From: Escherichia phage ECBP2
Sequence record: NC_018859.1
Length of the DNA: 64,000 bases
Strand: one strand, 5' to 3'
Shown: one piece after another, positions 1-64,000 of the stretch
Layout: each line of letters opens with the position of its first letter
How positions within the stretch are numbered: position 1 is the stretch's first letter
The notes under the pieces: model-generated
What the model was told of the DNA's origin: nothing
Seen by the model: only the letters and a program-made list of their open reading frames with translations
Databases searched by the model: none
Made by a program: the position numbers and the translations under genes

Positions 1-557
1 CGCACTGCGTGCAACGCTGAAAAAGAAAGAACATAAAGAAAGTATTAAAAGAATAATAATAACATCAATTATCAATACCAATCTAATTAATACATACATC
101 ATTAATCCACCCATAATCATTACATTCAGAATCATTTACATTCAAACCGGGCCAACCTGCAAGGCAGTTGGTCAGAACTATGGGGCGTTGCAATGGTTGC
201 TTACTGGTATTAATAGCTTCGATATAATCAAGCCTTTACTAGTTCGTCATCAGGGCTGGCCTTTCATCCCTTCTCAACATGAGTAAGAGAAATACGGGTA
301 GGAAATCACTGGTTAGATATACATGGGTAAATAATGCATGTCTAATATCAATGGGTAGGGTATTTATGGGTAGGCATGCCACTGATAGCAGGTAGGGCAA
401 GGCTTAGAGCTTAAAGGCTGATTGATTTCCTAAAGACGATCACCAGCAGAATAACCCTTTTTTATTTGAGGACTCCCCCTTTTTAACAATTCGCCGCAGA
501 GCGCCTAGCCCCACTCGGTCAAATCAGAATTTTAAACAGATATATATAAGGTTGAAT

Positions 558-719
558 ATGAATCTAATTAAAGTATTTAGACGGATGAAGTGTAAGCACA
601 ATTACTATCCTCTTCGTAAAGCTTACGGGGATGAAAGAATACATGGTCTCTACCTATCAACATGGAAGTGTAAGGAATGTGGTAAGTTGAGATTCAGTAC
701 ATGGATGGATAGACCTTAA
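558..719 (+). CDS. small hypothetical protein (53 aa) with Cys/His pairs suggesting a zinc ribbon
   Basis: ATG at 558 preceded by AAGG; translation MNLIKVFRRMKCKHNYY...WKCKECGKLRFSTWMDRP; below the ORF-track length cutoff; stop overlaps the next tiny ORF (TAATG). Confidence 0.3.
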   Translation: MNLIKVFRRMKCKHNYYPLRKAYGDERIHGLYLSTWKCKECGKLRFSTWMDRP

Positions 720-946
720 TGGAAATAATCTTTTGGTTAGTAATAGTCTTCTGTTTATTCATCTGCTTCTCTATAGCAAGATGTATCAAGTATGACTAAT
801 GACATGGCCTTAACATGAGGGTGCCTTTATGACATGCCCTTTACTTGAACGTAGTGAACTACTTCAGCGTACACGGGTTTATACATGGGTGGGCCTTTAG
901 ATGAATACGCCTTTATGGGTTGACCCTTACTCAGAGGAGAACAAAT

Positions 947-1201
947 ATGTTTCTAGACTTTTTATCAGAGTTGATTCCTTACTTTCGCACTGAGACATGT
1001 GCATTCAAAGTTGAAGAAGATGGGGACTTTGAAGTAATAACTTGTTTGGGTAGATTGGTAGACCTAGACGACGATGAAGATTTTGATGTGACAATAGATT
1101 TGAGTTCATTGGGTTGGTTGTACATGAGATTTTGCATAACCTACAAACCCGAGACTTATAAAGATTATCGTTATACCACTGAAGGAGAGAATGATGAATA
1201 A
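947..1201 (+). CDS. hypothetical acidic protein
   Basis: ORF-track frame 920..1201 begins at a TTG; the internal ATG at 947 follows GGAGA; acidic composition. Confidence 0.5.
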   Translation: MFLDFLSELIPYFRTETCAFKVEEDGDFEVITCLGRLVDLDDDEDFDVTIDLSSLGWLYMRFCITYKPETYKDYRYTTEGENDE

Positions 1202-1850
1202 CAATATGACAGGAACTAATACACTGAATGCAATCTATGAGAACATGGGATGTAAAGGCGAGGTTGTTTACAATGGTAATCTCCGTCCTTTATCAGAGGA
1301 CACTCTCTATCTGAATCGTGTTCATGAAACCACTGGAGGTAAATCCCGAGTTGAGATGGTAAAACAATTGGCTCATGATTCTGTGTATGGGTATGCTCCT
1401 TCAACCCGTGAATTATGGGAAGGTTTGATTCCTCGTACAGAAGCTAAAGATGTGAAAGATTATTTCACTGTAGCAAAGGAAGTTAAACGTAAGCTTCCTT
1501 CCAATCTAGAAGTTGTTCCGTATGTATCTGACAAACATGCACACCTGCCGGATTATGCCCGTGAGATGATTGAGATGATTGAAGAAGCCGAGTATGAAGC
1601 TCTGAATAATTATCTCAATTCAAAAGACCAATGGTCTCGTAATGTAGTAATTGATGAAGAAGGTAATGAAGTAGTTACGTGGGTGCATGTTAGTGAACAA
1701 GCTCTGGACCCCGAGCTTGAAGAATACAAAAAATTTTTGGCGTCCTCTTCTTTTGATGTAGAGAATGACAAGTCCGTTCCAGTTACTTGGAAAGGTGAAA
1801 CGGTAGCTCTCCAGACTTTGTTCAACCTACACGTAGGTGATGTAGACTAA
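1191..1850 (+). CDS. hypothetical protein
   Basis: 219-aa ORF, GAAGGAGAG immediately upstream, overlaps the previous stop. Confidence 0.6.
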   Translation: MMNNNMTGTNTLNAIYENMGCKGEVVYNGNLRPLSEDTLYLNRVHETTGGKSRVEMVKQLAHDSVYGYAPSTRELWEGLIPRTEAKDVKDYFTVAKEVKRKLPSNLEVVPYVSDKHAHLPDYAREMIEMIEEAEYEALNNYLNSKDQWSRNVVIDEEGNEVVTWVHVSEQALDPELEEYKKFLASSSFDVENDKSVPVTWKGETVALQTLFNLHVGDVD

Positions 1851-1860
1851 TAAAGGTGTT

Positions 1861-1885
1861 GCCTCCTTCAGTGGGAGGCTTTTTG
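1861..1885 (+). terminator. rho-independent terminator candidate
   Basis: GCCTCC-ttcagt-GGGAGGC stem-loop followed by TTTTTG. Confidence 0.5.
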
Positions 1886-1914
1886 TTATAACGATAATGT
1901 AGAAGGAGTATACA

Positions 1915-2382
1915 ATGTTTGGAGAAAAAGGAGAACTCACGCCTACACAGGTAGCTGAGGTTACAGGAAGATTACCCGGTGTAACTGATGAATTGGAAAG
2001 CCGTGGTATGGAGCCAAGCACAGGGAAGTTCCAAAAGGGAAATAAGTTCGGACGACCCAAAGGTAGTAGAGGTAAGTTGACACAGCTCATGTTGGACCGA
2101 GTTGCTGCAAGTCATCTGTCCCCTGATGAAGTGCTGATTCAAATTTATGAAGACCCAAATATTCCACCTGATCTTAGATTCAAAGCTGCAAGTAAAGTTG
2201 CAGATCTGGTATATCCGAAGGCAGCTTCTGTTGAGATTAAGATTGAGGATGAGAATGTAATTAACGAGGATTCGTTGAACGCACAAATCAAGGACTTCTT
2301 GGCTGGAGCATTAGGTACAGATGTGCTACCTCCAGAGGACTCTGAGGACGCTGAAAAGGAGGAGGAAGCGGACGAGAGTTAA
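1915..2382 (+). CDS. putative terminase small subunit / DNA-binding protein
   Basis: Directly upstream of the large terminase gene; basic GNKFGRPKGSRGK segment and acidic C-terminus; RBS GAAGGAG. Confidence 0.4.
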   Translation: MFGEKGELTPTQVAEVTGRLPGVTDELESRGMEPSTGKFQKGNKFGRPKGSRGKLTQLMLDRVAASHLSPDEVLIQIYEDPNIPPDLRFKAASKVADLVYPKAASVEIKIEDENVINEDSLNAQIKDFLAGALGTDVLPPEDSEDAEKEEEADES

Positions 2383-2499
2383 TTAAAGGAAAGGGTTCCC
2401 CTTCTAGTAAAGCGCTAGGAGATTTGTTACCCTGTATGAAGAGGGGAGGGTTCTTTTCGCGAGGGATCTCTCCCTTTTTTATTTTCAATTGGAGGAAAC

Positions 2500-4041
2500 A
2501 TGTCATTAGATAAAGAAATATATGAAGCACTAACTGGAGACAAGCTTACGACAGAGGAGAAAAAGGCTCTGCTTGAAATGCTGAAGGATAGAGATCAATG
2601 GAGAAAGTATAATAGGATTCTAGCTTTCAAAGCATACCAGTTTCAGAAAGAGTTTTATGCAGCAGGATTGAAGCATCGCTTTAGATTCTTGTGTGCAGCG
2701 AACCGTGTTGGTAAATCTTACAGCGAGGCATACGAGTTTGCTTGTCATGTCACAGGTCGCTATCCAACGTGGTGGACAGGATATAGATTTAATCGACCCA
2801 TATTGGCTTGGGCAGTAGGGATTACAGGGGACTCTACAAGAAAGGTATTGCAAAAGGAATTGTTTGGTACACCAATCGGAAAGGACACCAACCTAATAGG
2901 AACAGGAGTTATTCCTCGTGATGCAATTGTCATAGACACAATTGAACGAGATGGTAATAAATTACAAATCGTACAAATCAAGCACCAAAACGCTAGAGGT
3001 GAATTCGATGGGCTGAGTACGTTAGAATTCCGTTCTACCCAACAGGGTGAACACACATTAATGGGTGCTACAGTGGACTATATTTGGCTGGACGAAGAAG
3101 ATCCTTACGAAAGTATGGCAATTTTCTCTCAGTGCGTTACACGTACACTTACTACTAAAGGTTTAGTTACTATTACAGCAACACCAGAGAACGGTTTAAC
3201 AGAGCTGGTGGACAAGTTTATGAAAGGTGAAGGGGACGAGAACACAGGTTCTCTGTATTTCCAGAACGCTTCTTGGTGGGATGCACATGTCGATATAGGT
3301 GGACACATCTCTGAACAAGATATTAAAGATATGACTGAAGGTATTCCAGCGTGGCAATTAGAAATGCGCTCTAAAGGTATGCCTCTGTTGGGTTCAGGTT
3401 TGATTTACGATGTATCTGATGATTCAATTAAGTGTGACCCGTTTGAAATTCCTGAGACATGGAAACGCGTATGTGCCATTGATATTGGTATTGATCACCC
3501 GACGGCAGCTGTATGGTCAGCATACGATGCGAACACCGATACAATCTACGTTTATGACTGCTATAAAGAAAGCGGCTTCACTCCAGTGTATCATGCTCCT
3601 GCAATTAACGGACGTGGACAGTGGATTCCAGTGATACTACCTCATGATGCGGACAATACCGAGAAGGGTAGTGGTGCTTCTGTAGCTCAATTCTATAAAA
3701 ATGCAGGTGTTAACGTACAAAGTGAGACCTTCCATAACAAGATCGGAATGGATGGTAAGAAGAACTTCTTTGTGGAGCCGGGAATTACTGATATTCGTGA
3801 ACGTATGATGTCAGGTCGATTCAAAATCTTTAATACTACCGCATGTGCTAAGCTCTTTGAAGAGAAAGCACGTTACCATCGAAAAGTTGGTAAGATTATT
3901 AAAGAACATGATGACCTTATGGATGCAATGCGATATTCAGCGTGTTCTGTTACACACAGAGGTCGGTCTAAGCATGACGCTAGCTATGGTAGCTCGTCGC
4001 TTTATCAAGAAAATATTAACAGATGGAATTCGAGTTACTAA
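2500..4041 (+). CDS. terminase large subunit
   Basis: 513 aa; Walker-A-like CAANRVGKS near the N-terminus, acidic motif WLDEEDP, C-terminal nuclease-like region; RBS GGAGG. Confidence 0.85.
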   Translation: MSLDKEIYEALTGDKLTTEEKKALLEMLKDRDQWRKYNRILAFKAYQFQKEFYAAGLKHRFRFLCAANRVGKSYSEAYEFACHVTGRYPTWWTGYRFNRPILAWAVGITGDSTRKVLQKELFGTPIGKDTNLIGTGVIPRDAIVIDTIERDGNKLQIVQIKHQNARGEFDGLSTLEFRSTQQGEHTLMGATVDYIWLDEEDPYESMAIFSQCVTRTLTTKGLVTITATPENGLTELVDKFMKGEGDENTGSLYFQNASWWDAHVDIGGHISEQDIKDMTEGIPAWQLEMRSKGMPLLGSGLIYDVSDDSIKCDPFEIPETWKRVCAIDIGIDHPTAAVWSAYDANTDTIYVYDCYKESGFTPVYHAPAINGRGQWIPVILPHDADNTEKGSGASVAQFYKNAGVNVQSETFHNKIGMDGKKNFFVEPGITDIRERMMSGRFKIFNTTACAKLFEEKARYHRKVGKIIKEHDDLMDAMRYSACSVTHRGRSKHDASYGSSSLYQENINRWNSSY

Positions 4042-4182
4042 ATACAAGTGTTTCTAGTGAGGGTTAAGTCAGTTATTGCCCTCATTAGCTTATGGTATCA
4101 GCATACTGACATGCTGACGTGAGGGGAGTGCAACGGCCCCTCTTAGTAACTCATTCCAAGCTATCACCGAGGGAGAGATTAG

Positions 4183-6426
4183 ATGGCTAAGAATAAATTT
4201 AGTGAAGATATTTTGGATGAACTGCGCGTTGACCTTCAACGTCGATTCTATTATGCTCAAGGTTATGTAGACATTGCTGTAAAAGGCTATGCTCGTGAAG
4301 CTTGGGAATACTTCTATGGTAACTTACCTGCTCCAGTTACAGATGGTAGCTCTAGTTGGGTAGACCGTACAGTATGGGAATCAGTAAACGGTACATTGCA
4401 AGATATCATTAACGTATTCTGTTCAGGCGATGAAGCGGTGACGTTTGTTGCGGACAACCAAGCAGATTCTGATGCAGCTGATGTAGCAACTAAGCTTGTC
4501 AACCAAATCATGCTTCGTGATAATCCGGGATATAACATCATTTCCTCAGCGGCTCAGGAATGTCTGGTTACACGTAACTCTTTTATCAAATACTATTGGG
4601 ATGAACAAACCTCAACTCAAACTGAAGAGGCAGAGGGCGTTCCACCGGAAGCTCTTGCTGCATATGTTCAAGGTATGGAAGCAGGTGGTTTACAAGATTT
4701 AGAAATCTTTACCACTGAAAATGAAGATGGTACGGTTGACGTCAAGGTCACGTACAAACAAACTGTTAAACGTGTTAAAGTTGAATATGTTCCTTCAGAG
4801 CAAATCTTTGTTGATGAACATGCAACCTCTTTTGCAGATGCTCAGTATTTCTGCCATCGCACACGTAAGTCTAAAGATGAATTACTTGCTCTTGGTTTCC
4901 CTAAAGACGAAATCGAAGCATTCAACGATTGGACTGACACAATGGATACCACTCAATCAACTGTTGCTTGGTCACGTACTGACTGGAGACAGGACATTGA
5001 TGCAGATATTGGTGTAGATACTGAAGATGTATCTTCTATGGTGTGGGTCTATGAACACTATATTCGTACTGGTGTACTAGATAAGAATAAAGAATCTAAA
5101 TTGTACCAAGTAATCCAAGCAGGCGAGCACATCCTTTCCTGTGAAGAAGTTACCAGTATTCCTTTTGTTACTTTCTGTCCTTATCCGATTCCGGGTTCCT
5201 TCTATGGTCAATCCGTGTATGACATTACTAAGGATATTCAAGACCTCCGTACAGCTTTAGTACGTGGTTATATTGATAACGTTAACAATGCCAACTATGG
5301 TCGCTATAAGGCGATAGCAGGCACGTACGACCGTCGTTCTTTGCTAGACAACCGTCCGGGTGGTGTAGTAGAAATGGAGCGTCAGGATGCGATTGATCTC
5401 TTCCCATACCACAATCTACCTCAGGGTATTGATGGTCTGTTGGGTATGTCTGATGAATTGAAAGAAACTCGTACAGGTGTTACTAAACTTGGCATGGGTA
5501 TTAACCCTGATGTATTTAAGAATGATAATGCGTATGCAACTGTTGGCTTAATGATGAATGCTGCACAGAACCGTCTCCGTATGGTGTGTCGTAACATTGC
5601 ACATAACGGTATGGTTGAGTTAATGCGTGGTATTTATAACCTTATCAGAGAAAATGGTGAAGTCCCTTTACAGGTACAGACCCCTCGTGGTATGGTAGAA
5701 GTTAATCCTAAACAATTACCAGCTCGTCACAATCTACAAGTTGTTGTAGCTATCTCTCCTAATGAGAAAGCAGAACGTGCACAGAAACTGATTAGTCTGA
5801 AGCAATTGATTGCTGCTGATGCTCAACTTGCACCTCTCTTTACTCTGGAACAAGACCGTTATATGACTGCTCAGATCTTTGAACTGATGGGAATTAAAGA
5901 TACTCATAAATACCTTATGCCTCTGGAACTGTATCAACCGCCTCAGCCTTCTCCGATGGAAATCCTCCAGCTCGAGATGACTAAAGCTCAGGTTGAGAAC
6001 GTACAGGCTTCTTCTCAGAAGATGATTGCTGATGCATTCGACCAGCGTGAACGTACTACATTCGAACAGCAGAAAGCTGCGGATGACTTTAGTTTACGTC
6101 AGGAAGAACTGCAATTCAAGCAAGAAAATGCAGCAGACCATATGACTCTTGAGAACCGTAAGGAAGACAACTCAGCTACTCTTGAACAAGCTAAGCATAA
6201 GTTAGCTCTGCTCCAGCAACAGGTTCGTCAGTACGAATCAGTATTGAAAGAACTACAGTTGACCATGAGTCATCAAGTTGATTTGGAGAAGATTGACCAG
6301 CAAGCTCACATTCAGGATAAAACTTTGGAACTCCAAAAGAAAGAAGCAAATGAAACTAAGAAAGAACAACAAAGTTCTCTCAAAGATTCACGTATTCCTA
6401 ATAGAAAGCTTGGTAGTAGAAAATAA
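4183..6426 (+). CDS. portal protein (putative)
   Basis: 747 aa immediately after the terminase; size, position and coiled-coil C-terminal extension fit a portal. Confidence 0.65.
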   Translation: MAKNKFSEDILDELRVDLQRRFYYAQGYVDIAVKGYAREAWEYFYGNLPAPVTDGSSSWVDRTVWESVNGTLQDIINVFCSGDEAVTFVADNQADSDAADVATKLVNQIMLRDNPGYNIISSAAQECLVTRNSFIKYYWDEQTSTQTEEAEGVPPEALAAYVQGMEAGGLQDLEIFTTENEDGTVDVKVTYKQTVKRVKVEYVPSEQIFVDEHATSFADAQYFCHRTRKSKDELLALGFPKDEIEAFNDWTDTMDTTQSTVAWSRTDWRQDIDADIGVDTEDVSSMVWVYEHYIRTGVLDKNKESKLYQVIQAGEHILSCEEVTSIPFVTFCPYPIPGSFYGQSVYDITKDIQDLRTALVRGYIDNVNNANYGRYKAIAGTYDRRSLLDNRPGGVVEMERQDAIDLFPYHNLPQGIDGLLGMSDELKETRTGVTKLGMGINPDVFKNDNAYATVGLMMNAAQNRLRMVCRNIAHNGMVELMRGIYNLIRENGEVPLQVQTPRGMVEVNPKQLPARHNLQVVVAISPNEKAERAQKLISLKQLIAADAQLAPLFTLEQDRYMTAQIFELMGIKDTHKYLMPLELYQPPQPSPMEILQLEMTKAQVENVQASSQKMIADAFDQRERTTFEQQKAADDFSLRQEELQFKQENAADHMTLENRKEDNSATLEQAKHKLALLQQQVRQYESVLKELQLTMSHQVDLEKIDQQAHIQDKTLELQKKEANETKKEQQSSLKDSRIPNRKLGSRK

Positions 6427-6435
6427 GGACACGGA

Positions 6436-6666
6436 ATGAATACTAGACATAAATTTAACGAAGAGCATGCCGCCGCTTTGGCGGCTCTCAATCATAACGG
6501 CATTCTTGACGCAGCATTAGAGGCATTAAAAGAAACACTTATGAGAGATATCGTACTTACCGACGTTCATGAGTCCAAGAAACGCGAAGAGTGTTATCAA
6601 AAGTATAAAATGGTTGGTAGCTTAAAAGAGGTCATAAAAGCTGCTATCAATAGTGCAGGAGAATAA
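6436..6666 (+). CDS. hypothetical protein
   Basis: 76-aa ORF with RBS AAGGA between portal and scaffold genes. Confidence 0.45.
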   Translation: MNTRHKFNEEHAAALAALNHNGILDAALEALKETLMRDIVLTDVHESKKREECYQKYKMVGSLKEVIKAAINSAGE

Positions 6667-6671
6667 TCCTA

Positions 6672-7751
6672 ATGGCAAATGAATTTATTGACCCAAACGA
6701 TTTCAAATCATTCCTTCAGTTAGATGACTTAAAAGGTTCCTTCAAAGAAGACCTTAGTCGATTAGAATCTGAACAAGAACCAGAAGTGGACATTGACGAT
6801 GAATTCCCGGAAGATGCCGGTGACCAGTTCGACATTGATTCTGACATTCTGGGCAAAGGCGATAGCCTAGCGTTCGAAGATGAAGACGGATGGGATGATT
6901 CGGAAGAGGAAGGTGAAGAAGACGAAGGTGATTCTGACAGCGACGCTGATGAAGTGGATGTGGAAGATGAGCCAAGTGATGCAGATCACGATGATGCTGC
7001 TGACAGTGACTACGAAGATGGCGATGCTTTCGATGTAGATTATGAAACTGTTATCACCCTTCCTGATGGTCGTGAGATGACTATTGAAGAGTTATCAAAT
7101 GGCTATGTTACTGGCTCTGATATGACTGAACGGGAATCTGTTCTTCAGCGTCATGTTGAAGCTTTTGAAGAGCGTGTAGGTGGTTTAGCGGATGTATTAG
7201 AATTAGCATCCTTAGAAGCAGACCGAGTGATTGAAGATTACAACGGTTTTGATTGGGACAAGCTAGCAGTTGAAGATCCACAAGCCTATGTTGAAAACAA
7301 ACGCTTTTTAGAGAAATACACTGCTCGTCGTCAACAGCTTGAACAGGCTCAGGTCAAAATTAAGCAAGATGCACAAGCAAAGGAACAACAAGCCTTCCAA
7401 GCCAAATGTACTGAGTGTGTTAATGTATTGAAACGTGAGATTCCTAATTGGGATGACAGCGTTTATCAGAATCTGATGCAATATGCAATTGATCTCGGTG
7501 CTACTGAAGAAGAAGTCTTGAAAGAGAACCGTCCGTCAATCTTCCTTGCTCTGCACAAAGCATACCAATTTGATAAAGGTAAGCAGCAGGTGATGGCTAA
7601 GATTAAACGTCCCGGTGCTCCACGTAAGGTTGTGAAGTCCGATGCTTCTAAGTCTCGTTCTTCCAATACGCCAGACAACGCTAAGGTTGCCAAGGCATTT
7701 TCAGAGGGTCGTATTCGTCACGAAGATGCATTTAAGTATCTCGTAGATTAA
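6672..7751 (+). CDS. scaffolding protein (putative)
   Basis: Highly acidic Asp/Glu tract plus coiled-coil region; sits between portal and capsid genes. Confidence 0.55.
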   Translation: MANEFIDPNDFKSFLQLDDLKGSFKEDLSRLESEQEPEVDIDDEFPEDAGDQFDIDSDILGKGDSLAFEDEDGWDDSEEEGEEDEGDSDSDADEVDVEDEPSDADHDDAADSDYEDGDAFDVDYETVITLPDGREMTIEELSNGYVTGSDMTERESVLQRHVEAFEERVGGLADVLELASLEADRVIEDYNGFDWDKLAVEDPQAYVENKRFLEKYTARRQQLEQAQVKIKQDAQAKEQQAFQAKCTECVNVLKREIPNWDDSVYQNLMQYAIDLGATEEEVLKENRPSIFLALHKAYQFDKGKQQVMAKIKRPGAPRKVVKSDASKSRSSNTPDNAKVAKAFSEGRIRHEDAFKYLVD

Positions 7752-7791
7752 TCGACAAATTATTTTTTAATAGTATAGGAGCTAACATAAC

Positions 7792-8850
7792 ATGGCAAAT
7801 CCAACTTTATTTGTATCTTACGACCAGAATGGTAAAAAACTTTCTTTTGCTAACTGGATTTCTGTTCTGTCCCCGCAGGATACCCCGTTTGTGTCTATGA
7901 CTGGTAAAGAGTCTATCAACCAGACTATTTTCAGCTGGCAGACCGATGCACTGGCAAGTGTTGATGCTAACAACGCACACGTTGAAGGCTCTCGCGCTGA
8001 AGACGGTGAAATGAAACCGACCGTTATCAAATCTAACGTTACTCAGATTCTGCGTAAAGTAGTTCGTGTATCTGATACCGCTAACACCACCGCTAACTAC
8101 GGTCGTGGTCGTGAACTGATGTATCAGCTGGAGAAGAAAGGTAAAGAGATTAAACGTGACCTCGAGAAAATCTTGCTGTCCGGTCAGGCTCGTACCGACG
8201 TTCTGGCTGACCAGTATCTGACTAACTCAGCAGCTGATCCTGCTCAGGGTGGCCTGAATGACACTCATGCAGCTCGTAAGACTGGTGCTTTCCAGTTCCT
8301 GTGTGCTCACGGCGGTCTGACTGGTACGAACGTTAACAAAACTGTTGATGGCCCGGCTGACCCGGATACTGGTGCAGTAACTGTTAAAGTTGCTAAGAAC
8401 GCATCTAACCCGGTTGCTAACATCGGCTTTGATGAAGCAGATATCTTTGATATGACCCTTCAGCTATATACCGCAGGTTCTGAAGCAGACATCATCATGA
8501 TTAACCCTGCTCATGCAGCAATCTTTGCTAAGCTGCAAGAAAACTCCGTTGGCTCTCGTCAGCGTATCTTCGAAAACACCAAGCAGTTCATCTACGAAGT
8601 AAATAGCATCACTGACCCGCTGGGCCAGAGCTATAAGATCGTAGTTAACCGTTGGATGCCTGCTGATGCAGTTTACTTCTTCCGCAGCTCTGACTGGACT
8701 CAGATGGTCCTTCGTGCTCCGAAGCGTACTGAACTGGCTAAAGATGGTTCTTACGAGAAGTGGATGATCGAGATGGAAGTTGGTCTGCGTCACCGCAACC
8801 CGTATGCTTCTGGCGTACTGTTCACCGCTGCGGGAAAGGCGGGAGCGTAA
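7792..8850 (+). CDS. major capsid protein
   Basis: 352 aa, strongly biased codon usage, RBS AGGAG, located after the scaffold gene. Confidence 0.75.
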   Translation: MANPTLFVSYDQNGKKLSFANWISVLSPQDTPFVSMTGKESINQTIFSWQTDALASVDANNAHVEGSRAEDGEMKPTVIKSNVTQILRKVVRVSDTANTTANYGRGRELMYQLEKKGKEIKRDLEKILLSGQARTDVLADQYLTNSAADPAQGGLNDTHAARKTGAFQFLCAHGGLTGTNVNKTVDGPADPDTGAVTVKVAKNASNPVANIGFDEADIFDMTLQLYTAGSEADIIMINPAHAAIFAKLQENSVGSRQRIFENTKQFIYEVNSITDPLGQSYKIVVNRWMPADAVYFFRSSDWTQMVLRAPKRTELAKDGSYEKWMIEMEVGLRHRNPYASGVLFTAAGKAGA

Positions 8851-9377
8851 CAGTTGACAGTGTAACTGTTAGTCCTGCGTCTGTTGCTAGTCTTCAGACG
8901 GGGGCTACTCGGCAGTTCACTGCAAGCGCGGAGAAAAGTGATGGTTCTACCGAAACAACTGGCTTTACTTGGTCAGTGACAGGAGGTGGTTCTATCACTC
9001 AGTCTGGTTTGTATACTGCTCCGAGTGCGGCTCAATCCACTGATGTGTCCATTACTGCAACATTAGAAGATGTTTCTGGTACAGCAACCATTTCTGAAAT
9101 TGTTGCTCCTGCCCCTACCATCGTATCTCGTGGTCCAATCGCAGATAAGGTAGGCGGTTCTACTACAGCTTTCACTACAATGTTTACCGTTACCAATTCA
9201 GCTGCTTCTAACTATACTTTCGTAGTAACTCCTCCGGGAGCTGGTTCTGTAAGTGCTGCCGGTCTTCTGACCTTGGCTGATGCTGCTTCTGGTGCTGTAA
9301 GTGTTAAAGCCACCCACTCTACGGTTTCGAGTGTTACGGCTACTTGTGAATTTACAGGTGTAACTCCAAAAGAGTAA
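8832..9377 (+). CDS. capsid C-terminal extension reached by -1 frameshift; Ig-like (Big_2-type) decoration domain
   Basis: Slippery heptamer G_GGA_AAG at 8832..8838, four codons before the capsid stop; the -1 frame reads GKGGSVTVDSVTVSPASVASLQTGATRQF... to a stop at 9377 and has no own start or RBS. Confidence 0.6.
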   Translation, partial: GKGGSVTVDSVTVSPASVASLQTGATRQFTASAEKSDGSTETTGFTWSVTGGGSITQSGLYTAPSAAQSTDVSITATLEDVSGTATISEIVAPAPTIVSRGPIADKVGGSTTAFTTMFTVTNSAASNYTFVVTPPGAGSVSAAGLLTLADAASGAVSVKATHSTVSSVTATCEFTGVTPKE

Positions 9378-9386
9378 AACTATAAA

Positions 9387-9417
9387 GGCTGCCTTCGGGT
9401 GGCCTTTTCTTGTTTTA
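9387..9417 (+). terminator. rho-independent terminator candidate
   Basis: GGCTGCC-TTCG-GGTGGCC hairpin followed by TTTTCTTGTTTT. Confidence 0.5.
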
Positions 9418-9438
9418 AGACCTATACAAGCCAGTGTG

Positions 9439-9447
9439 TAATGTATA
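9439..9447 (+). promoter_or_regulatory. TAATGTATA promoter-like motif
   Basis: Exact TAATGTATA about 34 nt upstream of the 9481 start; the same 9-mer recurs upstream of genes on both strands. Confidence 0.35.
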
Positions 9448-9480
9448 TTCTTTGTCTACATACAACTAGGAGGACAATCT

Positions 9481-10227
9481 ATGGCGATGCCAGACGTTCA
9501 AAACCCAATTAATACCTACGGATGGCTTAAGAAGGCTGTGTCCCTCTGGGCTGACCGTGATGACCCTGAATTTGTTAATCAAATTCCAAACTTTATTAAC
9601 TTTGCAGAAAAGGAAATCTATCGTAACTTACGTATTCCTTCTCTGGAAAAAGAAGTATATTTAGATATTAAAGATGGTGTGGCTTTTATCCCACCAGACT
9701 TCTTAGAAGCACAATGGATTATGAGAGCTTCGAATGGGATGATGTTCCGAGCAACCTCTCCTGAAGAACTTGATTGGATGAAAAGAAATAACTCTATTAA
9801 CCCATCCAACTGGAATCAAGGTGATGTGATGTTTGCTCGTTTAGGTAGTCGCTTTATGTTCTACCCACTCATTGATGCAGACACTCCTATTTATCCTGAT
9901 GATGGAGCACCTGAGATTCCTGCTGATAATGCTGTGGTTTTGAGTTATTATGCTGACCCTCCAGAATTCCATGAAGACGAAGATACAAGTGCTATTCTGA
10001 CTATTGCTCCTGAATTACTTCTCTATTTTACTCTACGTCATGCTTCTTTGTTTGTTCAAGATGATAATGGAGTGCAGAAGTGGTCTGCTCTTGGTAAAGC
10101 AATTCTAGATGAAATTGTTGAGCAGAGTAAGAAAGCAGAATACTCAGGGTCACCTCTTGTAATCCCTCGAACCATTAGCCGTCTTAATAGCTCTCGTGAA
10201 GTGTACGGCATTCGTAGAAACAGATAA
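9481..10227 (+). CDS. virion structural protein (possible head-tail adaptor or tail tube component)
   Basis: 248 aa, RBS AGGAGG, placed between capsid and tail fiber genes. Confidence 0.45.
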   Translation: MAMPDVQNPINTYGWLKKAVSLWADRDDPEFVNQIPNFINFAEKEIYRNLRIPSLEKEVYLDIKDGVAFIPPDFLEAQWIMRASNGMMFRATSPEELDWMKRNNSINPSNWNQGDVMFARLGSRFMFYPLIDADTPIYPDDGAPEIPADNAVVLSYYADPPEFHEDEDTSAILTIAPELLLYFTLRHASLFVQDDNGVQKWSALGKAILDEIVEQSKKAEYSGSPLVIPRTISRLNSSREVYGIRRNR

Positions 10228-10236
10228 GGAGAACCT

Positions 10237-12795
10237 ATGATCGTTTATAACAACCAAGAACCTAACGCAGTAAATAACGTAGGTCAATTTGGTGCAACAG
10301 AAGGCTCTATTGGAGCTTACAAACAAGCAGCTGAGTATGCTGCTGATGCTAAGTATTGGGCGCTCTTAGCTGAATCTAAATTTGGTACAGTTGATGACCT
10401 TATCGCTGAAGTAGAGAGGCTCTACAAGCAAGGTATCCTGTTACAGCAAGACATTGAAGACTTGAAGCAAGACTTTAAAGATCAAGATGCTCGACTGATG
10501 CAACTGATTGCACAGACTAACGCAGCAGTAGCTAACGCTAACAACTCCATTGCTTTGATTAACCAGAAACTGATTGAAGTTGATCAGCAGCTTGACATTC
10601 TGTTGGCTATGAAAGTTACAGTGACTACACTTCCTCCGGGTTCTGAAGCTACTGGCTCTTTCAACAACCAGACTGGCGAAATCAAGCTTGGGATTCCTGA
10701 AGGTGAGCCGGGTCGTGATGGCTCCGTTACTGATTTAAATACAGCACCATCTGGAACTCCTGTTCTTGGTGATATCGGTTTCTATGTAGATGCGGATGAC
10801 AATAAAGTTTACAAAACTACTCTTAGTGATATTGCTAACCTGATCCCTTCTGTCCGTTCTATCAAAGTTAATGATGGTCCAGAACAAACTGGAGATGTAG
10901 CTCTCACTCTTAATAAAAACACGGTTGGCTTAGGTAATGTTTTGAACGTTGCTCAATATAGTCGCCAAGAGATTAATGATAAGTTTGATAAAACAACTAA
11001 AACATACCAATCGAAAGCTGAAGCTGATTTAGATGCCCAATACCGACAGGTAGGAGAAAAGGTTTTGGTGTGGGACTCAACGAAGTATGAATTCTATACT
11101 GTTGCGGCTGATAAGACCCTTACTCCAGTTAAAACAGAAGGCCGTATCCTAACTGTTAACTCTCGTGCTCCTGATTCAACTGGTAACATTGACATTACCA
11201 TTCCAACAGGAAACCCTTCTCTATATCTTGGTGAGATGGTGATGTTCCCTTATGACCCAACGAAGAATGTCTCATATCCGGGAGTTCTTCCTGCTGATGG
11301 TCGTCTGGTATCAAAAGAGTCTGCTTCAGATTTAGGTCCATCCCTTGTCAGCGGACAACTCCCTGTTGTTTCTGAAACAGAGTGGCAATCTGGTTCTCGT
11401 CAATACTTCTCTTGGGGTAAATTGGCAGATGGTATAACTGATGCAGATTCCACTAACTTTATTAATATTCGTCTGCCAGATTGGACAGGAGGAGAAGCAA
11501 TACGTTCTCCAGATTCTGTAAAAGATAGTGCATATAAAGGTAATGTTCAAAGTCAGGTCCCTTATGTAGTCACTATAAATAACCAAGCTCCTGACGAAAT
11601 CACAGGTAACGTCAACCTCTCCAGATCTATCTTAGGTGCTGCTGCTTCTGGTGCAAACTCTGATATAACATCTCTCGCAGGGCTTACAACAGCGCTTTCT
11701 GTCACTCAGGGTGGAACAGGTGCAAAGAATCCCAATGATGCTAAGGTAAATTTAGATTTAGACAGAATAGAGCAAGGTTCTGGGGAGACTAAGATCTTAT
11801 CTCCAAATAAAGAAACCTACATGTTTGTTGATAATAACGGATGGGGTTGTTACCGTACCACGGCTGGGTTGGTCGGTACTGTAGCTTTGTCAGTTGAGAG
11901 AGGGGGCACTGGAGCAACAGATGTTGCTAGTGCAAGAGATAATCTAGGACTTAAATCTCTTTCTACATTAGATATTGTTCCAGTAGCAAAAGGCGGGACA
12001 GGTGCTAGTGATGCTGCGGAGGCTAGGTCTAACTTGGGTTTAGGTTCTGTTGCTACTCTTAGTAATGTACCAATCTCCAGTGGTGGTACAGGTGCTGGTG
12101 ATGCTGCTGGTGCCCGAAGCAACATTGGGGCGCTGAGTAACACTCCAGCAAACACAGGTACGGGCGGTACTGGTGCGCGAGTCCAACATGCCGCCGGAAG
12201 TGGTCTGTTTACTTTAGACATGTTTAACTGTTACTGGTATATGCAGCCAGAGGATACTAACTTCTGGGTTGCCCACGGTGTGTCATATGCAGGAGCTGGT
12301 GGAGAAGCCTCAGATTACGGTCGTGTATCTTACGCAATAAAGGTTGCAGATGGAACAACAAAATATGTCCATTGTCTTACAAACAAAAATACCATTATTG
12401 ATACAGGTGGATTTATCAAAGCGGCATCTCCGGTAGTTAATATTTATACCGATGGTCGATATGAAACGAATGATGAATCTGATGGGGTTAGTGTCATCCG
12501 GAAGGGTATTGGTGAATATCTGATTACTGGTTGCCTCGGTCTTAACTCTGATGCAAGATGGGGTGGGGTTGATGGGGGGTTTGAAATCCCAACAGATCGC
12601 AATAAGCAGCCTAGGATTTGGCTGGATTATGAGGTTAAAGAAGATGGTTCTATTTTAGTTAAAGCCTATCACAGAACCCATCCAACCTCTCCGGTTTTTG
12701 CTAGAAATGAGATAGAAGGGTTTTCTGATGGAGATCCTATTGACATACCTAAAGATGCATTCATCTCTGTTCGTGTTGAAATGCCGTCTAAGTAA
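10237..12795 (+). CDS. tail fiber protein with tandem GGTGA-x-ARxNLGL fiber repeats
   Basis: 852 aa; N-terminal coiled coil; four repeats of the GGTGA...A(E/S)ARxNLGL type. Confidence 0.7.
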   Translation: MIVYNNQEPNAVNNVGQFGATEGSIGAYKQAAEYAADAKYWALLAESKFGTVDDLIAEVERLYKQGILLQQDIEDLKQDFKDQDARLMQLIAQTNAAVANANNSIALINQKLIEVDQQLDILLAMKVTVTTLPPGSEATGSFNNQTGEIKLGIPEGEPGRDGSVTDLNTAPSGTPVLGDIGFYVDADDNKVYKTTLSDIANLIPSVRSIKVNDGPEQTGDVALTLNKNTVGLGNVLNVAQYSRQEINDKFDKTTKTYQSKAEADLDAQYRQVGEKVLVWDSTKYEFYTVAADKTLTPVKTEGRILTVNSRAPDSTGNIDITIPTGNPSLYLGEMVMFPYDPTKNVSYPGVLPADGRLVSKESASDLGPSLVSGQLPVVSETEWQSGSRQYFSWGKLADGITDADSTNFINIRLPDWTGGEAIRSPDSVKDSAYKGNVQSQVPYVVTINNQAPDEITGNVNLSRSILGAAASGANSDITSLAGLTTALSVTQGGTGAKNPNDAKVNLDLDRIEQGSGETKILSPNKETYMFVDNNGWGCYRTTAGLVGTVALSVERGGTGATDVASARDNLGLKSLSTLDIVPVAKGGTGASDAAEARSNLGLGSVATLSNVPISSGGTGAGDAAGARSNIGALSNTPANTGTGGTGARVQHAAGSGLFTLDMFNCYWYMQPEDTNFWVAHGVSYAGAGGEASDYGRVSYAIKVADGTTKYVHCLTNKNTIIDTGGFIKAASPVVNIYTDGRYETNDESDGVSVIRKGIGEYLITGCLGLNSDARWGGVDGGFEIPTDRNKQPRIWLDYEVKEDGSILVKAYHRTHPTSPVFARNEIEGFSDGDPIDIPKDAFISVRVEMPSK
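11700..12185 (+). repeat. in-frame tandem coding repeats within the tail fiber gene
   Basis: Repeated nucleotide blocks encoding (Q/R)GGTGA(K/T/S)...NLGL units; these also generate a spurious antisense ORF at 11850..12221. Confidence 0.6.
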
Positions 12796-12804
12796 ATTTA
12801 AGAA

Positions 12805-12826
12805 TGCCCTCTTCGGAGGGCTTTAT
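12805..12826 (+). terminator. terminator-like hairpin (UUCG loop)
   Basis: GCCCTC-TTCG-GAGGGC followed by TTTATGG; the T-tract is weak. Confidence 0.35.
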
Positions 12827-12838
12827 GGAGGATTATAA

Positions 12839-15031
12839 ATGTCTAGAGAATTAATGCCCAAATCTGGGATAATGATGCCTCATGTTGTTATTAACCGAGA
12901 TGCTGCTGTTGTAGGTGTTTCAACTGTTGATGGTGTAGTTGGTGCTGTCAACCTAACGAATAAGTATTTGCAGAAGACGGATGCTGAAAACACCTACATG
13001 ACTAAAGCTGATGGAGCTACTAAAGTTTATGTTGCAGATTCTATTGCTCCTATTATGGAAGGTGCTCTATTTAAAGCTGACCCATTCGTAGCTAATGATG
13101 TACCTTTCCGTGCTGCTGGTTCTAATGGTGTAGAATCTGTTGACATGATTAAAGTAACACCAGAGAATACTATCAAGATTGGCAGTTATGCTTCTTCTGT
13201 TCAAGGTGTAGAGGTCCACACTGCTGGTCGTCTTCAAGTTGTAGATTTGAATGATGGTGGTGTAGAAACTAAATACCCTATCTACTCTAAACGATATCGT
13301 CCTGAGATTGATGAACTTCCCTTTGCAGCGATTGGTTCTTATGTCAAGGACTCTAAGGGTCGCACCATTGGTGTAAATCGTACTGGTATCAACTCTGATA
13401 TCAAACAGCTCACTCAGAAAGTAACCTTTACACAACCTGTAACTGTTCCTGATGCAGTTGGAGATTATGATGCAGTAACTTTGAGACAGCTTCGTAATAG
13501 TGGTGGTGGTTCTGGTGGTCCTACCATGAGCGGTATCTCCAACTTTGGTATTGGTGATTTCCATCTTCGTGACAGTCGTGCTTTCATTCCTGCATTTGAA
13601 GTTGTGTCTGATGGGCAGCTTTTAAACCGCGCTGACTATCCAGATCTGTGGGCTTATGCACAATTATTGTCACCAATCGAGGACTCTTTGTGGCTTTCTG
13701 ACAAGTTCAAGCGTGGGAGATATAGTAAAGGGGATGGTTCTACTACCTTCCGTGTTCCTGATAGGAATGGCGTTCAGGCTGGTTCTATTCGTGCTTTATA
13801 TGCTCGCGGTGATGGTGGTTCTTCTTCTGCTAACGGAGATATTTTTGAATCAGCAGCACCAAACATTACAGCTGATGTGACCTCGTATTCTTCAACCTCA
13901 TACTCACAGGTATTTGGGATAACTCATGGTGCTATGTATGTAGACAACAGCACTTTCCCAACTGGTGATGGTGATGCTATCCCTTCAACTGGAAACATTG
14001 CCATCAAAGGTCGATTCAATACCTTACACCTAGACGCATCGCGATCAAACTCAATTTATGGTGCATCATCTGATGAAATCATGGGTCGTAACTTTGTTGG
14101 TGTTTGGACTATTCGTGCTCATGGTGGTTTTACTGCTGCTAATACTTCTTGGTCTGTTATTAACAGCGACTCGACAGAGCCTCCTAGCGGTACACCGATT
14201 ACTGGTGGTTTAGTTTCTTCTAAATACTTAGTTGGAGGTGTTGATAAGTATCGGTCTTCTTTCCAATTGCAAGGGTCTAATGAAGTTGATTTATCAACTA
14301 GAATTACCACCATAAATGATAAATATTCCATCGGAGCTGCAACTTGGGATTTTAAATTAGATGGTAAACTTCTTTTCAACAAGAGTCTAACTCCTAATGG
14401 AACAGGAAACGCTCCTGGAAATACCTACTTAACTCTAGCTAATACTTGGATGAGTTCTTCATACTCTGGATATGTAGGGTTTGTTGGTGGTGGGGCTGGG
14501 GTTTCTAATGGGGGTTGGAGAAACTTTATTTCTTTAGGGGCTCTAATCTTCCCAGACTCTAACCATCCATCCGCTGTTATTTCTCAAGTTTATGACTATG
14601 ACCTTCCTACAGGAAATCAACCTAATGGAGACATTGTCAGAAATACCTATTTCAGTGCTGAGAGCTACGACATTACCTTCGGGAACAACAGTGGGACTAC
14701 TAATTACATCTTCAGTAAATCTCCAGTCTCTGACGAACGACTCAAGCATAGCATTAAGGAAGAAGGGACAGCCACAGCTCTTTCTAACTTAAACAAGATG
14801 GAGTATAAAACCTTTATCTATAATTATGATGAGAAAGCAACTGTAAGGCGTGGGTTTATTGCCCAGCAACTTGAAGCTATTGACCCTCAATATGTTAGGA
14901 AGTATAAAACTTTCAAAGGGACTGATACCCTAGCTTTAGATGAGAATGTGTTGCTTTTAGATGCAATTGCTGCAATCCAAGAACTTACCAAAAAGGTTGA
15001 AGTTCTAGAAGCGAAGTTAGCAGAGAAGTAA
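12839..15031 (+). CDS. tail fiber / tailspike with C-terminal intramolecular chaperone (S74-type) domain
   Basis: 730 aa; the C-terminus SDERLKHSIKE...GFIAQQLEAIDPQYV...LEAKLAEK matches the self-cleaving chaperone domain of phage fibers. Confidence 0.75.
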   Translation: MSRELMPKSGIMMPHVVINRDAAVVGVSTVDGVVGAVNLTNKYLQKTDAENTYMTKADGATKVYVADSIAPIMEGALFKADPFVANDVPFRAAGSNGVESVDMIKVTPENTIKIGSYASSVQGVEVHTAGRLQVVDLNDGGVETKYPIYSKRYRPEIDELPFAAIGSYVKDSKGRTIGVNRTGINSDIKQLTQKVTFTQPVTVPDAVGDYDAVTLRQLRNSGGGSGGPTMSGISNFGIGDFHLRDSRAFIPAFEVVSDGQLLNRADYPDLWAYAQLLSPIEDSLWLSDKFKRGRYSKGDGSTTFRVPDRNGVQAGSIRALYARGDGGSSSANGDIFESAAPNITADVTSYSSTSYSQVFGITHGAMYVDNSTFPTGDGDAIPSTGNIAIKGRFNTLHLDASRSNSIYGASSDEIMGRNFVGVWTIRAHGGFTAANTSWSVINSDSTEPPSGTPITGGLVSSKYLVGGVDKYRSSFQLQGSNEVDLSTRITTINDKYSIGAATWDFKLDGKLLFNKSLTPNGTGNAPGNTYLTLANTWMSSSYSGYVGFVGGGAGVSNGGWRNFISLGALIFPDSNHPSAVISQVYDYDLPTGNQPNGDIVRNTYFSAESYDITFGNNSGTTNYIFSKSPVSDERLKHSIKEEGTATALSNLNKMEYKTFIYNYDEKATVRRGFIAQQLEAIDPQYVRKYKTFKGTDTLALDENVLLLDAIAAIQELTKKVEVLEAKLAEK

Positions 15032-15040
15032 TCTAATAGC

Positions 15041-15058
15041 CCCTTCGGGGGCTTTAGT
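15041..15058 (+). terminator. terminator-like hairpin (UUCG loop)
   Basis: AGCCCC-TTCG-GGGGCT followed by TT. Confidence 0.4.
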
Positions 15059-15125
15059 AGTAAGTCTGTTCAAGAAGTAATGAAACTACTATATCACAAA
15101 AGGAATACACATAGGAGATACGAAG

Positions 15126-15344
15126 ATGAAAATGATGAAACAAATCAGTTATGGGTTAGCTTGTGTTGCTACCGGTTTTGCTGTGTCAGTGGCTGTTCCT
15201 GTTAACGCAGTGCATCCTCTGGTAACACAACCTGCACCAGTTGAGAAATTGAGTGCATCATGTAAGCAGCGTACAATTCAGAATAATCTTGTGGTTATTT
15301 GTCCGGACTCTGATTCTAGTGCTCTGAGAAATATGCTTCAGTAA
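15126..15344 (+). CDS. small protein with a signal-peptide-like N-terminus
   Basis: 72 aa with a hydrophobic N-terminal stretch; RBS GGAGA; immediately upstream of the endolysin, so a lysis role is possible. Confidence 0.4.
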   Translation: MKMMKQISYGLACVATGFAVSVAVPVNAVHPLVTQPAPVEKLSASCKQRTIQNNLVVICPDSDSSALRNMLQ

Positions 15345-15374
15345 TTTAGGGCTGACTGGAAAAGGAGGTGAAAA

Positions 15375-15866
15375 ATGGATAATGTCGCATTGCCACCGAT
15401 ACAACTGAGCTTAAGCCCAGAAGGGATGGAATTCATCATGAAGCATGAAGGTATGAGAACTCGTGCTTACCAAGATTCCGCAGGTATCTGGACGATATGT
15501 GTTGGGGCTACGCGCGATATGAATGGGTATCCAGTTAGACAGGGATTAACGTATTCTATAGAGGATTGTCTAGCTCTGCTAGATAGAGACACACAAGACT
15601 CTGTTCGTGCCACTCAGAAAAATATTAGGGTTCCTTTGCTAACCCACGAGTTTGATGCTCTCACCTCTTTCAATTTTAATGTAGGAGGAACAGCTCTATC
15701 AACTTCTAAGCTAAGGAAAGTGATCAACGGAGATGCTAAGGGTGATGTTTACTCAGAGTTCTTACGTTGGGATAAGATAACAGTCAGAGGTGTAAAACAA
15801 CAGAGTCCGGGACTTCACAACCGAAGAGTTGCAGAAGCAGACCTATACACCATAGGTAAATATTAA
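15375..15866 (+). CDS. endolysin, GH24 (T4/lambda-type) lysozyme
   Basis: MEFIMKHEGMRTRAYQDSAGIWTICVGAT matches the lysozyme E...D...T signature; RBS AAAGGAGGTG. Confidence 0.8.
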   Translation: MDNVALPPIQLSLSPEGMEFIMKHEGMRTRAYQDSAGIWTICVGATRDMNGYPVRQGLTYSIEDCLALLDRDTQDSVRATQKNIRVPLLTHEFDALTSFNFNVGGTALSTSKLRKVINGDAKGDVYSEFLRWDKITVRGVKQQSPGLHNRRVAEADLYTIGKY

Positions 15867-15878
15867 TGGAGGTGCCTT

Positions 15879-16682
15879 TTGGCTATTGAAACTACAGCGG
15901 TAGTAACTACCGATTTAAATCCCCTGTACCCTCGTGACAGGGACTACATCTACGAAGGGGCGGCTCAACTCCGCCTCATTAAACAAGTGTTGATTAATAC
16001 ATTCCCTAATATCACTGAACCAGTGAACCTGTCCTCTGAATCCTTTAAGGCTTTGTCAGAGAAGATCACATTTACTGGCGATGCAATGGATGTTGGTAAT
16101 CTGATGATTAAGAACCTAACTCCGGGTACAGGTGATAAAGATGCTGTAACCAAAGGTCAGATGGAAGCTTTCATGTTGAATTGGATGCAGAATAAACTTT
16201 ATCGTATTGGTGCTTACTATATCACTGAAGAAGATATCAACCCCGGTGATTCTAGCTCTCTCGGCTTTGGCTCTTGGGCTAAAGTTACTGGTGTTGTTAT
16301 GGGTACTGGTGTTGTCAACCCCGATGGATCTGTTCCTAACGCCCAGCGTGTTGAGTTCCAAGCAGGCGGTACAGGTGGTCGTGTGTTCAATACAGTTCGT
16401 GCTGATAACATGCCTCTGACGACAATCAACGGTTCTAGTTTCCAAGTAAGTTCTTACTCTCACGCACACGGTATTACGATGGGTCGTGGTGATGCTAGTG
16501 GTCACAATAGCAACCCTAACTGGTATAGTCCGGGTGGTGGTTATACTCAGACAACTGATACAAATACTCACTCACACTCAATCTCTGGTTCTGTTAGTTT
16601 TGGTTATGATGATATCTCTCGTCAGCCTATTAACACTTTACCACCGTTCCGAGCAGCACACATTTGGAGACGTATTAGCTAA
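15879..16682 (+). CDS. virion/tail protein (hypothetical)
   Basis: 267 aa; apparent TTG start 5 nt after GGAGGTG; Gly/Ser/Thr-rich C-terminal half. Confidence 0.45.
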   Translation: MAIETTAVVTTDLNPLYPRDRDYIYEGAAQLRLIKQVLINTFPNITEPVNLSSESFKALSEKITFTGDAMDVGNLMIKNLTPGTGDKDAVTKGQMEAFMLNWMQNKLYRIGAYYITEEDINPGDSSSLGFGSWAKVTGVVMGTGVVNPDGSVPNAQRVEFQAGGTGGRVFNTVRADNMPLTTINGSSFQVSSYSHAHGITMGRGDASGHNSNPNWYSPGGGYTQTTDTNTHSHSISGSVSFGYDDISRQPINTLPPFRAAHIWRRIS

Positions 16683-16691
16683 GGAGGTAGC

Positions 16692-19600
16692 ATGGCTCTC
16701 TATCCGATTAAATCATTAGGCGCAGTTGGGGTTATCGCTGACCAAGCACCTACTGACTTAGCACCAAATGCTTTCACTAACGCTATTAATGCTCGGTTTG
16801 TTGAGCAGAGAGTCTTTAAGACGGGGGGTAATGCCCCTCTTTCTTATGTAGACGAAGATAAAGATCTGACTCCTCTCTCGTTCCTTTCAATGCCTTTCGA
16901 TTATTATAGCGCAGGTACTAGCTTCCTTGTGGTAGGTACAGATAAGAAACTGTATAAACTTACCGATGAAAGTTTAACTGATATCAGCCGTAAGGTTGCT
17001 ACAGCTACGAAGAAAGCATCAGCGACAATTAAGATTTATCCAGTGGTCTCTAGTATTTCCCCTAAAGAGACTTCTGTATCCATGAACTTTAACCAGACCA
17101 AGATTCTTGAAGTTGAAGTTAAACCAGTAGATGCACAGAATGCTAACCTAGTTTGGGAAGTGAGTAACTCTTCTTATGGTAGTATCGAGGTTGACCCTAC
17201 TGATTCTAAGAAAGCTACACTGACTTCTAAATCAGTTGAAGGTAATCTAGTTGTTACGGTCAGTACAGCTGACGATTCTATCTCAGCTCAGATTGCAGTT
17301 AACATCATCGATGGTGATTCTGGTATTTATCTGAGTCAAGATACACTGACTATGCGTAAAGGTGGTACTTCTACTCTTACAGCTATCACAGGTAAACCTT
17401 CTGTAACTTGGACTTCTTCTAACCCATCTTTGATTTCGGTTTCTCCTAATGCTAACACTAAGACGGTTGTTCTTACAGCTCTTGGAGAAGGACAGGCAAC
17501 TATCACCGCTGACAATGGGACAAAGACTGCATCTTGTGTAGTAACAGCGATTCCTCAGATTGATAGTATCTCATTAAGCCAGACAGATGTTCAAATGAGT
17601 CGTGGTACTCAGTATATCTTGACAGCAACTGTTAGCCCAGCTAATGCTCCTAACCAAGCAATCACTTGGACTTCTTCTAATACCAATATTGCTACAGTAA
17701 GTGGTACAGGTACAGAAGCTACCATCACTGGTTTGCTTGCAGGTTATACGGAGATTACAGCAGTGACAGCAGAGGGAAGTCGTTCAGCAGTTTGTACTGT
17801 TCGAGTTGACCTATCCTCTCGTTTGGCAAGTAGGGCTATGTCAGCAATGGCTATCACTACAGAAGCTCCTGTAGAAGAACCGGTTGTTGAGTCAGAAGAA
17901 GTTACTTATTTTGACACTGATACAATTGGTATTGATACGTCAGGGATGTCAGAAGGGAATAACTTCTACGACTACTCCAACGTTATGGACTTGGAAGGAT
18001 TTGGTAGAGCAGCAATGCTTGCTAATGATCCTCCTCTCACTGGAGTTACTCTTGATGTTATTGATGCTTCTCTTGATGTAGGTGAAGAAATTGTTATCAC
18101 AGCTACAGCATCTCCTACTGGAAGTTACACTTACAAGTGGACGGTTGATAAGAGTGGTTATGTTTCTACTACCTCTACAACTAACCCTACTTTGAAACTT
18201 ACTGCTATTCGTAAGGGTGAGATTAAGGTGACTTGTACTGTAAGCCAGATGGTCCAGAAAGACTATGATGCGTTTGAAGATTATCCTTGGTATCATGCGA
18301 TCATCTCTAACTGTGCAGTAGCAACTACTCACTACGAAACTCCTCAGGTTAAGGAATTCGATTCTGAATACTTCACTGATCTTCCGGGATGGGGTGAACA
18401 GACAGTTGTTGATGCAGATGGCAACCCTTCTGTTAAGAAGTATAACTGGAAGTGTGAACGAGTAAGGGCTTTTAATAATAGGTTGTTTGCTCTGAATATG
18501 AGAGAGTCTAACGCTTCTGGTGTTACTACTCATTATCCTCTTCGTTTACGTTGGTCTAACTTTGCAGAGGAAAACAAGGCTCCTGAGCTTTGGGATGATT
18601 ATGCATACGACCGAGCAGTAACTTCTGACCTAGCAGCTAACATCGTAGGACAGACAGAAGCTCTTGAGAATGGTTACGCAGGGTATATTGACTTGGCTGA
18701 CTCTAACGGTAGTTTGTTAGATGTTCTTCCTCTGAAAGATTACCTGTTCGTGTATACTGAGTTTGAAACCTACATTGGTTCTCCTACTAACAACACCTAT
18801 CAGCCTTTGATGTTTAAGAAGCTGTTTAACGATTCAGGTATCCTTGCTCCTGAATGTGTGGTGGAAGTTGAGGGTGGTCACTTTGTAGTAACTCAGAACG
18901 ACGTCATTCTACATAATGGTGCTTCTAAGAAATCTATTGCTTCTAACCGAGTGAAGAACATGCTCATTAATGAGATTTGTCTGGTGAACCCAATTGCTAC
19001 ACGAGTTCATCTTCATCAGGATAAGAAAGAAGTGTGGGTTCTTTATGTAGGTCCGGGTGAACCTAAAGAAAGTTTTGCTTGTACTAAGGCAGCTGTATGG
19101 AACTACGAGTTTGATACTTGGTCTTTCCGTACGATTCCTTACTCTTACTGTATCGGTCTGGTTGATCCTCCTGTTCTGGAACGTGGTCCTATCTGGGCTG
19201 ATTTCCAAGAGATCACTTGGGATGACCCTTCGATTGACAAACTGGTGTGGAGAAAAGATGCAACTAACTTCCGTCAGCGAGTTACAATCATAGGTTCTTT
19301 CTTGAAAGGATTTTACCAAGTTGATATAGGAGCTTTGGATTATATCTATGACAGAACAAATGATGTGGTTATAGAGAAGCCTCTGGAAATGAGACTAGAG
19401 AGAACGGGGATTGATTTTGATAACGTCACTAATGAATGGAATCAGAAACACATTAACCGATTTAGACCTCAAGTAACAGGAACAGGGACTTATACTTTTG
19501 AAGCAGGTGGTAGTCAATTCTCTAATGAGTATGGACACAACCACTCTACTAAAGAGTTTAGGGTTGGTGTAGATCGTCACGTAGCAGTCAGACTGAACCA

Positions 19601-19697
19601 TCCATACCTATTCTATAATGTTATAGATAATGATGTTAACAGTAATGCGTCTATGAATGGTTTAACCATAGAGTTTGCTGTTGGCGGTCGAAGATAA
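16692..19697 (+). CDS. large tail protein with tandem Ig-like (Big_2) domains
   Basis: 1001 aa; three to four Big_2-like repeats between residues about 100 and 370; RBS AAGGAGG. Confidence 0.6.
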   Translation: MALYPIKSLGAVGVIADQAPTDLAPNAFTNAINARFVEQRVFKTGGNAPLSYVDEDKDLTPLSFLSMPFDYYSAGTSFLVVGTDKKLYKLTDESLTDISRKVATATKKASATIKIYPVVSSISPKETSVSMNFNQTKILEVEVKPVDAQNANLVWEVSNSSYGSIEVDPTDSKKATLTSKSVEGNLVVTVSTADDSISAQIAVNIIDGDSGIYLSQDTLTMRKGGTSTLTAITGKPSVTWTSSNPSLISVSPNANTKTVVLTALGEGQATITADNGTKTASCVVTAIPQIDSISLSQTDVQMSRGTQYILTATVSPANAPNQAITWTSSNTNIATVSGTGTEATITGLLAGYTEITAVTAEGSRSAVCTVRVDLSSRLASRAMSAMAITTEAPVEEPVVESEEVTYFDTDTIGIDTSGMSEGNNFYDYSNVMDLEGFGRAAMLANDPPLTGVTLDVIDASLDVGEEIVITATASPTGSYTYKWTVDKSGYVSTTSTTNPTLKLTAIRKGEIKVTCTVSQMVQKDYDAFEDYPWYHAIISNCAVATTHYETPQVKEFDSEYFTDLPGWGEQTVVDADGNPSVKKYNWKCERVRAFNNRLFALNMRESNASGVTTHYPLRLRWSNFAEENKAPELWDDYAYDRAVTSDLAANIVGQTEALENGYAGYIDLADSNGSLLDVLPLKDYLFVYTEFETYIGSPTNNTYQPLMFKKLFNDSGILAPECVVEVEGGHFVVTQNDVILHNGASKKSIASNRVKNMLINEICLVNPIATRVHLHQDKKEVWVLYVGPGEPKESFACTKAAVWNYEFDTWSFRTIPYSYCIGLVDPPVLERGPIWADFQEITWDDPSIDKLVWRKDATNFRQRVTIIGSFLKGFYQVDIGALDYIYDRTNDVVIEKPLEMRLERTGIDFDNVTNEWNQKHINRFRPQVTGTGTYTFEAGGSQFSNEYGHNHSTKEFRVGVDRHVAVRLNHPYLFYNVIDNDVNSNASMNGLTIEFAVGGRR

Positions 19698-19706
19698 CAA
19701 CTAGGG

Positions 19707-19735
19707 AGCTTCGGCTCCCTTTTATTGTTTATAAT
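19707..19735 (+). terminator. rho-independent terminator
   Basis: GGGAGC-TTCG-GCTCCC followed by TTTTATTGTTT. Confidence 0.6.
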
Positions 19736-19746
19736 TGGAGGTATTT

Positions 19747-20757
19747 ATGGGTGCTGGAGGTTTTCGTAAGAATACTGGAAGAAACAACACCACACTTCCC
19801 TACAACGTTGGGTTTCTAAACAATGTAGAGGATACGGATAAATATAACGTTGCAGTTTATGATGAATTACAGAAAGTCAGTACAGCAACCAATCAAATGT
19901 TCCAAGCAATCGACGAGATTCATGATGAGATAGATGTTCGTATTAAAGCTCTTCATGCAATGAATCTACAGTTCGATGAACTTGAGAACCGAATTACTAC
20001 AGAGATTGAAACAGCAATTGCTGATATCCAAACACAGATGGGTAATCTATCCACTGAAGATATTTGGGATAGAAGCACTAATCCTCCTACTAAATTGGAT
20101 GGTACAGTTGCAGGTTTCAAAACTTCTATTGAAGGTAATGACTTAAAGATTCAGACAGTACAAGGGATTGTGAACGAACAGGGAGAGGAGATTGCTTTAG
20201 TTCAAACAGAACTTACTGCTCAGGGTACTCAGATTGCTGAAGTGGATGGTAAGGTTACTACCGTACAGAACTCTCTTTCTCAATACATGAGATTAGACAG
20301 CTATGAAGCTACATGGGGTGTCAACTCTTCTGTTAACGGTCAGTATGCTGGAGTTAAACTTACTAACAACGGTACGAATAGTCAATTCCAAGTAACAGCT
20401 AACAAGTTTATTGTCGGTGATGGTAACTCAGGTAACACACCTTTCGTATTTGAAGGCGGTAGGGCTAGGATGGAGTTCGCTGATATTAAGAACGTCAACA
20501 TTACCACAGCTCAGATTGCTAATGCTCGTATTCAGTTTGCTCAGATTGATAACGTGTGGATTACTGACGGTCAGATTGCTAACCTTACTGCTAACAAGAT
20601 TACTGCTGGTTCTATGAGTGGTTCTAATTGGAGACTTACAGTTGGTGGAGATTTTGTTATGGGTGGTACAGGTGGGGCACAGCTGTGGATGAATGGTAAC
20701 AGGATTGATTTCTACGATGGTGGTGGTGCTTTGAGAATTAGAATAGGGAGTTGGTAA
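19747..20757 (+). CDS. tail fiber-like protein (N-terminal coiled coil)
   Basis: ORF-track start at 19735 is a TTG; the ATG at 19747 sits 6 nt after GGAGG. Confidence 0.5.
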   Translation: MGAGGFRKNTGRNNTTLPYNVGFLNNVEDTDKYNVAVYDELQKVSTATNQMFQAIDEIHDEIDVRIKALHAMNLQFDELENRITTEIETAIADIQTQMGNLSTEDIWDRSTNPPTKLDGTVAGFKTSIEGNDLKIQTVQGIVNEQGEEIALVQTELTAQGTQIAEVDGKVTTVQNSLSQYMRLDSYEATWGVNSSVNGQYAGVKLTNNGTNSQFQVTANKFIVGDGNSGNTPFVFEGGRARMEFADIKNVNITTAQIANARIQFAQIDNVWITDGQIANLTANKITAGSMSGSNWRLTVGGDFVMGGTGGAQLWMNGNRIDFYDGGGALRIRIGSW

Positions 20758-20758
20758 T

Positions 20759-21778
20759 ATGGCGTATGGAATATGGTGTCAACCAGTGGGGCCGGGTCCA
20801 GCTACTCCGGCTGCTTTGTTTATAGATAGTAATTTAACATTTCCACAATATCTAGGGGCTTTTAGTATATCCCCTTCTTGGAGTGCAAGGAATGCCTCTT
20901 TTACTGTCGGTTCCTTTGACGGACAAGGTGAGTTGCTTATTGTTCCTACTAGTCGGTTGATTCAAGATTATTATGTTGGTACAGACCTGATGCCAAGCTT
21001 CAGCACTGTCACTGGCATAGGAACCTCTGGTCAGACTGTTAATATAAATATAGACCCAGCTGGTGCGAGTGGTAACAACAACCGTAACTTCCCCATGAGC
21101 TTTCAAGCCTATAAACTCTGGCCTAGAGGTAATAGGAGTTATGGTATCACTTTCTCTAACTCAGCTGACTTCTTCTCTATCTCTGATAGTGGAGTTGTTG
21201 GTCAATGCACTTGGGCATACAGAGGTGGTGTTGGTGACGGCTTCACTGTTCCTAATGCTGGACCTAATGCTCTGGTTTTTGCCAATTGGAGTCAGGGAGG
21301 TGTGTGTGTTGGTTATAATCCAAGTAATAGTCAAATGATTATTACTCACAATAGATCTAATCAATCTGGTAATAACAGAGGGGCTTCTGTTGGAGACATG
21401 CGAATAGCAGTATTTGCCAGTGGTGTAGGAGTTCCTGAGCACAATGGTGGCCTAAACATCTATTCACCGGGGACTACTTCTTGTGTCTTTTCTACCTACA
21501 GAACTCCTTTTGCCATAAACAGATTCTTCCCTTCTAGTGGAGGAGGTACTGGATTAGGTATTCCTATGATGTGCCTTAATACTACTAATGGAGCTATAAC
21601 TGGTCAAGGTGGGGGTTGGATGTGGGTTCATGAAAGAACACATACAATGGAGAATGGTACTGTTGGTACAGGTTTTGGACCTCTGGTTGCTAACTGGACA
21701 GATCAATATCCAATCAATGTAAATATAAATTTGAACTTCACATACCCAATGCTAGAAGGTTCTTTAATATACGCTTAA
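20759..21778 (+). CDS. tail/receptor-binding protein (hypothetical)
   Basis: 339 aa, Gly/Asn/Ser/Thr-rich beta-type composition; ATG adjacent to the previous stop. Confidence 0.45.
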   Translation: MAYGIWCQPVGPGPATPAALFIDSNLTFPQYLGAFSISPSWSARNASFTVGSFDGQGELLIVPTSRLIQDYYVGTDLMPSFSTVTGIGTSGQTVNINIDPAGASGNNNRNFPMSFQAYKLWPRGNRSYGITFSNSADFFSISDSGVVGQCTWAYRGGVGDGFTVPNAGPNALVFANWSQGGVCVGYNPSNSQMIITHNRSNQSGNNRGASVGDMRIAVFASGVGVPEHNGGLNIYSPGTTSCVFSTYRTPFAINRFFPSSGGGTGLGIPMMCLNTTNGAITGQGGGWMWVHERTHTMENGTVGTGFGPLVANWTDQYPINVNINLNFTYPMLEGSLIYA

Positions 21779-21787
21779 GGAGGATTT

Positions 21788-22582
21788 ATGACAATACGCA
21801 TGGGAGTGTCCGAGCTAGACCCTATGGTCCAGCAAGCTTCTAAAAAGTACGGCATTCCTGCTGCTCTTATCCATGCAGTTATTCAGAGGGAGTCTAGTGG
21901 TAGACCTTCTGTTGCATCAGGTACAGGGCCGGTAGGTTTAATGCAAATAAGTAAAGGGCTGGCTAAGGATTATGGCTACAAACTAGAAGATCGTCTAGAC
22001 CCTGCTAAGAATATTGATATGGGTGCTAGGTATATCAGAGACAACTTAAAAGCTTTTGATGGTGATGTGAAGAAAGCTATGGTGGGATATTCTGAAGGGA
22101 CTGGTGGAGCAAAACAAATGTTCGCTGGTAAGAAAGGATTCACACCTCAGGCTTTGGATTCTATGAACAATAAGAACTTTCTTCCTTTCTATACAGCTAA
22201 TGATGCTGCTGGTCAGGTTGCTAACCCGATGGGTGCTTTACAGTCAGTACAGCCAGTGAATCAGTTCTCTCCTGAATTGGTTACTAGAGAAGGTGCTGCT
22301 AATGCTCCTACTCAGGCTGAGATTGCTGCTGCTAAGACAGGTGCTCTTGGTGGCTCCCCTACTGAGTTCTATTCTGATGATGTAGAGGAAGCTGGAGAAG
22401 ATCAGAAGCCACAACAGAACTTTGGTAATGCTGCACTAGCTGCTGCTGCAATGTTAGCGGGTAAGGCTCCTAAGTCTCAAACAGTTCAGAGAGCACATGC
22501 ACCAACTCAAGCAGGTTCTCAATACAGCCCACATACACAAGCCGTTCTTAGACGTTTGGCAAGTGTTGGTGTTATTAAATAA
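21788..22582 (+). CDS. virion-associated lytic transglycosylase (SLT domain)
   Basis: ESSGRPSVASGTGPVGLMQIS resembles the SLT catalytic-Glu motif; RBS AAGGAGG. Confidence 0.7.
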   Translation: MTIRMGVSELDPMVQQASKKYGIPAALIHAVIQRESSGRPSVASGTGPVGLMQISKGLAKDYGYKLEDRLDPAKNIDMGARYIRDNLKAFDGDVKKAMVGYSEGTGGAKQMFAGKKGFTPQALDSMNNKNFLPFYTANDAAGQVANPMGALQSVQPVNQFSPELVTREGAANAPTQAEIAAAKTGALGGSPTEFYSDDVEEAGEDQKPQQNFGNAALAAAAMLAGKAPKSQTVQRAHAPTQAGSQYSPHTQAVLRRLASVGVIK

Positions 22583-22594
22583 TAAGGAGGACGT

Positions 22595-23644
22595 ATGTCT
22601 TTATTCGGGTCTGCTTCTAAGACTAAAACTACAGTGGCTCCATCTTCTCAGGTTGATGCTCTGTTAAAACAGATTGTAGCTAATGCTCAGAATATGAATA
22701 GCAATGATGCAGGTTTCATCTCTCAGCAATTGGCTGGTCTCAATCCTAATCAACAAGCTGCTCTTTCTAACCTAGCTAACTCCTCTACCCTGAACCAGTT
22801 GAGTGGTATGTATACTCCTCGTACACAGCAGGGCTTAGATCAGATGAATACTCTGGCTCAGAAGTATTCTGCTCTAGGTAACAACTCTATTGGTGCTGGT
22901 GATGTTAATAACTTCAGTTCTGGACTTAATAACTCAGCTCTTGCTCAGTCAACTGGTAAAGCAGCTTCTAATGTATCTCTCGGTAATGGCTCTGACTCAG
23001 GTTCTCTCCGTCGTGCTTCTGCTCAAGGTGCTGCTTTGAACTCTGCTAATACTAATCTGTCTCGTAGCATCTCTGGCAAGAATTTGGGTGTTAATGCGCT
23101 CCAGTCTAATAACTCTTTCCAACAAGGATTGCTTAATGCTCAGACTGGATTAGCTGGACAGAATTTGAATCTTGGTGCTCAAGGTACACAAGCTGCTCAA
23201 CAGGCTATTCAGAACCAACTTACTGCTGGTAATCTACAGCAACAGCAAGATCAAGCACAAGCTGACCTTAATTGGCAGAACGCTATTGGTAGTCAACAAT
23301 ATGGGTGGAATCAACTCAACAACCAACTGAATGTATTAAACTCAGTAAGTCCTATGGCTGGTTACACAATTACTAACAAAGGAGCCGCTCCTAATACAAC
23401 TCAACAGCTTCTTGGAGCTGGTGTCACTGGTCTAGGTATTGCAGGTCGGTTAGGTGCATTCACTCCTAGTCAACAAACTACGAATGCTTGGAACTCCTAC
23501 AATGCTTCTGGTGGTCAATCTGGTATGGCTGGTCCTATGATTGGTGGGTCTAACCTTTCCAACTCTTCTGGTCAGAGTAACTGGTTGTCTACAGCTGGGA
23601 GTAATATTTTAGGTGGTGTTCTCGGAGCCTTCGGGGCGAACTAA
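22595..23644 (+). CDS. low-complexity Q/N/S/G/A-rich virion protein
   Basis: 349 aa dominated by Gln/Asn/Ser/Gly/Ala/Leu; RBS AAGGAGG. Confidence 0.5.
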   Translation: MSLFGSASKTKTTVAPSSQVDALLKQIVANAQNMNSNDAGFISQQLAGLNPNQQAALSNLANSSTLNQLSGMYTPRTQQGLDQMNTLAQKYSALGNNSIGAGDVNNFSSGLNNSALAQSTGKAASNVSLGNGSDSGSLRRASAQGAALNSANTNLSRSISGKNLGVNALQSNNSFQQGLLNAQTGLAGQNLNLGAQGTQAAQQAIQNQLTAGNLQQQQDQAQADLNWQNAIGSQQYGWNQLNNQLNVLNSVSPMAGYTITNKGAAPNTTQQLLGAGVTGLGIAGRLGAFTPSQQTTNAWNSYNASGGQSGMAGPMIGGSNLSNSSGQSNWLSTAGSNILGGVLGAFGAN

Positions 23645-23653
23645 GGAGGAGTT

Positions 23654-24622
23654 ATGGGTTTATTTGGTGGAGGGGGTAGCACGTCTACTTCCAAAATGAC
23701 AAGACCTGAATATATTCAAAATTATATTGACCAACTAGTCAATCAGGTGAATAACACAAGTTCAGGCGATTATGTTTATAAAGACAATGTAGGTTTTAAT
23801 CAGAACCAAACTGAGGCTCTGAATAACCTTTCTCAATCAGGGGCACTAGGTGCTCTCTCTTCTCAGTACATGGGTGCTGCTCAATCTGGTCTAGGTTATC
23901 TTGACCAAGCTAATACTGGTTACAACAATCTGACTAATTCAGGTCAAATCACTGGAGAACAGATTGGTGCTTTGGCTGGTCAACTCTATGATGATGACGC
24001 TGTTCAGGCTGCTATTACAGCTAATAACGAACAGACCCAGCAAGACTTGGCTCGTAATGCTCTTCCTCAATTGGCTCAACAGTATGCTGGTCAGCAAGGT
24101 TCAGGTGCACGTATGGCTAAATCTTTTGCTCAGGGTGATGCTCTGAATCAGATGCAGAATACAGCAACCAATATTACTAACAGTGCTTATGACTCTGCTG
24201 TCAATCAGGCTCAGAGTATCCTGTCTGGTAATAGACAATCTCAGGCTTCCGCTCTAAGTGGTCTCTCTGGTATCGGTAACACTATGTCTAACCTTGGTAC
24301 TCAGGCAGGTCAACTTTCTCAACAGCAGATGCAGAATCAATGGGCAGCAGGTTTGCAACAGCAACAACAGCAACAGTCTGAATTGGACAATGCTTATACT
24401 AATGCTCAGAATGCAGCCAATTGGGGCTATCAAGACATTAATAACCAACTCGGTGCAGCAGGCGTACTCAATGGTGCTTTAGGGACAACGACTACTAATA
24501 AAGTTTCAGGTGGTGGAAGTGGTTTCTTAGGTGGTGCTATGAGTGGCGCAGCAGCAGGCTCTTCCTTTGGACCTTGGGGTGCGTTAGCAGGTGGGGTCAT
24601 TGGTGGGTTGGCTAGTTCTTAA
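23654..24622 (+). CDS. low-complexity Q/N/S/G/A-rich virion protein (paralog-like)
   Basis: 322 aa with composition similar to the preceding gene; RBS AAGGAGG. Confidence 0.5.
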   Translation: MGLFGGGGSTSTSKMTRPEYIQNYIDQLVNQVNNTSSGDYVYKDNVGFNQNQTEALNNLSQSGALGALSSQYMGAAQSGLGYLDQANTGYNNLTNSGQITGEQIGALAGQLYDDDAVQAAITANNEQTQQDLARNALPQLAQQYAGQQGSGARMAKSFAQGDALNQMQNTATNITNSAYDSAVNQAQSILSGNRQSQASALSGLSGIGNTMSNLGTQAGQLSQQQMQNQWAAGLQQQQQQQSELDNAYTNAQNAANWGYQDINNQLGAAGVLNGALGTTTTNKVSGGGSGFLGGAMSGAAAGSSFGPWGALAGGVIGGLASS

Positions 24623-24636
24623 TTAGGAGATTAATT

Positions 24637-26268
24637 ATGCAACAAACATCTTACGCGTATCTTCGTAGTCAAGACCCGCGCAATCAGATTTATGGTGATC
24701 GTCAGAGAGGGGTTACGGCCTCTCCTTACATGTCTAGACCTGCTGGTCCAGCTGCTGACCTTTCTATGTATCAGCGTCCTGCTGTACCTGCTGGTTTGGA
24801 TGAACAAGTACAACAAGCTCAGGCTGATCAACAGGCAATGGTCAATCCGGGATTCAAGCAACGTTTGTATGAACAGCAAGGCATTTCTGTCCCTACCAGT
24901 TTGGCTGGTATTGACGCTGGTATTAATCCGGGTGAAGAAGGCTCTATGATACCTCCTGATGTAGCTCCTGCTTCTAGTCCTCTTCCGGTTACTGCTCCTG
25001 CTAAACCAATTGAAGAGTCAGATAAAGAATTTGCCCCTGAACAAGTACAACAGGCACAAGGTGTGATGAATACTATCGCTTCTGGAGTTCCTCAGGGTGA
25101 AGGTATGAGCGGTGCTACTCGTGCTGCTGACCAAGAACGTGTTAACCAAGATATCCTTAAAGTTGCACAATCTAAGAACCCAGCAGAAGCTTGGAAGACT
25201 ATGCAGAAACAACCTTTCTATCAGAACTCTAGTTTCTATACTGGTTTGATGGGTGTAGGTCTTTCTATTATGTCTGGTAAGTCTCCGATTGAAGCATTCC
25301 AGATTGGTTCTGGTATGGCATCTCAGGATGAAGCTAAACAACAGTTGGAGTTGAACCGTGATAACCTGATTGAACAAGGTTACTCTCAAGATTCTGTAGC
25401 TGCTGCTATAGCTTCTGGTGATCCTTCGATGTTGAAGATGCGTCAGATTAGTCCTCAGGAGAAGATGGCTCTTGCTGCTCAGGATGAAGCTCGTGCTAAT
25501 CAAGAGTGGGATAGACGTCAACAGATTCAAGACCAGTCGGTTCGTGAACGTGCTGCTGAAACTCGTCGTGCTGCTGAAGAACGTGCCGATGCACAGTTTG
25601 CTAAACAGAAAGAGCTTATTGGCTATCGTGATCAGGTTAAAGCAGACCGTGCAGAACAAGCTGCTCAGAGCTTCAACTTCAGTACGAAAGAGCTTCGTAA
25701 CGTTCAGAATACTGCTGAAGGCTCTGTTGCTAAACAGTGGGCAGAAAAAGCAGCTCTGTTTAAACAGTCTCACAAAGACTTGGATTTGGCAGACAAAGCC
25801 ATTAAAGATGGTGATTATCAATCTGCTCGTACCGCTTACATGCAGGCTATCATGAACTCCGCAAGGGCTGAAATTGGTGCTAACCGCTCTCTGCAAGCAG
25901 ATGACTTATCCCACTTTGCAGAAGACCCGTCAATCTTTGTTAAGACTGGTAACACTTGGTCTCTCAAAGCTGGTTATCGTCCTTCTGATGCAGCTCTGTC
26001 TTATGCTCGTAAGCAGGCAACAGTTGGTGCTTCTTCCGCTGATAAGGGTGTTCTGGAATCTAAGAAAGCTACAATTGATGCTTATATTGGTTCTGGCATG
26101 GATAAGAAGCGTGCAACTGCTGTGGTTAACCGTGGTATCCCTTCTGGTGGTTTCTATGACCCATACAAGACTTTTGATGCAGAAGCTGATGAAGCTGTTG
26201 GTGGTGCAGCAACTAATCCCAAACTTAATGGTGCTCTGTCTTCTAATGTTGATTGGATGATTCAGTAA
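24637..26268 (+). CDS. internal virion protein (hypothetical)
   Basis: 543 aa, RBS AGGAG, lies in the run of probable ejection/internal proteins. Confidence 0.5.
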   Translation: MQQTSYAYLRSQDPRNQIYGDRQRGVTASPYMSRPAGPAADLSMYQRPAVPAGLDEQVQQAQADQQAMVNPGFKQRLYEQQGISVPTSLAGIDAGINPGEEGSMIPPDVAPASSPLPVTAPAKPIEESDKEFAPEQVQQAQGVMNTIASGVPQGEGMSGATRAADQERVNQDILKVAQSKNPAEAWKTMQKQPFYQNSSFYTGLMGVGLSIMSGKSPIEAFQIGSGMASQDEAKQQLELNRDNLIEQGYSQDSVAAAIASGDPSMLKMRQISPQEKMALAAQDEARANQEWDRRQQIQDQSVRERAAETRRAAEERADAQFAKQKELIGYRDQVKADRAEQAAQSFNFSTKELRNVQNTAEGSVAKQWAEKAALFKQSHKDLDLADKAIKDGDYQSARTAYMQAIMNSARAEIGANRSLQADDLSHFAEDPSIFVKTGNTWSLKAGYRPSDAALSYARKQATVGASSADKGVLESKKATIDAYIGSGMDKKRATAVVNRGIPSGGFYDPYKTFDAEADEAVGGAATNPKLNGALSSNVDWMIQ

Positions 26269-26288
26269 GACCTAAGTCCTATCTCTTA

Positions 26289-26297
26289 TAATGTATA
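26289..26297 (+). promoter_or_regulatory. TAATGTATA promoter-like motif
   Basis: Exact TAATGTATA about 37 nt upstream of the 26334 start. Confidence 0.35.
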
Positions 26298-26333
26298 TAG
26301 GAGGTAGGACATTTTTATTTATAAGGAGAAATT

Positions 26334-29300
26334 ATGGCTAACTTAAAACCGTGGGAAGAAGCTTCTAAAAGCCCTGCGTATTTGAACGCCTCCCCTGAGC
26401 AACAGTCTCAGATGCGAGAACAATATAAAGCAGCAGGTGGAACAATTCCTGAGGCGGCTCCAGCTCCGAAACAAGAAGAACAACCGGGATTAATTGGTGA
26501 CTTTGCTCAAGGTGTGTCCAATGCTATTCAATCAGGTGGTGCTAATATTGCAGCTAGTGCTGCTAGAGGTATTGGTGGATTAGTTGAGATTGGAGAGAAT
26601 CTAACTGGTTCACAGACAAGCTATGGTAAGCGTATTCAAGAGAACTCTAAGAATTTATTAGAAGAACGTCTCTCTAAGATTGAAGATGGTATTGGGAAGT
26701 CAGCTGGTCAGTATGCTGGTGTCGCTGCTGATATCGGTTTGACAGTTGCTAACCCTGCTATAGCTGCTGCTGTTATTGCAGCTCGTGAGACAGGCCGTGC
26801 TTATGCAGACCAAACTCCAGAAGAGGGTGAAGAGAAGTCTGTTCTTGATGCTGGTTTAGTTGGTGGTGCTAACTTTGCAGCTCAGAAGATTCTTCCGGGG
26901 ATGACAGGCACTGCTTCTACTACTCTAGGTCGTGTTGGTCAGAGTGTAGCATCTAATGCAGTGGCTGGTGCTAAAGGTGGTGCTCTTGTAGGTGCTGCTG
27001 AAGCACAGAACAAATATGGTGATGACACTACTCTTGCTAATATTATTGAAGGTGCTGTAGAAGAAGGTGCGATGGGCGCTGCTTATGGTGGGGCTATTGG
27101 TGGGGTTCATGGATTGATCAGTCGTCCTAGTCCTCAAGTATTTGACCGTACTCCAGAGCATGTTAAAACTGATATTGCCGCTGAAGATGAAGCGATACGT
27201 AGTGCTACTAATGCTGATGAATTACGTGAAGCGTATTCTAAAGCTGACAATGCTAACACTGCTTCTGCCCTTAACCTTCTGGACGAGAATGGTTTCCGTG
27301 TTACTGATGCTGTGGCTATGGATTCTCCTGCTGCTCAGCGTATCCTGAACACTGACCAAAGTCGTGCTGAGAAGGCTGCTACCATTCTGGAAGATCGTTC
27401 TAACGTTCCGGGTTTGAACCCTCTTGCTGCTCCTAACAAGCGTCAAGGTAAAGCGAACGCTGATAACGAACACAACCAGAAACAAGCCGTAGCAATGAAA
27501 GATGCGATGGCTGACTATACGAAAGACAACACTAAGTCTCTATCTGACGTACTGGACAATCTTGACCGTGAATTAACATCTGCTCGTGCTAGTGGTGACT
27601 TTACTGGTAGTGCTATGGATATTAAGAATCGTACTCAAGCTGACCGTGACTTCATTGATGCTTACAAAACTTTCTATAACGAAGCTAACCGATTCAAAGC
27701 TCGTGATGGTGAAGACTTCAACAACTTCATCGAGAAAGCAACTGAACTACAGAAGCTAGCTGATAATGTTTCTCCAGAGATGAAGACTGCTATTGGTGGT
27801 TTGAAGAAACTCAAAGGTATGCCTGAAGGTTTCAACCCAATCCAAGATGCTTTCACTCTGAATAACACAGCTAAGTTAATGAGTAACCAAGACCGTGGTT
27901 GGACCTCTCTAACTGCTGACGGTTTCAAAGAAGCTGCTCCTCCGGTTCTGATTAAGAATCCACTTGGTGCTGCTAAACATGTTCTCAACCGTTTCCGTTC
28001 TGACCGTGCTCGCTCTCAACGTGAAGGCCAACAGGCGGCTAACAGCGAAGCTATTCGTTCTCTTGCTCGTAGTGATATGGAAGTAACTCGTGCTCGTGCT
28101 CAGGCTGATGAAGCTCGTGCTGCGATGGAGAAAGAACCTGAAGTTGATGACATTAAATTTAGAACTCAAAATGACCCGGAAATCGAACCGGTTCGGGAGC
28201 CTTCTGCTACTACTGTGACGGAAGAAATTTCCTCTCCTCAAACCTCTCCTTTAACTGCTCGTGATTTGGTCGCACAAAGACGTGCTTTGAAGGAAGCTCA
28301 AGCTAGACGTCAGGAAGCCGAAGCTAGTAAGATTCAGGAAGAGCCAACTCCCGAGCCAGAGCCACAAGAACCAGTTACTACAGCGAGAGATTTAGTTGCT
28401 CAACGTCGTGCTGTTTCAGAAGCTCGTAAACGTCAAGAAGCAGAAGAGGCCAGCAAGGCTGCTGAGAGCGCCCCCGAGGAACCAACTGTTCAAGCAGAGC
28501 CATTGCCTACCCGTGCTCCTAAAGCTCCTGAGGTTGAGGCTGAGCCTGTTAAACCGGCTACTGGAATCGAACGTCTGGCTGCTATGTCAAGTGCTGCTCG
28601 TCAAGCTACTAAAGACCGTGCAGATCGCTTTGCTCGTTCTCTGTATACGGCAGGTGCGAAGGCTAAAGCTACAGCTGAAAACTTCCTTTCTTATAAAGGT
28701 GACCCGAAAGAGTTGATGCGTCGTATTCGTCAGGAAGACCAAGCGAACAACTCCGAACGTCATGCTGAGATGGCTCGTAACCAACTTGCTTCTCAACAGG
28801 GTATTGCTGCTGCTAAGTCACAACGTGTTCGTTCTTCGTTTGCTGATTGGGTTAAGGAACGTGGTCTGCCTTCTGATATTGCTACCAAGGCATTACGTGC
28901 TGAGGAGAAAGGTATTGGTGGGAACGTGACTAGTTTGGATTCACTGAAGCGTAGGTCTGAACGTCTGTATCAGAAACAACGTGATGATGAATTTAACAAA
29001 CTATATGAGGAAGCTCTTGCAGAGAATAAGAAGATTGACAAAGCTGATGCCCCTAAACTGGTTGACCAGAAGAAAGAGTTACACAGTGAAATCAATACAC
29101 TTCTTGATGCAGAGCCATTACGTCCAGCTCAGAAAGATGCTATGCGTAAGATGATGGAAGATTTTGTAGATGGGAAGTTTAAAGCTTCAGAGAGGGCTGG
29201 AAGGGAAGATGCTTTGGAAGTGGGACAGATGAAGGATATATGGGATGGCTTTATCAACACCTATAACCGTGAAGTTAACATGTTCAACAAAGCTAATAAG

Positions 29301-30752
29301 AACTCTCAGTACGAAGCAGCAGCTAAACACCTGCAAGCACGTCAGGAACGTCTTGATACGCTCCGTAACAGGGCTAAGGCTCGTAGTGATGCCAAGGCAG
29401 CGGTAGAGACAGAAAGGCAGTCTCTCGAAGCTATAGCGGCTCAGAAATCGGAGATGGAGAAACTGATGAAAGATCTGCCAGAGTCAGTACGTGAAGCTCA
29501 GGAAGGTCGTACGCTGAAACAGTTAGCAGCTCACCATGAGAAGAACTCTCCTGTACCACCAGAGCGTTTCCGTAGTATCATTGAACGTATCCACAACGCA
29601 GAGAGTGATTACATCGACCGTAAACGTCGACTCACTGAAGCGGAAGAAGATGCTCGTGAAGCTAAGTGGAATAAGATGTATGAGCAAGCGGAAGAGATGA
29701 ACCGTAAGTTCGATATTGACTCTCGTGTACAGCGTGATAAGAAGCTCAAAGAAGCTCAGGAAGCAGAGAATGACCGTATGGCAGTACAACGTCAACGTGA
29801 TGACATTCACAAGCGCCTGATGCGTTCTATGGAGGATAAGGGTATTCCTAAGGAAGATGCAGAAATCTTTGCAGGTTCTTATATGGATAACCGTTACTCT
29901 CTTCTGGAGAAACCTATGACTCCTACTGAGCACCAGAATGCTCGCTCTCGTATTGAATCTGATATCTCTAAGTTTGCTAAGGATTTTGAGAAGATGACAC
30001 CAATCGAGAAAGATATTGCTAAGGCAACTGGTGATATGGATGGGAAGGTAGAGGTGGATGCAGACACTTCGAAAGCTATCGAAGATGCGAAGAAGGTAGA
30101 TTCTGAGTTGAAGAAACTTCAGGATGAAGAGTTGGAAATGGAGAAAGTTCGTTCGGCGTTGCCGGAAGATGAAAGATCTCAAGCCTCCTCTGATATACTG
30201 GAAAGTATTAAGAAGCAGGAAGATGACTTTGCTAACAAAGCAGAGAAAGCTTTTATCGAAGGGAAAGACTTGCAGGAGCTGGCTAGTGTAGCGGAGGTTC
30301 TAGATAGGGTTCATGGTGCTGACAAAGCTGGTAATAACCGTCGCTTTGTGCGTGCTTTACAAACGGCTGCGGAGAACAAGAAACAATATGGAGATAATCC
30401 AGTGGCTTGGTTTAGTGCTGATGATTACTCTGCTATTGCGAAACTTGGTGCTGCTTCAGCGGGTGGTAACAAATCTAGAGCACTGGAGAAAATCTTTGGT
30501 TCTACTGCTGAACAAGCTAAAGGGAAACTTTTAGGGCGGGATGATGTAGCGAAGATTAGACATGTGATTGAAGAGAATCCTGATGTTAAGATTCCTTCTT
30601 ACAAGACAACTACTCGACAAGAGTATTTACAGTTCTTGGAGAAGTATAATGACGAGGGAGAGTTGAAAGTCAAACGTGGTTCTCTGTCTGACAAGTTGGA
30701 GAGAGGTAAGCGTCAAGCTAAACTCCGTGTTAGAGTTCGAGCTAAGGAGTAA
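26334..30752 (+). CDS. large internal virion / ejection protein (coiled-coil rich)
   Basis: 1472 aa; Ala/Glu/Lys/Arg-rich helical composition; internal tandem repeat TARDLVAQRRA(L/V)...EAEASK at about 28250..28480. Confidence 0.6.
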   Translation: MANLKPWEEASKSPAYLNASPEQQSQMREQYKAAGGTIPEAAPAPKQEEQPGLIGDFAQGVSNAIQSGGANIAASAARGIGGLVEIGENLTGSQTSYGKRIQENSKNLLEERLSKIEDGIGKSAGQYAGVAADIGLTVANPAIAAAVIAARETGRAYADQTPEEGEEKSVLDAGLVGGANFAAQKILPGMTGTASTTLGRVGQSVASNAVAGAKGGALVGAAEAQNKYGDDTTLANIIEGAVEEGAMGAAYGGAIGGVHGLISRPSPQVFDRTPEHVKTDIAAEDEAIRSATNADELREAYSKADNANTASALNLLDENGFRVTDAVAMDSPAAQRILNTDQSRAEKAATILEDRSNVPGLNPLAAPNKRQGKANADNEHNQKQAVAMKDAMADYTKDNTKSLSDVLDNLDRELTSARASGDFTGSAMDIKNRTQADRDFIDAYKTFYNEANRFKARDGEDFNNFIEKATELQKLADNVSPEMKTAIGGLKKLKGMPEGFNPIQDAFTLNNTAKLMSNQDRGWTSLTADGFKEAAPPVLIKNPLGAAKHVLNRFRSDRARSQREGQQAANSEAIRSLARSDMEVTRARAQADEARAAMEKEPEVDDIKFRTQNDPEIEPVREPSATTVTEEISSPQTSPLTARDLVAQRRALKEAQARRQEAEASKIQEEPTPEPEPQEPVTTARDLVAQRRAVSEARKRQEAEEASKAAESAPEEPTVQAEPLPTRAPKAPEVEAEPVKPATGIERLAAMSSAARQATKDRADRFARSLYTAGAKAKATAENFLSYKGDPKELMRRIRQEDQANNSERHAEMARNQLASQQGIAAAKSQRVRSSFADWVKERGLPSDIATKALRAEEKGIGGNVTSLDSLKRRSERLYQKQRDDEFNKLYEEALAENKKIDKADAPKLVDQKKELHSEINTLLDAEPLRPAQKDAMRKMMEDFVDGKFKASERAGREDALEVGQMKDIWDGFINTYNREVNMFNKANKNSQYEAAAKHLQARQERLDTLRNRAKARSDAKAAVETERQSLEAIAAQKSEMEKLMKDLPESVREAQEGRTLKQLAAHHEKNSPVPPERFRSIIERIHNAESDYIDRKRRLTEAEEDAREAKWNKMYEQAEEMNRKFDIDSRVQRDKKLKEAQEAENDRMAVQRQRDDIHKRLMRSMEDKGIPKEDAEIFAGSYMDNRYSLLEKPMTPTEHQNARSRIESDISKFAKDFEKMTPIEKDIAKATGDMDGKVEVDADTSKAIEDAKKVDSELKKLQDEELEMEKVRSALPEDERSQASSDILESIKKQEDDFANKAEKAFIEGKDLQELASVAEVLDRVHGADKAGNNRRFVRALQTAAENKKQYGDNPVAWFSADDYSAIAKLGAASAGGNKSRALEKIFGSTAEQAKGKLLGRDDVAKIRHVIEENPDVKIPSYKTTTRQEYLQFLEKYNDEGELKVKRGSLSDKLERGKRQAKLRVRVRAKE

Positions 30753-30762
30753 ACAAGAAAAG

Positions 30763-30800
30763 CCCCCAACCTGTAAAAAGGAAGGGGGCTTCTTTATTTC
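30763..30800 (+). terminator. terminator-like hairpin at the end of the + strand module
   Basis: AGCCCCC-(16 nt loop)-GGGGGCT followed by TCTTTATTTC. Confidence 0.4.
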
Positions 30801-30987
30801 TAGATATAGATTCGACATTTTGATATCAAACCTTTATCACTTCTCTTGCCATATCTACTATACAGTAGGGGTGTGTCCTTGCTCTTAATAGAAACCATTA
30901 GAACAAAGAGAAAACCCAAGGCTATTAGAATCCATCGAATTCATCATACATCCCAATTTTCTTCTTCGAAGTCAATCATAAGACCTC

Positions 30988-31290
30988 CTAGATTAGATCA
31001 TAATACTTAATAATATCAGAGAGCTTAAACTCTCGAATGTCATTCTTGTCATTGTCCCAAGCGGTCATTATCCAACAAGGTTTGCCCCCATTATGATAAC
31101 GGGAAGAAGCAACTGAGGTTCGTATAGGAACAACGGAGCGGTCTGCAATTTCACCTCTCCAATTACGATAGCTAAAGCGAAGAGTTTGTGTCGTAGATAC
31201 TTGATCATTTGTATTTTCCTTGTTCATAGATTCAAAGACTTCCTTCTCTTCAGGAGTCTCTAGATTTTTTAAATTCGCGTCTTGCATCAT
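30988..31290 (-). CDS. hypothetical protein (last gene of the - strand module)
   Basis: ORF 30988..31347; the internal ATG-ATG at 31290 is preceded by AAGGAAG, which limits overlap with the upstream HNH gene. Confidence 0.45.
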   Translation of the reverse strand: MMQDANLKNLETPEEKEVFESMNKENTNDQVSTTQTLRFSYRNWRGEIADRSVVPIRTSVASSRYHNGGKPCWIMTAWDNDKNDIREFKLSDIIKYYDLI

Positions 31291-31654
31291 TCTCTTCCTT
31301 AGTTTTAATCTTATGGCAAGGTTCTTTACACAAGACTTGAAAGCCATCTACCTCAACCAAAGCTCTCTCAATGATTTCATCCCAAGATGCTTCATGGTCC
31401 ACTGGAACAATAGGATTAATGTGGTCAACAGCTACTTCCTTAAGAGGAGAGTCATTACCACACATGGCACACTTGTAGTGCATTGCCAGCTTGCCAGTCT
31501 TAGGGTTGATCTTACGTTCTGTCTGAGCTTCTTTGAGAGCATCAAACATAGGCTTCCACTTTCTAGTCAGAGAACGAATCCCTGACTTGATGAAGGAATT
31601 ATAACGTGCTTCAGTCCACTGGTTTGAACATCTTGTTTTCTCAGCCTTCGCCAT
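31250..31654 (-). CDS. HNH endonuclease
   Basis: 134 aa with CAMCG...AVDHINPI...LCKEPCH, the HNH zinc-finger pattern. Confidence 0.6.
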   Translation of the reverse strand: MAKAEKTRCSNQWTEARYNSFIKSGIRSLTRKWKPMFDALKEAQTERKINPKTGKLAMHYKCAMCGNDSPLKEVAVDHINPIVPVDHEASWDEIIERALVEVDGFQVLCKEPCHKIKTKEENDARREFKKSRDS

Positions 31655-31832
31655 AACCTACATCCATATCAGCGTCTTCCCAAATACGTTTGTTAATACG
31701 ATGTGATTCTTTTTCAGCACGAGGGATACGTCCAGTACGACGATCAAATGCTTGATGTTTAATCTTCTGGTCTTTACGAGACTCACGATTAGAGGAATTT
31801 TCATCATACGAACGATAGTCAAATTTACCCAT
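31641..31832 (-). CDS. hypothetical basic protein
   Basis: 63-aa ORF rich in Arg/Lys/Asp. Confidence 0.3.
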   Translation of the reverse strand: MGKFDYRSYDENSSNRESRKDQKIKHQAFDRRTGRIPRAEKESHRINKRIWEDADMDVGYGEG

Positions 31833-31845
31833 TATAATATCCTTA

Positions 31846-32664
31846 TTACCAAGTTTTATCTAACCATGACCATTCAAAGAGGTCACCTTCAGCTTGTCCG
31901 ACGAAGAGCAATCGAGCATTTTCTAGCATCTTAGCTTCTGCTTCTTCCTCGAACCTCTTATAGTATTCCATTCGTATAATGTGATAAAGAGTACACTTAT
32001 CGAATACCTTCTCAATAAGTTTGATTGCAGCCTTGCTACCAATACCTTTACGACGCATAACTAGGTTGCCACCCCACATCATTTCAACTTTCTCACCACA
32101 TCCGGGGATGTTGTCTGTACTGTCCCCAATCAACATCTGATAGAAGAAGTTCTGCCATGCTACTTCCTCTGATACATAATGAGGAGGTACTTCTTTCTGT
32201 CGTTCACCACAAGCCCAGCGATAATGCCATCCGGGAGTGATTAACAAATCCTTATCACGAGTACAGATGATAGTGTTCTTCTCAATACGTTGTCGTTCAG
32301 CGAGTGCATCATCTGCTTCTCTACCAAACACCTCAACGTACTGATAATGTTCTTTGATGTAATCACTAACGTTCTGCCAATGATGTGGCCTTTCTCCCGG
32401 AGGTCGGTTAGCTTTGTAACCTTGTTGCTGAGCAATATCAAATCGGAAGTTACCACCTTCACTAAAATAGAAGACAGTTCTTTCACAACCAGCTCTTGAG
32501 ATGATTACATCAATCTTATGTTGGAGACGTTCAATCAAGAATCCATAATCAACTGGAACACGACCTGTGTCTAGAAAAGGATGCTCTTGTGTAAGAGCAC
32601 CAACCTCATACCGTAGAACATCTCCGTCCACAATCGCTACTTCTGGATAAGATATATCACTCAT
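31846..32664 (-). CDS. 5'-3' exonuclease / flap endonuclease (FEN, PIN-like)
   Basis: VAIVDGD, EADD, DKD and GDSTDNIPG motifs; ATG at 32664 follows GGAGGAA (ORF-track start at 32715 is further upstream). Confidence 0.8.
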   Translation of the reverse strand: MSDISYPEVAIVDGDVLRYEVGALTQEHPFLDTGRVPVDYGFLIERLQHKIDVIISRAGCERTVFYFSEGGNFRFDIAQQQGYKANRPPGERPHHWQNVSDYIKEHYQYVEVFGREADDALAERQRIEKNTIICTRDKDLLITPGWHYRWACGERQKEVPPHYVSEEVAWQNFFYQMLIGDSTDNIPGCGEKVEMMWGGNLVMRRKGIGSKAAIKLIEKVFDKCTLYHIIRMEYYKRFEEEAEAKMLENARLLFVGQAEGDLFEWSWLDKTW

Positions 32665-33100
32665 GATTTCCTCCATGGTGTCGGATAAGGTGACAATTAG
32701 CACAGAGCATGACATATTTATCTAACTCTGCCTTAAGTTTAGGCCAGTACCGATAGTATGAAGGGTTTTCGTCTTTTGTTTGTTCATCCAGATGATGGAA
32801 CTGCATAACACAAGGTGGGTATTCTTTTTTACAATCTAAGCAAACACCTCCCATGTATTCTATTGCTTTTATCTTAAGATCTCTATTTGCCTTATTAGCA
32901 ACCTCTTGCCGTCTTTTTCTATTGGCAGCATACCAAGCTCTTTTCTTTTCTGCGGTACAAATCTTACAAGTTCCAGTCACACCCTTAGTGCACACCTTAT
33001 TGGGGTGATATTCTGTTAGGGCTTTTTCAACCCCACAAACGTTACACACCTTAGTATCTGCATCCACAATTGCTACTTCAGGATAGATTACATCAGGCAT
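32657..33100 (-). CDS. HNH endonuclease (zinc-finger type) carrying a copy of the FEN N-terminus
   Basis: CNVCG...CKIC...FHHL...LCANCH; ATG at 33100 follows GGAGAG (ORF-track start at 33124 is TTG); first 15 codons mirror the FEN start. Confidence 0.6.
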   Translation of the reverse strand: MPDVIYPEVAIVDADTKVCNVCGVEKALTEYHPNKVCTKGVTGTCKICTAEKKRAWYAANRKRRQEVANKANRDLKIKAIEYMGGVCLDCKKEYPPCVMQFHHLDEQTKDENPSYYRYWPKLKAELDKYVMLCANCHLIRHHGGNHE

Positions 33101-33692
33101 AGAGATCTCTCCGTGTCTGTGCAATACTGTACTCTAAATACTCCACTGCCTCTTCTACAGAACCATCATTAAAGAGAAGATAGGTTGAAAGGTTCGTGCC
33201 TTCAATATAGGAACGAGAGTCTCCTTCAAAAGTACATCCATCCCGATAAATCTGAATTACTCGAACATCGAAATGCTTTTCCAGTTCTTCAACTTCTGCT
33301 TTGAATCCACCATCAGAGAAAACGATAACATCGTTCTGTCCTAGCAGTTGTTGTTGTTGAATGCTGCTAACAGCAAGTTTACCCATGCAGGTATCCCCAA
33401 ACATTGGCTTCAGATAGTTCTCACTAGTTGAAATCATCAAATCTCGAACTGACTTACCGCCCCATTCAGGACGGTTATGTTCTTTCCACTCACGGTCGTT
33501 GTACAGCTCCATGAACTCATGAAGAGGGAGACCTAATGCAGCAGCAGCCACTCGATACATAGGCTCCTTAAAAGCCTTTACATGAGGTCTAAACTCATCG
33601 TTACCGAGTGTCTTCTCTAACCAAGAATTAGCGATTGTATCTTTACCACAACCCGGTGGTCCATTCAGAATTACTACTAATGGTTTACTCAT
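33093..33692 (-). CDS. P-loop kinase (putative deoxynucleoside monophosphate kinase)
   Basis: Walker A GPPGCGKDT at residues 11-19; start overlaps the upstream stop (TAATGA). Confidence 0.5.
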   Translation of the reverse strand: MSKPLVVILNGPPGCGKDTIANSWLEKTLGNDEFRPHVKAFKEPMYRVAAAALGLPLHEFMELYNDREWKEHNRPEWGGKSVRDLMISTSENYLKPMFGDTCMGKLAVSSIQQQQLLGQNDVIVFSDGGFKAEVEELEKHFDVRVIQIYRDGCTFEGDSRSYIEGTNLSTYLLFNDGSVEEAVEYLEYSIAQTRRDLYA

Positions 33693-34342
33693 TATTGAAT
33701 CATCCCTTGAAGATCTTCTTTATCAAAGTGCTTCTCTACTACCGCTTCATACAGATCACGATTCTCTGCATAACGGCGATAGAAAGTTCCGTGTGAAATT
33801 CCCAGCTCCTGCTGGATGTGATCATGAGGTATTCCAAGGAAGAGCATAGAGAACATGCTTGCCATTTTCTTGGTATCCATAATATCACTTAAGTCTTGGA
33901 AGAAGAAAAAGATTCTAGATTCCAAGAATGGGTCTCCAGTAGAGTCATGCTTATCCATCGCAATCTCTAAAGGACTTTCCCACGAGTTCATCTCAGGAGG
34001 TCTAAACATATCAGCCTCTGGAATAGAGTAGATACGTCGGTCTCCAACTGTCTGACGGTTAGAACGAATTGACCAGATGATATTCTTAACACGATAAGTC
34101 ATGTGCTCAATATCTTTTTCATCAGTGAGCAGAAGTTCTTCTTGCTTTGCAAACACAAAACGCCAAGCGTTCAGTAACACTTCCTGAGCAACATCCTCTG
34201 CTTCGTGATAATCTTTAATGTCATACATAAAATACTTATGCACAACTTTCCAGTTCTCCCGATAGAATTCATCGAAGGTTGGATAATACTTAATAGGAAT
34301 GCCATGAATACGATAGCGTGTAGGTGTTGTCTTTTTCTTCAT
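33692..34342 (-). CDS. sigma-70 family (ECF-like) sigma factor
   Basis: Region-2-like [14 protein letters not shown] and region-4 HTH-like [23 protein letters not shown]; RBS AAGGACGA. Confidence 0.6.
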
Positions 34343-34366
34343 AAGTCGTCCTTAACTTACTTTACA

Positions 34367-34591
34367 TTAAACTACGCAGAATAAATACATAGCCGTTTCA
34401 GGGCAAGGGATGGCTGTCTGAATGCCACTCACTTTAATCCACATATCCTCTTCAGAGTCATAATAGGCCCAATAGGATTGATCTCCATCTACAAAGAACT
34501 TAAAGGTTCGTCCCCAAATCTGGTTGTTATACTCCCATACTGCATGAAATTGAGTAACACCTTCTGGTATTGTAAGTTCCGCTCTGATCAT
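34367..34591 (-). CDS. hypothetical protein
   Basis: 74-aa ORF. Confidence 0.4.
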   Translation of the reverse strand: MIRAELTIPEGVTQFHAVWEYNNQIWGRTFKFFVDGDQSYWAYYDSEEDMWIKVSGIQTAIPCPETAMYLFCVV

Positions 34592-34848
34592 TGTATCCCT
34601 CTCTTCTTGAGAGCTTTCAGTAAACCATTATGGTTAGCAGCACAGGTTGTGTAGTTGTCCTGATACCACTCTAATGTTGTTGCAAATGCCACTCCCTGTG
34701 CACTCTGAAGCAAAGGGAGATCAACATCACATTCAGCTTTTAGGTTTGTTGGTAAGGGCACTAGCTGCCTGCTGTTGTCGCTCGTTGAACAAGCTGACAA
34801 ATTCATCGCTAGCACACACATTGTAAAAAACTGGCTTAGTCTTTTCAT
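34588..34848 (-). CDS. o-spanin (outer-membrane lipoprotein, Rz1-like)
   Basis: Signal peptide ending in lipobox LSAC; begins inside the 3' end of the i-spanin gene in another frame. Confidence 0.55.
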   Translation of the reverse strand: MKRLSQFFTMCVLAMNLSACSTSDNSRQLVPLPTNLKAECDVDLPLLQSAQGVAFATTLEWYQDNYTTCAANHNGLLKALKKRGIQ

Positions 34849-35080
34849 AATGCATCTCTTTGTAAATAGTTTCTGTGTTCTTCTTCCAGTTTGATAAACC
34901 AGTTAGAACTTTCTGAGCTACTTCATCAGCAGCCTTAGCTCTCTCTATCTCTATCTCTTGCTGTTTCTTCTCTTGGTCAAGAGCATTACTATCATTTCGA
35001 TATTGCTCAAACTTCATACCACCAAAGAAAACCAGAGCTGTAAAGATTAAGAAGCCGATATTATTTTGAAGCTTTTCCAT
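34733..35080 (-). CDS. i-spanin (Rz-like)
   Basis: N-terminal TM helix IGFLIFTALVFFGG followed by a coiled-coil region; ATG at 35080 follows GGAG (ORF-track GTG start at 35104 lies inside a terminator hairpin). Confidence 0.55.
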   Translation of the reverse strand: MEKLQNNIGFLIFTALVFFGGMKFEQYRNDSNALDQEKKQQEIEIERAKAADEVAQKVLTGLSNWKKNTETIYKEMHYEKTKPVFYNVCASDEFVSLFNERQQQAASALTNKPKS

Positions 35081-35093
35081 TTTAACTCCAACG

Positions 35094-35115
35094 AAAAAAG
35101 CCACCCGAAGGTGGC
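35094..35115 (-). terminator. rho-independent terminator (UUCG loop)
   Basis: On the - strand: GCCACC-TTCG-GGTGGC followed by TTTTTT. Confidence 0.55.
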
Positions 35116-35139
35116 TAAGCTATTACAAGGAGAGATTCA

Positions 35140-35880
35140 TTAGAAAGGGCTGTCATCTTCTTCAAAGGTAGATTGCGGCTCTTCATTAATAGTAGGGATA
35201 CTTGGAGTCGCGTCTTTCTGTTCAGTGTCAGAAGCGCGAGTAACTTCACGACCGGCCAGAGGAATGTTTTTAGCATCGTTAGCTTGAGTCAGAAGGTTAC
35301 GTTGGAATGGAAACATAGCTTGATAAGCAGCCAAGTTGGCGTCAGTTTCAGCGTACGGTTCGAAGAAGATAAGGTCGCTACGAGGAGCACCTACTGCATC
35401 ACGATACTTGGTCGGGATTGGAGTGATGCTCTTGATGGAGTTTTTCTTCTCACCAGCTTTGTTGGTGTAAGAGTTAACTAGAATGTTGACAGGCTGACCA
35501 AGCAGCATATCTTTGAACCAACCCAAATCACCTTTCAGTGCTTGAACACTTGGGTCGATCATTTTAATTAGGTTCAGAATACCAGAGTTCTTAGCTCGTG
35601 GGTTTACATCGAAGGATTTAAACTGACAAGCAGGACGTGGGTCCAATGCCTTACCATCACTATCTGTACCAGTTGCGTCAACACCAATCAGTTCAAATGC
35701 CAAGTCCATACGGAAAGCTGGGTTCTTAGGAGTAACTGCTTTGGTCTTAGGGTCAATCCAAGGGTCACGATTGTGAACACCTAAACCTACTACACGAACA
35801 ATTCGTGCTTCGTACTCGCCATCAGGGATTACATCGTAGTTGGATTTACGGGATACAGACAGTTCAGGGATCATAGACAT
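35140..35880 (-). CDS. single-stranded DNA-binding protein (T7 gp2.5-like, putative)
   Basis: 246 aa ending in the acidic tail STFEEDDSPF with C-terminal Phe; RBS AAGGAA. Confidence 0.45.
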   Translation of the reverse strand: MSMIPELSVSRKSNYDVIPDGEYEARIVRVVGLGVHNRDPWIDPKTKAVTPKNPAFRMDLAFELIGVDATGTDSDGKALDPRPACQFKSFDVNPRAKNSGILNLIKMIDPSVQALKGDLGWFKDMLLGQPVNILVNSYTNKAGEKKNSIKSITPIPTKYRDAVGAPRSDLIFFEPYAETDANLAAYQAMFPFQRNLLTQANDAKNIPLAGREVTRASDTEQKDATPSIPTINEEPQSTFEEDDSPF

Positions 35881-35939
35881 ATTAATATTTCCTTATATAA
35901 ATTTAAGATTGTTGCTCTCTTTGAGCGGTTGGTATACTA

Positions 35940-35948
35940 TATACATTA
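35940..35948 (-). promoter_or_regulatory. TAATGTATA promoter-like motif
   Basis: Exact motif on the - strand about 60 nt upstream of the SSB start, inside a 350-nt ORF-free region. Confidence 0.35.
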
Positions 35949-36010
35949 CACCTATACAGATAAGGTTCTATTATACTATAACCTTTTTGGTAGTAGATAA
36001 CAGTAAGTAG

Positions 36011-36019
36011 TAATGTATA
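36011..36019 (+). promoter_or_regulatory. orphan TAATGTATA motif on the + strand (possible ncRNA or antisense promoter)
   Basis: Exact motif with no + strand ORF downstream before 36229. Confidence 0.25.
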
Positions 36020-36228
36020 TATGGTATAGTTAGTAAAACTATTGCACGGGACCGACGACTATAAGGCGCGGACAACCACCTCTCATAAGTTTGTTAGAAA
36101 TTGAGAGACTACCGGAAGGGCAGGAGACACCTGCGAGATAAAAATAGAGAATTAAGGAAATCCTTGATTTAGGTTGAGGACTCCTAGGACTTTGATTCTC
36201 TATTAAAATCAAAAGAAAACTAATTAAC

Positions 36229-36825
36229 TTACCATTCAATAAACTGATTTAGATTAGTATACTTAACTTCTCTCTGAAACTGAAGATTAGATTCTCTCTG
36301 TTTAGTAAGAAGATTAAGTTCATCTTCCTTTCTTTTATCAAACTCTTTTCTAATCTCTTGCAGAGACACAGCTCTGTAATCAATTTGTTCCATAGAAGTA
36401 CAAAAGTATCTCCAATCTTTGATAGTAGAGTTATGAGTATGAGCATAGATATTATACTTTCCTCTCATTTCATCAGAGTGAATAGGAATATGAGTTACCC
36501 AAAACTCTTTGTACTTATAATCACCACTGATGTGTCTAAAGACTTTCATCATATCAGGGAGAAGTTCTAATCTGTCATGATTTCCTAAGACAAGATGTTT
36601 CTCTCCTTTTACTTCAGCGATGATATCAAGGGCATACTTTTCAAACACCCAATCACCGGTAAAGAAAGTTTTATCACGTTTAGTAACATGGTCAAACGCT
36701 GCTAAGATAGCTTTGTCGTGTTCTTCAATACTACTAAACCTCTTCCTAAAGCTACAGATGTTACGATGGCCTAGGTGACCATCACCTGCAAAATAAACTT
36801 CAGCCATTCTCGTATGTGTCCTCAT
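36229..36825 (-). CDS. calcineurin-like metallophosphoesterase
   Basis: GDGHLGH, GNHD and HTH motifs; start uncertain (MRTHTR at 36825 or MAEVYF at 36807). Confidence 0.65.
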   Translation of the reverse strand: MRTHTRMAEVYFAGDGHLGHRNICSFRKRFSSIEEHDKAILAAFDHVTKRDKTFFTGDWVFEKYALDIIAEVKGEKHLVLGNHDRLELLPDMMKVFRHISGDYKYKEFWVTHIPIHSDEMRGKYNIYAHTHNSTIKDWRYFCTSMEQIDYRAVSLQEIRKEFDKRKEDELNLLTKQRESNLQFQREVKYTNLNQFIEW

Positions 36826-37057
36826 AATATGAGTAGTTGAAGGATTCAGCTTTCGTTTCAGCCTCCTCCATATCGTCTGTTTCCAGAATCACTCTCCAGC
36901 CAGAACCGTTAGGATATTCAGCTCCCTCATCTAGCCAGACTTTGTATCGTTTAGATTGTGCAACCATCGCAGATGTAATCTCCACTAAGAGACTCTTGTA
37001 GGAGTCGAGATTGCTCATCGGCATACAGAGCATCAATTTCTTCCTTGAGCTTTGCAA
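36800..37057 (-). CDS. small hypothetical protein, paralog of 37535..37735
   Basis: Shares KYxVW..E...GW..IL.TDD.EEAE...NYS.YYE with 37535..37735; true start probably internal. Confidence 0.4.
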   Translation of the reverse strand: MQSSRKKLMLCMPMSNLDSYKSLLVEITSAMVAQSKRYKVWLDEGAEYPNGSGWRVILETDDMEEAETKAESFNYSYYEDTYENG

Positions 37058-37154
37058 GTTCTACGAAGTTTATCAATTGACCATAATCCGTCGCATCAGT
37101 GACGAATTGAAACAAACCTTTACCTTCAGCTTTAACAATATACTCTTTAGACAT
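36951..37154 (-). CDS. hypothetical protein
   Basis: 67-aa ORF. Confidence 0.35.
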   Translation of the reverse strand: MSKEYIVKAEGKGLFQFVTDATDYGQLINFVELAKLKEEIDALYADEQSRLLQESLSGDYICDGCTI

Positions 37155-37378
37155 TATAAGATCTCCCTTTGTTTGCTGTTAATGACCGTCATCGCTGTGA
37201 CTGGATTGTTTGTTCCAAGATATTCCAGAACAGGGACACCCTTAGTCGGTTTATCAGCCTCTGTGTAATTCTTAACCTTGCCACCAAGAACCGCTAGAGA
37301 AGCCTGAGCTTCCGCTTCATCATAGTGAATTCGGTCAACTGTTTTCTTTCCAATCCTATAAGTGTGAACGTAAATCAT
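37154..37378 (-). CDS. hypothetical protein
   Basis: 74-aa ORF. Confidence 0.4.
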   Translation of the reverse strand: MIYVHTYRIGKKTVDRIHYDEAEAQASLAVLGGKVKNYTEADKPTKGVPVLEYLGTNNPVTAMTVINSKQREIL

Positions 37379-37581
37379 TTAACTTCCTCAATATCAACTA
37401 ATTCAAAACTTCCTATTTCTTCAAGCTTAATAATCTCTTTAACCTTCTCAACAGCTTTAATAGGGTTTTCTTCTTCTACAACTTTACACCCTGATACTTC
37501 AAGACTGCCTGTTCCACGAAGGTATAAATTCAACTTATAAACTACTTTGTAGTATTTCATCGTGCTCCCAATTTCTTTCAT
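37375..37581 (-). CDS. hypothetical protein
   Basis: 68-aa ORF; start uncertain. Confidence 0.35.
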   Translation of the reverse strand: MKEIGSTMKYYKVVYKLNLYLRGTGSLEVSGCKVVEEENPIKAVEKVKEIIKLEEIGSFELVDIEEVK

Positions 37582-37735
37582 AATATCCAGAGTTGTAGTT
37601 TAGGGCGCATTTCTCGGCCTCTTCTATGTCATCTGTGTTTAGGATATTAACCCAACCACCAACTTCATCAAAACCCTCTTCTTCTTCATTAAACCATACG
37701 CTGTATTTCTTCATCTTGATAAGACTCTCCCCCAA
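37535..37735 (-). CDS. small hypothetical protein, paralog of 36800..37057
   Basis: 66 aa; shared motif with 36800..37057. Confidence 0.4.
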   Translation of the reverse strand: MGESLIKMKKYSVWFNEEEEGFDEVGGWVNILNTDDIEEAEKCALNYNSGYYERNWEHDEILQSSL

Positions 37736-37886
37736 TCCTTGATGTAACAGCGACCGTCAACCCACTTTGTATCTGACTTAAATTCTTGAGACAGTCTCAC
37801 TTCACAATCTTCTCTACTGGCATCCCCTCCGATATCAATCAGATACAGGAATAGGGCTATACCTAAAGCCCAAAGAATTAACTTCT

Positions 37887-38279
37887 TCATCGTATCACCA
37901 GAGGCTCTTCAGAGTATACAGGAGAGGCTATTTCTACCGGAGGTGCTGCTCTAAGGTCATTAAGCCTTACGCCCTTCAGCATACCATCTAGGTGGTCCAT
38001 TTTAGGGATACCTACAGGGAAGTCATCAATCCAAACATCCACAAAGAAACCCAAGCTCTGGGTGACGGAATCCTTCTGAACACCGTTGCAAAAGATAACA
38101 GGAATATCTAGACTTGCTGCATCTGCTAGAAGCTCCTCATTTGAATACCCATTGGGTTGAGCAAAACGATAGGTGACAATACGTACATCATGTCCACGAG
38201 ATTTCATAAGACCTACAATGTGGGTCCACATCTCTTTGTCCACTGTAAAAGTATCATCATAATCTAAACCAATATTCAT
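37887..38279 (-). CDS. HAD-like phosphatase/nucleotidase (putative)
   Basis: N-terminal IGLDYDDT resembles the HAD motif I DxDxT. Confidence 0.4.
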   Translation of the reverse strand: MNIGLDYDDTFTVDKEMWTHIVGLMKSRGHDVRIVTYRFAQPNGYSNEELLADAASLDIPVIFCNGVQKDSVTQSLGFFVDVWIDDFPVGIPKMDHLDGMLKGVRLNDLRAAPPVEIASPVYSEEPLVIR

Positions 38280-38300
38280 ATTAGCCTCTTAGACAAGAAA

Positions 38301-38317
38301 AGCCACCCGAAGGTAGC
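38301..38317 (-). terminator. terminator-like hairpin (UUCG loop)
   Basis: On the - strand: AGCTACC-TTCG-GGTGGCT followed by TTTCTTGTCT. Confidence 0.4.
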
Positions 38318-38560
38318 TTATTTATTTTGTGTTTCCAGCTCGATAATACGAACCTTCAATCCATTGATTTCTGCATCAGCAGCTTCTAACTTAATCAAAC
38401 TTTCTTCAGCGTTAGCTTCAATCTGGATAACAGCAGTAGTCAGTTCATACAAAGCTTGACGTAAGGTATCCTTACCCATAGAGTGAATCTGTGCAAGGAG
38501 GTGTTGTTTACCTTCAGATGTTTCCAGAGTTTCTTTTAATTCTTTAGAGGTTAGAGTCAC
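38318..38560 (-). CDS. hypothetical coiled-coil protein
   Basis: 80-aa ORF. Confidence 0.45.
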   Translation of the reverse strand: MTLTSKELKETLETSEGKQHLLAQIHSMGKDTLRQALYELTTAVIQIEANAEESLIKLEAADAEINGLKVRIIELETQNK

Positions 38561-38562
38561 TA

Positions 38563-38757
38563 TTAATTCCTTTCGTAGATTTTGAGAACTGTACCACCAT
38601 CTTCTTCAATCTGAGCAACGACTTCATCGCGTTCTTCATCAGAATAAACTAGTTGGTTATGAAATTTACCAGTGGAGTCTTGATAATAGATATTCCACTT
38701 TGGAGCAGGTTTACGAATCAGGTCCATCATTTGGCTTTCTCCTCTCGTTCTACCCAT
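38563..38757 (-). CDS. hypothetical protein
   Basis: 64-aa ORF. Confidence 0.4.
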   Translation of the reverse strand: MGRTRGESQMMDLIRKPAPKWNIYYQDSTGKFHNQLVYSDEERDEVVAQIEEDGGTVLKIYERN

Positions 38758-38942
38758 GTTTGAAATAATTCACCGTAATCTTTGGCGTCTTCAAAACGCC
38801 CTTCATCCTGTGCGAGCTTCTGTTGATTCAAGCACCATTCAGAACTTTTTACTTCTTCCACTTCCTTGTCTCCTTAAAAAGAACTAATCAATAAGACTAG
38901 TTCATTTCGTAATACCATTCAACTCTTCCACTGAACTAATCA

Positions 38943-39254
38943 CTACTTCTCCACCACAAAGAGGTTAACTTCAATGAAAGTTTCGTATTGTGTTGACTCC
39001 TGCTTACGGGTGTAGTAGAAATGACGACCTTCTAATGCACCTCCGTACTGAGTGGCACATCTTTTAACCATCTCTTTTATCACATCTATAACTGATACGC
39101 CTTTCCACGGACGTAACCCATGAGTAGGAATTTCTGCTGTGCAGGTTACTTGTGTATAACCTACATCTTGTAGAGGTGTCTCAAGAATCAGCTTTGCCCA
39201 AGCATCAAAATTAAGCTTGGGGTTATATTTAACTTCAGTTTTGATATCAATCAT
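38943..39254 (-). CDS. hypothetical protein
   Basis: 103 aa; start overlaps the polymerase exon-2 stop (TAATG). Confidence 0.45.
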   Translation of the reverse strand: MIDIKTEVKYNPKLNFDAWAKLILETPLQDVGYTQVTCTAEIPTHGLRPWKGVSVIDVIKEMVKRCATQYGGALEGRHFYYTRKQESTQYETFIEVNLFVVEK

Positions 39255-39408
39255 TAGTGAGTATGATTCCAGTTTAATCCAATCTTACAATCAGATGCAA
39301 GAGGACATTCCATCTTGAGATATTCCCCTGCTTTACGGACACACTCTTCAGTGAGAGTGCGCAGAATATTAACATCATCACGATGTACAGTGAACTGGCC
39401 TTCATCCA
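39254..39408 (-). CDS. DNA polymerase (family A, T7-like) C-terminal segment (exon 2)
   Basis: Translation DEGQFTVHRDDVNIL...KIGLNWNHTH carries the motif-C Asp-Glu and the G.NW..H terminus; not part of any ORF-track entry. Confidence 0.6.
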
Positions 39409-40013
39409 TTCAGTTATTCCCAAATTACTTCGGGTGTCGGACTATATCATAACAGCATAGCTAATTTGCTGTTGTTGGCGCTTCGAGGGTTTCCCTGTTA
39501 ACCCCCTACTCCCTTAGGATAGTCTCTACACTTTCCACTTCCGAATCCATCTACAACCGATTCCGAAGCTCACACCAAACTTCTCTGCAAGATGTACACC
39601 AGAGCATTCTGTTTCTAGCCAATAGAGCCTTGCAGCCTCTTGCCTATCTCCATTTCTTCCAGTGTTTGATTCTATTGCATGTTCTGAACCTTCAAGCATT
39701 TCTAAGTGCTCAAGATTGGAACAAGCTCTATTCTTGCATTTGTGATTTATTTCATAACCGTCAGGAATAGAACCAAAAGATTCTTCCCAAACATGCCTGT
39801 GATACATGACCCATTTGCCATCTATTACTTTTCTGAAATAACCATTTTTATTAAGTTTGTGTGAGATAGGGATGATACACCCTGTTTCGGTTGTTTCCAA
39901 AACAAGAGTTTTCTTAGCCATATCATCTCCTAATAGCTTAGCTCGGTATTGCCCTCAACTTAATGGTAGGGTTTCACCGAGTTCACCAACTTTTACATGC
40001 ACAATGAAAGTTT
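39409..40013 (-). mobile_element. putative group I intron (about 605 nt) carrying an HNH homing endonuclease ORF, inserted at polymerase motif C
   Basis: Joining the His codon ending at 40014 to GAT at 39408 gives VIDMH|DEGQF (motif C). Exon 1 ends in U and the insert ends in G, as group I splice sites require. Confidence 0.45.
39526..39921 (-). CDS. HNH homing endonuclease (intron-encoded)
   Basis: 131 aa; KWVMYHRHVWEESFG...EINHKCKNRACSNLEHLE (HNH_3-type); RBS GGAG. Confidence 0.7.
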   Translation of the reverse strand: MAKKTLVLETTETGCIIPISHKLNKNGYFRKVIDGKWVMYHRHVWEESFGSIPDGYEINHKCKNRACSNLEHLEMLEGSEHAIESNTGRNGDRQEAARLYWLETECSGVHLAEKFGVSFGIGCRWIRKWKV

Positions 40014-41705
40014 ATGCATGTCGATAACCTTCGCACAACGAACACCATCACGCTCAATCCATTTATTGAGGAATAGCATTGCATACTTCATAACAATCGC
40101 CCCAGCGCTCTGTAAGAGCGTATTTAAGGCTTTATGGACCATAACCTTTCCAGTTGCATCTCTTCTCATTGTAATACGACGTCCATCCACACCGTAGATG
40201 TATCCACTTTGTGCTTTCTCGGTCATACGTTCAATAAGGATTGCAATACAAGGATTCTCTGCTAAGAATCTTGCTCTCATAATAGCCCCTTCGTCAGAGC
40301 CACCACCTACGATACTTCCTAGTTTAGCGTCACCTGCCCCATAGTTAAAGGCATATATAAACGTCTTAGCGTTATCGCGAGTAGGAAGACCAGCAAGTTT
40401 TTGGTTATGTGAGTGAATATCTCCTTCTAAAAGAATATCTCTGTACATAACAGCAGAAGCTAGACCACGTTCAGCTTCTCGTTTCTTAGCTGGGTTGTTT
40501 TCTCGCTCTGCTTCAGCGAGCATCTCACGACATTCTTTAATAAGGTAGTGAGCTAGCATCCTCAGCTCAAGACCAGAGCCATCGTAACCTAAGAAGATTT
40601 CACGACCAGCAGGTACATAGAACTTATAGGCACCTACAGGTTTGTCTTTCTTGCCCGGTTTTCCCACTTCGTAGATAATGTTAGTACCTTTTCGTACGTA
40701 ACACCCATCAGGGATATGGTTGGTAATGATGAAAGGATAGTTATGACTATCGTCTGAGGAATAGTCAGATTGAAAAAGACTGCGGCACTCGTGACCAAAC
40801 AAACCGCGAGAAGGAATATTAACAACAATACGGTGTTTAAAACGAAATGTCGGAGTAGCGCAGCTATTAGCTTCGGCGGACAACTTACCATCTTCTCGTT
40901 CCTTGTCTATAAGACCATTAATCAAGCCAAGCCTGTGAGCCGCTACAACACGTCTCTTAAGCAAACCTCCCACACCCCCTAGCTCACCCCCAAGACCTTC
41001 TTCAAGCGTCTCCTCGAGGTTTGTAGGAGCTGTAGGCCACTTGTTTGACATGGCTAAAGCTTTCTTAATTTCATCAAAGGTTACAGGCTTCTTCCTGTTC
41101 GGATTCAAGCCTAAACCACTGACGTAGGCTTTCATGTAGTTGACAGTGTGATAACGGAAGTGTTTATCCAAGAACCGACGAATGTCAGCATCAATCATCT
41201 CAGCTGTCTGTTTTTCTTTAGCGTTTCCTCGCATCCAAGCAGAATACCAAGCAGCATATGTGCCATACTTCTTCATCGCTTTACGGATTTCGTAAGTATT
41301 CCAAGGTTTCTTGGATGTGTTCCACTCTGGAGGAATGAAGCCTTCATCCATCAAGGCTTCTTTGATACGTGCATCTTTCGATGGGTCGAAGTCTACATAC
41401 TCAACGCAAGTAAACGCCCCACCGATATCTTCTCTTTTAAGACCAACTCTGTCACAATAAAGCTGAGGCCACTTCTGTAAAGCACCTGACTTCTTAAAAG
41501 GTTTCGAATAAGTTGAACCATCCACCCGCATTTTGGGGAGGAGAGGAATCAGTTCTTTATCAATATTGACAATAATCTCTTTGAGAAGGTGAACAAACCA
41601 CCGAGCGTTTCTTCTGTGGAAGTTGACGCCATGCTTCGCCTGCTTTGAGATTATATCAGCGACTGTCATCTCCGTTATGAAAGGTAACTTATCAGGGTTA
41701 TCCAT
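40014..41705 (-). CDS. DNA polymerase (family A, T7-like) polymerase domain, exon 1
   Basis: DGSGLELRMLAHY (motif A), LPTRDNAKTFIYAFNYGAGDAKLG (motif B), HKALNTLLQSAGAIVMKY; ATG at 41705 follows AAGGAG; the uninterrupted ORF instead ends KLSLCM at 39993, losing motif C. Confidence 0.8.
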
Positions 41706-41721
41706 CACCCACTCCTTATAG

Positions 41722-42075
41722 TTATTGATATATTAAATCAGTGAACGCTTGGTTATCCTCAACGATATCTAACTGTTCGTAGGATTCCGTTAGTTCATCC
41801 ACATAAAAGACTGCTGGAATATCTTCTGCTCGCTGTCTACGAGCTTCTCTTCGTTCGTTACTGTTCCTCTGAACCTGTGCAAGTTTCATACCCCACACCT
41901 GCTCATACAACTCAGGATACTTATCACTAACCACTACAAAGTTTCGAGCTGGTTGGTTTCGGTTAATCTTCGCTGTTAATTCAATAAACTGACGAAACTC
42001 TTGAATGGAGAGGTTGTCATGAATATTGTCCCATTTGAGAACGCAGTGACGTTCTAGGCGTTGAGGTACTGGCAT
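41722..42075 (-). CDS. hypothetical protein
   Basis: 117-aa ORF. Confidence 0.45.
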   Translation of the reverse strand: MPVPQRLERHCVLKWDNIHDNLSIQEFRQFIELTAKINRNQPARNFVVVSDKYPELYEQVWGMKLAQVQRNSNERREARRQRAEDIPAVFYVDELTESYEQLDIVEDNQAFTDLIYQ

Positions 42076-42078
42076 AAC

Positions 42079-42348
42079 TTACTCCACTGTCGGGAAAGGT
42101 TTCAGATTGTTCATAGCTGTACGAACATCATCACAGATTTCAGGGTCACGATAAGAGAGGAATTTACCATCCTTACCACGAATCATTACATTCGTCCGTG
42201 CTGTTTTATTAGGCAATAAAGAAATCCCTCCAATAAGATGGTTGGTAGGGTGTTGTCCTTGATTAACCTTGTAGTCATGAGTCTGAGCGTCACCATTAAA
42301 GAGATGATCACGAATTTGGATTAAGCTAATCTTCATATTATGCACCAA
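42079..42348 (-). CDS. small hypothetical protein, tandem paralog
   Basis: Shares RTNV..RG.DGKF.S.RD...LKPFP with the adjacent 42338..42589 ORF. Confidence 0.5.
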   Translation of the reverse strand: MVHNMKISLIQIRDHLFNGDAQTHDYKVNQGQHPTNHLIGGISLLPNKTARTNVMIRGKDGKFLSYRDPEICDDVRTAMNNLKPFPTVE

Positions 42349-42589
42349 AGTTAGGGAAAGGTTTCAGATTTTCAATAGACTCAGCAATACGCTTAGGAAC
42401 AGCCTTATCACGGAAGGAGATGAACTTGCCATCAGGACCACGAAGGGCTACATTAGTACGAGCTGTTGTTTTGTTAAACTGAATCATCTCAACAGAGCTT
42501 GTAACATTTTCTACAGGAAAAGTATAGCTCTCAGTTGTGTTCAGAGAAGGGAGGAAATCAGTTACAGTGATGTAAGTTACTTTAGACAT
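42338..42589 (-). CDS. small hypothetical protein, tandem paralog
   Basis: Paralog of 42079..42348. Confidence 0.5.
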   Translation of the reverse strand: MSKVTYITVTDFLPSLNTTESYTFPVENVTSSVEMIQFNKTTARTNVALRGPDGKFISFRDKAVPKRIAESIENLKPFPNFGA

Positions 42590-42615
42590 ATTTATTACCT
42601 TAGGTTACATAAAAG

Positions 42616-42640
42616 AAAAGGCCACCCGAAATGGGTAGCC
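42616..42640 (-). terminator. terminator-like hairpin
   Basis: On the - strand: GGCTACCC-ATTTC-GGGTGGCC followed by TTTTCTTTT. Confidence 0.4.
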
Positions 42641-42645
42641 TTATA

Positions 42646-42972
42646 TTAACTTGAGCTTAAAGCTCCTTTTCTAGACTTGACTCCGCCTGCTGATTTTCCA
42701 GCACGATCTCCACTTTTGCCGCCGTTCGAGCGATTTCCAGAGATTGATTCAACACGTAAGTTACTTGACGCATTAGAACCTCCCGACTTGATTGATCGTT
42801 TATGTCCAACGTCTTTACCTCGGACAGCAGCTTTTCCATCGCGCTTTTCAACGATGCGACGTGCACGGTGGCGCTGAGCATCTCCGCTCTTGCTACCAAC
42901 ACCTGTCTCCCCACGTTTGATTGCAGTTCTTCGTTCTTGTGCATAATCACGTTTCGCCTTATCGGTCATCAT
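42646..42972 (-). CDS. basic Lys/Arg/Gly/Ser-rich protein (possible nucleic-acid binding)
   Basis: AAGGAG then ATGATG at 42972; preferred over the overlapping frame 42657..42950, which lacks an RBS. Confidence 0.5.
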   Translation of the reverse strand: MMTDKAKRDYAQERRTAIKRGETGVGSKSGDAQRHRARRIVEKRDGKAAVRGKDVGHKRSIKSGGSNASSNLRVESISGNRSNGGKSGDRAGKSAGGVKSRKGALSSS

Positions 42973-43004
42973 AACTCCTTAATATATCAGTGTACACTAA
43001 GGAG

Positions 43005-43013
43005 TATACATTA
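43005..43013 (-). promoter_or_regulatory. TAATGTATA promoter-like motif
   Basis: aTAATGTATAct on the - strand about 33 nt upstream of the 42972 start. Confidence 0.3.
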
Positions 43014-43016
43014 TGT

Positions 43017-43754
43017 TTATGATTTTTCAGATTCCATTGCTTTAACAATAGCTTTACAGAAACCTGAACGAACAATATCATCCGATTCGCCATCTACTAG
43101 AGCGGCAAATTCAAATAACTGGTGACGGTAGATGAAATCAGTAGCCCAATCAAGACCACTCTCACCACGCATGTCGTGCTGGTTAGTGTCCCCCATGCAG
43201 AACATCTGAGAGGTTTCACCAAGACGTGTCATGATTGAATATGCTTCATCAGGAGTAGTGTTCTGGAACTCATCAACAATCACGATAGCATCGTTGAACG
43301 AGCGACCACGTAGATATTCCAGAGGTACGAACTCAATATTACCATTACCTACTTGACATTCGTAGAAACCTTTACCGTAGCGCTGAGTAATAACATCAAC
43401 GATTGGCATTAGGTATGGTTCAAACTTCTCACGAAGCCCACCGGGAAGTAATCCAAGACTATTACCCATACCAACAGCAGGTCGGCTTAGGATAATCTTC
43501 TCAATCTTCCCACTCTTCAGAGCATCAATCACTGTAGAAGTGATTACGAAGGTCTTACCACAACCAGCAGGAGCATCTGTGAATACAACCTGTTTGGTTT
43601 TAATTGCATCAAGCAGCTCACTCTGGAATTGGTTCTGAGGTACTACCGGCTTAGCAAGAACTACTTCTTCAAATTCCCGCTTTCCTTTCTTGGTGACGAG
43701 AGCTTCACGACGTAATTCTCTCCGTGACGCTTTCCGAGATTCTCTACGACTCAT
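43017..43754 (-). CDS. phoH: PhoH-like ATPase
   Basis: Walker A APAGCGKTF and overall PhoH-like architecture. Confidence 0.75.
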   Translation of the reverse strand: MSRRESRKASRRELRREALVTKKGKREFEEVVLAKPVVPQNQFQSELLDAIKTKQVVFTDAPAGCGKTFVITSTVIDALKSGKIEKIILSRPAVGMGNSLGLLPGGLREKFEPYLMPIVDVITQRYGKGFYECQVGNGNIEFVPLEYLRGRSFNDAIVIVDEFQNTTPDEAYSIMTRLGETSQMFCMGDTNQHDMRGESGLDWATDFIYRHQLFEFAALVDGESDDIVRSGFCKAIVKAMESEKS

Positions 43755-43932
43755 TTCCTACCTCCGTGTTCTTCATATAAGAAGCTACAGGATTTACACT
43801 CTGAGCAATGGATACCTATAACCTTAATTTCGACAAACTTCTTATTCTTCCCTTTAGTCGGGGAGCCTTTGGCAAGCTCCCGTATTACTTTCGAGTTCAA
43901 ATGGAGAAGAGTTGATTCACATTTAAAACATT

Positions 43933-44253
43933 TCAGATTGATTTGTCCTTATGTAAACGGTATACTTCAGTAGCCATACAAGCAATACGCTCGTCATGTG
44001 GGAGATGCATACCAGTAGAGCCGTTCCATCCTTCGAACTCTGAATCAAAGAATCCAACAGGCTCGGGATACATCTCTTGCAAAGTGGTTAAGTCATCAGC
44101 CACTTGTTGCCATTTGTCATCAGACCAGATTGGGTCATCCAACCAATAATACAGATAGGAATGGATAAGCATCTGCGTTCTGTGTCGTTTAATCACTTCA
44201 GCAGGACTAATCTCGTTTCCGTTAACAGTCCTAAATGTATTATCATTAATCAT
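43933..44253 (-). CDS. small protein resembling the N-terminal domain Ia of NAD-dependent DNA ligase
   Basis: LIHSYLYYWLDDPIWSDDKWQQVADDLTTLQEMYPE parallels the LigA H.YLYY.LD.P.ISD.EYD.L...L..LE..YPE signature. Confidence 0.35.
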   Translation of the reverse strand: MINDNTFRTVNGNEISPAEVIKRHRTQMLIHSYLYYWLDDPIWSDDKWQQVADDLTTLQEMYPEPVGFFDSEFEGWNGSTGMHLPHDERIACMATEVYRLHKDKSI

Positions 44254-44729
44254 TCCAAAACCCTTTCTTCTAAATCGTAAAAGATTTGATTTGTCCCATT
44301 ATTCTCAACAAGCACTGTTCCATTATCTAACAGGGTAGCAACTTGGGAATAAGGAATGTTCTTTAACATCAGAGCATTAATGGTCGGCTTATTTTTGAAG
44401 TAAGCGACAGGCTCAACATAGAAGGAAATCCCACGACTTCCTTTAATTGGAGTGCTAGAAGATAGAACCCAAATTGTTTCTGGCTTGTCTATTTCCTTTT
44501 CAACACCAACCTCAACAAGTGAGTCAGCAGCGAAACCTACAGGACGACTAGAAGAGCCAAGTGCCCGAATAAATCCTGGCAATTTTGACATGTTAGACCA
44601 ACTACCAGTGTTTTCATTAAACACAGGTCTTACGTCTCCATATGCCCAAACCAGATTATCATAGTCACGGGCTATGTATTTAACCCAATCAGGAACATCA
44701 TACTCCCTTCCTTCAAAAATAACTTTCAT
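44250..44729 (-). CDS. hypothetical protein
   Basis: 159-aa ORF. Confidence 0.45.
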   Translation of the reverse strand: MKVIFEGREYDVPDWVKYIARDYDNLVWAYGDVRPVFNENTGSWSNMSKLPGFIRALGSSSRPVGFAADSLVEVGVEKEIDKPETIWVLSSSTPIKGSRGISFYVEPVAYFKNKPTINALMLKNIPYSQVATLLDNGTVLVENNGTNQIFYDLEERVLE

Positions 44730-44999
44730 TTAGATAACCTTGTGCTTATAGATGTTAGGGTTGAAGTAGTGCAACCAGTTTATATATTGTTTCTGTTCGA
44801 GGTAGTGCCTGCAATCATGACAAAAAGCATGACCCAAACCTGTTTCCTCATTCAGTTTGAAATTGATAAGAAGCTTCTGCTTTCGACAGAAGCTACATGC
44901 TTTAGTGGGCTTCACGTAATGCATCCCAAGAGATTGGATATATTTTACGAAGCTCTTCATCAATTGTTGATGCGAACACTCGTACTTCGTACTGAGCAT
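44730..44999 (-). CDS. small Cys-rich (zinc-finger-like) protein; start uncertain
   Basis: CSFC...CHDCRH pairs; the 5' end overlaps the ThyX gene, so the true start is probably internal. Confidence 0.35.
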   Translation of the reverse strand: MLSTKYECSHQQLMKSFVKYIQSLGMHYVKPTKACSFCRKQKLLINFKLNEETGLGHAFCHDCRHYLEQKQYINWLHYFNPNIYKHKVI

Positions 45000-45552
45000 G
45001 GTCTGACAGTCGCTGACGACACAACTCTGACCAACCGTATAGAGAACCAGTCCATACCCACTCAGTGATCATACCCTGAGGTAATACGAATCGAGCTTGT
45101 TCTGGAGCAATGAACTTAATCAATTCATCGTACGACTCAAGAGCTGTTTCATATGCTCGGTTAATCAGAACTAGTGCAGAGTTTTGTGCTCCTGTGGTGA
45201 GGAGATTCCCTGCACCTGCATGGAGGTCCGAAGGTCTTTCAAAAATCTCTTTAGGGATGAAGAGTTCAACTGCTCCATCTTTATACCGCCGGGACATTTC
45301 GTTCCACGAGAATCCAACTTGGTGTTTATTGAGTTGTCTAGCAATTGCAATGGGAGCCTTACACCGAAAGGTGATTTGAGGGTGTCGAAAAGGAGTCACA
45401 TGACGTTCCCGAGCTAAGAATTTAATCAACCGCTCGTCACGTTCGTTCAGATCACCATCTCGTGTCACACCAAAGGAAACCCTTGCTGCATTGACCACAG
45501 ATTTGTCGGAACCCATGTGCTCTACCAGTGTTGCTTTTAAAAAATCAGACAT
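44902..45552 (-). CDS. thyX: FAD-dependent thymidylate synthase
   Basis: Region HQVGFSWNEMSRRY resembles the ThyX RHR...S...S.RY signature. Confidence 0.75.
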   Translation of the reverse strand: MSDFLKATLVEHMGSDKSVVNAARVSFGVTRDGDLNERDERLIKFLARERHVTPFRHPQITFRCKAPIAIARQLNKHQVGFSWNEMSRRYKDGAVELFIPKEIFERPSDLHAGAGNLLTTGAQNSALVLINRAYETALESYDELIKFIAPEQARFVLPQGMITEWVWTGSLYGWSELCRQRLSDHAQYEVRVFASTIDEELRKIYPISWDALREAH

Positions 45553-46012
45553 ACTTCAACTTCTCCTTGTTGTAAATTTCTTCTGCCTCTTCGCAAGAAG
45601 CAAAAGTTCCTAAATGTATATTCTTACCTTTGACGCCGATAATGGCTCGATATTTATCACCAGAAGCTGTCTTACGAAGATACACACCTCTAGGAAGATT
45701 TCCTATCTTGTTATCAACATCGTACTGCCTTCTGTTATGACAGTTAGTAGATGGATTCACATCTCTTAGGTTATCAATTGAGTCATTAAGTTTGTTCTGG
45801 TCAATGTGGTCAATTTCAAACTCAGGGAATTTTCCATGAACAAAGAACCAAGCAAGACGGCAAGCTCTGTAGCTTTTCCCTTCATGCTCAATGTAACGAT
45901 AACCTAGAGAAGATACATACCCAGCTTGATTTCCTTTAACCCTTCGACCTTTTGTGTTCTTCCAGAAGAAGTCTCCAGTCTTAGGGTTGTATTCCAAGTC
46001 GTCTTGTATCAT
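45545..46012 (-). CDS. HNH homing endonuclease with AP2-like DNA-binding domain
   Basis: EIDHIDQNKLNDSIDNLRDV (HNH) plus YRAIIGVKGKNIHLGTFASCEEAEEIY (AP2-like). Confidence 0.7.
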   Translation of the reverse strand: MIQDDLEYNPKTGDFFWKNTKGRRVKGNQAGYVSSLGYRYIEHEGKSYRACRLAWFFVHGKFPEFEIDHIDQNKLNDSIDNLRDVNPSTNCHNRRQYDVDNKIGNLPRGVYLRKTASGDKYRAIIGVKGKNIHLGTFASCEEAEEIYNKEKLKYV

Positions 46013-46019
46013 TTCTTAC

Positions 46020-46235
46020 TTAATAGTGAATCTTTTTATAAATCAGGTTGCTTCCACTTTCTGTTTCAATCCCTTTCTGGATTGTAACTTTAGAAGCACC
46101 GGTATTAGCAATTTTTAAAGCTCGCTTAAACCGGCGAGCCTCTTTCCGTGTGGAGTATGTTGAGAAGCTAGGGATTGTGCTATCAAAATTAAACCACTTA
46201 ACTACCCAAAAAGTAATCCAAGGTTTCTTTTCCAT
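46020..46235 (-). CDS. small protein, member of a three-copy paralog family
   Basis: Shares W...F.TR.EAR..K......KV.I......SG...I..K.HY with 48100..48315 and 48315..48527. Confidence 0.45.
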   Translation of the reverse strand: MEKKPWITFWVVKWFNFDSTIPSFSTYSTRKEARRFKRALKIANTGASKVTIQKGIETESGSNLIYKKIHY

Positions 46236-46236
46236 A

Positions 46237-46512
46237 TTAAATACCTTTCAGAGCCGTGTCTAAAAATGCACGGAGATTAGATTCAGTTTGCATACCTGAT
46301 AAACTATAATGAGCACCACTATTCTTATCAGGGACGACAAAGGCTGGGATACTGCGAACACCGTATTCAATGGCTCGCTCTCGACCATTACCTTCAGAGA
46401 TATTTACTTCTTCAACTTCTACACTGTAGTCAGCCACAACCTTCTTAAACACAGGAGCCATAGCTGCACATGGAGCACATGAATTACTATAAAACTTAAT
46501 TACTTTACTCAT
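46237..46512 (-). CDS. thioredoxin/glutaredoxin-like protein
   Basis: CAPC active-site motif in a thioredoxin-fold context; ATG at 46512 follows AAGGAA. Confidence 0.6.
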   Translation of the reverse strand: MSKVIKFYSNSCAPCAAMAPVFKKVVADYSVEVEEVNISEGNGRERAIEYGVRSIPAFVVPDKNSGAHYSLSGMQTESNLRAFLDTALKGI

Positions 46513-46702
46513 TCTATTCCTTGTTAATAAACAGGTTGATATGACGCTGGGTAGCAGGAACAACAATAAAAGATTTATACTGACCTTTTGCTAAGTCATG
46601 AGCAATCTTCTTTGTCTGACCAAGACCCATCACACAGCCACTAACGATAATGGCATGTGCTTGTAATTCTTCAGGTAGGTTTAGTTTCACTCTTTAGATT
46701 CC

Positions 46703-46888
46703 TTATAGCATACAAAGAATAATAACAAGAGGTAGTGTTATAGCAAAATGTACCAGAACAACACTACCTAGCTTGATAGCTTTAACATCCTCTTCTGCTG
46801 GGTTTTCTTTAATTGCTAAATTTCGAGCTTTATATATAACAGTACCAACTATTAACGACCACACGGCCCACACAATCAGTGAAATCAT
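46703..46888 (-). CDS. small two-TM membrane protein (paralog pair)
   Basis: 61 aa with two hydrophobic segments; similar to 46898..47119. Confidence 0.45.
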   Translation of the reverse strand: MISLIVWAVWSLIVGTVIYKARNLAIKENPAEEDVKAIKLGSVVLVHFAITLPLVIILCML

Positions 46889-46897
46889 ATCAAACCC

Positions 46898-47119
46898 TTA
46901 TGCAGTCAACAGGTGGAGAAGGAAAGGAATGACAACAGAGAAAATTACCAGAGCAATGCTGCCATGTTTAATGGGTTTAGCATCATTCGGATTTTCTTTA
47001 AGCATCTGTTTCTGAGCCAGATAAACGATACCACCAACAAGAATTGCCCACACAGACCATACGATTGCTGAAAACATATTCACATCCTTATAAAGAAGTT
47101 CGCCCCACCTCTTAAACAA
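46898..47119 (-). CDS. small two-TM membrane protein (paralog pair)
   Basis: 73 aa; IVWSVWAILVGGIVY...KENP...K.GS.ALV.F shared with the neighbour. Confidence 0.45.
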   Translation of the reverse strand: MFKRWGELLYKDVNMFSAIVWSVWAILVGGIVYLAQKQMLKENPNDAKPIKHGSIALVIFSVVIPFLLHLLTA

Positions 47120-47140
47120 AGAGACAGGGCGGAGGTTTGA

Positions 47141-47707
47141 TTAGTAAGACACGTCACCACTAGAGTGGGACATGTTGCTCTTGACGAAGTAACAGAACTT
47201 GCCAAGACCTTCATTAATTTCTTGAAGCATACTCTGGTCTACTGGATAGGTGCACAAGTCTGAATCAAACTCGTCCATCTTTTCAATGATACACATCAGA
47301 GTCATGCACATGTCGGAAAGCATACCGTCCATGTCGAGATCAGCACTACCTTCTCTGAACCAAGCACAACTAAGATAGCTACTAGCTGTTGCATCCACTT
47401 TGATACAGTGATAACGCATTCGCTCAGCTACTCGGTCTCCTGTTTCACGAGCATAGTCTTCTAATTCATCGAACATACCATGAACACCTTGGAAACCAGC
47501 TCCAGAGACGTTCCAGTGGTAATTCTTTGCTTTGATGTGTAGAAGCTCAAGGTTAGCCTGCACACCGCATAGGATGTGCTCTAGACTGTTACCGCTGATC
47601 AGTTTATTCATTCCCTCAAGACGAGAGATAGAGGAGTCAGTTGTAGAGAATGGGTTACTAGAACCCACTCGTGTTAGTTCAGGTAAGTCGAAGACATTAT
47701 TATGCAT
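47141..47707 (-). CDS. Dps/ferritin-like protein (putative)
   Basis: HWNVSGAGFQGVHGMFDELEDYARETGDRVAERM parallels the Dps ferroxidase-site motif; RBS GGAGAG. Confidence 0.5.
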   Translation of the reverse strand: MHNNVFDLPELTRVGSSNPFSTTDSSISRLEGMNKLISGNSLEHILCGVQANLELLHIKAKNYHWNVSGAGFQGVHGMFDELEDYARETGDRVAERMRYHCIKVDATASSYLSCAWFREGSADLDMDGMLSDMCMTLMCIIEKMDEFDSDLCTYPVDQSMLQEINEGLGKFCYFVKSNMSHSSGDVSY

Positions 47708-48047
47708 TAGGAGTCTCTCCTTCTAAGTTGGTTGAATTGGCTACGTTACGAGCAATGTTGTCCATGACCTGCTGGGTAATAACAATGCAATTCTGTGGGT
47801 CTACAGACTTAGAACGCCCCATTTCAGGGTCATAAACCTTAACACGTTTGGCTGTTGAGCCAGTAACTTGCAACACTTTGAGAAGATAACCTTGATTTCC
47901 AATAGACCATGCAACAACATCACGATTCTTGATATAACGACCAAGCATATCACGATGATAGAACTGCTGCATAACTTTAGCTTTGCTAATCTCTTCAGAT
48001 GGCGGGGCCACTTTACTCAAATCTAACATAACTCTCTCCTGTTTCAT
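47700..48047 (-). CDS. hypothetical protein
   Basis: 115-aa ORF. Confidence 0.45.
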   Translation of the reverse strand: MKQERVMLDLSKVAPPSEEISKAKVMQQFYHRDMLGRYIKNRDVVAWSIGNQGYLLKVLQVTGSTAKRVKVYDPEMGRSKSVDPQNCIVITQQVMDNIARNVANSTNLEGETPNA

Positions 48048-48066
48048 ACAATATTCTTATACTGTA

Positions 48067-48075
48067 TATACATTT
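48067..48075 (-). promoter_or_regulatory. AAATGTATA promoter-like motif
   Basis: 8/9 match to TAATGTATA on the - strand just upstream of the 48047 start. Confidence 0.25.
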
Positions 48076-48099
48076 GAGAGTTATCATATCTACTACCAA

Positions 48100-48315
48100 C
48101 TAGTAATAAACCTTGCTGGATATGAATCCAGCACTGTTCTGGATATTTTCAATCCAACGATGAATCTCCACCTTTTCAGCGATTCCTAAAGCTTTTGTAG
48201 CTTTTATAGTTTTCTTAGCAAGACGAGCCTCTTGTCTTGTGTTGAATAATTGAATACAATCACCACCAAGAGCTTTGTTAGCCCATTTAGTACGAACTGC
48301 CCATAATTTATCCAT
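48100..48315 (-). CDS. small protein, paralog family member
   Basis: 71 aa; see 46020..46235. Confidence 0.45.
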   Translation of the reverse strand: MDKLWAVRTKWANKALGGDCIQLFNTRQEARLAKKTIKATKALGIAEKVEIHRWIENIQNSAGFISSKVYY

Positions 48316-48527
48316 TAGTAATGTACCTTTCCGCTGATATAGAAACGACCTGATTTAAAGTCTTGAGCTTTGTGGATAGTGATCTTATTAATTGTGCTTT
48401 CACAACTTAACAAGAACTTCTTATGAGCGCGAGCTTCTTGACGGGTATTCCTAATACCCATTGACTCTGTACCACTGCTCCAGTGAATACGAACTACCCA
48501 ACGTCTTTTCATTGTTCCAAACTCCAT
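48315..48527 (-). CDS. small protein, paralog family member
   Basis: 70 aa; see 46020..46235. Confidence 0.45.
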   Translation of the reverse strand: MEFGTMKRRWVVRIHWSSGTESMGIRNTRQEARAHKKFLLSCESTINKITIHKAQDFKSGRFYISGKVHY

Positions 48528-48718
48528 TATCTGTCAACCGATTTAGGGACAAACTGCATTACACAGACCTGATTACGAGGGAGATTTATTTCACAAGCGG
48601 CTCTTCTCGTCTCAATCTTAACGCTAGAATCTGGACCAACGTTAGATATAAATACTCCCATAGCAAATGCCCCAACTACAAAACCAATAGCTAAGTAAGT
48701 AGCTTTTTCTTCTTTCAT
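48527..48718 (-). CDS. small membrane protein
   Basis: 63 aa with one hydrophobic helix. Confidence 0.35.
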   Translation of the reverse strand: MKEEKATYLAIGFVVGAFAMGVFISNVGPDSSVKIETRRAACEINLPRNQVCVMQFVPKSVDR

Positions 48719-48723
48719 CTTGG

Positions 48724-49257
48724 TTATACACCTTTAGATGCAACTACACCTTCAGAGTTATTATAACGACCCTTCACTGCATAGGAGTGTTCCCCTGCAT
48801 GAGAGTGCTCAAACATCACCATCTGACCAACACGCATACCAGCACGAACTCGTAAGCTGTGGTTGTGAGTAACGTTATGGAATTCAAAGGTTAGCTTACT
48901 GCTATTAAACCCTGCATCAGCCCAACCAGCATGAAGGTGGTTCAAACCACAACGAGCCATTGAGGAGCGGAGTACAAACAGGCTTGAGATATTATCTGGA
49001 AGGTTAAACTCTTCCATCGAGTGAGCTAAGAAGAACTGTCCCGGAGTGATAACGATACCATCTTCAGGGATTTTTACTTCTTTCCACTTGAGGTTTTCTT
49101 TAGCATCAATGTCAACAATGCCGTCAGCCTGTTCTTCAACAAGGATAGTATCACCAATACGGATATCCACGCTAGCAGCGTTAACATATTTATGCTCCGC
49201 ATCTAAAAAGCCATTATCAATAACGCTGTGTAATTCTTGAGAACCTAAAAGACTCAT
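48724..49257 (-). CDS. dcd: dCTP deaminase / dUTPase-family protein
   Basis: SVDIRIG and RSSMARCG segments typical of the dCTP deaminase family. Confidence 0.75.
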   Translation of the reverse strand: MSLLGSQELHSVIDNGFLDAEHKYVNAASVDIRIGDTILVEEQADGIVDIDAKENLKWKEVKIPEDGIVITPGQFFLAHSMEEFNLPDNISSLFVLRSSMARCGLNHLHAGWADAGFNSSKLTFEFHNVTHNHSLRVRAGMRVGQMVMFEHSHAGEHSYAVKGRYNNSEGVVASKGV

Positions 49258-50702
49258 GAGTTTCTATTTCCTTGTACAGATGATGCCAAATTGTTAATCA
49301 TGTTGCGAGCTGTTTCACGAGATAGTGTAACACCTGCTAAGTTGTTATGAAGCTCACCAGATAGTTCACGAGCAGCAGCTCGAAGTTCTGCACCAAGTGC
49401 AGTGTCAGAGTGAGCCAGACCGTTACGACGACCGACAGGTCGAGGAGTATTGTTAGCATCATTAGCTAAAGATGGAAAATCAATACGAGCAGCTTCACGA
49501 GCCGCTATCGCTGCTACTCGATCTTCCGTAGGGGTTGGCAAATCACCAACTTCTACACGTTCTATATCACCAGCACATAGACCCTGAACAACTGAGCTTA
49601 CTGTTTCCCATGAACGATGAGAACGCTGTAAATCACCCATTGACGGAGAAGGAATAGGACGAGCAGTTCCCCCTTGAACATGCCATGTACGGTTGTGGGT
49701 GTCCGTCCCAGAAGAACGTGCACTACCAAAACTACCATTAAAAGTATTACGAGGGTCCATTGTAGAAGGGGCTGCGAATCTTGGGACTTCCTGTTGCCAA
49801 GAGTCACGTCTGTTGGTTCCCGGAGTCCAAGGTTGTGTGATTGCTTCAGCACCGATAGTGGTTAATCCACTAGACCATTCTGTCTGTAGGTTAACTTCCT
49901 CGTCCAGATAACTACGACCCCTTTCCTGAGGAATGTTTAATATAGTTTCCATCATCTTCAGGGTATAATGACGACGCTGATTCTGATATAAATTTACACC
50001 AGCCATAGGTCCAACTAAATCACTAATCAGGTGAACTTCTGGCTCACCGAAAGCTCCCATTGCAAGGTGCATATATTCGGTAGAACTGCTATAAACTGCA
50101 ACAGTTGCTTCAGGCCACTTCTTGTGAACGTACTTCATTTCACGACTAGATACCACAGGAATGTCACGAGTGTATGACATTGCAAACAAACCTTCGTTTG
50201 ACACATACAGATTACCAAGAGTCATAAACCCTTGACAGATCATAGGGAAGCGACGGCTTAAAGTATCCATATCCAAAGGTAGATTAATCATCATCTGGAT
50301 TTTAACTTGATCAATCTCAATTTCCAGAATCTCTTGGAAAGTGAAAAGCGCTTCAGCATAGGTTGTCCCGTTAACAGGCTGAATTAGTCGAGATGTAACT
50401 TGAAGCCCCTTACTCTCTGTCCAAGACAAGAAGTTGTCAAGGAACAGTGCAGCATTACTTACGTTAGCAGGGCTGTTTTCCTGACGAGTGTTCCAACGGA
50501 ATCCCCCTTGAACTAGGAAGATATCAACATCATTCGGAGTTCGATTTTGGAAGAACGTATCACGGATAGCACCACCTGCAATGACAGGATAGATACCATC
50601 AGGGACTACGTTATCTCTGATCAAATTACGAATTAGGTCAAGCCCTACACTGAGGGCTTCTCCTTCTTGAAGGTTCAATTCAGACAATGGAATCTTAATC
50701 AT
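49254..50702 (-). CDS. nucleotidyltransferase with CCA-adding/poly(A)-polymerase-type head motif and disordered C-terminal half
   Basis: GGAIRDTFFQNRTPNDVDIFL matches the GGxVRD...D.D head motif; the C-terminal ~200 aa are Ser/Arg/Gly/Thr/Ala-rich. Confidence 0.5.
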   Translation of the reverse strand: MIKIPLSELNLQEGEALSVGLDLIRNLIRDNVVPDGIYPVIAGGAIRDTFFQNRTPNDVDIFLVQGGFRWNTRQENSPANVSNAALFLDNFLSWTESKGLQVTSRLIQPVNGTTYAEALFTFQEILEIEIDQVKIQMMINLPLDMDTLSRRFPMICQGFMTLGNLYVSNEGLFAMSYTRDIPVVSSREMKYVHKKWPEATVAVYSSSTEYMHLAMGAFGEPEVHLISDLVGPMAGVNLYQNQRRHYTLKMMETILNIPQERGRSYLDEEVNLQTEWSSGLTTIGAEAITQPWTPGTNRRDSWQQEVPRFAAPSTMDPRNTFNGSFGSARSSGTDTHNRTWHVQGGTARPIPSPSMGDLQRSHRSWETVSSVVQGLCAGDIERVEVGDLPTPTEDRVAAIAAREAARIDFPSLANDANNTPRPVGRRNGLAHSDTALGAELRAAARELSGELHNNLAGVTLSRETARNMINNLASSVQGNRNS

Positions 50703-50704
50703 TT

Positions 50705-51253
50705 CTACATTTTCCAGTTGAGAGATGGGGGATTCTTATAATCAAATCCTGCCATTTGGCAAAGACACATATAAACCTTAACTGTTAAGTTAACGTCTTG
50801 CTCACAATATGTGAACATGTCTTCAGTGAATGCATCCCATGCTTCTTCCTGCTCACCATAATCACCCTTCAGCTCACCCAGAAATTCGCCCCATTGCTTG
50901 AGGCCGTGACCACGAGGGCCATGTCTTGGGTCGCCTTTGGGATATTCTGGATTGTCTCCAATACGGTCAGGCTTGAGATAACGACTCAGGCAAAGTGTAT
51001 CGAAAACATTGAAGTGGAAAGGTATTACATGAGAGTAGAATTTAAAGAGAGCTGGAAGGTCGAAGTCGATAATGTTATGACCTACAACTACATCAGCTTC
51101 TTTCAGTTTGTGAAGAGCTTCTTCAATTTGGTGAGGGCGATACCCCCACCGTTCACCTGTAAGAGCATCAAATATCCAGATACACCAGACATTTTGGATG
51201 CCCTCATAGAGATTATCACCCTCGATATCGAAGGCGAATATTTTCTTTACCAA
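50705..51253 (-). CDS. 3'-5' proofreading exonuclease (T7 DNA polymerase exo-domain-like), separate gene
   Basis: [10 protein letters not shown] (Exo I), [12 protein letters not shown] (Exo II), YCEQD (Exo III); TTG start 7 nt after GGGGAGG, overlapping the helicase stop. Confidence 0.7.
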
Positions 51254-53037
51254 GGTCGTGCCTCCCCGTCTTGTGTGAGCAGAGAAGCTGCATCCTCACC
51301 ATTGGTCAAGACAAACGGATTAGCTTCATCAACTTCATGATCTTCTCGTTCTACAAGTCGACCTGTTTCATTGATGTACTTGGTGTAGCAAACACCTGTC
51401 TGACCATAGTTACGCTCTTTGAGGAGTCGTATGATTGACAAGTTCTTGCCTAACCCATCAGCTTGCTTATCTCGTTCAAAACCAATGATGCACTGACACC
51501 AACGCATTAGTGAACGTGAACCAGTGAACTGAACCTCTTTCACCTGTCCACCTTCTTCGTGAGGAGCACCACCTGCCGGAGCATTCAAGTGAGATAATAC
51601 AAAAGCAGTGAAGTCTAATTCCTTACACATACCAGCAAGCTCTGAGGCAATCTTACTGATTTCTGTATTCACTTCAGATGGGGTTAGGTGAGAGACTAGC
51701 GCAGTGATGTTATCAAGAATGATAAACTTACACTGATTCTCGACTACCCAGAAGCGAATACACTGCTTAATATCATCCCACTCATTCTGACCGAAGTTAT
51801 CATACAAGAAGAATTTATCAGCATAACGAAGTGCTTCATCACGTAGCTGAGATTCCTCATATTCAACATCAGGTCGGTGGAAAGGTACAGATGCTGACTT
51901 ACCTGCAATGTTTTTAACAGACATGCCTACCTTCTCTTCCAAGAAGAAGCCACCACCATTAAACCCATGTTCAAGGCAAAGCCATGCTACCAGTTCGTGT
52001 GCGATCAGGGTTTTACCTGAACCAACACCACCACCGATTGCAACCATCTCTCCCCAACGAATACCGAAGGTCATTTCATTCAGAGTTTTCCACGGATAAG
52101 GAATACCCCACTCCGCTTTCTTCAGAGCATCTTCTAAACAATCAAAGACAGTAACAGCACCAGCAGGTGATTCCCGCTTCGCTGAATATTTCAGATTGTT
52201 GAATAACTCTTGACCTCGACCAGCGAGTAACATGTCATTTGCATCTTTGATTTCCTTCTCTTGACCATTGTAAGTGAAGGTTCCTTTCGGAATACGAGCA
52301 AATTTAACATGGGGGTATAATGCACGACCTTTAGTTAATGCAATCTCACCTGCATCATCATTGTCCATGCAGAGCACAATCTCCTCAAAACCATTCAAGA
52401 AGTCACGGTTACGTGAGAGAACGGAAGAGATTGAACCTGCACCAAACGGTAGAGATACACACGCAGGTTTGATGTTTGTAGCGTTCGTAAACGCAGTGAG
52501 CACATGGAAGCCAGACATACAAGAGAGTGGGTCTTCAAAGATGAAGAGCTTCTTGTTGTACACGTCACCACGTTGTGCTTGAGCCATACCGAATAGGTCA
52601 GCTTCTTTAACACTGCCGATGTAATAGAATTTCTTGCTGTCCAGAAGCTTAACTTCATAACCAACAATGTTTCCATCACGTTCACGAGGGAAGAAATAAC
52701 TATCAGGAGTTTGCCCATCCGTCTGACTTAAACCGATACGACATTCATATCGTTCAGAGACAGCTTTAGGAATCAAACGACGAGTAAGCTCGCCCTGAGG
52801 TAGCTCTAAGCAATCGTCTAAGATCTCTCGGAGTTCTTCAGGGGATAGTTCTTTCTTCTCATTCGGTGTAGGAGTTGTTCCCTTTTCGAAAACTTCATAA
52901 CTGCCACAACGATTACAACTGCCCCACTCTTCACCGGACTCTTCGTTTCGGAAGAGAATCATGTGATTGTGGGTCTTATCACGACCATGAGAGATACATT
53001 CCTTACAACCTGTATCTCCTAGGATGATCTTTGACAT
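51247..53037 (-). CDS. primase-helicase (T7 gp4-like)
   Basis: N-terminal zinc ribbon CKEC...CNRC, central TOPRIM-like region, Walker [10 protein letters not shown]; RBS AGGAGG. Confidence 0.85.
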
Positions 53038-53073
53038 GCTCTATCCTCCTTGGAATTCCTTGAGCAGACTTCT

Positions 53074-53379
53074 TCAATAAAACGAACGTATTTCTTCCCA
53101 CACATCATCTTGAAGACTTTTAAAACCCTGTAAAGCTGATTGGGTTCTCATGATAAAATCTTCAGAATGTTTATTGCGGTCAAGCATACTGACAAACTTA
53201 TCATAACGGTTAATCTTCCACCGTAACTTTAAGTAATCAGACTCAAGCTTTCTCAGCTTCTGTCGCTCAATTACTGTCATCCTGTTCACCTGCCAGATAC
53301 GCTGTCCAATCACCAGATTCAACCAGAACATCTTGTTCTTCGTCGATATGATAAATCCACGCTTCCACAGTTTCACCAC
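53074..53379 (-). CDS. hypothetical protein; start probably internal
   Basis: 101-aa ORF whose 5' end overlaps the upstream gene. Confidence 0.35.
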   Translation of the reverse strand: MVKLWKRGFIISTKNKMFWLNLVIGQRIWQVNRMTVIERQKLRKLESDYLKLRWKINRYDKFVSMLDRNKHSEDFIMRTQSALQGFKSLQDDVWEEIRSFY

Positions 53380-53698
53380 TATCCAGCACTACTGGAATTA
53401 GTGTACGATTATAGAAGGTATATGGGTTGTCTTTACCACGATAACCTTCCAGACCGTCATATGGACCTTCCAGACCAGCTTGAGTTGTTTCAAACACTTC
53501 CACACGAACAGGCTTACCATTACTGTCATGTTCCAGAGATACACTTGGGAAGTATGCTGTGCAATACTGATACAGGTTACAGTTGTTTACTGTCCACCCT
53601 TCACCAATAGACACACCACCTGCACGAGCGTTGATAGCGTGGTTGTGTTGACCTTTACGAAGAGAACCATACGTTGCAACTAATACTTTATCAGACAT
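53267..53698 (-). CDS. gamma-glutamyl cyclotransferase-like (AIG2/GGCT fold) protein
   Basis: N-terminal VATYGSLRKG (YGSL motif) and downstream LEGYRG; RBS AAAGGT. Confidence 0.5.
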   Translation of the reverse strand: MSDKVLVATYGSLRKGQHNHAINARAGGVSIGEGWTVNNCNLYQYCTAYFPSVSLEHDSNGKPVRVEVFETTQAGLEGPYDGLEGYRGKDNPYTFYNRTLIPVVLDSGETVEAWIYHIDEEQDVLVESGDWTAYLAGEQDDSN

Positions 53699-53702
53699 TA
53701 CA

Positions 53703-53900
53703 TTACCTTTTGTTTAGAATTTCTTTTGTACAAGAAGTCCCGTTACACACGAGAATTGTTTGAGTTACAGAATCGACAACCGTTACATGGCTGCCACATT
53801 GAGTTATAATTTGACCTCTCCCTGAATCTTTAGAGATGCATTCATCAGCGGCGATTGCTGATACGCTGAATAAGGAGAGGAGGAGTAAAATCTTTTTCAT
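53703..53900 (-). CDS. small secreted Cys-rich protein
   Basis: Signal peptide MKKILLLLSLFSVSAIA followed by six Cys in 45 aa. Confidence 0.4.
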   Translation of the reverse strand: MKKILLLLSLFSVSAIAADECISKDSGRGQIITQCGSHVTVVDSVTQTILVCNGTSCTKEILNKR

Positions 53901-53906
53901 GACTGT

Positions 53907-54323
53907 TTACCAATCGTATAGGAAACCAGAATATCCGGAGAAAATGATTGATCGAACATCTTTTTCAGAGATTAGTTCAAAACTCTTCTTAACAGCTTCC
54001 ACAAGATCACTGTTCGACAATTCTTTTTCCTTGAACCAATACTCTTCAAAAATATCAGAGAAGGTGTAGGTTCGATATCTCTCCAAGTCATAATAATGGT
54101 CTACTGCATAGTTAATAACTCTGCTGATAGAGCTAGAAGCCACAGGGAAAAGGGAGCTGTGCTCCATAAACAGGCACCAGCGATTAAAGAGTGGTATGTC
54201 TTCATCTTTCAGAAGACTCTCTAGCTCTTCCTTTGCCTCTTTCTTATGCTTCTCAAAGAGGTTTTTGGAATACTCTACGTCTAAGATACGACTTTTAAAC
54301 ATATCCAGTTTATTATCAACCAT
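53907..54323 (-). CDS. hypothetical protein
   Basis: 138-aa ORF. Confidence 0.45.
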   Translation of the reverse strand: MVDNKLDMFKSRILDVEYSKNLFEKHKKEAKEELESLLKDEDIPLFNRWCLFMEHSSLFPVASSSISRVINYAVDHYYDLERYRTYTFSDIFEEYWFKEKELSNSDLVEAVKKSFELISEKDVRSIIFSGYSGFLYDW

Positions 54324-54379
54324 TTACAACCTCCAGTTAAATTCGAACTAGCCTCCTCTTTCGAAGAGGCTAAAGCAAA

Positions 54380-54565
54380 TTATTCTACTTCGAAGTGTTT
54401 GATCACACCAGTCAACACATCAGATTGGAATGTACCTACCAACTCCACTCCTCGGAAGAAGTTAACACTTGTTCCAAGCGATTCAAAACGCTCTGCTTGA
54501 ATATCTAGAGATTGAATATTACCTTCTGAGTTTACTGTACGAAACATGATTGTGTATTTATTCAC
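54380..54565 (-). CDS. hypothetical protein
   Basis: 61-aa ORF. Confidence 0.35.
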   Translation of the reverse strand: MNKYTIMFRTVNSEGNIQSLDIQAERFESLGTSVNFFRGVELVGTFQSDVLTGVIKHFEVE

Positions 54566-54804
54566 AGAGTTGTTACTCCCTTATCTTCTTGTGCAATTGC
54601 GATGATACGCTCAACACATTCCATTGAATATTTATCACCTCGTTTAAGGAAGGTGACAATTGCAGAGAACTGATTACCAATCATTCTCTTGTTTGTGATT
54701 CCAAACTCTTCACAGAGTTGGTTAATAGCTTTACGAGAACCAACAATCAGAGGTTCTTTTTGTTCGGTCATTCCACGACTGATCAAATCTTCGATAGACA
54801 ACAT
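54562..54804 (-). CDS. hypothetical protein
   Basis: 80-aa ORF. Confidence 0.35.
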   Translation of the reverse strand: MLSIEDLISRGMTEQKEPLIVGSRKAINQLCEEFGITNKRMIGNQFSAIVTFLKRGDKYSMECVERIIAIAQEDKGVTTL

Positions 54805-54829
54805 TACAAATTCCTTTTGTTTTTTTTAA

Positions 54830-56077
54830 TTACAGAGTTACTGCTACTTCACTACCTTCAACAGTTACAGACTCTAACTTACGAGGGTTATTAATCTGTG
54901 CTGGATGGACTGGAACGTTCCAACCACTGCGGTAGAAGTTACGACCATCGCAGAACAGAATGACATTGGCAGACATTGCATTAGGTTGCAGGTTGTTGTA
55001 AACATGACGAATATTTGCAATCCAGTAACCACGAGACAAAGTATAACCAGTAGGTGCATTACGAATAGTTTGAGTATTCATCTGACCTTCCAGTTGCATT
55101 TCTTCAGGAACCACATCAACTGAATCAACCGGTTGTGCTACTTGGCCTTCCAGTGCAAAGTTTTCATCGTCAGCACTTTCACTGTCAGCAACCAACTCAC
55201 CGTCTCCGTCTTCGATTGGAGCTTCAACAGGAGTCTGGTAAACTACTTTATACTGAGGAGTATAGAGAGGGTTTTGAGCTTTAACAAACTCAAGGATGTT
55301 GTGACGGTAGATATCCAGAGTTGTGCCAGTTAGGCCCGGTGCTGTATTAACTTCCAGTACCCATGCTTCTTGACCTTTGGTGATGATATCAACTGCACCG
55401 AAATCTAGACCCATTGATTCAACAGCTTTCACTGCGTTGATCAGAGAGGCATCGTTCGGAACGTCTGTGAAGGAACTTGAGTAAACCCAACCAGTGTGAT
55501 GGTTACGAACATCTTCACGATAGTTAGGGTCTTCACGATAACCGTTACGACGAATCTTTTTCTGAACATAGGTGATAGCACCTTTGAACACATGGACACG
55601 CCATTCACGACGTGGGCCTTGAATGCCTTTAGTGTACAGTTCAGCTCGACCAAGACCATCACCCGGTTCTACAACAACAATGCCCGAACCAGAGTGACCA
55701 GTCAGCTCATGGCGCTCATACACAATATTACCAGTGTTTGACCACTCTTGAGCAGTCTCTTGAACATCTGTGTATTCCACAGTTTTAACACCTGCTTGGC
55801 CCATCACGCTGAAAGCACGACGTTTGTTCGCTGCCATATGTAAGGCTGCGGTACGGTTAAGGACGGTTGCAGAACCAAAGAATGATTCAGGATAGCGACG
55901 GTTCCCGTAGTTAACAACCACATCACCTTCACGAGAACGCCAGCGGCTATTCTCTGAAAGAAGACCCATCACGTTAGCATTGATGCGTTCATCACGGATA
56001 GTATCACTGATAGCAGATACCAGAGCGTTAACAGAATCAGACGGGCCATACGGAAGAACACGGATACGAGTAGTCAT
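54830..56077 (-). CDS. ATP-grasp ligase (RimK/GshB-like)
   Basis: GHSGSGIVVVEPGDG and WVLEVNTAPGL segments typical of ATP-grasp enzymes; RBS AGGTA. Confidence 0.65.
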   Translation of the reverse strand: MTTRIRVLPYGPSDSVNALVSAISDTIRDERINANVMGLLSENSRWRSREGDVVVNYGNRRYPESFFGSATVLNRTAALHMAANKRRAFSVMGQAGVKTVEYTDVQETAQEWSNTGNIVYERHELTGHSGSGIVVVEPGDGLGRAELYTKGIQGPRREWRVHVFKGAITYVQKKIRRNGYREDPNYREDVRNHHTGWVYSSSFTDVPNDASLINAVKAVESMGLDFGAVDIITKGQEAWVLEVNTAPGLTGTTLDIYRHNILEFVKAQNPLYTPQYKVVYQTPVEAPIEDGDGELVADSESADDENFALEGQVAQPVDSVDVVPEEMQLEGQMNTQTIRNAPTGYTLSRGYWIANIRHVYNNLQPNAMSANVILFCDGRNFYRSGWNVPVHPAQINNPRKLESVTVEGSEVAVTL

Positions 56078-56078
56078 T

Positions 56079-56309
56079 TTAGATACCTTTTAGTTTAAGA
56101 ATTTCGTTACGACAGGATTGAATTTTAACTTCGATTGCCCAATACTCGGCGAACATTTCGTCTTCTTGGTCATCGTTTGGTGAATCAATTAGGTTGAAAG
56201 CAAACGGATACAGCTTTCGCTGCTCCGTCACCATTTGTTGAAGTCGGAGCTGTTGATACTCCAGCATTGTCAGGTGAGGCTTAGCTCCCTTGCTTGACAT
56301 GAGGCTCAA
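56079..56309 (-). CDS. hypothetical protein
   Basis: 76-aa ORF. Confidence 0.35.
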   Translation of the reverse strand: MSLMSSKGAKPHLTMLEYQQLRLQQMVTEQRKLYPFAFNLIDSPNDDQEDEMFAEYWAIEVKIQSCRNEILKLKGI

Positions 56310-56514
56310 CTTTAATCCCCTTCATTTTCACGTAGTCAGCCAACACGTTGTTAATAACGGTTGGAAAAGGGATTTCAACTGGAGAGTCAACCAGCTTCCC
56401 AATACCTTCTTGCATCCACTTCTGAATGGCTCGAAGGTTATCACATCCTGTGCTTGTCATTGGGATACGTCGAGTAGTTACAACGTTATCCAACATCAAT
56501 TTACGAACTTCCAT
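56281..56514 (-). CDS. hypothetical protein
   Basis: 77-aa ORF. Confidence 0.35.
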   Translation of the reverse strand: MEVRKLMLDNVVTTRRIPMTSTGCDNLRAIQKWMQEGIGKLVDSPVEIPFPTVINNVLADYVKMKGIKVEPHVKQGS

Positions 56515-56525
56515 AACTTCACCTC

Positions 56526-58559
56526 TTAATGTTTACCTTTACAGTAATCTGAATTACAGATCACCCTGTTTTCTTTGTTTAGTGAGCAAATTTCTGCATC
56601 ACGCCACGGAATTTGTTTATAACAGACTGCACAAAACCCAATTGAAGTCCAGAGGGCTTTTGTGAACTCAGCTGTTCGTTGTCCGTCGTAACTGACAACT
56701 GTTTTTCGGAGAGTTGTTTGCTTTTCTGGAAATGTCTCCGCTTTCTCAGCGGGCACCTCCTTTGGGGCATTCTTTGGACCATAAACAGAGATGGCATAGG
56801 TATCGCCACCACGTTTTTCCAAATAAGAGTTTGGAACATCAGACAATTCAATGTCACCAGAACGTTTAGCTGAGCTGACCATTACAATCATCCGGCTAAG
56901 CATACGCTGATCAACACGAACTGCTACTTCAGGGCGGCGTGGGTTAGTTGTGTCAACTGCTTTAGTCCAAATGTAACCTTCAGACAATGTAGTGTTAGTC
57001 ACTTTGTCTTTGATTTCTTTGGCACAGACATAACAAATGTCTTCACCACGCAGTTTACTCATTTCATTATCAAACTCGAAATCAGTTTTAACATTACCAC
57101 ACACAGCACAGACACCCAAAGGAATGTCTTCATCTTCTTCAGATGGTTTGGAGAGTGCTTCGAAACAGGCCGGATGCCAATATGCTTGGTAAGCGAACAC
57201 AGCTTTCTTAGCATCTTTCCAATCAATGTGCTTATCACAACCACCACAATCACCGTGAGAATGTGATTCCCAGAACTTACGAGTGACTTCTACACCATTC
57301 TTAGTGATGAAGGAGTCTTCTAAGTCAAAAGGGATATCATCATCAAAATCAGCGGTGGTGCTTTGAGGCTCCTTATCGGTAGCGTCAACAAACAGCCCTG
57401 AAGTTAGTACGAGGCGAATCATACTGTCCACTTCGGAGATACAAGCAACTGTCCCGCGATACACTACCTTTGGGTTTTCGAGAGCCTTCAAGTACTCACT
57501 CTTGGCTACATTATGAACATCACCCTCAACATATTCTTGAGCAGCATCATCATAAATATAACCAACCATCTTACCACGGTCAGTGTTGTTGTAAGCATGG
57601 AACTCGTGAGGGATGATATCCACACGACCATCACGACGATATGGAAGACCACGATCGGCAGCCAGTTTATTCTGATCTTCAATCGCTTTACGACGGCGAA
57701 TGTCTCCGCTTGTCACGCCGGGCTTGTCGTCTTTGTTTCCGTAAATGTCGCTTGTGCTGCTGCTTGATTTGTTTGTCTGTTGGCTCTGATATAGTGAGGA
57801 GTTCGAGTAATAGCCGCCCCAGCGACTCGTTACCGTAAAAACCGGAAGCTTGTGCTCCACCTCTTGAGTCAGAGTCATACGGTTGCCAGACAAATCAAAG
57901 ATGTATTCAGTTCCCACTTTACACTCAAAGTGATCATTGATACGGTTCTTGTGTGACTTGGAACGATTAAGAATCCACATCAACATATCTTCTTCAGAAG
58001 CACCAAACCAATCCAGACCACAACGGGCCAGATGGAAAGGACGTTCATCGTTACGAATGATATGCAGAGTATTGTCTTTGGCGTCATGCCAGATTAAAGT
58101 GAACGCACCATCCAACTTCTGGATAGTCTCTGCTGCACCAATGGTGTTGATTGAATGACAGATGTTTTCGCTATCAACTTCGAAGTTCTTATGGTCAGGT
58201 AACAGCTCTTGGTCCATCAATGTACCATTGTGAACCAGAGTAATGTCACCATGAGAGAACGGGTGAGCATTTCGAGCATTGACAGCGCCACGAGTGGCAT
58301 GTCGGCTATGACCAACAATCCACGCTGGAGGAACTACATAGTTCGTAAGCCCCTTAGTAATATTCGTGTACTCTGTCTGAAGCATGAAAGCATAAGAAGG
58401 AAGTGCTTCTTTATAAGAAAACACTCTTGCATCACTTTTACGCTGACCGAACACACCAGTTGAGTGCTGACCACGGAAGACTCCGGCATACAGAAGCTGG
58501 TTGAATACGTCTAAGTCTGTGGAGGTCATGTTGCCCCCAGCTAATACGATACCACAAAT
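56526..58559 (-). CDS. class II (Ntn-type) glutamine amidotransferase with Cys-rich zinc-ribbon C-terminal region; probable non-ATG (ATT) start
   Basis: FRGQHSTGVF, GHSRHATRGAVNARNAHPF and VHNGTL match class II motifs. The frame upstream of the first ATG (58529) reads K-I-C-G-I-V-L-A-G-G-N after a TAG, giving the canonical CGIV N-terminus with AGGTGG 8 nt upstream of ATT. Confidence 0.65.
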   Translation of the reverse strand: MCGIVLAGGNMTSTDLDVFNQLLYAGVFRGQHSTGVFGQRKSDARVFSYKEALPSYAFMLQTEYTNITKGLTNYVVPPAWIVGHSRHATRGAVNARNAHPFSHGDITLVHNGTLMDQELLPDHKNFEVDSENICHSINTIGAAETIQKLDGAFTLIWHDAKDNTLHIIRNDERPFHLARCGLDWFGASEEDMLMWILNRSKSHKNRINDHFECKVGTEYIFDLSGNRMTLTQEVEHKLPVFTVTSRWGGYYSNSSLYQSQQTNKSSSSTSDIYGNKDDKPGVTSGDIRRRKAIEDQNKLAADRGLPYRRDGRVDIIPHEFHAYNNTDRGKMVGYIYDDAAQEYVEGDVHNVAKSEYLKALENPKVVYRGTVACISEVDSMIRLVLTSGLFVDATDKEPQSTTADFDDDIPFDLEDSFITKNGVEVTRKFWESHSHGDCGGCDKHIDWKDAKKAVFAYQAYWHPACFEALSKPSEEDEDIPLGVCAVCGNVKTDFEFDNEMSKLRGEDICYVCAKEIKDKVTNTTLSEGYIWTKAVDTTNPRRPEVAVRVDQRMLSRMIVMVSSAKRSGDIELSDVPNSYLEKRGGDTYAISVYGPKNAPKEVPAEKAETFPEKQTTLRKTVVSYDGQRTAEFTKALWTSIGFCAVCYKQIPWRDAEICSLNKENRVICNSDYCKGKH

Positions 58560-58636
58560 TTTCTAATCCACCTGAAGGGTAAACCCTTTCATCTAATTAA
58601 CCTTTAAATGCGCCCTTTATCAGAGCGCCCATTGTA

Positions 58637-59737
58637 TTACAGCAGTCGTTCTAATTGCATTTCCAGATGGTCTGGAATATAACCAGTGACGTTATCATCA
58701 CTGCTACCCGATTCACGCATCAATGCAAACATGTGACGAATTTCACGAACCGTTGCGATTCGAGTGCTTTCAATCTGAGGGGTGTAATAGGTCATGATCT
58801 CTTCATAGACAGCGTTGGCATTACCACGAACATATCCCAAGAAACCATAGAAGTCACCCATATCACGCAAGTTGATAAGGACTTCACCATCAGGGCCAGT
58901 CTGTTGTACACGAACACGACCAACCAGAGTAACAGAATGTTCACGACAGAACAGAATATCACGAGCCAAACGATAACCACCAGTCAGGTCATCATCATTA
59001 GGTGTGTAGTCCAGAGGCAGATACTGAATCATAGGAGCGAAGCGTAGCTCATTCAGTTTCTCAACATATGCTTCATTGTCCAAATCTGCATACTCAACAG
59101 CCAGTTTCTTAAGAACCAAGAAGCGGTTGACCAGATTAAGGAGTTGGCTTTTCTTCCACTTTGGCTCTGAGATACGAAATTCAACAGAACCAAACTGAGC
59201 CAGAGGTAATAGGTTAAGGGAGGTGTACTTGTCCCAGCTATTAACAAGAGTATTGAAGAAGGCTTCACCATCTCGGTTGAACGCTGAGGAAGCATTCATT
59301 ACCTGTGCTTGAACAACAGCAAAGGCAGGACAGAAGTTGCTACGATAACGATGATATCCAGAACATTTGAACATCATCTTTTCATAGAACGTCCATCCAA
59401 GAATTACTTTCTTCAGGATATTACTATCAGCGTCACGCATATCCATATGAACGTGAGTAGAGCAGCGCCAAGTCCCTTCAGCTTCAGAGTCTTGTACTGC
59501 TTCACTCAGATTGTTAATAGCACTAAGCAATTCTACACCGTTGTAAGGCCGTGCACAAACCATCTCACAGCCATCACGAAGTGAACCATCTTCAGTACAG
59601 ACCCAAAGATCTGCATCAATTTCAGAGGTTCCTTCAACTTCCAGCTCGATGCCAATACCACACTGAAAAGCGATGCTTGGGTGCGGCTCAGCCAGACGAG
59701 CATTACGGTATCCAAAAACTTGTGCTACGGTTGTCAT
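58637..59737 (-). CDS. carboxylate-amine ligase (glutamine-synthetase-like, Amidoligase_2-type)
   Basis: CGIGIELEVEG, TEDGSL and CSTHVHMDMRD resemble the Glu/His ligand pattern of putative amidoligases. Confidence 0.55.
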   Translation of the reverse strand: MTTVAQVFGYRNARLAEPHPSIAFQCGIGIELEVEGTSEIDADLWVCTEDGSLRDGCEMVCARPYNGVELLSAINNLSEAVQDSEAEGTWRCSTHVHMDMRDADSNILKKVILGWTFYEKMMFKCSGYHRYRSNFCPAFAVVQAQVMNASSAFNRDGEAFFNTLVNSWDKYTSLNLLPLAQFGSVEFRISEPKWKKSQLLNLVNRFLVLKKLAVEYADLDNEAYVEKLNELRFAPMIQYLPLDYTPNDDDLTGGYRLARDILFCREHSVTLVGRVRVQQTGPDGEVLINLRDMGDFYGFLGYVRGNANAVYEEIMTYYTPQIESTRIATVREIRHMFALMRESGSSDDNVTGYIPDHLEMQLERLL

Positions 59738-60360
59738 AACGTTTCCACCAACTCTACATTATATGATGACAGATCTGAAGAAATATGCTTGAACTTCTCC
59801 AGAAGGTTTAAAGATTGACGACCATTGTCGCCGTTACCAGCAGAAAGATCAACTTGACCTACAAAAGCCCCTTTGTAGTAAACTTTACCATCAACAGGGT
59901 TAATATAGATGAAGCGAGTAACCAGACCTTCAAAGTCAGGGTTGAACAGGTTATACACCAGCTCTCCTGGAATCGAACGTCCCATTGAAGGAGGTGCACC
60001 ACGCAGCTTGTTCCCCATCAGACCCTTAGCTCGCTGACGAACAGGGTTGATATGAGTCCAGCTTACCATGTTGTTACCATGTTGCAGATAGCCCACATCT
60101 GGAGATTCCAGAATCAGGCTCTGATCAAACACAGGAATACCCTGAACAACCTGTCGCTCAAACTGCCCTTCGGAGTTCTTAGACCAGCGTTCAACTTCAA
60201 AGGTTAAGGCCATTTCGGCTTCGTGAGAGAAGTCGTCTTCCCCAAAGCGGTTTGGTTGGGTTACGTTAAGCACATACAGAGGGAGATTAATCCCTCGTTC
60301 TGCGCGTTGGGCAATCCATGTTCCGCAATAATAATGCTGAAAATCTCTTAACAGGCTCAC
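59734..60360 (-). CDS. hypothetical protein
   Basis: 208 aa; apparent GTG start after AGGTG. Confidence 0.4.
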   Translation of the reverse strand: MSLLRDFQHYYCGTWIAQRAERGINLPLYVLNVTQPNRFGEDDFSHEAEMALTFEVERWSKNSEGQFERQVVQGIPVFDQSLILESPDVGYLQHGNNMVSWTHINPVRQRAKGLMGNKLRGAPPSMGRSIPGELVYNLFNPDFEGLVTRFIYINPVDGKVYYKGAFVGQVDLSAGNGDNGRQSLNLLEKFKHISSDLSSYNVELVETL

Positions 60361-60369
60361 GATAACACC

Positions 60370-61176
60370 TTAGATAATCTGAAGTTGAGAGGAGAACTTA
60401 TCCGCTTCTTTAACATCATTGCTGTTAATGATGTTGTGAAGCTTTTCGATAGGCAAACGGGAGTGCAGAGACATGAGGATTTCCATGTCACAGCCCTGAA
60501 TAACCTTATCAACTTGATCGTAAACAAACTTACGAGTGGACTGTTCACCAATCCAGAAGTTCGACAGAGAACGATATTCAATACCGTAATCTTTATAACG
60601 AATCGCCGATGCCTTACCGTAAAGTTCTTTACGACGAGTGTCCTTGTCCATCACAACCGCTGGAAGTGACAGGAAGTAATCGCACAGCACACCCAGCATC
60701 ATCTGAGTCTGACGACTAATTTCCAGTGTACCAGTAACACCGAGGTGAACGTGACCTCCAGCGGTACGCAGACCTTTGTCTGTCGCTACCGGAGATGGGT
60801 TTTTCTGACCAGTGAAGGCGTTGAAATCAGGAGTACAGCCAAATACGAAGGCTGACGGGTGGAATGATTCCAGCTCTTCAGCAGTATACACATGAGAGCT
60901 AATCCCAAGCGCAGCTTCCATACCACGTTCATGGAGAACTTTGTTGGTCAGATCAATACCACGCTGGATGTTATCATCAAACGCTTCAAACCCTTTCTGT
61001 GGGTTAATATCAAATTCAGCCAGAACGTTGTCTTCTTGAAGACGAACATCAGGGGCCAGATCGATTTTGTTATCTTTAGAACAGCCCAGCTTACCAGCCA
61101 CAGAGGTGATAACACCAGAAGCAGTACGAACAAACATTTCAGGGTCAGAACCAATAAGGAAAGCACGCTTAGTCAT
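60370..61176 (-). CDS. second carboxylate-amine ligase-like protein (COOH-NH2 ligase-type, putative)
   Basis: FLIGSDPEMFV and AGGHVHLG echo the G.E.E ... H.H pattern of the neighbouring ligase; ATG at 61176 overlaps the upstream stop (ORF-track start at 61221 is a GTG). Confidence 0.45.
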   Translation of the reverse strand: MTKRAFLIGSDPEMFVRTASGVITSVAGKLGCSKDNKIDLAPDVRLQEDNVLAEFDINPQKGFEAFDDNIQRGIDLTNKVLHERGMEAALGISSHVYTAEELESFHPSAFVFGCTPDFNAFTGQKNPSPVATDKGLRTAGGHVHLGVTGTLEISRQTQMMLGVLCDYFLSLPAVVMDKDTRRKELYGKASAIRYKDYGIEYRSLSNFWIGEQSTRKFVYDQVDKVIQGCDMEILMSLHSRLPIEKLHNIINSNDVKEADKFSSQLQII

Positions 61177-62119
61177 TGTAATACTCCACAAGTTCATCAA
61201 AAAGGGAAACAACACGGGCACCAGCTTCTTCTGGTGTCATTGAGGAAGGTACTGCTTGCATCAAGCGTTCAATAAAACTGCGAACAGTAATTCTGTCCAT
61301 ACGCTGATCTAATACTTCACGTTTATGGCCTGCACACATTGACCAGAGACGTAACCACTCACTCATACTTTCATAATAGTCAGGGTCTTGGTCACGACGA
61401 CGGGCCATACTACGAAGAACTCCGTCATTATGGTTTCGTACATAACCATCTCTGTTAGCGTCAATACCAAATATATTCTGAACCCATACGTTTTCAGAAA
61501 ATTCATCAGTTGAACAGACCAGTGGCAAAAATGCGATTGCACTCATTTCACCGGTAAAATAGGTCGCTGCTGATTCATCATCAGTATCCACATCATGTGA
61601 ATAATCCCAACGACCAAAGAAGTTACGACTTAAACCAGCTAAGCGTAAAGCTAAGCCGATTCGTTGTCGCTTGAGTAACTCTTCCTTGTCTTGAACGCCT
61701 TCCTGAAGGAACTCCATTCCCATAAAATCCCCATCCAGATAACTCCGGAGGGTCATTAATCCAGTAAACACCTTGTCTGCTGGATGGTCTCGAAGGTTCA
61801 CGGCAACTGAGTTCACCGAAGTGACAGAGAACATGTTTTTATAACAAGACATTGAGTTAAAAATGTCTGTTGCTTCAACTAAAGCTCTTTCGATATCTTT
61901 AGCTGGTGTGCTATAAAAGTTGTGAGGCCAGAAGTTAATAACTCCAATTTCTGAAGTTCTATCACGAAGGCTTGAGAGATTGATACTGTCGCCATTAATG
62001 TCTGTAACAGAATACATATGCTGACAGTTGAAAGTACCAAAACAAGCTCGCCCTCTGAACACTGACTCACCAAAGTCCTCTGATGGTGTTACCGGAGCAG
62101 TCGATGCGGAGATTGACAT
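61169..62119 (-). CDS. hypothetical protein
   Basis: 316 aa; RBS GAGG. Confidence 0.45.
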   Translation of the reverse strand: MSISASTAPVTPSEDFGESVFRGRACFGTFNCQHMYSVTDINGDSINLSSLRDRTSEIGVINFWPHNFYSTPAKDIERALVEATDIFNSMSCYKNMFSVTSVNSVAVNLRDHPADKVFTGLMTLRSYLDGDFMGMEFLQEGVQDKEELLKRQRIGLALRLAGLSRNFFGRWDYSHDVDTDDESAATYFTGEMSAIAFLPLVCSTDEFSENVWVQNIFGIDANRDGYVRNHNDGVLRSMARRRDQDPDYYESMSEWLRLWSMCAGHKREVLDQRMDRITVRSFIERLMQAVPSSMTPEEAGARVVSLFDELVEYYND

Positions 62120-62127
62120 ATTCGCCT

Positions 62128-63348
62128 CTATTTATTGAAGAATAATTTTTCCAAAATGTTTTCCCACTCTTCTGAGGGACGTACTGTATAATTACTACCT
62201 GTCAGTCCATTGGACATACTACTGATAATGTTATACATGTTGTAGCTTCGAGCTGAAGCTGTTTCATTGTTCCAGTTATAACCGAACACAATTTTAGCAA
62301 AAGATGTTTCAGATTCAGCCACCTCTCGGATAAATTCAACCAAGAGTGACTTTTCTGTGATGATTGGGCGGGTATCTTCCGACAGATGGCAATATTGAGG
62401 CAAAAGGATTGGCAAGAACATCGAGTTGTTCACTCGACAATCACGAACACCTTCACTGCGATAGATCAGACTGGAGAAGTCTTCATCACGCAGGTGGCCT
62501 TCACCTTCAGTGTATTCACACTGTCGCCATTTGGTCTGGCGAGGCTCAATCATCGTACTACCAACACCCACTGTATACAGAGATGCTTGGAAGATACAGG
62601 AATCGTAATCATTCCCTGTTAAAGCAACACGTTCGTTACCGAATACATTCACTGAAGAGTTGATCAGTCGGCTGAATGCAAGAGAGGCTAAAGGAGACCA
62701 GCCCTTCTTATACATCTTGTTCAACATTTCATACACAGCAGATTTTTCATCATCTGTATAGAATGTGCGATTCAACATCAGATAGAACAGAGCACGATCA
62801 GCGGGACAGCCATCAGTGCAAACACCCATGAACCCCACTTCATGCCACACCAGACATGAGTCAGAGTCTTTGTCCATAAATGCTGCAAAGGTTTCCATAA
62901 CAACACGATCAGTGATGTCAGGACGGTTGTTTTCTTCTGCCCATGTTTCCACATGAGAAGGAGGACGAGGGTCTTCATTTTCTAACCCTTCACGGAAATA
63001 CTGAGTAGCGATATATTCAGTATCACCATAACGTCTTACACCGTGAGCTGGAAGATGTGTTCCGGAGTTCCAGATATACTTGATTTCAGACATAGGCAAC
63101 ATATTCTCAAGAACGTTCTCTTCAGCAGTGCCTTGACGAACCATCATATTTTTACTCCACACCTTGATGCGGATATTCCAGCCGTAGTTGCTGTCATACG
63201 TGTTGTAGTAGTCAGGATCATCGTCTTCATCATCTTCATCATAATCACCACCCTGATAGTAACCTGCTTTAAGGAAACCATAACAAGGAGGCCAGACGGT
63301 TACAACATCTTCTGATTCTTTCCAGCTTTGAAGTGTTACAGGGAACAT
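62128..63348 (-). CDS. hypothetical protein
   Basis: 406 aa; RBS AAGAGGT. Confidence 0.45.
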   Translation of the reverse strand: MFPVTLQSWKESEDVVTVWPPCYGFLKAGYYQGGDYDEDDEDDDPDYYNTYDSNYGWNIRIKVWSKNMMVRQGTAEENVLENMLPMSEIKYIWNSGTHLPAHGVRRYGDTEYIATQYFREGLENEDPRPPSHVETWAEENNRPDITDRVVMETFAAFMDKDSDSCLVWHEVGFMGVCTDGCPADRALFYLMLNRTFYTDDEKSAVYEMLNKMYKKGWSPLASLAFSRLINSSVNVFGNERVALTGNDYDSCIFQASLYTVGVGSTMIEPRQTKWRQCEYTEGEGHLRDEDFSSLIYRSEGVRDCRVNNSMFLPILLPQYCHLSEDTRPIITEKSLLVEFIREVAESETSFAKIVFGYNWNNETASARSYNMYNIISSMSNGLTGSNYTVRPSEEWENILEKLFFNK

Positions 63349-63359
63349 CTTTTACCTCT

Positions 63360-63722
63360 TTACTCTGCTACCAGAAGGCCCAGAGATTTGCGAATGTAGG
63401 CAATGCTACGGAAGTTTCGGTAGTTTTCTTGGAAGCGCATTTTTTCGAATTCTGCTTCCTGAAGTTCTACCTCTGCTGCATTGTATCCTGCCACAGCCAA
63501 ACTCACCACATCCTGAGGTAAGGTATTACGACGACGAATAAGATATTTATTCGCCTTTAACTTGCTTTGTGCACGAGCCATTTTGGCCTTTGCCGCCTTG
63601 ATGCCATGAGCAATCCAGAGCAATTGCTGCTCCAAATCATTCTCGTCCATGCCACCCAAATCATTTGCTACTTTATGCAGCGTAGACAGGTTCACATGGC
63701 CTTTGATGGGGCGTAGGTTCAT
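63360..63722 (-). CDS. hypothetical protein
   Basis: 120 aa; RBS AGGAG. Confidence 0.45.
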   Translation of the reverse strand: MNLRPIKGHVNLSTLHKVANDLGGMDENDLEQQLLWIAHGIKAAKAKMARAQSKLKANKYLIRRRNTLPQDVVSLAVAGYNAAEVELQEAEFEKMRFQENYRNFRSIAYIRKSLGLLVAE

Positions 63723-63886
63723 AACTTCTCCTGTTTATCACATTGATTGGTAAGCCAGTTATAAGACCCTCTGTTGTTCTTGCTTAATTCACAAGATACA
63801 AAGGAAGTCACACGGGCAAACCCCACGGTGGCTAAGCAAATAAAGATTGCTGCCAATAAGAACTTAACTTTCAACTTATTATCCAT
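63719..63886 (-). CDS. small membrane/secreted protein (55 aa)
   Basis: ATG at 63886 follows GAAGAGG; hydrophobic KFLLAAIFICLATVGFA; stop overlaps the next start (TTATGA); below the ORF-track cutoff. Confidence 0.3.
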   Translation of the reverse strand: MDNKLKVKFLLAAIFICLATVGFARVTSFVSCELSKNNRGSYNWLTNQCDKQEKL

Positions 63887-63905
63887 ACAACCTCTTCTTT
63901 GAACT

Positions 63906-63930
63906 TAAAAAAGGACTCTCCTAAGAGAGC
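63906..63930 (-). terminator. terminator-like hairpin for - strand transcripts entering from the right
   Basis: On the - strand: imperfect hairpin GGCTCTC-TTAGG-AGAGTCC followed by TTTTTT. Confidence 0.3.
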
Positions 63931-64000
63931 CAAGCTTTAAGGCCAATTAAATAGATATCACCCAATATCTGTGGATAACCTGCTCTTAAAATATTCTATC

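What the first reader, a model, noticed from the sequence alone, without database searches (positions are those of the whole stretch)
250..940. ORF-free leader with clustered short direct repeats (ATGGGTRGG / GCCTTTA) ahead of the structural module
The first ~900 nt contain no ORF of 60 aa or more on either strand. They carry repeated short elements: (C/T)ATGGGT(A/G)GG at about 273, 355, 370, 880 and 918, and GCCTTTA / CCCTTTA at about 825, 838, 892 and 910. Two tiny ORFs are embedded (558..719, a zinc-ribbon-like protein; 719..799, a hydrophobic peptide). Arrays like this often mark packaging recognition sites or clustered early promoters or operator sites.
Basis: seen in the sequence. Interest (0 to 1): 0.45.

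Follow-up and report, generated by a model that had tools for sequence, protein, structure and literature searches.

The report
Phage genome end with repeat arrays
The "leader" is the physical left end of a phiEco32-like E. coli phage genome: a 249-bp terminal repeat plus a small operon, filled and flanked by short same-strand DNA boxes that probably mark where the packaging enzyme cuts, much as in phage T7, so the region is real but largely ordinary for this phage group.

Summary
The repeats are real, strand-biased and far more clustered than chance allows. The region is not a leader of the structural module. It is the concatemer junction, or left end, of a Kuravirus (phiEco32-like) podophage.

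By homology to experimentally mapped ends (phiEco32, SU10, YF01, NC-B), the genome end lies at 257|258. The direct terminal repeat (DTR) is 258-506.

- The ATGGGTRGG copies at 293-374 are four AYGGGK boxes inside the DTR. They are conserved in position, with the first box at +37, across three DTR length classes.
- The GCCTTTA/ATGGGT copies at 807-930 form a second array. It lies inside a small left-end operon (558-1850), which has its own terminator. The late promoter and small terminase gene follow at 1895/1915.
- In relatives, a third array sits before the right DTR.
- Both DTR boundaries share a CT|AG(S)C core.

T7 has the same layout with an unrelated box (CCTAAAG). My best reading is that these are protein-binding arrays that mark the junction for terminase cutting and DTR duplication. 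This is inferred, not shown. The rivals are origin iterons, promoters or operators, and recombination blocks. The DTR is known for the family; I found no description of the box arrays in the papers I could read. Interest is modest.

The parts
1..257 (.). Unique right end of the genome, which abuts the terminal repeat in a concatemer or collapsed assembly. It is AT-rich (GC 0.29 in 1-150). It holds a 16-nt tandem repeat at 115-144, a hairpin at 149-175 and an ATGGGG box at 180.
   Evidence: It is homologous to the sequence that precedes the right DTR in KBNP1711, Bas89 and Bas92. Composition is, the tandem repeat.
232..238 (+). GCCTTTA box about 20 nt before the left boundary.
   Evidence: A (G/C)CCTTWA box sits at the same place in most relatives.
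255..261 (.). Left DTR boundary core GCT|GGCC. The predicted genome left end is between 257 and 258.
   Evidence: RGCCTYTC is unique at this position in every relative, and it is base 1 of the phiEco32, SU7, NC-B, 4E8, YF01 and SU10 records. SCTRGSC occurs only 3 times in the window, and two of those are the two predicted boundaries.
258..506 (+). Direct terminal repeat, 249 bp. The window holds a single copy.
   Evidence: The length was scaled from the invariant GAGGACTCCCC at 468. In phiEco32 the DTR ends 38 nt after the start of that motif. The 4E8 record annotates 206 bp, and the NC-B record carries an exact 250-bp repeat at both ends with the same boundaries.
293..302 (+). AYGGGK box 1 (TACGGGTAGG), at offset +37 from the genome end.
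   Evidence: A box sits at the same offset in all three DTR length classes, and these columns are invariant.
322..331 (+). AYGGGK box 2 (CATGGGTAAA), within the invariant TATACAYGGG.
350..374 (+). AYGGGK boxes 3 and 4 (AATGGGTAGG and TATGGGTAGG), 15 nt apart.
455..485 (+). CCCTTTTTTA, 10 nt, then CCCCCTTTTTA, including the invariant GAGGACTCCCCC. This is the most conserved part of the DTR and ends 21 nt before the right boundary.
   Evidence: Alignment. The same repeat and position are described for SU10 (PMC4281155). The YF01 paper notes a conserved 130-170 block (PMC9965538).
504..510 (.). Right DTR boundary core CCT|AGCC. The predicted cut is between 506 and 507.
516..552 (+). Conserved block GGTCAAATCAGAATTTTAAAC-N3-TATATATAAGG. 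It is the presumed promoter of the left-end operon.
   Evidence: It is conserved in all relatives. The SU10 authors call it a potential sigma-70 promoter, and the corresponding, duplicated stretch is annotated as a promoter in 4E8. It was not picked up by the consensus scan.
558..719 (+). Small zinc-ribbon-like gene (53 aa; CxH...CxxC).
   Evidence: It matches phrog_7696 at E 4e-17. Diverged alleles in the relatives keep the Cys/His pattern.
719..799 (+). Accessory 26-aa hydrophobic peptide gene. Its start codon overlaps the preceding stop (TAATG).
   Evidence: It is present in 4E8, KBNP1711, Bas89 and TH38, and absent from phiEco32 and SU7.
807..930 (+). Left array. (G/C)CCTTWA boxes lie at 807, 823, 837, 893 and 909, with a degenerate one at 924. 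AYGGGT boxes lie at 873, 885 and 915. Unit spacing is 14 or 16 nt.
   Evidence: An array is present in every relative, but copy number varies and small ORFs are inserted within it.
947..1850 (+). Two further genes of the left-end operon (947-1201 and 1191-1850), of unknown function.
   Evidence: They match phrog_12698 and phrog_12176. Neither has a Pfam domain.
1861..1903 (+). Intrinsic terminator (1861-1889), followed by a gp36-type late promoter TAATGTAGA (1895-1903).
   Evidence: It matches the SU10 late promoter 'gttgataatgtagaaggag'.
1915..4041 (+). Putative small terminase (1915-2382) and large terminase (2500-4041). These are the likely trans-acting partners of the junction.
   Evidence: TerL has Pfam Terminase_6N and 6C domains. 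TerS is assigned by position, by a weak DUF5681 match, and by the HHpred match to the PaP3 small terminase reported in PMC9965538.

Best explanation
Region 250-940 spans the concatemer junction, or physical left end, of a phiEco32-like (Kuravirus) podophage.

The genome end lies at 257|258. Positions 258-506 are the 249-bp direct terminal repeat (DTR). After that come a promoter-like block and a small left-end operon.

The short repeats are same-strand arrays of two box types, AYGGGK and (G/C)CCTTWA, spaced about 14-16 or 28-32 bp apart.
- One array fills the left half of the DTR.
- One array lies about 300 bp to its right, at 807-930.
- In relatives, a third array lies 300-450 bp before the right DTR.

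The most likely function is that the arrays are binding sites for an oligomeric DNA-binding protein. The small terminase is the prime candidate. The zinc-ribbon protein encoded on the spot is an alternative. The bound protein would mark the junction so that the large terminase cuts at the two boundaries, which share a CT|AG(S)C core and give blunt ends, and so that the DTR is duplicated as in T7-type packaging.

Shown: the identity of the region, the conservation, the end-specific clustering and the shared boundary core.
Inferred: which protein binds, and the role in packaging.
For: Identity of the region.
- 96 phage records match, all of them E. coli, Shigella or Salmonella phages; every record whose taxonomy I looked up belongs to the Kuravirus group. 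Several start exactly at window position 259.
- The end motif RGCCTYTC and the DTR end were mapped in 15 relatives.
- phiEco32, YF01 and SU10 have exact 193-bp DTRs with these boundaries. Their ends were mapped experimentally (PMC4281155, PMC9965538).
- NC-B has an exact 250-bp DTR of the same class as the window.

Boxes.
- They are enriched and lie almost entirely on the + strand: all 8 AYGGGK boxes and 6 of 7 SCCTTWA boxes.
- Box columns are invariant across three DTR classes, while the flanking sequence diverges.
- The first box always sits at +37, and spacing is about 14-16 or 28-32 bp.
- In the whole phiEco32 genome, the eleven densest 300-bp windows for these boxes all lie at the two ends.
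- The right-end array is not reached by the early promoter, which points away from it. This argues for a DNA-level role.

Boundaries.
- CTAGSC occurs 14 times in the 77.5 kb of phiEco32, and two of those are the mapped boundaries.
- SCTRGSC occurs 3 times in the window, and two of those are the predicted boundaries.

Small terminase. It is at least 90% identical across all E. coli kuraviruses whatever the DTR class. That fits a shared degenerate box.

T7, checked directly. There are 3 CCTAAAG boxes in the 160-bp DTR, 11 just after it and 3 before the right DTR. This is the same architecture.
Against: - There are no binding or packaging data for these boxes in any kuravirus I could find.
- The boxes are short and degenerate.
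- The left array sits inside an operon, 300 bp from the DTR, so it may have a different job from the DTR array.
- The best-conserved part of the DTR is not the boxes. It is the T-run/GAGGACTCCCCC block near the right boundary, which could be the real recognition site.
- Left and right boundaries are only weakly similar beyond the core (P from 0.01 to 0.6 per genome).
- The core motif was defined after looking at the data.
- As far as I recall, the function of the analogous T7 arrays has never been established.
- The window holds only one DTR copy, so the ends of this particular phage are inferred by homology.
Confidence: 0.55

Rival explanations
1. The boxes are iterons of a replication origin. 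An initiator, from the phage or the host, binds the arrays that flank the AT-rich stretch at the junction between the divergent transcription units, and opens the DNA there.
For: - Phased direct repeats lie on both sides of a strongly AT-rich segment (GC 0.29 in window 1-150; relatives).
- GC skew changes sign near 150-230.
- The region is the only long non-coding stretch between the divergent gene blocks.
- A distant relative, GAP52, carries four perfect DnaA boxes in the equivalent non-coding region.
- From memory, T7 has origin-associated promoters near both ends.
Against: - No initiator gene is known or evident.
- No DnaA boxes are present here.
- The left array lies inside a transcribed operon, far from the AT-rich stretch.
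- The skew change coincides with the change in gene orientation, so it is not specific evidence.
- The boxes also sit inside the DTR, at a fixed offset from the cut site.
Confidence: 0.17
2. The boxes are transcription signals: promoters or operators for the host polymerase or for the phage sigma factor gp36. They might couple transcription to packaging, as at the T7 junction.
For: - A conserved promoter-like block follows the DTR (516-552).
- The invariant TATACATGGG reads CCCATGTATA on the minus strand. That is one base away from the gp36 element AATGTATA (consensus from PMC12276001).
- The left array could act as a roadblock inside the left operon.
Against: - No sigma-70 consensus site lies in 250-940.
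- No TAATGTATA site with at most one mismatch lies there. The nearest is at 1895.
- All six published SU10 gp36 promoters keep AATGTA, which these boxes lack.
- Minus-strand starts in the left DTR would run off the genome end.
- The right-end array lies 130-190 bp behind the early promoter.
Confidence: 0.12
3. The boxes, especially those of the left array, are conserved junction sequences. Homologous recombination swaps small gene modules at them. They persist as by-products of that exchange and are not protein-binding sites.
For: - The window is a fine-scale mosaic. Its best relative changes at about 140, 257, 450, 550, 700, 800 and 950, that is, at the conserved blocks.
- Different small ORFs are inserted in or beside the left array in phiEco32, NJ01, Bas89, KBNP1711 and Bas92.
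- In the relatives whose zinc-ribbon gene is not followed by the hydrophobic-peptide gene, the first GCCTTAA box is the Pro-stop codon pair of the zinc-ribbon gene.
Against: - It does not explain the tandem 14/16-nt periodic arrays, the single-strand orientation, the fixed +37 offset in the DTR, or the third array at the right end.
- Any conserved block would attract crossovers, whatever its function.
Confidence: 0.1
4. The repeats are a chance clustering of short words in a non-coding stretch.
For: The motifs are short. With two mismatches allowed, the 10-mer is not enriched across the whole window (122 observed against 108 expected).
Against: - Local enrichment has P from 1e-5 to 1e-8.
- The boxes are conserved in every relative examined, despite diverged flanks.
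- In phiEco32 they cluster only at the genome ends.
Confidence: 0.01

Closest known systems
Direct terminal repeats of phiEco32-like phages (phiEco32, SU10, Paul, YF01; 192-193 bp)
   Same: - Homologous sequence and the same first bases (RGCCTTTC).
- The same invariant GAGGACTCCCCC block and CCCTTTTTTA pair 21 nt from the right boundary.
- The same downstream promoter-like block and zinc-ribbon gene (PMC4281155, PMC9965538).
   Different: - The DTR here is 249 bp, not 193. The extra length lies in the middle part. The boxes read ATGGGT rather than ACGGGG.
- This longer class is seen in NC-B, SU7, MLP3, Bas87 and Bas88. It is not discussed in the papers I could read, where SU7 was reported as 53 bp.
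- The AYGGGK and GCCTTWA arrays and the shared boundary core are not mentioned in those papers.
Phage T7 terminal repeat with its flanking arrays of CCTAAAG (the SRL and SRR arrays of Dunn and Studier 1983; the names are from memory)
   Same: - A short exact DTR.
- The same-strand short box occurs inside the DTR (3 copies).
- A dense periodic array follows just after the left DTR (11 copies, 13-nt period).
- A few copies precede the right DTR.
- Early promoters lie beyond the array.
   Different: - The box sequence is unrelated.
- Here there are two box types.
- The left array is separated from the DTR by a promoter and one or two small genes.
- Kuraviruses have no phage RNA polymerase, so the T7 mechanism that couples polymerase pausing at the junction to packaging cannot apply as such (a point also made in PMC4281155).
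pac and cos sites built from repeated small-terminase binding elements (lambda cosB R sites, P1 pac hexamers, SPP1 pacL/pacR boxes; recalled from memory)
   Same: - Several short, same-sense boxes lie next to a specific cut site.
- The cut-site sequence also occurs elsewhere in the genome, so specificity must come from the flanking arrays.
   Different: - Those systems make cohesive ends or headful series, not exact DTRs.
- Binding by the small terminase is demonstrated there and only inferred here.
- There is no sequence similarity.
Iteron-type replication origins
   Same: Phased direct repeats of about 15 bp lie next to an AT-rich stretch, in the main non-coding region between divergent operons.
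   Different: - No initiator gene is adjacent.
- The boxes are only 6-7 bp long.
- The arrays lie at a fixed offset from the genome end and inside the DTR.

Membership tests
Kuravirus-type short direct terminal repeat (genome end) | Sequence homologous to ends that were mapped experimentally in relatives, with the same boundary bases. | tested here: met
   RGCCTYTC at 258 equals base 1 of phiEco32, YF01, SU10, NC-B, SU7 and 4E8. The right boundary ...GCCT|AGCC at 506|507 aligns with theirs.
Kuravirus-type short direct terminal repeat (genome end) | The same sequence is present at both ends of the virion DNA of this phage. | not testable with these tools
   The window holds one copy only (GAGGACTCCCC occurs once) and no reads are available. 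The right-end sequence abuts the DTR directly, as expected for a collapsed or permuted assembly.
Kuravirus-type short direct terminal repeat (genome end) | Kuravirus gene content and order next to the end (small operon, small terminase, large terminase, portal and so on). | tested here: met
   ORF order. TerL is 92-97% and TerS 90-97% identical to the kuravirus proteins. The gp36-type late promoter sits at the homologous place.
T7-like terminal short-repeat arrays | The same short box, on one strand, inside the DTR and in arrays on both flanks. | tested here: met
   DTR boxes and the left array are in the window. The right-flank array was seen only in relatives, because the window starts 257 nt before the boundary. 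The T7 layout was verified.
T7-like terminal short-repeat arrays | Box sequence CCTAAAG, or homology to the T7 ends. | tested here: not met
   The boxes here are AYGGGK and (G/C)CCTTWA. The arrangement is an analogue, not a homologue.
Terminase recognition site (pac/cos type) | Specific binding of the small terminase to the repeated elements, and a requirement for them in packaging. | not testable with these tools
   There is only indirect support: end-specific clustering, a conserved TerS and a shared cut-site core.
Cluster of sigma-70 early promoters | -35 and -10 hexamers with 16-18 bp spacing, repeated. | tested here: not met
   No site lies in 250-940. The whole 1-2600 stretch has 5 sites against 6.7 expected. 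There is one conserved promoter-like block (516-552), and it is non-canonical.
phiEco32 gp36-dependent promoters | tAATGTAtA (core AATGTA) upstream of the start site. | tested here: not met
   No match with at most one mismatch lies in 250-940. The nearest is 1895-1903. The minus strand of the boxes reads CATGTATA, which lacks the conserved first A.
Structured RNA leader or known RNA family | A stable or conserved secondary structure, or an Rfam match. | tested here: not met
   RNA fold of 795-950 has z = -0.32. DNA fold of the DTR has z = +1.01. There is no Rfam match at E up to 1.
Iteron origin | Direct repeats beside an AT-rich unwinding region, plus a cognate initiator. | tested here: inconclusive
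   The repeats and the AT-rich stretch are present. No initiator is identifiable and there are no DnaA boxes.

The most novel reading that the evidence does not exclude
The AYGGGK and GCCTTWA arrays, together with the CT|AG(S)C boundary core, form a two-part recognition-and-cutting signal. With it, a terminase related to those of PaP3 and P22 (32-38% identity) makes exact blunt-ended terminal repeats without any phage RNA polymerase. If so, kuraviruses would offer a simple, sequence-defined system for working out how short DTRs are duplicated. That question remains unresolved for T7 and, according to the SU10 authors, is 'completely different and unknown' for these phages.
Probability: 0.35. 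Interest if true: 0.5.

Novelty: new member of a known kind. Interest (0 to 1): 0.3.

Why it matters
The result fixes the physical ends of this genome at 258 and 506. That is useful for annotation, for ordering the assembly and for engineering the phage.

It shows that kuravirus DTRs come in at least three length classes (193, 206 and 249 bp) built around the same boxes. This corrects impressions left by individual records: 53 bp for SU7, and an annotated 275-bp repeat in PAS59 that does not coincide with the DTR inferred here by homology.

It also gives concrete, mutable candidates for the packaging signal of a therapeutic phage group whose DTR-generating mechanism is unknown: four DTR boxes, the left array and two CT|AG cut cores.

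It is not a new kind of element.

Tried and rejected
- **RNA or DNA structure.** Folds of the left array and of the DTR are no better than shuffled sequence.
- **Rfam.** No match.
- **Tandem Repeats Finder.** It sees only a 16-nt repeat at 115-144. The arrays are too degenerate for it.
- **Sigma-70 and gp36 promoter scans.** Nothing in 250-940.
- **Covariation of TerS with box flavour or DTR class.** There is no signal, because TerS is at least 90% identical in all E. coli kuraviruses.
- **Distant relatives.** Salmonella phage SeKF_80 and Cronobacter phage GAP52 have other repeats, or DnaA boxes, and none of these boxes. Their ends are unmapped, so they are uninformative.
- **IMG/VR scan with the invariant DTR 14-mer.** It returned mostly chance hits and one new kuravirus contig.
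- **PDB sequence searches with TerS and the zinc-ribbon protein.** No significant hits.
- **Ungapped 24-mer comparison of the left and right boundaries.** Only weak similarity. The shared signal is confined to the core.
- **The window-specific hairpin at 149-175.** It is absent from KBNP1711, so I did not treat it as part of the conserved system.
- **Primary phiEco32 papers.** Savalia 2008 and Pavlova 2012 are not held in the library. What they say is taken second-hand from PMC4281155, PMC9965538 and PMC12276001.

Full report
**1. What the window is**

A distant-mode search with bases 1-1200 hits 96 phage records, all of them E. coli, Shigella or Salmonella phages; every record whose taxonomy I looked up belongs to the phiEco32-like group (Kuravirus and sister genera, Gordonclarkvirinae). 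Several records (SU7, NC-B, UKE3, HC-25922) begin exactly at window position 259, and several have a second matching place in the same record. That is the signature of a terminal repeat.

- TerL (2500-4041) is 92-97% identical to the kuravirus large terminases.
- The ORF before it (1915-2382) is 90-97% identical to the gene that the YF01 authors assign as small terminase (PMC9965538).
- No record is identical to the window. The best match over 1-2400 is about 92% over three quarters of the query.

**2. Checking the observation**

- There is no ORF of 60 aa or more in 1-900, and the two small ORFs are at 558-719 and 719-799, as stated.
- The 10-mer YATGGGTRGG has only two exact matches in 64 kb, at 365 and 884. 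One-mismatch copies lie at 293 and 350. Two-mismatch copies lie at 278, 322 and 914.
- GCCTTTA/CCCTTTA lies at 823, 837, 893 and 909, with further copies at 232 and at 807 (GCCTTAA).
- In 225-940, [GC]CCTT[TA]A occurs 7 times against 0.30 expected. AYGGGK occurs 8 times against 1.07 expected, always on the + strand.
- A k-mer scan with no prior motif puts ACATGG, GCCTTT(A), GGGTAGG and ATGGGT at the top, with P from 1e-5 to 1e-8.

**3. Mapping the genome end**

I fetched the equivalent region of 15 relatives. In every one:
- the word RGCCTYTC occurs once in the relevant stretch;
- it lies 153-210 nt before an invariant GAGGACTCCCC;
- it is base 1 of the records that start at a terminus.

The records with mapped or exact repeats agree:
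- phiEco32's record carries an exact 193-bp repeat at both ends. Its ends were mapped by restriction analysis and primer walking (PMC9965538, citing Savalia 2008).
- SU10 (read drop-off, blunt ends; PMC4281155) and YF01 (full-length nanopore reads; PMC9965538) also have exact 193-bp repeats with the same first and last bases.
- 4E8 is annotated with 206 bp.
- NC-B carries an exact 250-bp repeat at both ends.

In all of them the DTR ends 38 nt after the start of GAGGACTCCCC. Applied to the window (motif at 468), this gives a DTR of 258-506, or 249 bp. That is the long class shared with NC-B, SU7, MLP3, PAS59, BS3, Bas87 and Bas88.

Window 1-257 is homologous to the unique right end that precedes the right DTR in the relatives. 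The window therefore reads through a concatemer-type junction with a single DTR copy.

**4. Anatomy**

- *DTR boxes.* The DTR has four AYGGGK boxes at offsets +37, +66, +94 and +109. The 193- and 206-bp classes have four to six. The first box is at +37 in every class. In an alignment of the three classes, the invariant columns fall in four places: the terminus, the boxes (AACGGG, TATACAYGGG), the T-run/GAGGACTCCCCC block, and the last two bases. The sequence between them diverges or is deleted.
- *T-run pair.* CCCTTTTTTA-N10-CCCCCTTTTTA ends 21 nt from the right boundary. This is the repeat already described for SU10 (PMC4281155).
- *Left-end operon.* After the DTR come a conserved promoter-like block (516-552), the zinc-ribbon gene, an accessory hydrophobic-peptide gene and the second array (807-930).
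- *Second array.* It is built of (G/C)CCTTWA units 14 or 16 nt apart, with interspersed AYGGGT boxes. An array is present in every relative examined, but copy number differs, and different small ORFs are inserted within or beside it.
- *Third array.* In the relatives, 3-4 AYGGGK boxes about 29 nt apart lie 300-450 nt before the right DTR. They sit behind the leftward early promoter, not downstream of it. This part is outside the window.
- *Whole-genome check.* In phiEco32, the eleven densest 300-bp windows for these boxes all lie at the two ends.

**5. The boundaries**

In every genome the cut falls just before (A/G)G(C/G)C. In all but a few it falls after CT: for example, left ...CAGTGCT|AGCC and right ...GAGCGGCT|AGGC in phiEco32.

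- CTAGSC occurs 14 times in the 77.5 kb of phiEco32, and two of those are the mapped boundaries.
- SCTRGSC occurs three times in the window: at 255, 504 and 8619.
- Beyond the core the two boundaries are only weakly alike. The motif was defined after looking, so I treat this as suggestive.
- A cut at the centre of the CT|AG palindrome would fit the blunt ends reported for SU10.

**6. What it is not**

- Not a structured RNA or DNA element.
- Not a cluster of sigma-70 promoters.
- Not gp36 promoters. The consensus tAATGTAtA occurs at 9439, 26289, 35940, 36011 and 43005, and as TAATGTAGA at 1895, but not in 250-940 (consensus from PMC4281155 and PMC12276001).
- Not the leader of the structural module. 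ORFs 558-1850 form a separate unit that ends in a terminator (1861-1889). The late promoter at 1895 and TerS at 1915 follow it.

**7. Mechanism**

I commit to the reading that the arrays are phased binding sites that mark the junction for the terminase. The terminase then cuts at the two core sites, and the DTR is duplicated as in T7-type packaging.

Grounds:
- clustering only at the genome ends;
- a fixed offset from the cut;
- a single orientation;
- spacing of about 15 bp;
- conservation through DTR length changes;
- a small terminase conserved across the DTR classes;
- a cut-site core too common to give specificity on its own;
- the parallel with T7.

I checked the T7 parallel on the T7 sequence. 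There are three CCTAAAG boxes in the 160-bp DTR, eleven just after it with a 13-nt period, and three before the right DTR.

None of this shows binding or function. The identity of the region I hold at about 0.9 and the packaging role at about 0.5.

The rivals are listed separately with their tests: origin iterons (the AT-rich spacer, the skew change, the DnaA boxes of GAP52), transcription signals, and recombination junctions (the mosaic map).

**8. Novelty**

DTRs of this phage group are well known, and the T-run repeat has been described. I found no mention of the following in the accessible papers; the two primary phiEco32 papers could not be read:
- the AYGGGK and GCCTTWA arrays;
- the three length classes;
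- the shared boundary core.

This is a new member of a known kind. It adds a small piece of comparative anatomy that makes the packaging signal testable.

Noticed in passing
window 1-1300: The junction region is a fine-scale mosaic. The closest relative changes along it: 1-130 is 100% KBNP1711-like (and the window starts at the same base as that record), 150-257 is Bas92-like, 258-450 is SU7/MLP3-like, 451-550 is SR02-like, 551-700 is 98-100% NJ01-like, 701-800 is TH38-like, 801-950 is BS3/4E8-like, and 951 onward is Bas88-like. The breakpoints fall at the conserved blocks.
   Followed up: partly
window 149-175: An imperfect hairpin (CCAACCTGC-AAG-GCAGTTGG) lies in the right unique end. It sits in an insertion relative to KBNP1711 and was not seen in the other relatives whose right ends I printed.
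   Followed up: partly
window 115-144: There are two tandem copies of a 16-nt unit (AATCATTTACATTCAG) in the AT-rich right end.
   Followed up: no
window 521-533: AATCAGAATTTTA, just right of the DTR, fits the IHF consensus WATCARNNNNTTR (recalled from memory). About half of the relatives have AATTGAAATTTTA instead, which does not fit.
   Followed up: no
L007 (phiEco32) 253-496: The annotated phiEco32 gene 1 (296-496) is in a different frame from the conserved zinc-ribbon ORF (253-417). The zinc-ribbon ORF is the one annotated in SU10 and NJ01 and conserved at the protein level in all relatives. The phiEco32 annotation reads through the box array and is probably wrong.
   Followed up: partly
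window 1191-1850: Homologues of this ORF are annotated as 'ABC transporter' in many records and in PHROGs (phrog_12176). The protein has no Pfam domain at E up to 0.1, so the name looks unfounded.
   Followed up: partly
L005/L096 (SU7) and L002 (PAS59): The SU7 record repeats only 53 bp at its right end (published as a 53-bp DTR), although it has the full 249-bp class sequence at the left end. The 275-bp repeat_region annotated in PAS59 starts 208 nt before the homologous terminus. Both probably reflect assembly artefacts, not true ends.
   Followed up: partly
L020 (Cronobacter phage GAP52) about 455-640: There are four perfect DnaA boxes (TTATCCACA), plus one inverted copy, in the 1.7-kb non-coding stretch before the small terminase gene. 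This suggests a DnaA-dependent origin or a DnaA sink at the equivalent place in a distant relative.
   Followed up: no
window 9439, 26289, 35940(-), 36011, 43005(-): These are exact matches to the gp36 promoter element TAATGTATA. Two of them, 9439 and 26289, match the positions of the published SU10 late promoters.
   Followed up: partly
window 625-630: An ACGGGG box lies inside the zinc-ribbon gene (codons for AYGDE) and is conserved in most relatives. It could simply be coding constraint.
   Followed up: no

Follow-up and report, generated by a model that had tools for sequence, protein, structure and literature searches.

Several phages close to Escherichia phage ECBP2 are already described as making a longer form of their major capsid protein by −1 ribosomal frameshifting. 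In phage SU10, capsid forms of 38.5 and 55.4 kDa were found by mass spectrometry and the sequence GGGAAAG was named, 'as in phage phiEco32' (PMC4281155); in the Proteus phage Privateer the same signal is present and the longer product was found in virions (PMC7881722); and the paper on phage YF01 describes the frameshift for the whole group and explains why SU10 is an exception (PMC9965538). The capsid frameshift of phiEco32 itself is taken here from its citation in PMC7881722, in PMC4281155 and in the GenBank record of phage Paul. In the records of both Paul and YF01 the capsid CDS is annotated as a join of two parts, and that of Paul adds the remark 'Frameshift at GGGAAAG; Frameshift in PhiEco32 major capsid protein product as well'. 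The capsid proteins of these phages (phiEco32 gp11/gp12, Paul CPT_Paul_009/010, YF01 gp8 and that of Privateer) belong to the SU10_MCP family, as does that of ECBP2, and the phages resemble ECBP2 in having GGGAAAG a few codons ahead of the stop of the capsid frame, in shifting by −1 and in the homology of their Ig-like extensions.

The same heptamer, G_GGA_AAG, is the proven −1 shift site of phage lambda G-T in E. coli. Shifting at the lambda site occurs at about 3.5%, as quoted in PMC9965538. Lambda G/G-T has in common with the proposed ECBP2 system the identical heptamer, E. coli ribosomes and a fixed low long-to-short ratio, but the gene concerned encodes a tail assembly chaperone rather than a capsid protein and its extension is not Ig-like. 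In T3 and T7, a −1 shift late in the major capsid gene (gene 10A/10B) leads to a minor longer subunit that co-assembles with the shorter one, as proposed here for ECBP2; these phages differ from ECBP2 in their unrelated capsid sequence family, their isometric heads and their other slippery site. The preliminary description of this locus, made from its letters, had drawn the analogy to T7 10A/10B. The analogy holds for a minor longer subunit made by a −1 shift but not for the Ig-like extension, and T3 is the closer analogue because the extension of T3 gene 10 is Ig-like and that of T7 10B is not (PMC5009743). Two further systems reach a similar subunit by other means. Salmonella 7-11-like phages (pSal-SNUABM-01, PKM.Hi.22.6) have a homologous capsid protein with a short form of about 312 aa and an Ig-tailed long form, but the long form (585–778 aa) is encoded by a separate, duplicated gene read in frame, with no recoding. 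In phi29, which also has a prolate podovirus head, gp8 carries a C-terminal BIG2 domain like the ECBP2 extension, but that domain is read in frame, without a frameshift, and all subunits have it.

The stretch of ECBP2 DNA that we analysed, referred to here as the window, comprises 64,000 nt of sequence record NC_018859.1, and sequence matches identify it as a Kuravirus-like (Gordonclarkvirinae) E. coli podophage. Podophages of this kind have prolate heads. Over its first 25 kb the window is about 90% identical in nucleotide sequence to its nearest relatives, StefiGeyer_Bas88, TH42 and TH43, while the 1.8 kb around the shift site is 92.8% identical to phage KBNP1711 and 86–88% identical to phiEco32, SU10 and SU7. 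The Ig cassette of ECBP2 is of the KBNP1711 type (179 aa, two domains), whereas Bas88, the closest relative by capsid protein, has an extension of 541 aa. The ECBP2 cassette sits within a recombinant block. Genes for the scaffolding protein and the major capsid protein are followed in order by the −1 frame extension, the adaptor and the tail fibre (Table 1). Searching the window with Rfam at gathering thresholds gave no match, and no tRNA was found in it.

Table 1. Features at the ECBP2 capsid locus (window coordinates).
Feature	Coordinates	Strand	Basis or remark
Scaffolding protein gene	6672..7751		ORF list
Shine-Dalgarno-like AGGAG	7777..7781	+	Read from sequence; 10 nt upstream of capsid ATG
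Major capsid protein gene, HK97-fold, SU10-type	7792..8850	+	ORF list, Pfam, PHROG
Slippery heptamer G_GGA_AAG	8832..8838	+	Sequence and frame check; X_XXY_YYZ register of capsid frame
−1 frame extension, 179 codons and TAA	8838..9377	+	Sequence, dN/dS, PHROG 13745
Zero-frame tail Ala-Gly-Ala and TAA of short form	8839..8850	+	Sequence, frame check
Imperfect RNA hairpin, about 16 bp (predicted)	8839..8878	+	MFE; starts directly 3' of heptamer
Ig-like domain 1, Big_2-like (predicted)	8853..9092	+	Extension residues ~6–85; AlphaFold2, Foldseek
Ig-like domain 2 (predicted)	9117..9365	+	Extension residues ~94–176; AlphaFold2, Foldseek
Terminator-like hairpin and T-run	9384..9407	+	7 nt after extension stop; intrinsic type
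Adaptor gene	9481..10227		Pfam SU10_adaptor

The product of the capsid gene matches Pfam PF17236 (SU10_MCP) with E=4e-78 and 263 bits, above the gathering cut-off of 24.1, over model positions 7–289 of 292, and PHROG 1328 (major head protein) with E=3e-119; it is 91–95% identical in amino acid sequence to the capsid proteins of Kuravirus-like phages, and codon alignments give a dN/dS of about 0.1 for the capsid gene proper. The short form is predicted to have 352 aa and a mass of 38.6 kDa. The preliminary description had placed a G_GGA_AAG heptamer of the X_XXY_YYZ pattern in the capsid frame four codons before the stop, and a frame check bears out both points: the zero frame ends GCT GCG GGA AAG GCG GGA GCG TAA, GGA and AAG are zero-frame codons, and AAG is the fourth codon ahead of TAA. 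The short zero-frame tail that follows the heptamer overlaps the first four full codons of the −1 frame, and relatives have 3–5 Ala/Gly/Val codons in its place.

Two sets of observations bear on this heptamer. The first is its singularity in the window. The 48 ORFs, with roughly 17,000 codons, contain 41 X_XXY_YYZ heptamers in frame. No other is G_GGA_AAG, and the capsid gene has no second canonical heptamer; behind this one the −1 frame stays open for 179 codons, against at most 36 behind any of the rest. The second is its occurrence in relatives. None of the 26 distinct Gordonclarkvirinae sequences examined departs from GGGAAAG and, SU10 excepted, the −1 frame behind it opens with G(G/S)G-VTVD-(S/T)(V/I)TVSP and runs for 178–545 codons. 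Privateervirus (from Proteus; capsid 57% identical) likewise has GGGAAAG, two codons before the stop, with a −1 frame of 169 codons that encodes I-set and Big_2 domains. Within the close relatives, invariance at the three synonymous positions of the heptamer has a joint p of about 0.13 and is not significant alone, given a background in which 48% of fourfold and 56% of twofold sites are synonymously invariant.

The −1 frame behind the heptamer reads as coding sequence. It begins GGC GGG AGC GTA at 8838 and, close to the earlier estimate of about 180 codons, holds 179 sense codons before the stop at 9375..9377. Codon alignments of the extension with phiEco32, NJ01, Bas94 and SU7 give dN/dS values of 0.19–0.24, and the differences pile up at the third positions of the −1 frame (28/20/62, 38/32/88 and 25/24/71 by codon position), which by these alignments points to purifying selection with a dN/dS of about 0.2. 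PHROG 13745 ('Ig domain containing protein') matches the extension with E=1e-81. Fusion of capsid residues 1–349 to the extension is predicted to give a protein of 528 aa and 55.8 kDa in which the junction reads ...FTAAGK-GGSVTV...; the two predicted ECBP2 masses, 38.6 and 55.8 kDa, match the 38.5 and 55.4 kDa reported for SU10. A tryptic peptide predicted from the fusion, GGSVTVDSVTVSPASVASLQTGATR, starts at the first −1 codon and lies ahead of any start codon, and an example of a predicted chymotryptic or Glu-C peptide across the junction is TAAGKGGSVTVD....

Most GenBank records present the Ig-like ORF differently, as a separate gene with an internal start of its own, whose product would be a free decoration or a minor capsid protein. 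In the records of phiEco32, SU10, KBNP1711, Bas88, EP335, Bas94, SU7, ES17 and 172-1 an 'Ig domain containing protein' appears as an entry of its own, and the SU10 cryo-EM structure paper treats gp10 as separate and as a possible minor capsid protein. The sequence of ECBP2 argues strongly against this. A scan of the −1 frame for start codons, with their upstream context, yielded nothing usable, in agreement with the earlier claim that the frame has neither a start codon nor a ribosome-binding site of its own. The GTG at 8760 lies inside the capsid gene and has no Shine-Dalgarno sequence; no ATG, GTG or TTG occurs in this frame from there to the GTG at 8976, the first candidate start, which is codon 46 of the extension, also has no Shine-Dalgarno sequence and lies in the middle of the first Ig-like domain, which a start there would halve. 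Start positions in the records of relatives are not start codons in ECBP2: GTA stands where the phiEco32 record has its GTG, and the internal Met called in others (AEMSDGS) is Lys (AEKSDGS). The annotated starts lie 12, 33, 84 or about 127 nt past the capsid stop, depending on the record, codons ahead of them are conserved as protein (VTVDSVTVSPASVASL...), and the database ORF calls for the region range from 108 to 252 aa, a spread that suggests there is no real start. We therefore consider a separate gene very unlikely. The AGGAG upstream of the capsid ATG appears to be the only ribosome-binding site and would serve the short and the long product alike. The terminator-like hairpin beyond the extension stop, at a place where terminators are annotated in SU10, WFI101126 and Paul, would close the capsid transcription unit; no terminator was found between the capsid stop and the extension.

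A single −1 slip at this heptamer is not the only conceivable way to join the two frames. The −1 frame is open already 35 codons upstream of the capsid stop, so that a shift anywhere in 8745..8847 would yield the fusion, and the long product could be made by slippage during transcription, by a single tRNA slipping at another point of the overlap or by a +2 shift; in distant relatives, moreover, the shift seems to take place at GUA_AAG, where there is no complete heptamer. Against such mechanisms, G_GGA_AAG has the lambda G-T precedent, has no canonical competitor in the capsid gene and is the element that is conserved, and we regard them as extremely improbable. Transcriptional slippage in particular was rejected because the sequence has no homopolymer of more than 3 bases on which RNA polymerase could slip.

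The shift site and the open frame could also be a relic, persisting in ECBP2 although the long form is left out of the particle or is functionless. SU10 is the case in point. It is the sole exception among the 26 distinct relatives, in that its −1 frame ends after 11 codons because of an insertion of 1 nt, as already pointed out in PMC9965538, and without the long form it has normal heads with no extra density, from which it follows that the phage can do without the extension, at least under laboratory conditions. On the other side stand the purifying selection indicated for the extension, the intact frame in 25 of the 26 relatives with several extensions expanded to 372–545 aa, the recent gain of an intact cassette by recombination, and the finding of the long form by virion mass spectrometry in relatives (PMC7881722, PMC4281155). 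Such a relic is, on this evidence, most improbable. Stop-codon readthrough was rejected because the extension is out of the capsid frame.

What the extension would contribute to the capsid protein is best seen from its predicted fold. By sequence alone the ECBP2 domains are borderline Big_2: Pfam PF02368 aligns to residues 6–84 with 19.9 bits (E=7e-4), under the gathering cut-off of 22.8, while the homologous extension of Bas88 passes that cut-off with 33.6 bits. The second domain scanned alone gave no Pfam match but is matched by PHROG 33551 ('Ig domain containing protein', E=5e-18). Since searching the extension sequence against solved structures returned one marginal match only (E=0.044), we used a structure model. 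The AlphaFold2 model, built with 27 homologues, has a pLDDT of 96.7 and is all-beta, with 15 strands in two blocks. Foldseek gave as its best solved match the tandem Big_2 domains of Leptospira LigA (E=2e-11), with further fold matches to invasin, S-layer Ig-like domains and phi29 gp8 (6qvk, E=2.7e-4). In a viral structure library the top match was an 894-aa 'major capsid protein' of phage Paul, that is, a frameshifted fusion. The model thus predicts two tandem Ig-like beta-sandwich domains. One Big_2-type Ig-like domain had been expected here; the Ig-like fold stands on the strength of the model, on which the assignment rests because the Big_2 score is under the Pfam cut-off, but the Big_2 label falls short of that cut-off and there are two domains rather than one.

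We conclude that the major capsid gene of this Kuravirus-like phage very probably undergoes programmed −1 ribosomal frameshifting at G_GGA_AAG. The preliminary description had proposed as much, and the coding −1 frame, the absent start and the published relatives support it; a −1 frameshift is the only reading that fits the heptamer, the coding −1 frame, the absence of a conserved start and the position of the terminator. In outline, every ribosome would start at the capsid ATG at 7792, and most would read GGA AAG GCG GGA GCG TAA and release the 352-aa protein. A minority, with tRNA-Gly on GGA and tRNA-Lys on AAG, would slip back by one base, the tRNAs would re-pair with GGG and AAA, and reading would resume in the −1 frame at GGC (8838). 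In E. coli, AAG is read by a single tRNA-Lys and is a well-established shift-prone codon. The product would be a 528-aa capsid protein whose C-terminal part is a short linker of Gly and Ser followed by two Ig-like domains in tandem, and this protein would co-assemble with the short form so that a few subunits per prolate head show Ig-like domains on the outside.

The quantitative and functional parts of this outline are argued from other phages. By analogy with lambda G-T, the efficiency of the shift would be a few percent. For a head such as that of SU10, with 715 capsid subunits (SU10 structure paper), a few percent would correspond to a few tens of long subunits. By comparison with T3 (PMC5009743), with phi29 and with what has been written on Ig-like domains in phages generally, these domains would be displayed on the outside of the head and may contribute to weak adhesion. 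That a long form exists and is present in virions likewise comes from the literature on relatives.

Immediately downstream of the heptamer, the RNA is predicted to fold into a hairpin. The inverted repeat ACAGTT (8850..8855)/AACTGT (8864..8869), which had been put forward as a possible stimulator of slippage, is present 11 nt past the heptamer as claimed; its extent as a structure was underestimated, as the 6-bp repeat is the core of a larger imperfect hairpin of about 16 bp (8839..8878). The predicted MFE of the hairpin is −18.6 kcal/mol (z=−3.7), and none of 200 shuffles was as stable. Its upper helix, in which UAACAGUUG pairs with UAACUGUUA (8848–8856 with 8863–8871), holds the capsid stop codon as well as the inverted repeat, and taken alone is modest (−8.2 kcal/mol, z=−1.9). 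This helix begins 7–9 nt after the heptamer, while the lower helix (8839–8844) follows it without a spacer. By established ribosome geometry, the lower helix would already lie inside the mRNA channel when a ribosome sits on the heptamer. Because the base of the hairpin abuts the heptamer, only the upper helix could act at the ribosome entrance.

Comparison with relatives bears on the hairpin in several ways. Of the cells in 11 distinct relatives, 94.8% are paired. The same set contains no compensatory change in the hairpin, no pair being altered on both sides, and the RNAalifold covariation term is −0.02. The eighth pair of the upper helix (U8855-A8864) is found only in KBNP1711/Bas88-type sequences. 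The fourfold degenerate sites offer support that is independent of covariation. In the first 100 codons there are 34 such sites in columns of invariant amino acid, and 7 of them never vary; the upper helix has three of the 34 in its arms (ACA, ACU, GUU), and all three are among the invariant sites, against 4 of the 31 elsewhere (hypergeometric p of about 0.006), and the fourfold sites neighbouring the arms do vary. We regard the hairpin as a reasonable, if unproven, candidate for a frameshift stimulator; alternatively, it could merely reflect the coding repeat VTV...VTV. The cited literature on these phages does not describe it in that role; for SU10 a different stem-loop, one that encloses the heptamer, was proposed (PMC4281155). 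As a separate observation, Lahexavirus-like phages have GUA_AAG, in the context AAG GUA AAG GCG UAA, with a GC-rich hairpin 6 nt downstream.

The capsid frameshift of ECBP2 is of an already known kind, published and annotated in close relatives; it is not new, since phiEco32, SU10, Paul, Privateer and YF01 are all on record as having the same GGGAAAG frameshift, and no standing question is raised or resolved by it. For ECBP2 the correct annotation would be a joined CDS (7792..8838 and 8838..9377) beside the 352-aa form; most records of the group, and automatic gene callers, still split off the Ig ORF with an arbitrary internal start. Biologically, the locus would be a further case of a well-known theme in which a fixed minority of capsid subunits carries Ig-like domains, which may aid weak adhesion to surfaces or mucus. 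Beyond this, it is possible, though on balance we are doubtful, that the hairpin is a selected stimulator that sets the long-to-short ratio, that there are several routes to the long form within the SU10-type family, and that the cassette and the shift site form one module. If so, SU10-type capsids would have come to carry a few Ig-tagged subunits per head by several routes, namely G_GGA_AAG with a hairpin, GUA_AAG, A_AAA_AAG and a duplicated in-frame capsid gene, and the Ig cassette and its shift site would travel between phages as a single recombination module. The constraint on the hairpin, the alternative shift sites and the exchange of cassettes could feed a small study of how a frameshift ratio is set, and how it evolves, within one capsid family.

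Across a block of the window listed in the table below, identity to the Gordonclarkvirinae relative KBNP1711 is at least 99% over the shift site, the major capsid protein's entire Ig-like extension, the terminator and the beginning of the adaptor gene. The extension itself has 2 differences in 537 nt, and the flanks of the block fall to 73–93% identity. Bas88, the closest capsid relative, carries a 541-aa version of the extension and is just 64–68% identical to the window across it. The block is mosaic, and the Ig cassette appears to have been swapped as a module; the left breakpoint of the exchange seems to lie just upstream of the slippery site.

Among otherwise similar Gordonclarkvirinae phages (capsid loci L015, L016, L021, L029, L052, L053, L068 and L069), the extension ranges from 178 to about 545 aa, the variation in length arising from Ig-like modules added behind a conserved first domain. 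Long capsid forms of 892–894 aa, with an extension of about 540 aa, are described for phages YF01 and Paul (PMC9965538). In the window, a terminator-like hairpin lies 7 nt 3' of the extension stop codon, upstream of the adaptor gene. A scan of the 64-kb window with ARAGORN turned up no tRNA genes, and Rfam gave no matches at gathering thresholds within window positions 1..64000. Most Kuravirus-like phages are listed with one tRNA (table in PMC9965538), and such a gene may lie outside the window.

Phage SU10 is an exception. Here the loop region of the hairpin carries a 1-nt insertion, which cuts the -1 frame short at 11 codons and brings the Ig ORF into frame with the capsid gene, with two stop codons ahead of it. 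This interruption agrees with the cryo-EM SU10 head, which has no extra density, and conflicts with the 55.4-kDa SU10 form reported earlier (PMC4281155).

Features and their coordinates (positions in relatives are those of the capsid loci with L numbers)
Feature	Sequence	Coordinates	Description
Block shared with KBNP1711	window	8792..9600	
Intrinsic terminator-like hairpin	window	9384..9407	10 bp, GC-rich, then T-run; strong
Insertion region	SU10 (L001)	1651..1673	
Capsid locus region	Lahexavirus LAh_8 and environmental contigs (L008–L011)	3907..3960	
Capsid locus region	Serratia phage KSP100 (L059)	3283..3693	
A_AAA_AAG	environmental relative (L013)	3921..3931	three codons upstream of capsid stop

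In the more distant SU10-type capsid loci L008–L011 and L059, the capsid gene ends in AAG GUA AAG GCG/CCC UAA or UCA GUA AAG UCG UAA, and these gene ends lack an X_XXY_YYZ heptamer. Even so, 89–170 aa with Big_2 or I-set Ig-like domains are encoded in the -1 frame, which lacks a plausible start codon; database records name these ORFs 'tail protein' or 'major tail subunit'. The arrangement suggests that ribosomes slip by -1 on A_AAG alone. Loci L008–L010 have a GC-rich 6-bp hairpin 6 nt downstream. In L013, the -1 frame behind A_AAA_AAG is only 41–45 codons long and Pro/Lys-rich.

Salmonella 7-11-like phages (L025, L050, L057 and L058) carry two capsid paralogues side by side: a short one of 312–314 aa, from which the slippery site is absent, and a long one of 585–778 aa with Ig-like domains fused in frame. 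These phages arrive at the same two-form capsid via gene duplication, with the long form read in frame, whereas in the window it would be reached via a -1 frameshift.

Follow-up and report, generated by a model that had tools for sequence, protein, structure and literature searches.

The 5' end of a flap endonuclease (FEN)-type exonuclease gene in Escherichia phage ECBP2 very probably harbors a free-standing HNH homing endonuclease cassette (33055..32620) with a "start-swap" architecture, in which the nuclease takes over the translation start of the exonuclease and provides a re-coded substitute in return. The window analyzed is the whole 64,000-nucleotide stretch of sequence record NC_018859.1, and all genes at the locus lie on its minus strand:

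33093..33692, minus strand: upstream resident gene encoding a dNMP kinase-like P-loop protein (from the open reading frame (ORF) list)
33107..33112, minus strand: resident Shine-Dalgarno (SD) sequence GGAGAG, 6 nt before the ATG at 33100
33056..33100, minus strand: copy A, the resident exonuclease codons 1-15, which now open the HNH ORF (MPDVIYPEVAIVDAD)
32620..33055, minus strand: proposed mobile cassette of 436 nt, comprising an HNH body that lacks a start codon, an SD, an ATG and re-coded exonuclease codons 1-15
32657..33100, minus strand: HNH endonuclease ORF, 147 aa plus stop, with 15 borrowed residues followed by the nuclease
32957..33052, minus strand: N-terminal Cys-rich module, HNH residues 17-48 (alignment A2)
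32678..32842, minus strand: putative beta-beta-alpha-Me nuclease core, HNH residues 87-141 (A2 and structural matches)
32669..32674, minus strand: cassette-borne SD GGAGGA, 4 nt before the ATG at 32664
32620..32664, minus strand: copy B, the cassette's re-coded exonuclease codons 1-15 (MSDISYPEVAIVDGD)
31846..32664, minus strand: 5'-3' exonuclease (FEN-like) ORF of 272 aa (PHROG 107)

The TGA stop of the kinase-like gene, which is annotated as deoxynucleoside monophosphate kinase in phages Bas88, 4E8 and PAS59, overlaps codons 2-3 of the HNH ORF (ATGCCTGA), and the TGA of the HNH ORF (32659..32657) in turn overlaps codons 2-3 of copy B. The cassette boundaries are ambiguous by 4 nt, as AGAT is common to both. 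The exonuclease ORF runs without interruption from the ATG at 32664 (predicted N-terminus (M)SDISYPEVAIVDGDVLR, MSDISYPE) and consists of resident sequence again from 32619 downstream, while the predicted peptide across the leader/body junction of the HNH protein reads ...VDAD-TKVC.... The cassette-borne GGAGGA falls within the codons for the HNH C-terminal HHGG, a terminus conserved family-wide as HHGG or HYGG (A2), and these codons may thus serve a dual use as protein-coding sequence and SD. A scan for promoters and terminators inside the cassette yielded nothing above chance and no convincing promoter. Additionally, a second HNH gene is situated at 31654..31250 and is conserved in all relatives examined.

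Copies A (33100..33056) and B (32664..32620) are in register from their ATGs and identical at 35 of 45 nt, differing at the other 10 (ATGCCTGATGTAATCTATCCTGAAGTAGCAATTGTGGATGCAGAT vs ATGAGTGATATATCTTATCCAGAAGTAGCGATTGTGGACGGAGAT; 78% identity). Their similarity ends after codon 15, and no homology beyond the SD exists upstream of the two ATGs. The first-pass annotation had placed the HNH start at ATG 33100 (MPDVIYPEVAIVDAD...) and the exonuclease start at ATG 32664 (MSDISYPEVAIVDGD...), each with a separate SD, and both starts and both SDs (GGAGAG at 33112..33107, GGAGGA at 32674..32669) hold; its estimate of about 38 nt of near-identical sequence is fair for the core of the repeat, the true unit being 45 nt. 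The similarity that it proposed to check by alignment proved to be far above the background of the window. When copy B was compared with every 45-mer on both strands of the 64-kb window (approximately 128,000 positions; mean 11.6 matches, sd 3.0), copy A was the top non-self match with 35, and the runner-up reached 26.

Comparison with phages lacking the HNH gene locates the insertion exactly after exonuclease codon 15. The cassette is absent from Bas88, TH34, 4E8, PAS59 and phiEco32, where the kinase gene runs directly into the exonuclease gene and overlaps its ATG. Aligned to these five relatives, the window matches on both sides of a 436-nt gap and is otherwise collinear with them. In alignment A1, copy A matches the exonuclease start of TH34 at 45 of 45 nt and is near-identical to those of Bas88, 4E8 and PAS59. 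Copy B differs from all of the relatives, and identity to them returns at codon 16; from codon 6 on, the window exonuclease is 96.7% identical to that of Bas88. The GGAGAG upstream of copy A is likewise identical to that preceding the exonuclease ATG in HNH-less relatives, a correspondence indicating that it is the original SD of the exonuclease, now serving the HNH ORF. Flank identity in 100-nt windows against four relatives shows mosaicism near the site (the kinase 3' end is closer to TH34 and the exonuclease closer to Bas88), which is not diagnostic, and no clear co-conversion tract or breakpoint attributable to the cassette emerged from it.

Phage Bas93 is the sole cassette carrier among 96 matching phage records. 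Its cassette body is identical to that of the window at 385 of 391 nt (98.5%; 6 differences) and its copy B at 45 of 45 nt, whereas the flanks of the two phages share only 60%, 71% and 75% identity (60% and 75% in the 300-nt flanks). In Bas93, the cassette occupies the same codon, but the resident start to which it is joined is another one, of the phiEco32 type (MEDVKLPEVAIVDAD); the copy A sequences of the two phages differ at 13 of 45 nt. Since copy B is constant and copy A host-specific, it is the HNH ORF that now begins with the native gene start, and the exonuclease relies on a re-coded start brought in with the cassette. A cassette 98.5-100% identical between backgrounds with flanks of 60-75% identity has undergone horizontal transfer, and its 6 differences in 391 nt point to an event that was probably recent.

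A second cassette type, P0006 (58% amino acid identity), equipped with a copy B of its own, occupies this site in a background of the phiEco32 type. Furthermore, the Salmonella phages PKM.Lu.22.1 and PKM.Hi.22.6, whose flanks are 99.4% identical, are distinguished by a 416-nt cassette built in the same way; its copy B is altered at 9 of 30 nt, and four of its five changed codons are synonymous, including CGT>AGG and CTT>TTA/TTG. Presence and absence at one precise site in close relatives, as seen in the Kuravirus set and the PKM pair, is the distribution of a homing gene. These relatives and Bas93 uphold the first-pass claim of a homing-type HNH gene inside the 5' end of an exonuclease gene, with that end present twice, and the full match of copy A to the TH34 start confirms that the HNH protein carries the exonuclease N-terminus. 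The accompanying idea of an insertion footprint that duplicated the 5' end stands as far as the place of insertion is concerned but fails for the repeat, which did not arise at insertion, copy B being part of the travelling element. The expression "intron-less FEN" should read "cassette-less FEN", as no Rfam family, and hence no intron-like RNA, was detected at E<=1 in 31000..34500; together with the contiguous exonuclease ORF and the lack of any Pfam intein/Hint domain, this sets the element apart from intron- or intein-encoded endonucleases.

The exonuclease ORF belongs to PHROG 107 (exonuclease, E=3e-61). As a single sequence, it scored below the cut-off for Pfam 5_3_exonuc_N and had no match in a PDB search; a profile of 12 phage exonucleases, however, matches the Taq 5' nuclease (E=2e-7) and T5 FEN. 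Residues D13, D15, D118, D119, D137 and D139 are invariant, and PHROG assignment, profile and acidic residues together place the protein in the FEN/5'-3' exonuclease family. The cassette is inserted right after codon 15, at the invariant DxD motif. D13 and D15 may represent the first metal-binding Asp residues of FENs, a correspondence for which the profile alignment stops short of the N-terminus and its DxD.

The HNH ORF belongs to PHROG 2255 ("HNH endonuclease", E=7e-40), and 101 homologues were collected. In A2 (40 sequences), C87, C90, H102, H103, N112, C133, N135, C136, H137 and H141 are invariant, and all are present in the window protein, which thereby displays the His-His...Asn...His arrangement with flanking CxxC zinc ligands of the HNH superfamily. 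Residues K17, C19, C22, C37, C45 and C48 of the Cys-rich module occupy invariant or nearly invariant columns in the same alignment, and the module is presumed to be a zinc finger that may bind DNA. The Pfam HNH models (PF01844 / PF13392) gave no HNH family on the window protein even at E<=10, PF01844 being found only in the distant homologues P0092 and P0093, and an HNH profile search of PDB sequences returned no match. The AF2 model (pLDDT 88.7) has as its best Foldseek matches, all weak (E>=0.08), Cas9 HNH, Gme HNH 4h9d (prob 0.97), T4 endonuclease VII and McrA. Residues 1-15 are of low confidence and devoid of secondary structure in this model, and the borrowed leader is therefore predicted to be unstructured. 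An in-frame GTG at codon 12 is an alternative candidate start for the HNH ORF.

Association with exonuclease starts extends across the family of this HNH protein. An exonuclease-like [LIVMF][LIVMFT]D ("hhD") leader of 3-59 aa precedes the first CxxC in 51 of 83 close homologues, and the HNH gene lies directly upstream of a 5'-3' exonuclease gene in all 11 metagenomic contexts looked up and immediately upstream of one in 8 of the 12 best scan loci. More distant HNH relatives do not occupy this position. A scan of IMG/VR with the HNH alignment returned mostly such distant proteins in unrelated contexts, which were used only as an outgroup, and the metagenome scan gave a comparable picture.

Homing endonuclease genes commonly decay, and the cassette could be a former homing element that is now inert, its HNH protein a non-cleaving relic carried passively. 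Decayed homologues do occur, namely an internally deleted 75-aa version in Aeromonas phage BUCT695 and a 59-aa fragment in Vibrio phage Phriendly. Nevertheless, the window ORF has kept its full length and all of the invariant Cys, His and Asn columns, and the small distance from the Bas93 copy suggests recent transfer, which together render inertness unlikely. Even less probable is that the exonuclease 5' end was duplicated locally in tandem in this lineage, that the HNH protein has become a fixed, domesticated accessory nuclease and that the repeat is a by-product with no role in mobility. In its favor, a gene start has to have been duplicated at some stage for this architecture to arise at all, and phage HNH proteins can act as accessory factors, the second HNH gene (31654..31250) being kept in all relatives. 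Such a scenario, however, appears largely refuted by the contrast in identity between the cassette and its flanks in the window phage and Bas93, and it is further opposed by the single additional carrier among the 96 records, by a copy B that stays constant while copy A follows the host, and by the near-isogenic plus/minus pair in another family (PKM phages).

Direct repeats flanking an inserted coding sequence might also recall a target-site duplication, produced by a transposase-like or staggered-cut insertion, whose initially identical copies later diverged. This origin is refuted by repeats only 78% identical in a young cassette, one of them constant across hosts: the copies differ at 22% of positions even though the cassette is 98.5% identical to that of Bas93, and the window phage and Bas93 share one copy B despite 13 mismatches in 45 nt between their copy A sequences. 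Moreover, 45 nt is far above the usual length of such duplications, and no transposase is present (ORF list, Pfam). Accidental or convergent resemblance between two short N-terminal peptides, which only the shortness of the segment would favor, is refuted by the score of 35/45 against a background maximum of 26/45 over roughly 128,000 positions and by the complete identity of copy A to the exonuclease start of TH34.

A homing cassette with a start-swap design would operate as follows. A start-less nuclease fused in frame to resident codons 1-15 would be made from the RBS and ATG of the exonuclease, its reading start still overlapping the stop of the upstream kinase gene. The 3' end of the cassette contributes a new SD, a new ATG overlapping its own TGA and re-coded codons 1-15, which render the exonuclease ORF intact again. 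During mixed infection, the HNH protein would cut or nick the conserved DxD-encoding sequence of cassette-less genomes, and repair templated by a cassette-bearing genome would copy the 436 nt. Re-coding of copy B is postulated to break the target site and thereby confer self-immunity, to prevent repeat-mediated loss of the cassette, and to steer the broken left end toward pairing with copy A instead of copy B. Cleavage, its site and the expression scheme are deduced from the DNA. Self-immunity through re-coding is likewise a conjecture, given that the 21 nt just before the right junction depart from the resident sequence at only 3 positions.

By the usual account, homing endonucleases invade coding sequence only where an intron or intein removes them or where the host protein tolerates a split. 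Friedrich et al. (2007) reportedly described the latter for Aeh1 nrdA/mobE, a gene split by insertion of a homing endonuclease gene. "Fractured genes" with split inteins (PMC2677866) similarly contain a homing endonuclease gene within the host coding region, as does the window, with no classical intron; however, split genes yield a host protein in two pieces that is reassembled or trans-spliced, whereas the window exonuclease is encoded by a one-piece ORF through its duplicated, re-coded start.

The free-standing homing endonucleases of T4-like phages (seg, mob), which act by "intronless homing", lie between genes and possess their own starts (PMC2988022). The window element resembles them as a small nuclease ORF outside any intron or intein, sporadic among close relatives and located next to or within a conserved gene of DNA metabolism; the presumed route of spread, double-strand-break repair during mixed infection, is also shared. 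Unlike them, it lies inside the host ORF, lacks a start codon, is fused to host codons 1-15 and carries a re-coded replacement start.

A likeness in design, which does not imply homology, links the element to the fungal mitochondrial mORFs with a duplicated gene C-terminus, described for Allomyces atp6 and for Glomus atp6, atp9, cox2 and nad3 (PMC3630166). There too, an in-phase endonuclease ORF comes with a substitute for the gene end that it displaces; this imported version is diverged in DNA and conserved in protein, and the native one matches close relatives, so that the window element can be regarded as a terminal-duplication cassette at the 5' terminus. mORFs, however, replace the 3' end and leave the native C-terminus as a downstream remnant, whereas the window element replaces the 5' end and would use the native start to express the nuclease. 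Furthermore, mORF nucleases are of the LAGLIDADG or GIY-YIG type and reside in mitochondria, whereas the present one is an HNH protein in a phage.

The literature searched contained no description of such a 5' start-swap in phages, and the layout appears undescribed. It would constitute a third route into coding sequence in phages, in which the nuclease takes the translation start of the host gene and delivers a re-coded substitute; start replacement therefore permits a selfish gene to occupy the most conserved codons (the catalytic DxD) of an important replication/recombination gene without disrupting the exonuclease ORF. For annotation, the element can be recognized by an HNH ORF whose opening residues recur at the start of the following gene. 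The design also offers a compact natural template for in-frame, scarless replacement of gene starts. Matched pairs for studying target recognition and self-immunity are available in Bas88/TH34 versus the window phage and Bas93, and in PKM.Lu.22.1 versus PKM.Hi.22.6.

Outside the window, in approximately 50-kb podophages, the same cassette goes together with interruptions of the exonuclease gene that are 4-6 nt long and contain a stop, with spacers such as GAT-TA-GAT and CTN-TGA-CTN. The comparable known case is T4 mobA/gene 60, where a homing endonuclease is accompanied by a 50-nt translational bypass insert (PMC2988022; bioRxiv 10.1101/2022.08.31.505936). Both this pair and the window cassette combine a homing endonuclease gene with extra sequence that alters the adjacent host coding region, and the podophages share with T4 a short stop-containing insert in the host ORF beside the nuclease gene. 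Unlike the T4 pair, the window cassette needs no recoding because its exonuclease ORF is intact, and the podophage inserts measure 4-6 nt versus 50 nt in gene 60, bypass in podophages being putative. Simple matched-codon hopping was rejected as an account of all podophage interruptions, since GAT-TA-GTC, GAT-TA-GCT, CGA-TAGC-TAC and GAT-T-CAC do not fit, and the pattern "MQPLIDxD-TAG" (ATGCARCCNCTNATHGAYGSNGAYTAG) had zero matches in IMG/VR. A joint reading can be offered only tentatively: a widespread start-swap class on FEN DxD codons in at least three phage groups (Kuravirus/Gordonclarkvirinae, Grimontviridae and approximately 50-kb Zobellviridae-like podophages), together with podophage spacers that would need short ribosomal hopping, frameshifting or read-through. 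If true, the podophage cassettes would join T4 mobA/gene 60 as a second natural example of a homing endonuclease coupled with a translational recoding signal, which may protect its own genome from cleavage, and the podophage spacers could make HEG-associated translational recoding testable outside T4.

The HNH ORF and the 5'-3' exonuclease gene of this phiEco32-like E. coli podophage (Kuravirus, Gordonclarkvirinae) lie in the following run of genes:

34342..33692, minus strand, sigma factor
33692..33093, minus strand, dNMP-kinase-like gene
33100..32657, minus strand, HNH ORF
32664..31846, minus strand, 5'-3' exonuclease
between the exonuclease and the second HNH gene, minus strand, 63-aa ORF
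31250-31654, minus strand, second HNH gene (134 aa; PHROG 3106, E=7e-38)

Aligned in register at the ATG, the ORFs of HNH and exonuclease are identical at 35/45 nt (MPDVIYPEVAIVDAD versus MSDISYPEVAIVDGD), and the likeness stops past codon 15. These stretches are termed copy A (33056..33100, minus strand; HNH) and copy B (32620..32664, minus strand; exonuclease). Against all 45-mers on the two strands of the window, copy B scores 11.6 on average (sd 3.0); copy A reaches 35 and the runner-up 26, so the shared sequence reported at the two starts by the first-pass annotation is real; each ATG also has, as described there, a separate Shine-Dalgarno (SD), namely GGAGAG (33112..33107) for HNH and GGAGGA (32674..32669) for the exonuclease.

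Comparison with HNH-less relatives, which the same annotation had proposed, locates the insertion at codon 15/16 of the exonuclease. In Bas88, TH34, 4E8, PAS59 and phiEco32 the HNH gene is absent and the kinase gene directly overlaps the exonuclease ATG, and the window aligns with all five on either side of a gap. A 3.2-kb query around the site matches 96 phage records (top Bas88, 95%), with query coverage of no more than 88% in every one. In a seven-sequence alignment, copy A, its upstream SD and the kinase end constitute the resident arrangement (copy A 45/45 to TH34), copy B has about 10 differences from each relative, and relative-like sequence resumes exactly from codon 16, GTTCTACGG. This places the insert at 33055..32620 (436 nt, minus strand), made up in order of the HNH body (first codons ACT AAG GTG TGT, no start codon), an SD, an ATG and exonuclease codons 1-15 in re-coded form.

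A distant-mode search with the insert also found it in Escherichia phage AidaStucki_Bas93, where HNH opens with a phiEco32-type resident exonuclease start (MEDVKLPEVAIVDAD) followed by the same ACTAAGGTGTGT..., and where the cassette ends in a copy B identical to that of the window, the subsequent exonuclease body being phiEco32-type. The two cassettes agree at 385/391 positions of the body (98.5%) and 45/45 of copy B, whereas identity outside is 60% in the upstream 300 nt, 71% in copy A and 75% in the downstream 300 nt. This shows a discrete, sharply bounded unit that has moved between diverged genomes. Copy B is part of the element and copy A part of the host, and a target-site duplication is therefore ruled out: the homing-type insertion first proposed at the exonuclease start stands, but the accompanying idea that insertion itself made the duplication does not, as copy B travels with the element. 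The same site can also be filled by a second cassette type with its own copy B (MSNETPAPPEIAIIDSD): the HNH of this type, P0006, has 58% aa identity, and its background is 97% identical to Bas93 on the downstream side.

Independent confirmation of the cassette in another family is provided by two Salmonella phages. PKM.Hi.22.6 (Grimontviridae) encodes an HNH homologue (50% aa identity) directly upstream of the exonuclease; PKM.Lu.22.1, whose flanks show 99.4% identity, is missing exactly 416 nt. Without the cassette, the exonuclease start is ATG CGT ATA CTT ATT GAC GCT GAC ATT CTT. In PKM.Hi.22.6, exonuclease codons 1-6 stay, fused to HNH (MRILID|TKTCKIC), and the exonuclease restarts as ATG AGG ATA TTA CTG GAC GCT GAC ATA TTG, with 9 changes per 30 nt that are synonymous in 4/5 altered codons and include six-fold-codon switches (Arg and Leu). 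Because this re-coding adjoins 99.4%-identical flanks, it points to selection that favours divergence of the DNA while the protein is retained.

In the mechanism we propose, the element would target those codons of the exonuclease gene that are most conserved and would be built to be harmless, since its landing site is within the ORF. The nuclease frame continues from the host start and so takes over the host's signals for expression, with coupling to the stop of the kinase (ATGCCTGA), and the exonuclease receives its SD, ATG and codons 1-15 from the element, coupled to the element's own stop (ATGAGTGA). From established facts on free-standing phage homing endonucleases (PMC2988022), we infer homing by break repair, a putative cut site and probable immunity by re-coding. 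Re-coding would also keep copy B from pairing with a resected left end, a pairing that would abort transfer, and would limit deletion between the copy A and copy B repeats.

The window HNH matches PHROG 2255 (E=7e-40) and retains every invariant Cys, His and Asn column; it is not recognized by Pfam, and Foldseek against solved HNH domains gives weak matches. In its AF2 model (pLDDT 88.7), residues 1-15 are of low confidence and without secondary structure, consistent with a leader that is borrowed and not a functional domain. The exonuclease is assigned to PHROG 107. A 12-sequence profile of phage exonucleases matches the Taq and T5 5' nucleases, and in 12 diverse phage exonucleases D13 and D15, on either side of the insertion point, never vary. 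No intron-like RNA was found around the cassette and no convincing promoter inside it.

Approximately 100 homologues of the window HNH were recovered (44-96% identity). In their alignment the nuclease core opens at a nearly invariant Lys just ahead of the first CxxC and is preceded by a leader of 3 to 59 residues, which carries an exonuclease-like hhD motif (typically M-x-P/A-L-I-D-G/A) in 51/83 close homologues. HNH lies immediately upstream of, or overlaps, a 5'-3' exonuclease gene in all 11 metagenomic contexts examined, in most of which the leader is repeated in the exonuclease N-terminus (MEDITLPTLAMIDAD|TKIC with MSDITLPKIATIDGD|VLRYE; MKPLIDG|VKIC with MRPLLDGD|VLRYE). Among loci from scans, an exonuclease is directly downstream in 8/12 best HNH matches and in none of the weaker ones, nearly all of which have none within the retrieved flanks. 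Many members end in ...(N/D)ATTH* (P0011, P0015-17, P0020, P0023, P0027, P0028, P0031, P0036, P0042 and others; L084 2922-2940), an alternate-frame reading of copy B or the exonuclease start, ATGCAACCACTCATTGA; the HNH end, SD and exonuclease start therefore form a triple-purpose sequence. DNA-level conservation of this stretch exceeds that of HNH itself. Decayed HNH copies lie upstream of the exonuclease in Aeromonas phage BUCT695 (L007 1929-2156; internal deletion to 75 aa, exonuclease-like leader VKALIDA retained) and Vibrio phage Phriendly (L076 2232-2411; 59-aa fragment adjoining an apparently fragmented exonuclease). A sub-clade with a longer, different leader, MFTRLIKERDEQGKIKSYELLFDGK... 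(L010 33-521; L011 153-641; L012 2339-2827), also has an intact exonuclease (MIEKPKVAIIDGD...) as its immediate downstream neighbour.

Among described systems, the closest in design is the fungal mitochondrial mORF, an element that carries in a diverged second copy of a gene's C-terminus (PMC3630166); the cassette found here in phages mirrors it at the 5' end, with an HNH nuclease. No description of a 5' start-replacing nuclease cassette in phages was found in the literature searched, and in the BASEL paper reporting Bas93, insertions of homing endonucleases receive only a passing mention.

In ~50-kb podophage (Zobellviridae-like) contigs with the HNH family, an insert of 4-6 nt, usually containing a stop, breaks the exonuclease ORF 0-3 codons past the DxD at these loci:

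L084 2922-2990; L085 2937-3000; L087 2928-2990; L089 1916-1980
L088 1932-1990; L091 1736-1800; L009 2928-2990; L090 583-640
L077 (phage T2S1, PQ867848) 2405-2460; L228, L229, L230 and L231 near 1930-1990

GAT[TAGAT] occurs at five loci with four different cassettes; other forms are GAT[TAGTC], GAT[TAGCT], GAT[TCAC], CGA[TAGC] (twice) and CTN[TGACTN] (three times). Interruption is seen in 12/14 HNH-bearing versus 2/76 HNH-less podophage loci (Fisher p=3e-11), and divergence of the HNH proteins matches that of the host genes (44-72% versus 35-79% identity). The exonuclease body past the interruption remains open, and, restricted to unsaturated synonymous sites, dN/dS of about 0.08-0.24 indicates purifying selection on these bodies, including the 20 codons directly past the spacer. 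Because several spacers have matched codons around the stop (GAT-TA-GAT, CTT-TGA-CTT), recalling T4 mobA/gene 60, short ribosomal hops or UGA read-through are suggested by sequence; some spacers fail this pattern, and recent homing could mimic the signal. The interruption may reflect hopping or read-through, or an immunity spacer. A 4-nt insertion at the same place, CTT[CCCT]TAC (MKPLIDADILL, then a frame shift), in a pair of HNH-less IMG/VR podophage contigs (L223 1463-1530; L224 1079-1150) could be a scar, a resistance allele or a sequencing error.

Elsewhere in the window, the second HNH gene (31250-31654), annotated by record as 'HNH endonuclease' or 'terminase small subunit', keeps its position in all relatives and appears to be a core, non-mobile gene. 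A second slot with variable content lies on the 3' side of the exonuclease; it is empty here and in other phages holds a Dam methyltransferase, HNH_3/AP2-type endonuclease ORFs or two HNH genes:

L003 2610-3140 (4E8)
L004 2619-3104 (PAS59)
L078 3767-4252
L081 3785-4243
L005 3404-4244 (phiEco32)

The surroundings of the site are mosaic (33100-33450 versus 31846-32619), the kinase gene's final ~250 nt being 94-95% identical to TH34 and 83-86% to Bas88, whereas the exonuclease body (31846-32619) is nearest to Bas88 (97-100%); this could mark a recombination boundary at the nuclease gene and is not diagnostic. A terminator pattern scan alone flagged a hairpin at 32580-32601 (minus strand; 9-bp stem GGTGCTCTT-ACAC-AAGAGCATC, then T-rich CTTTTCT), which sits inside the exonuclease ORF, 19 nt downstream of the cassette junction, and is kept in relatives.
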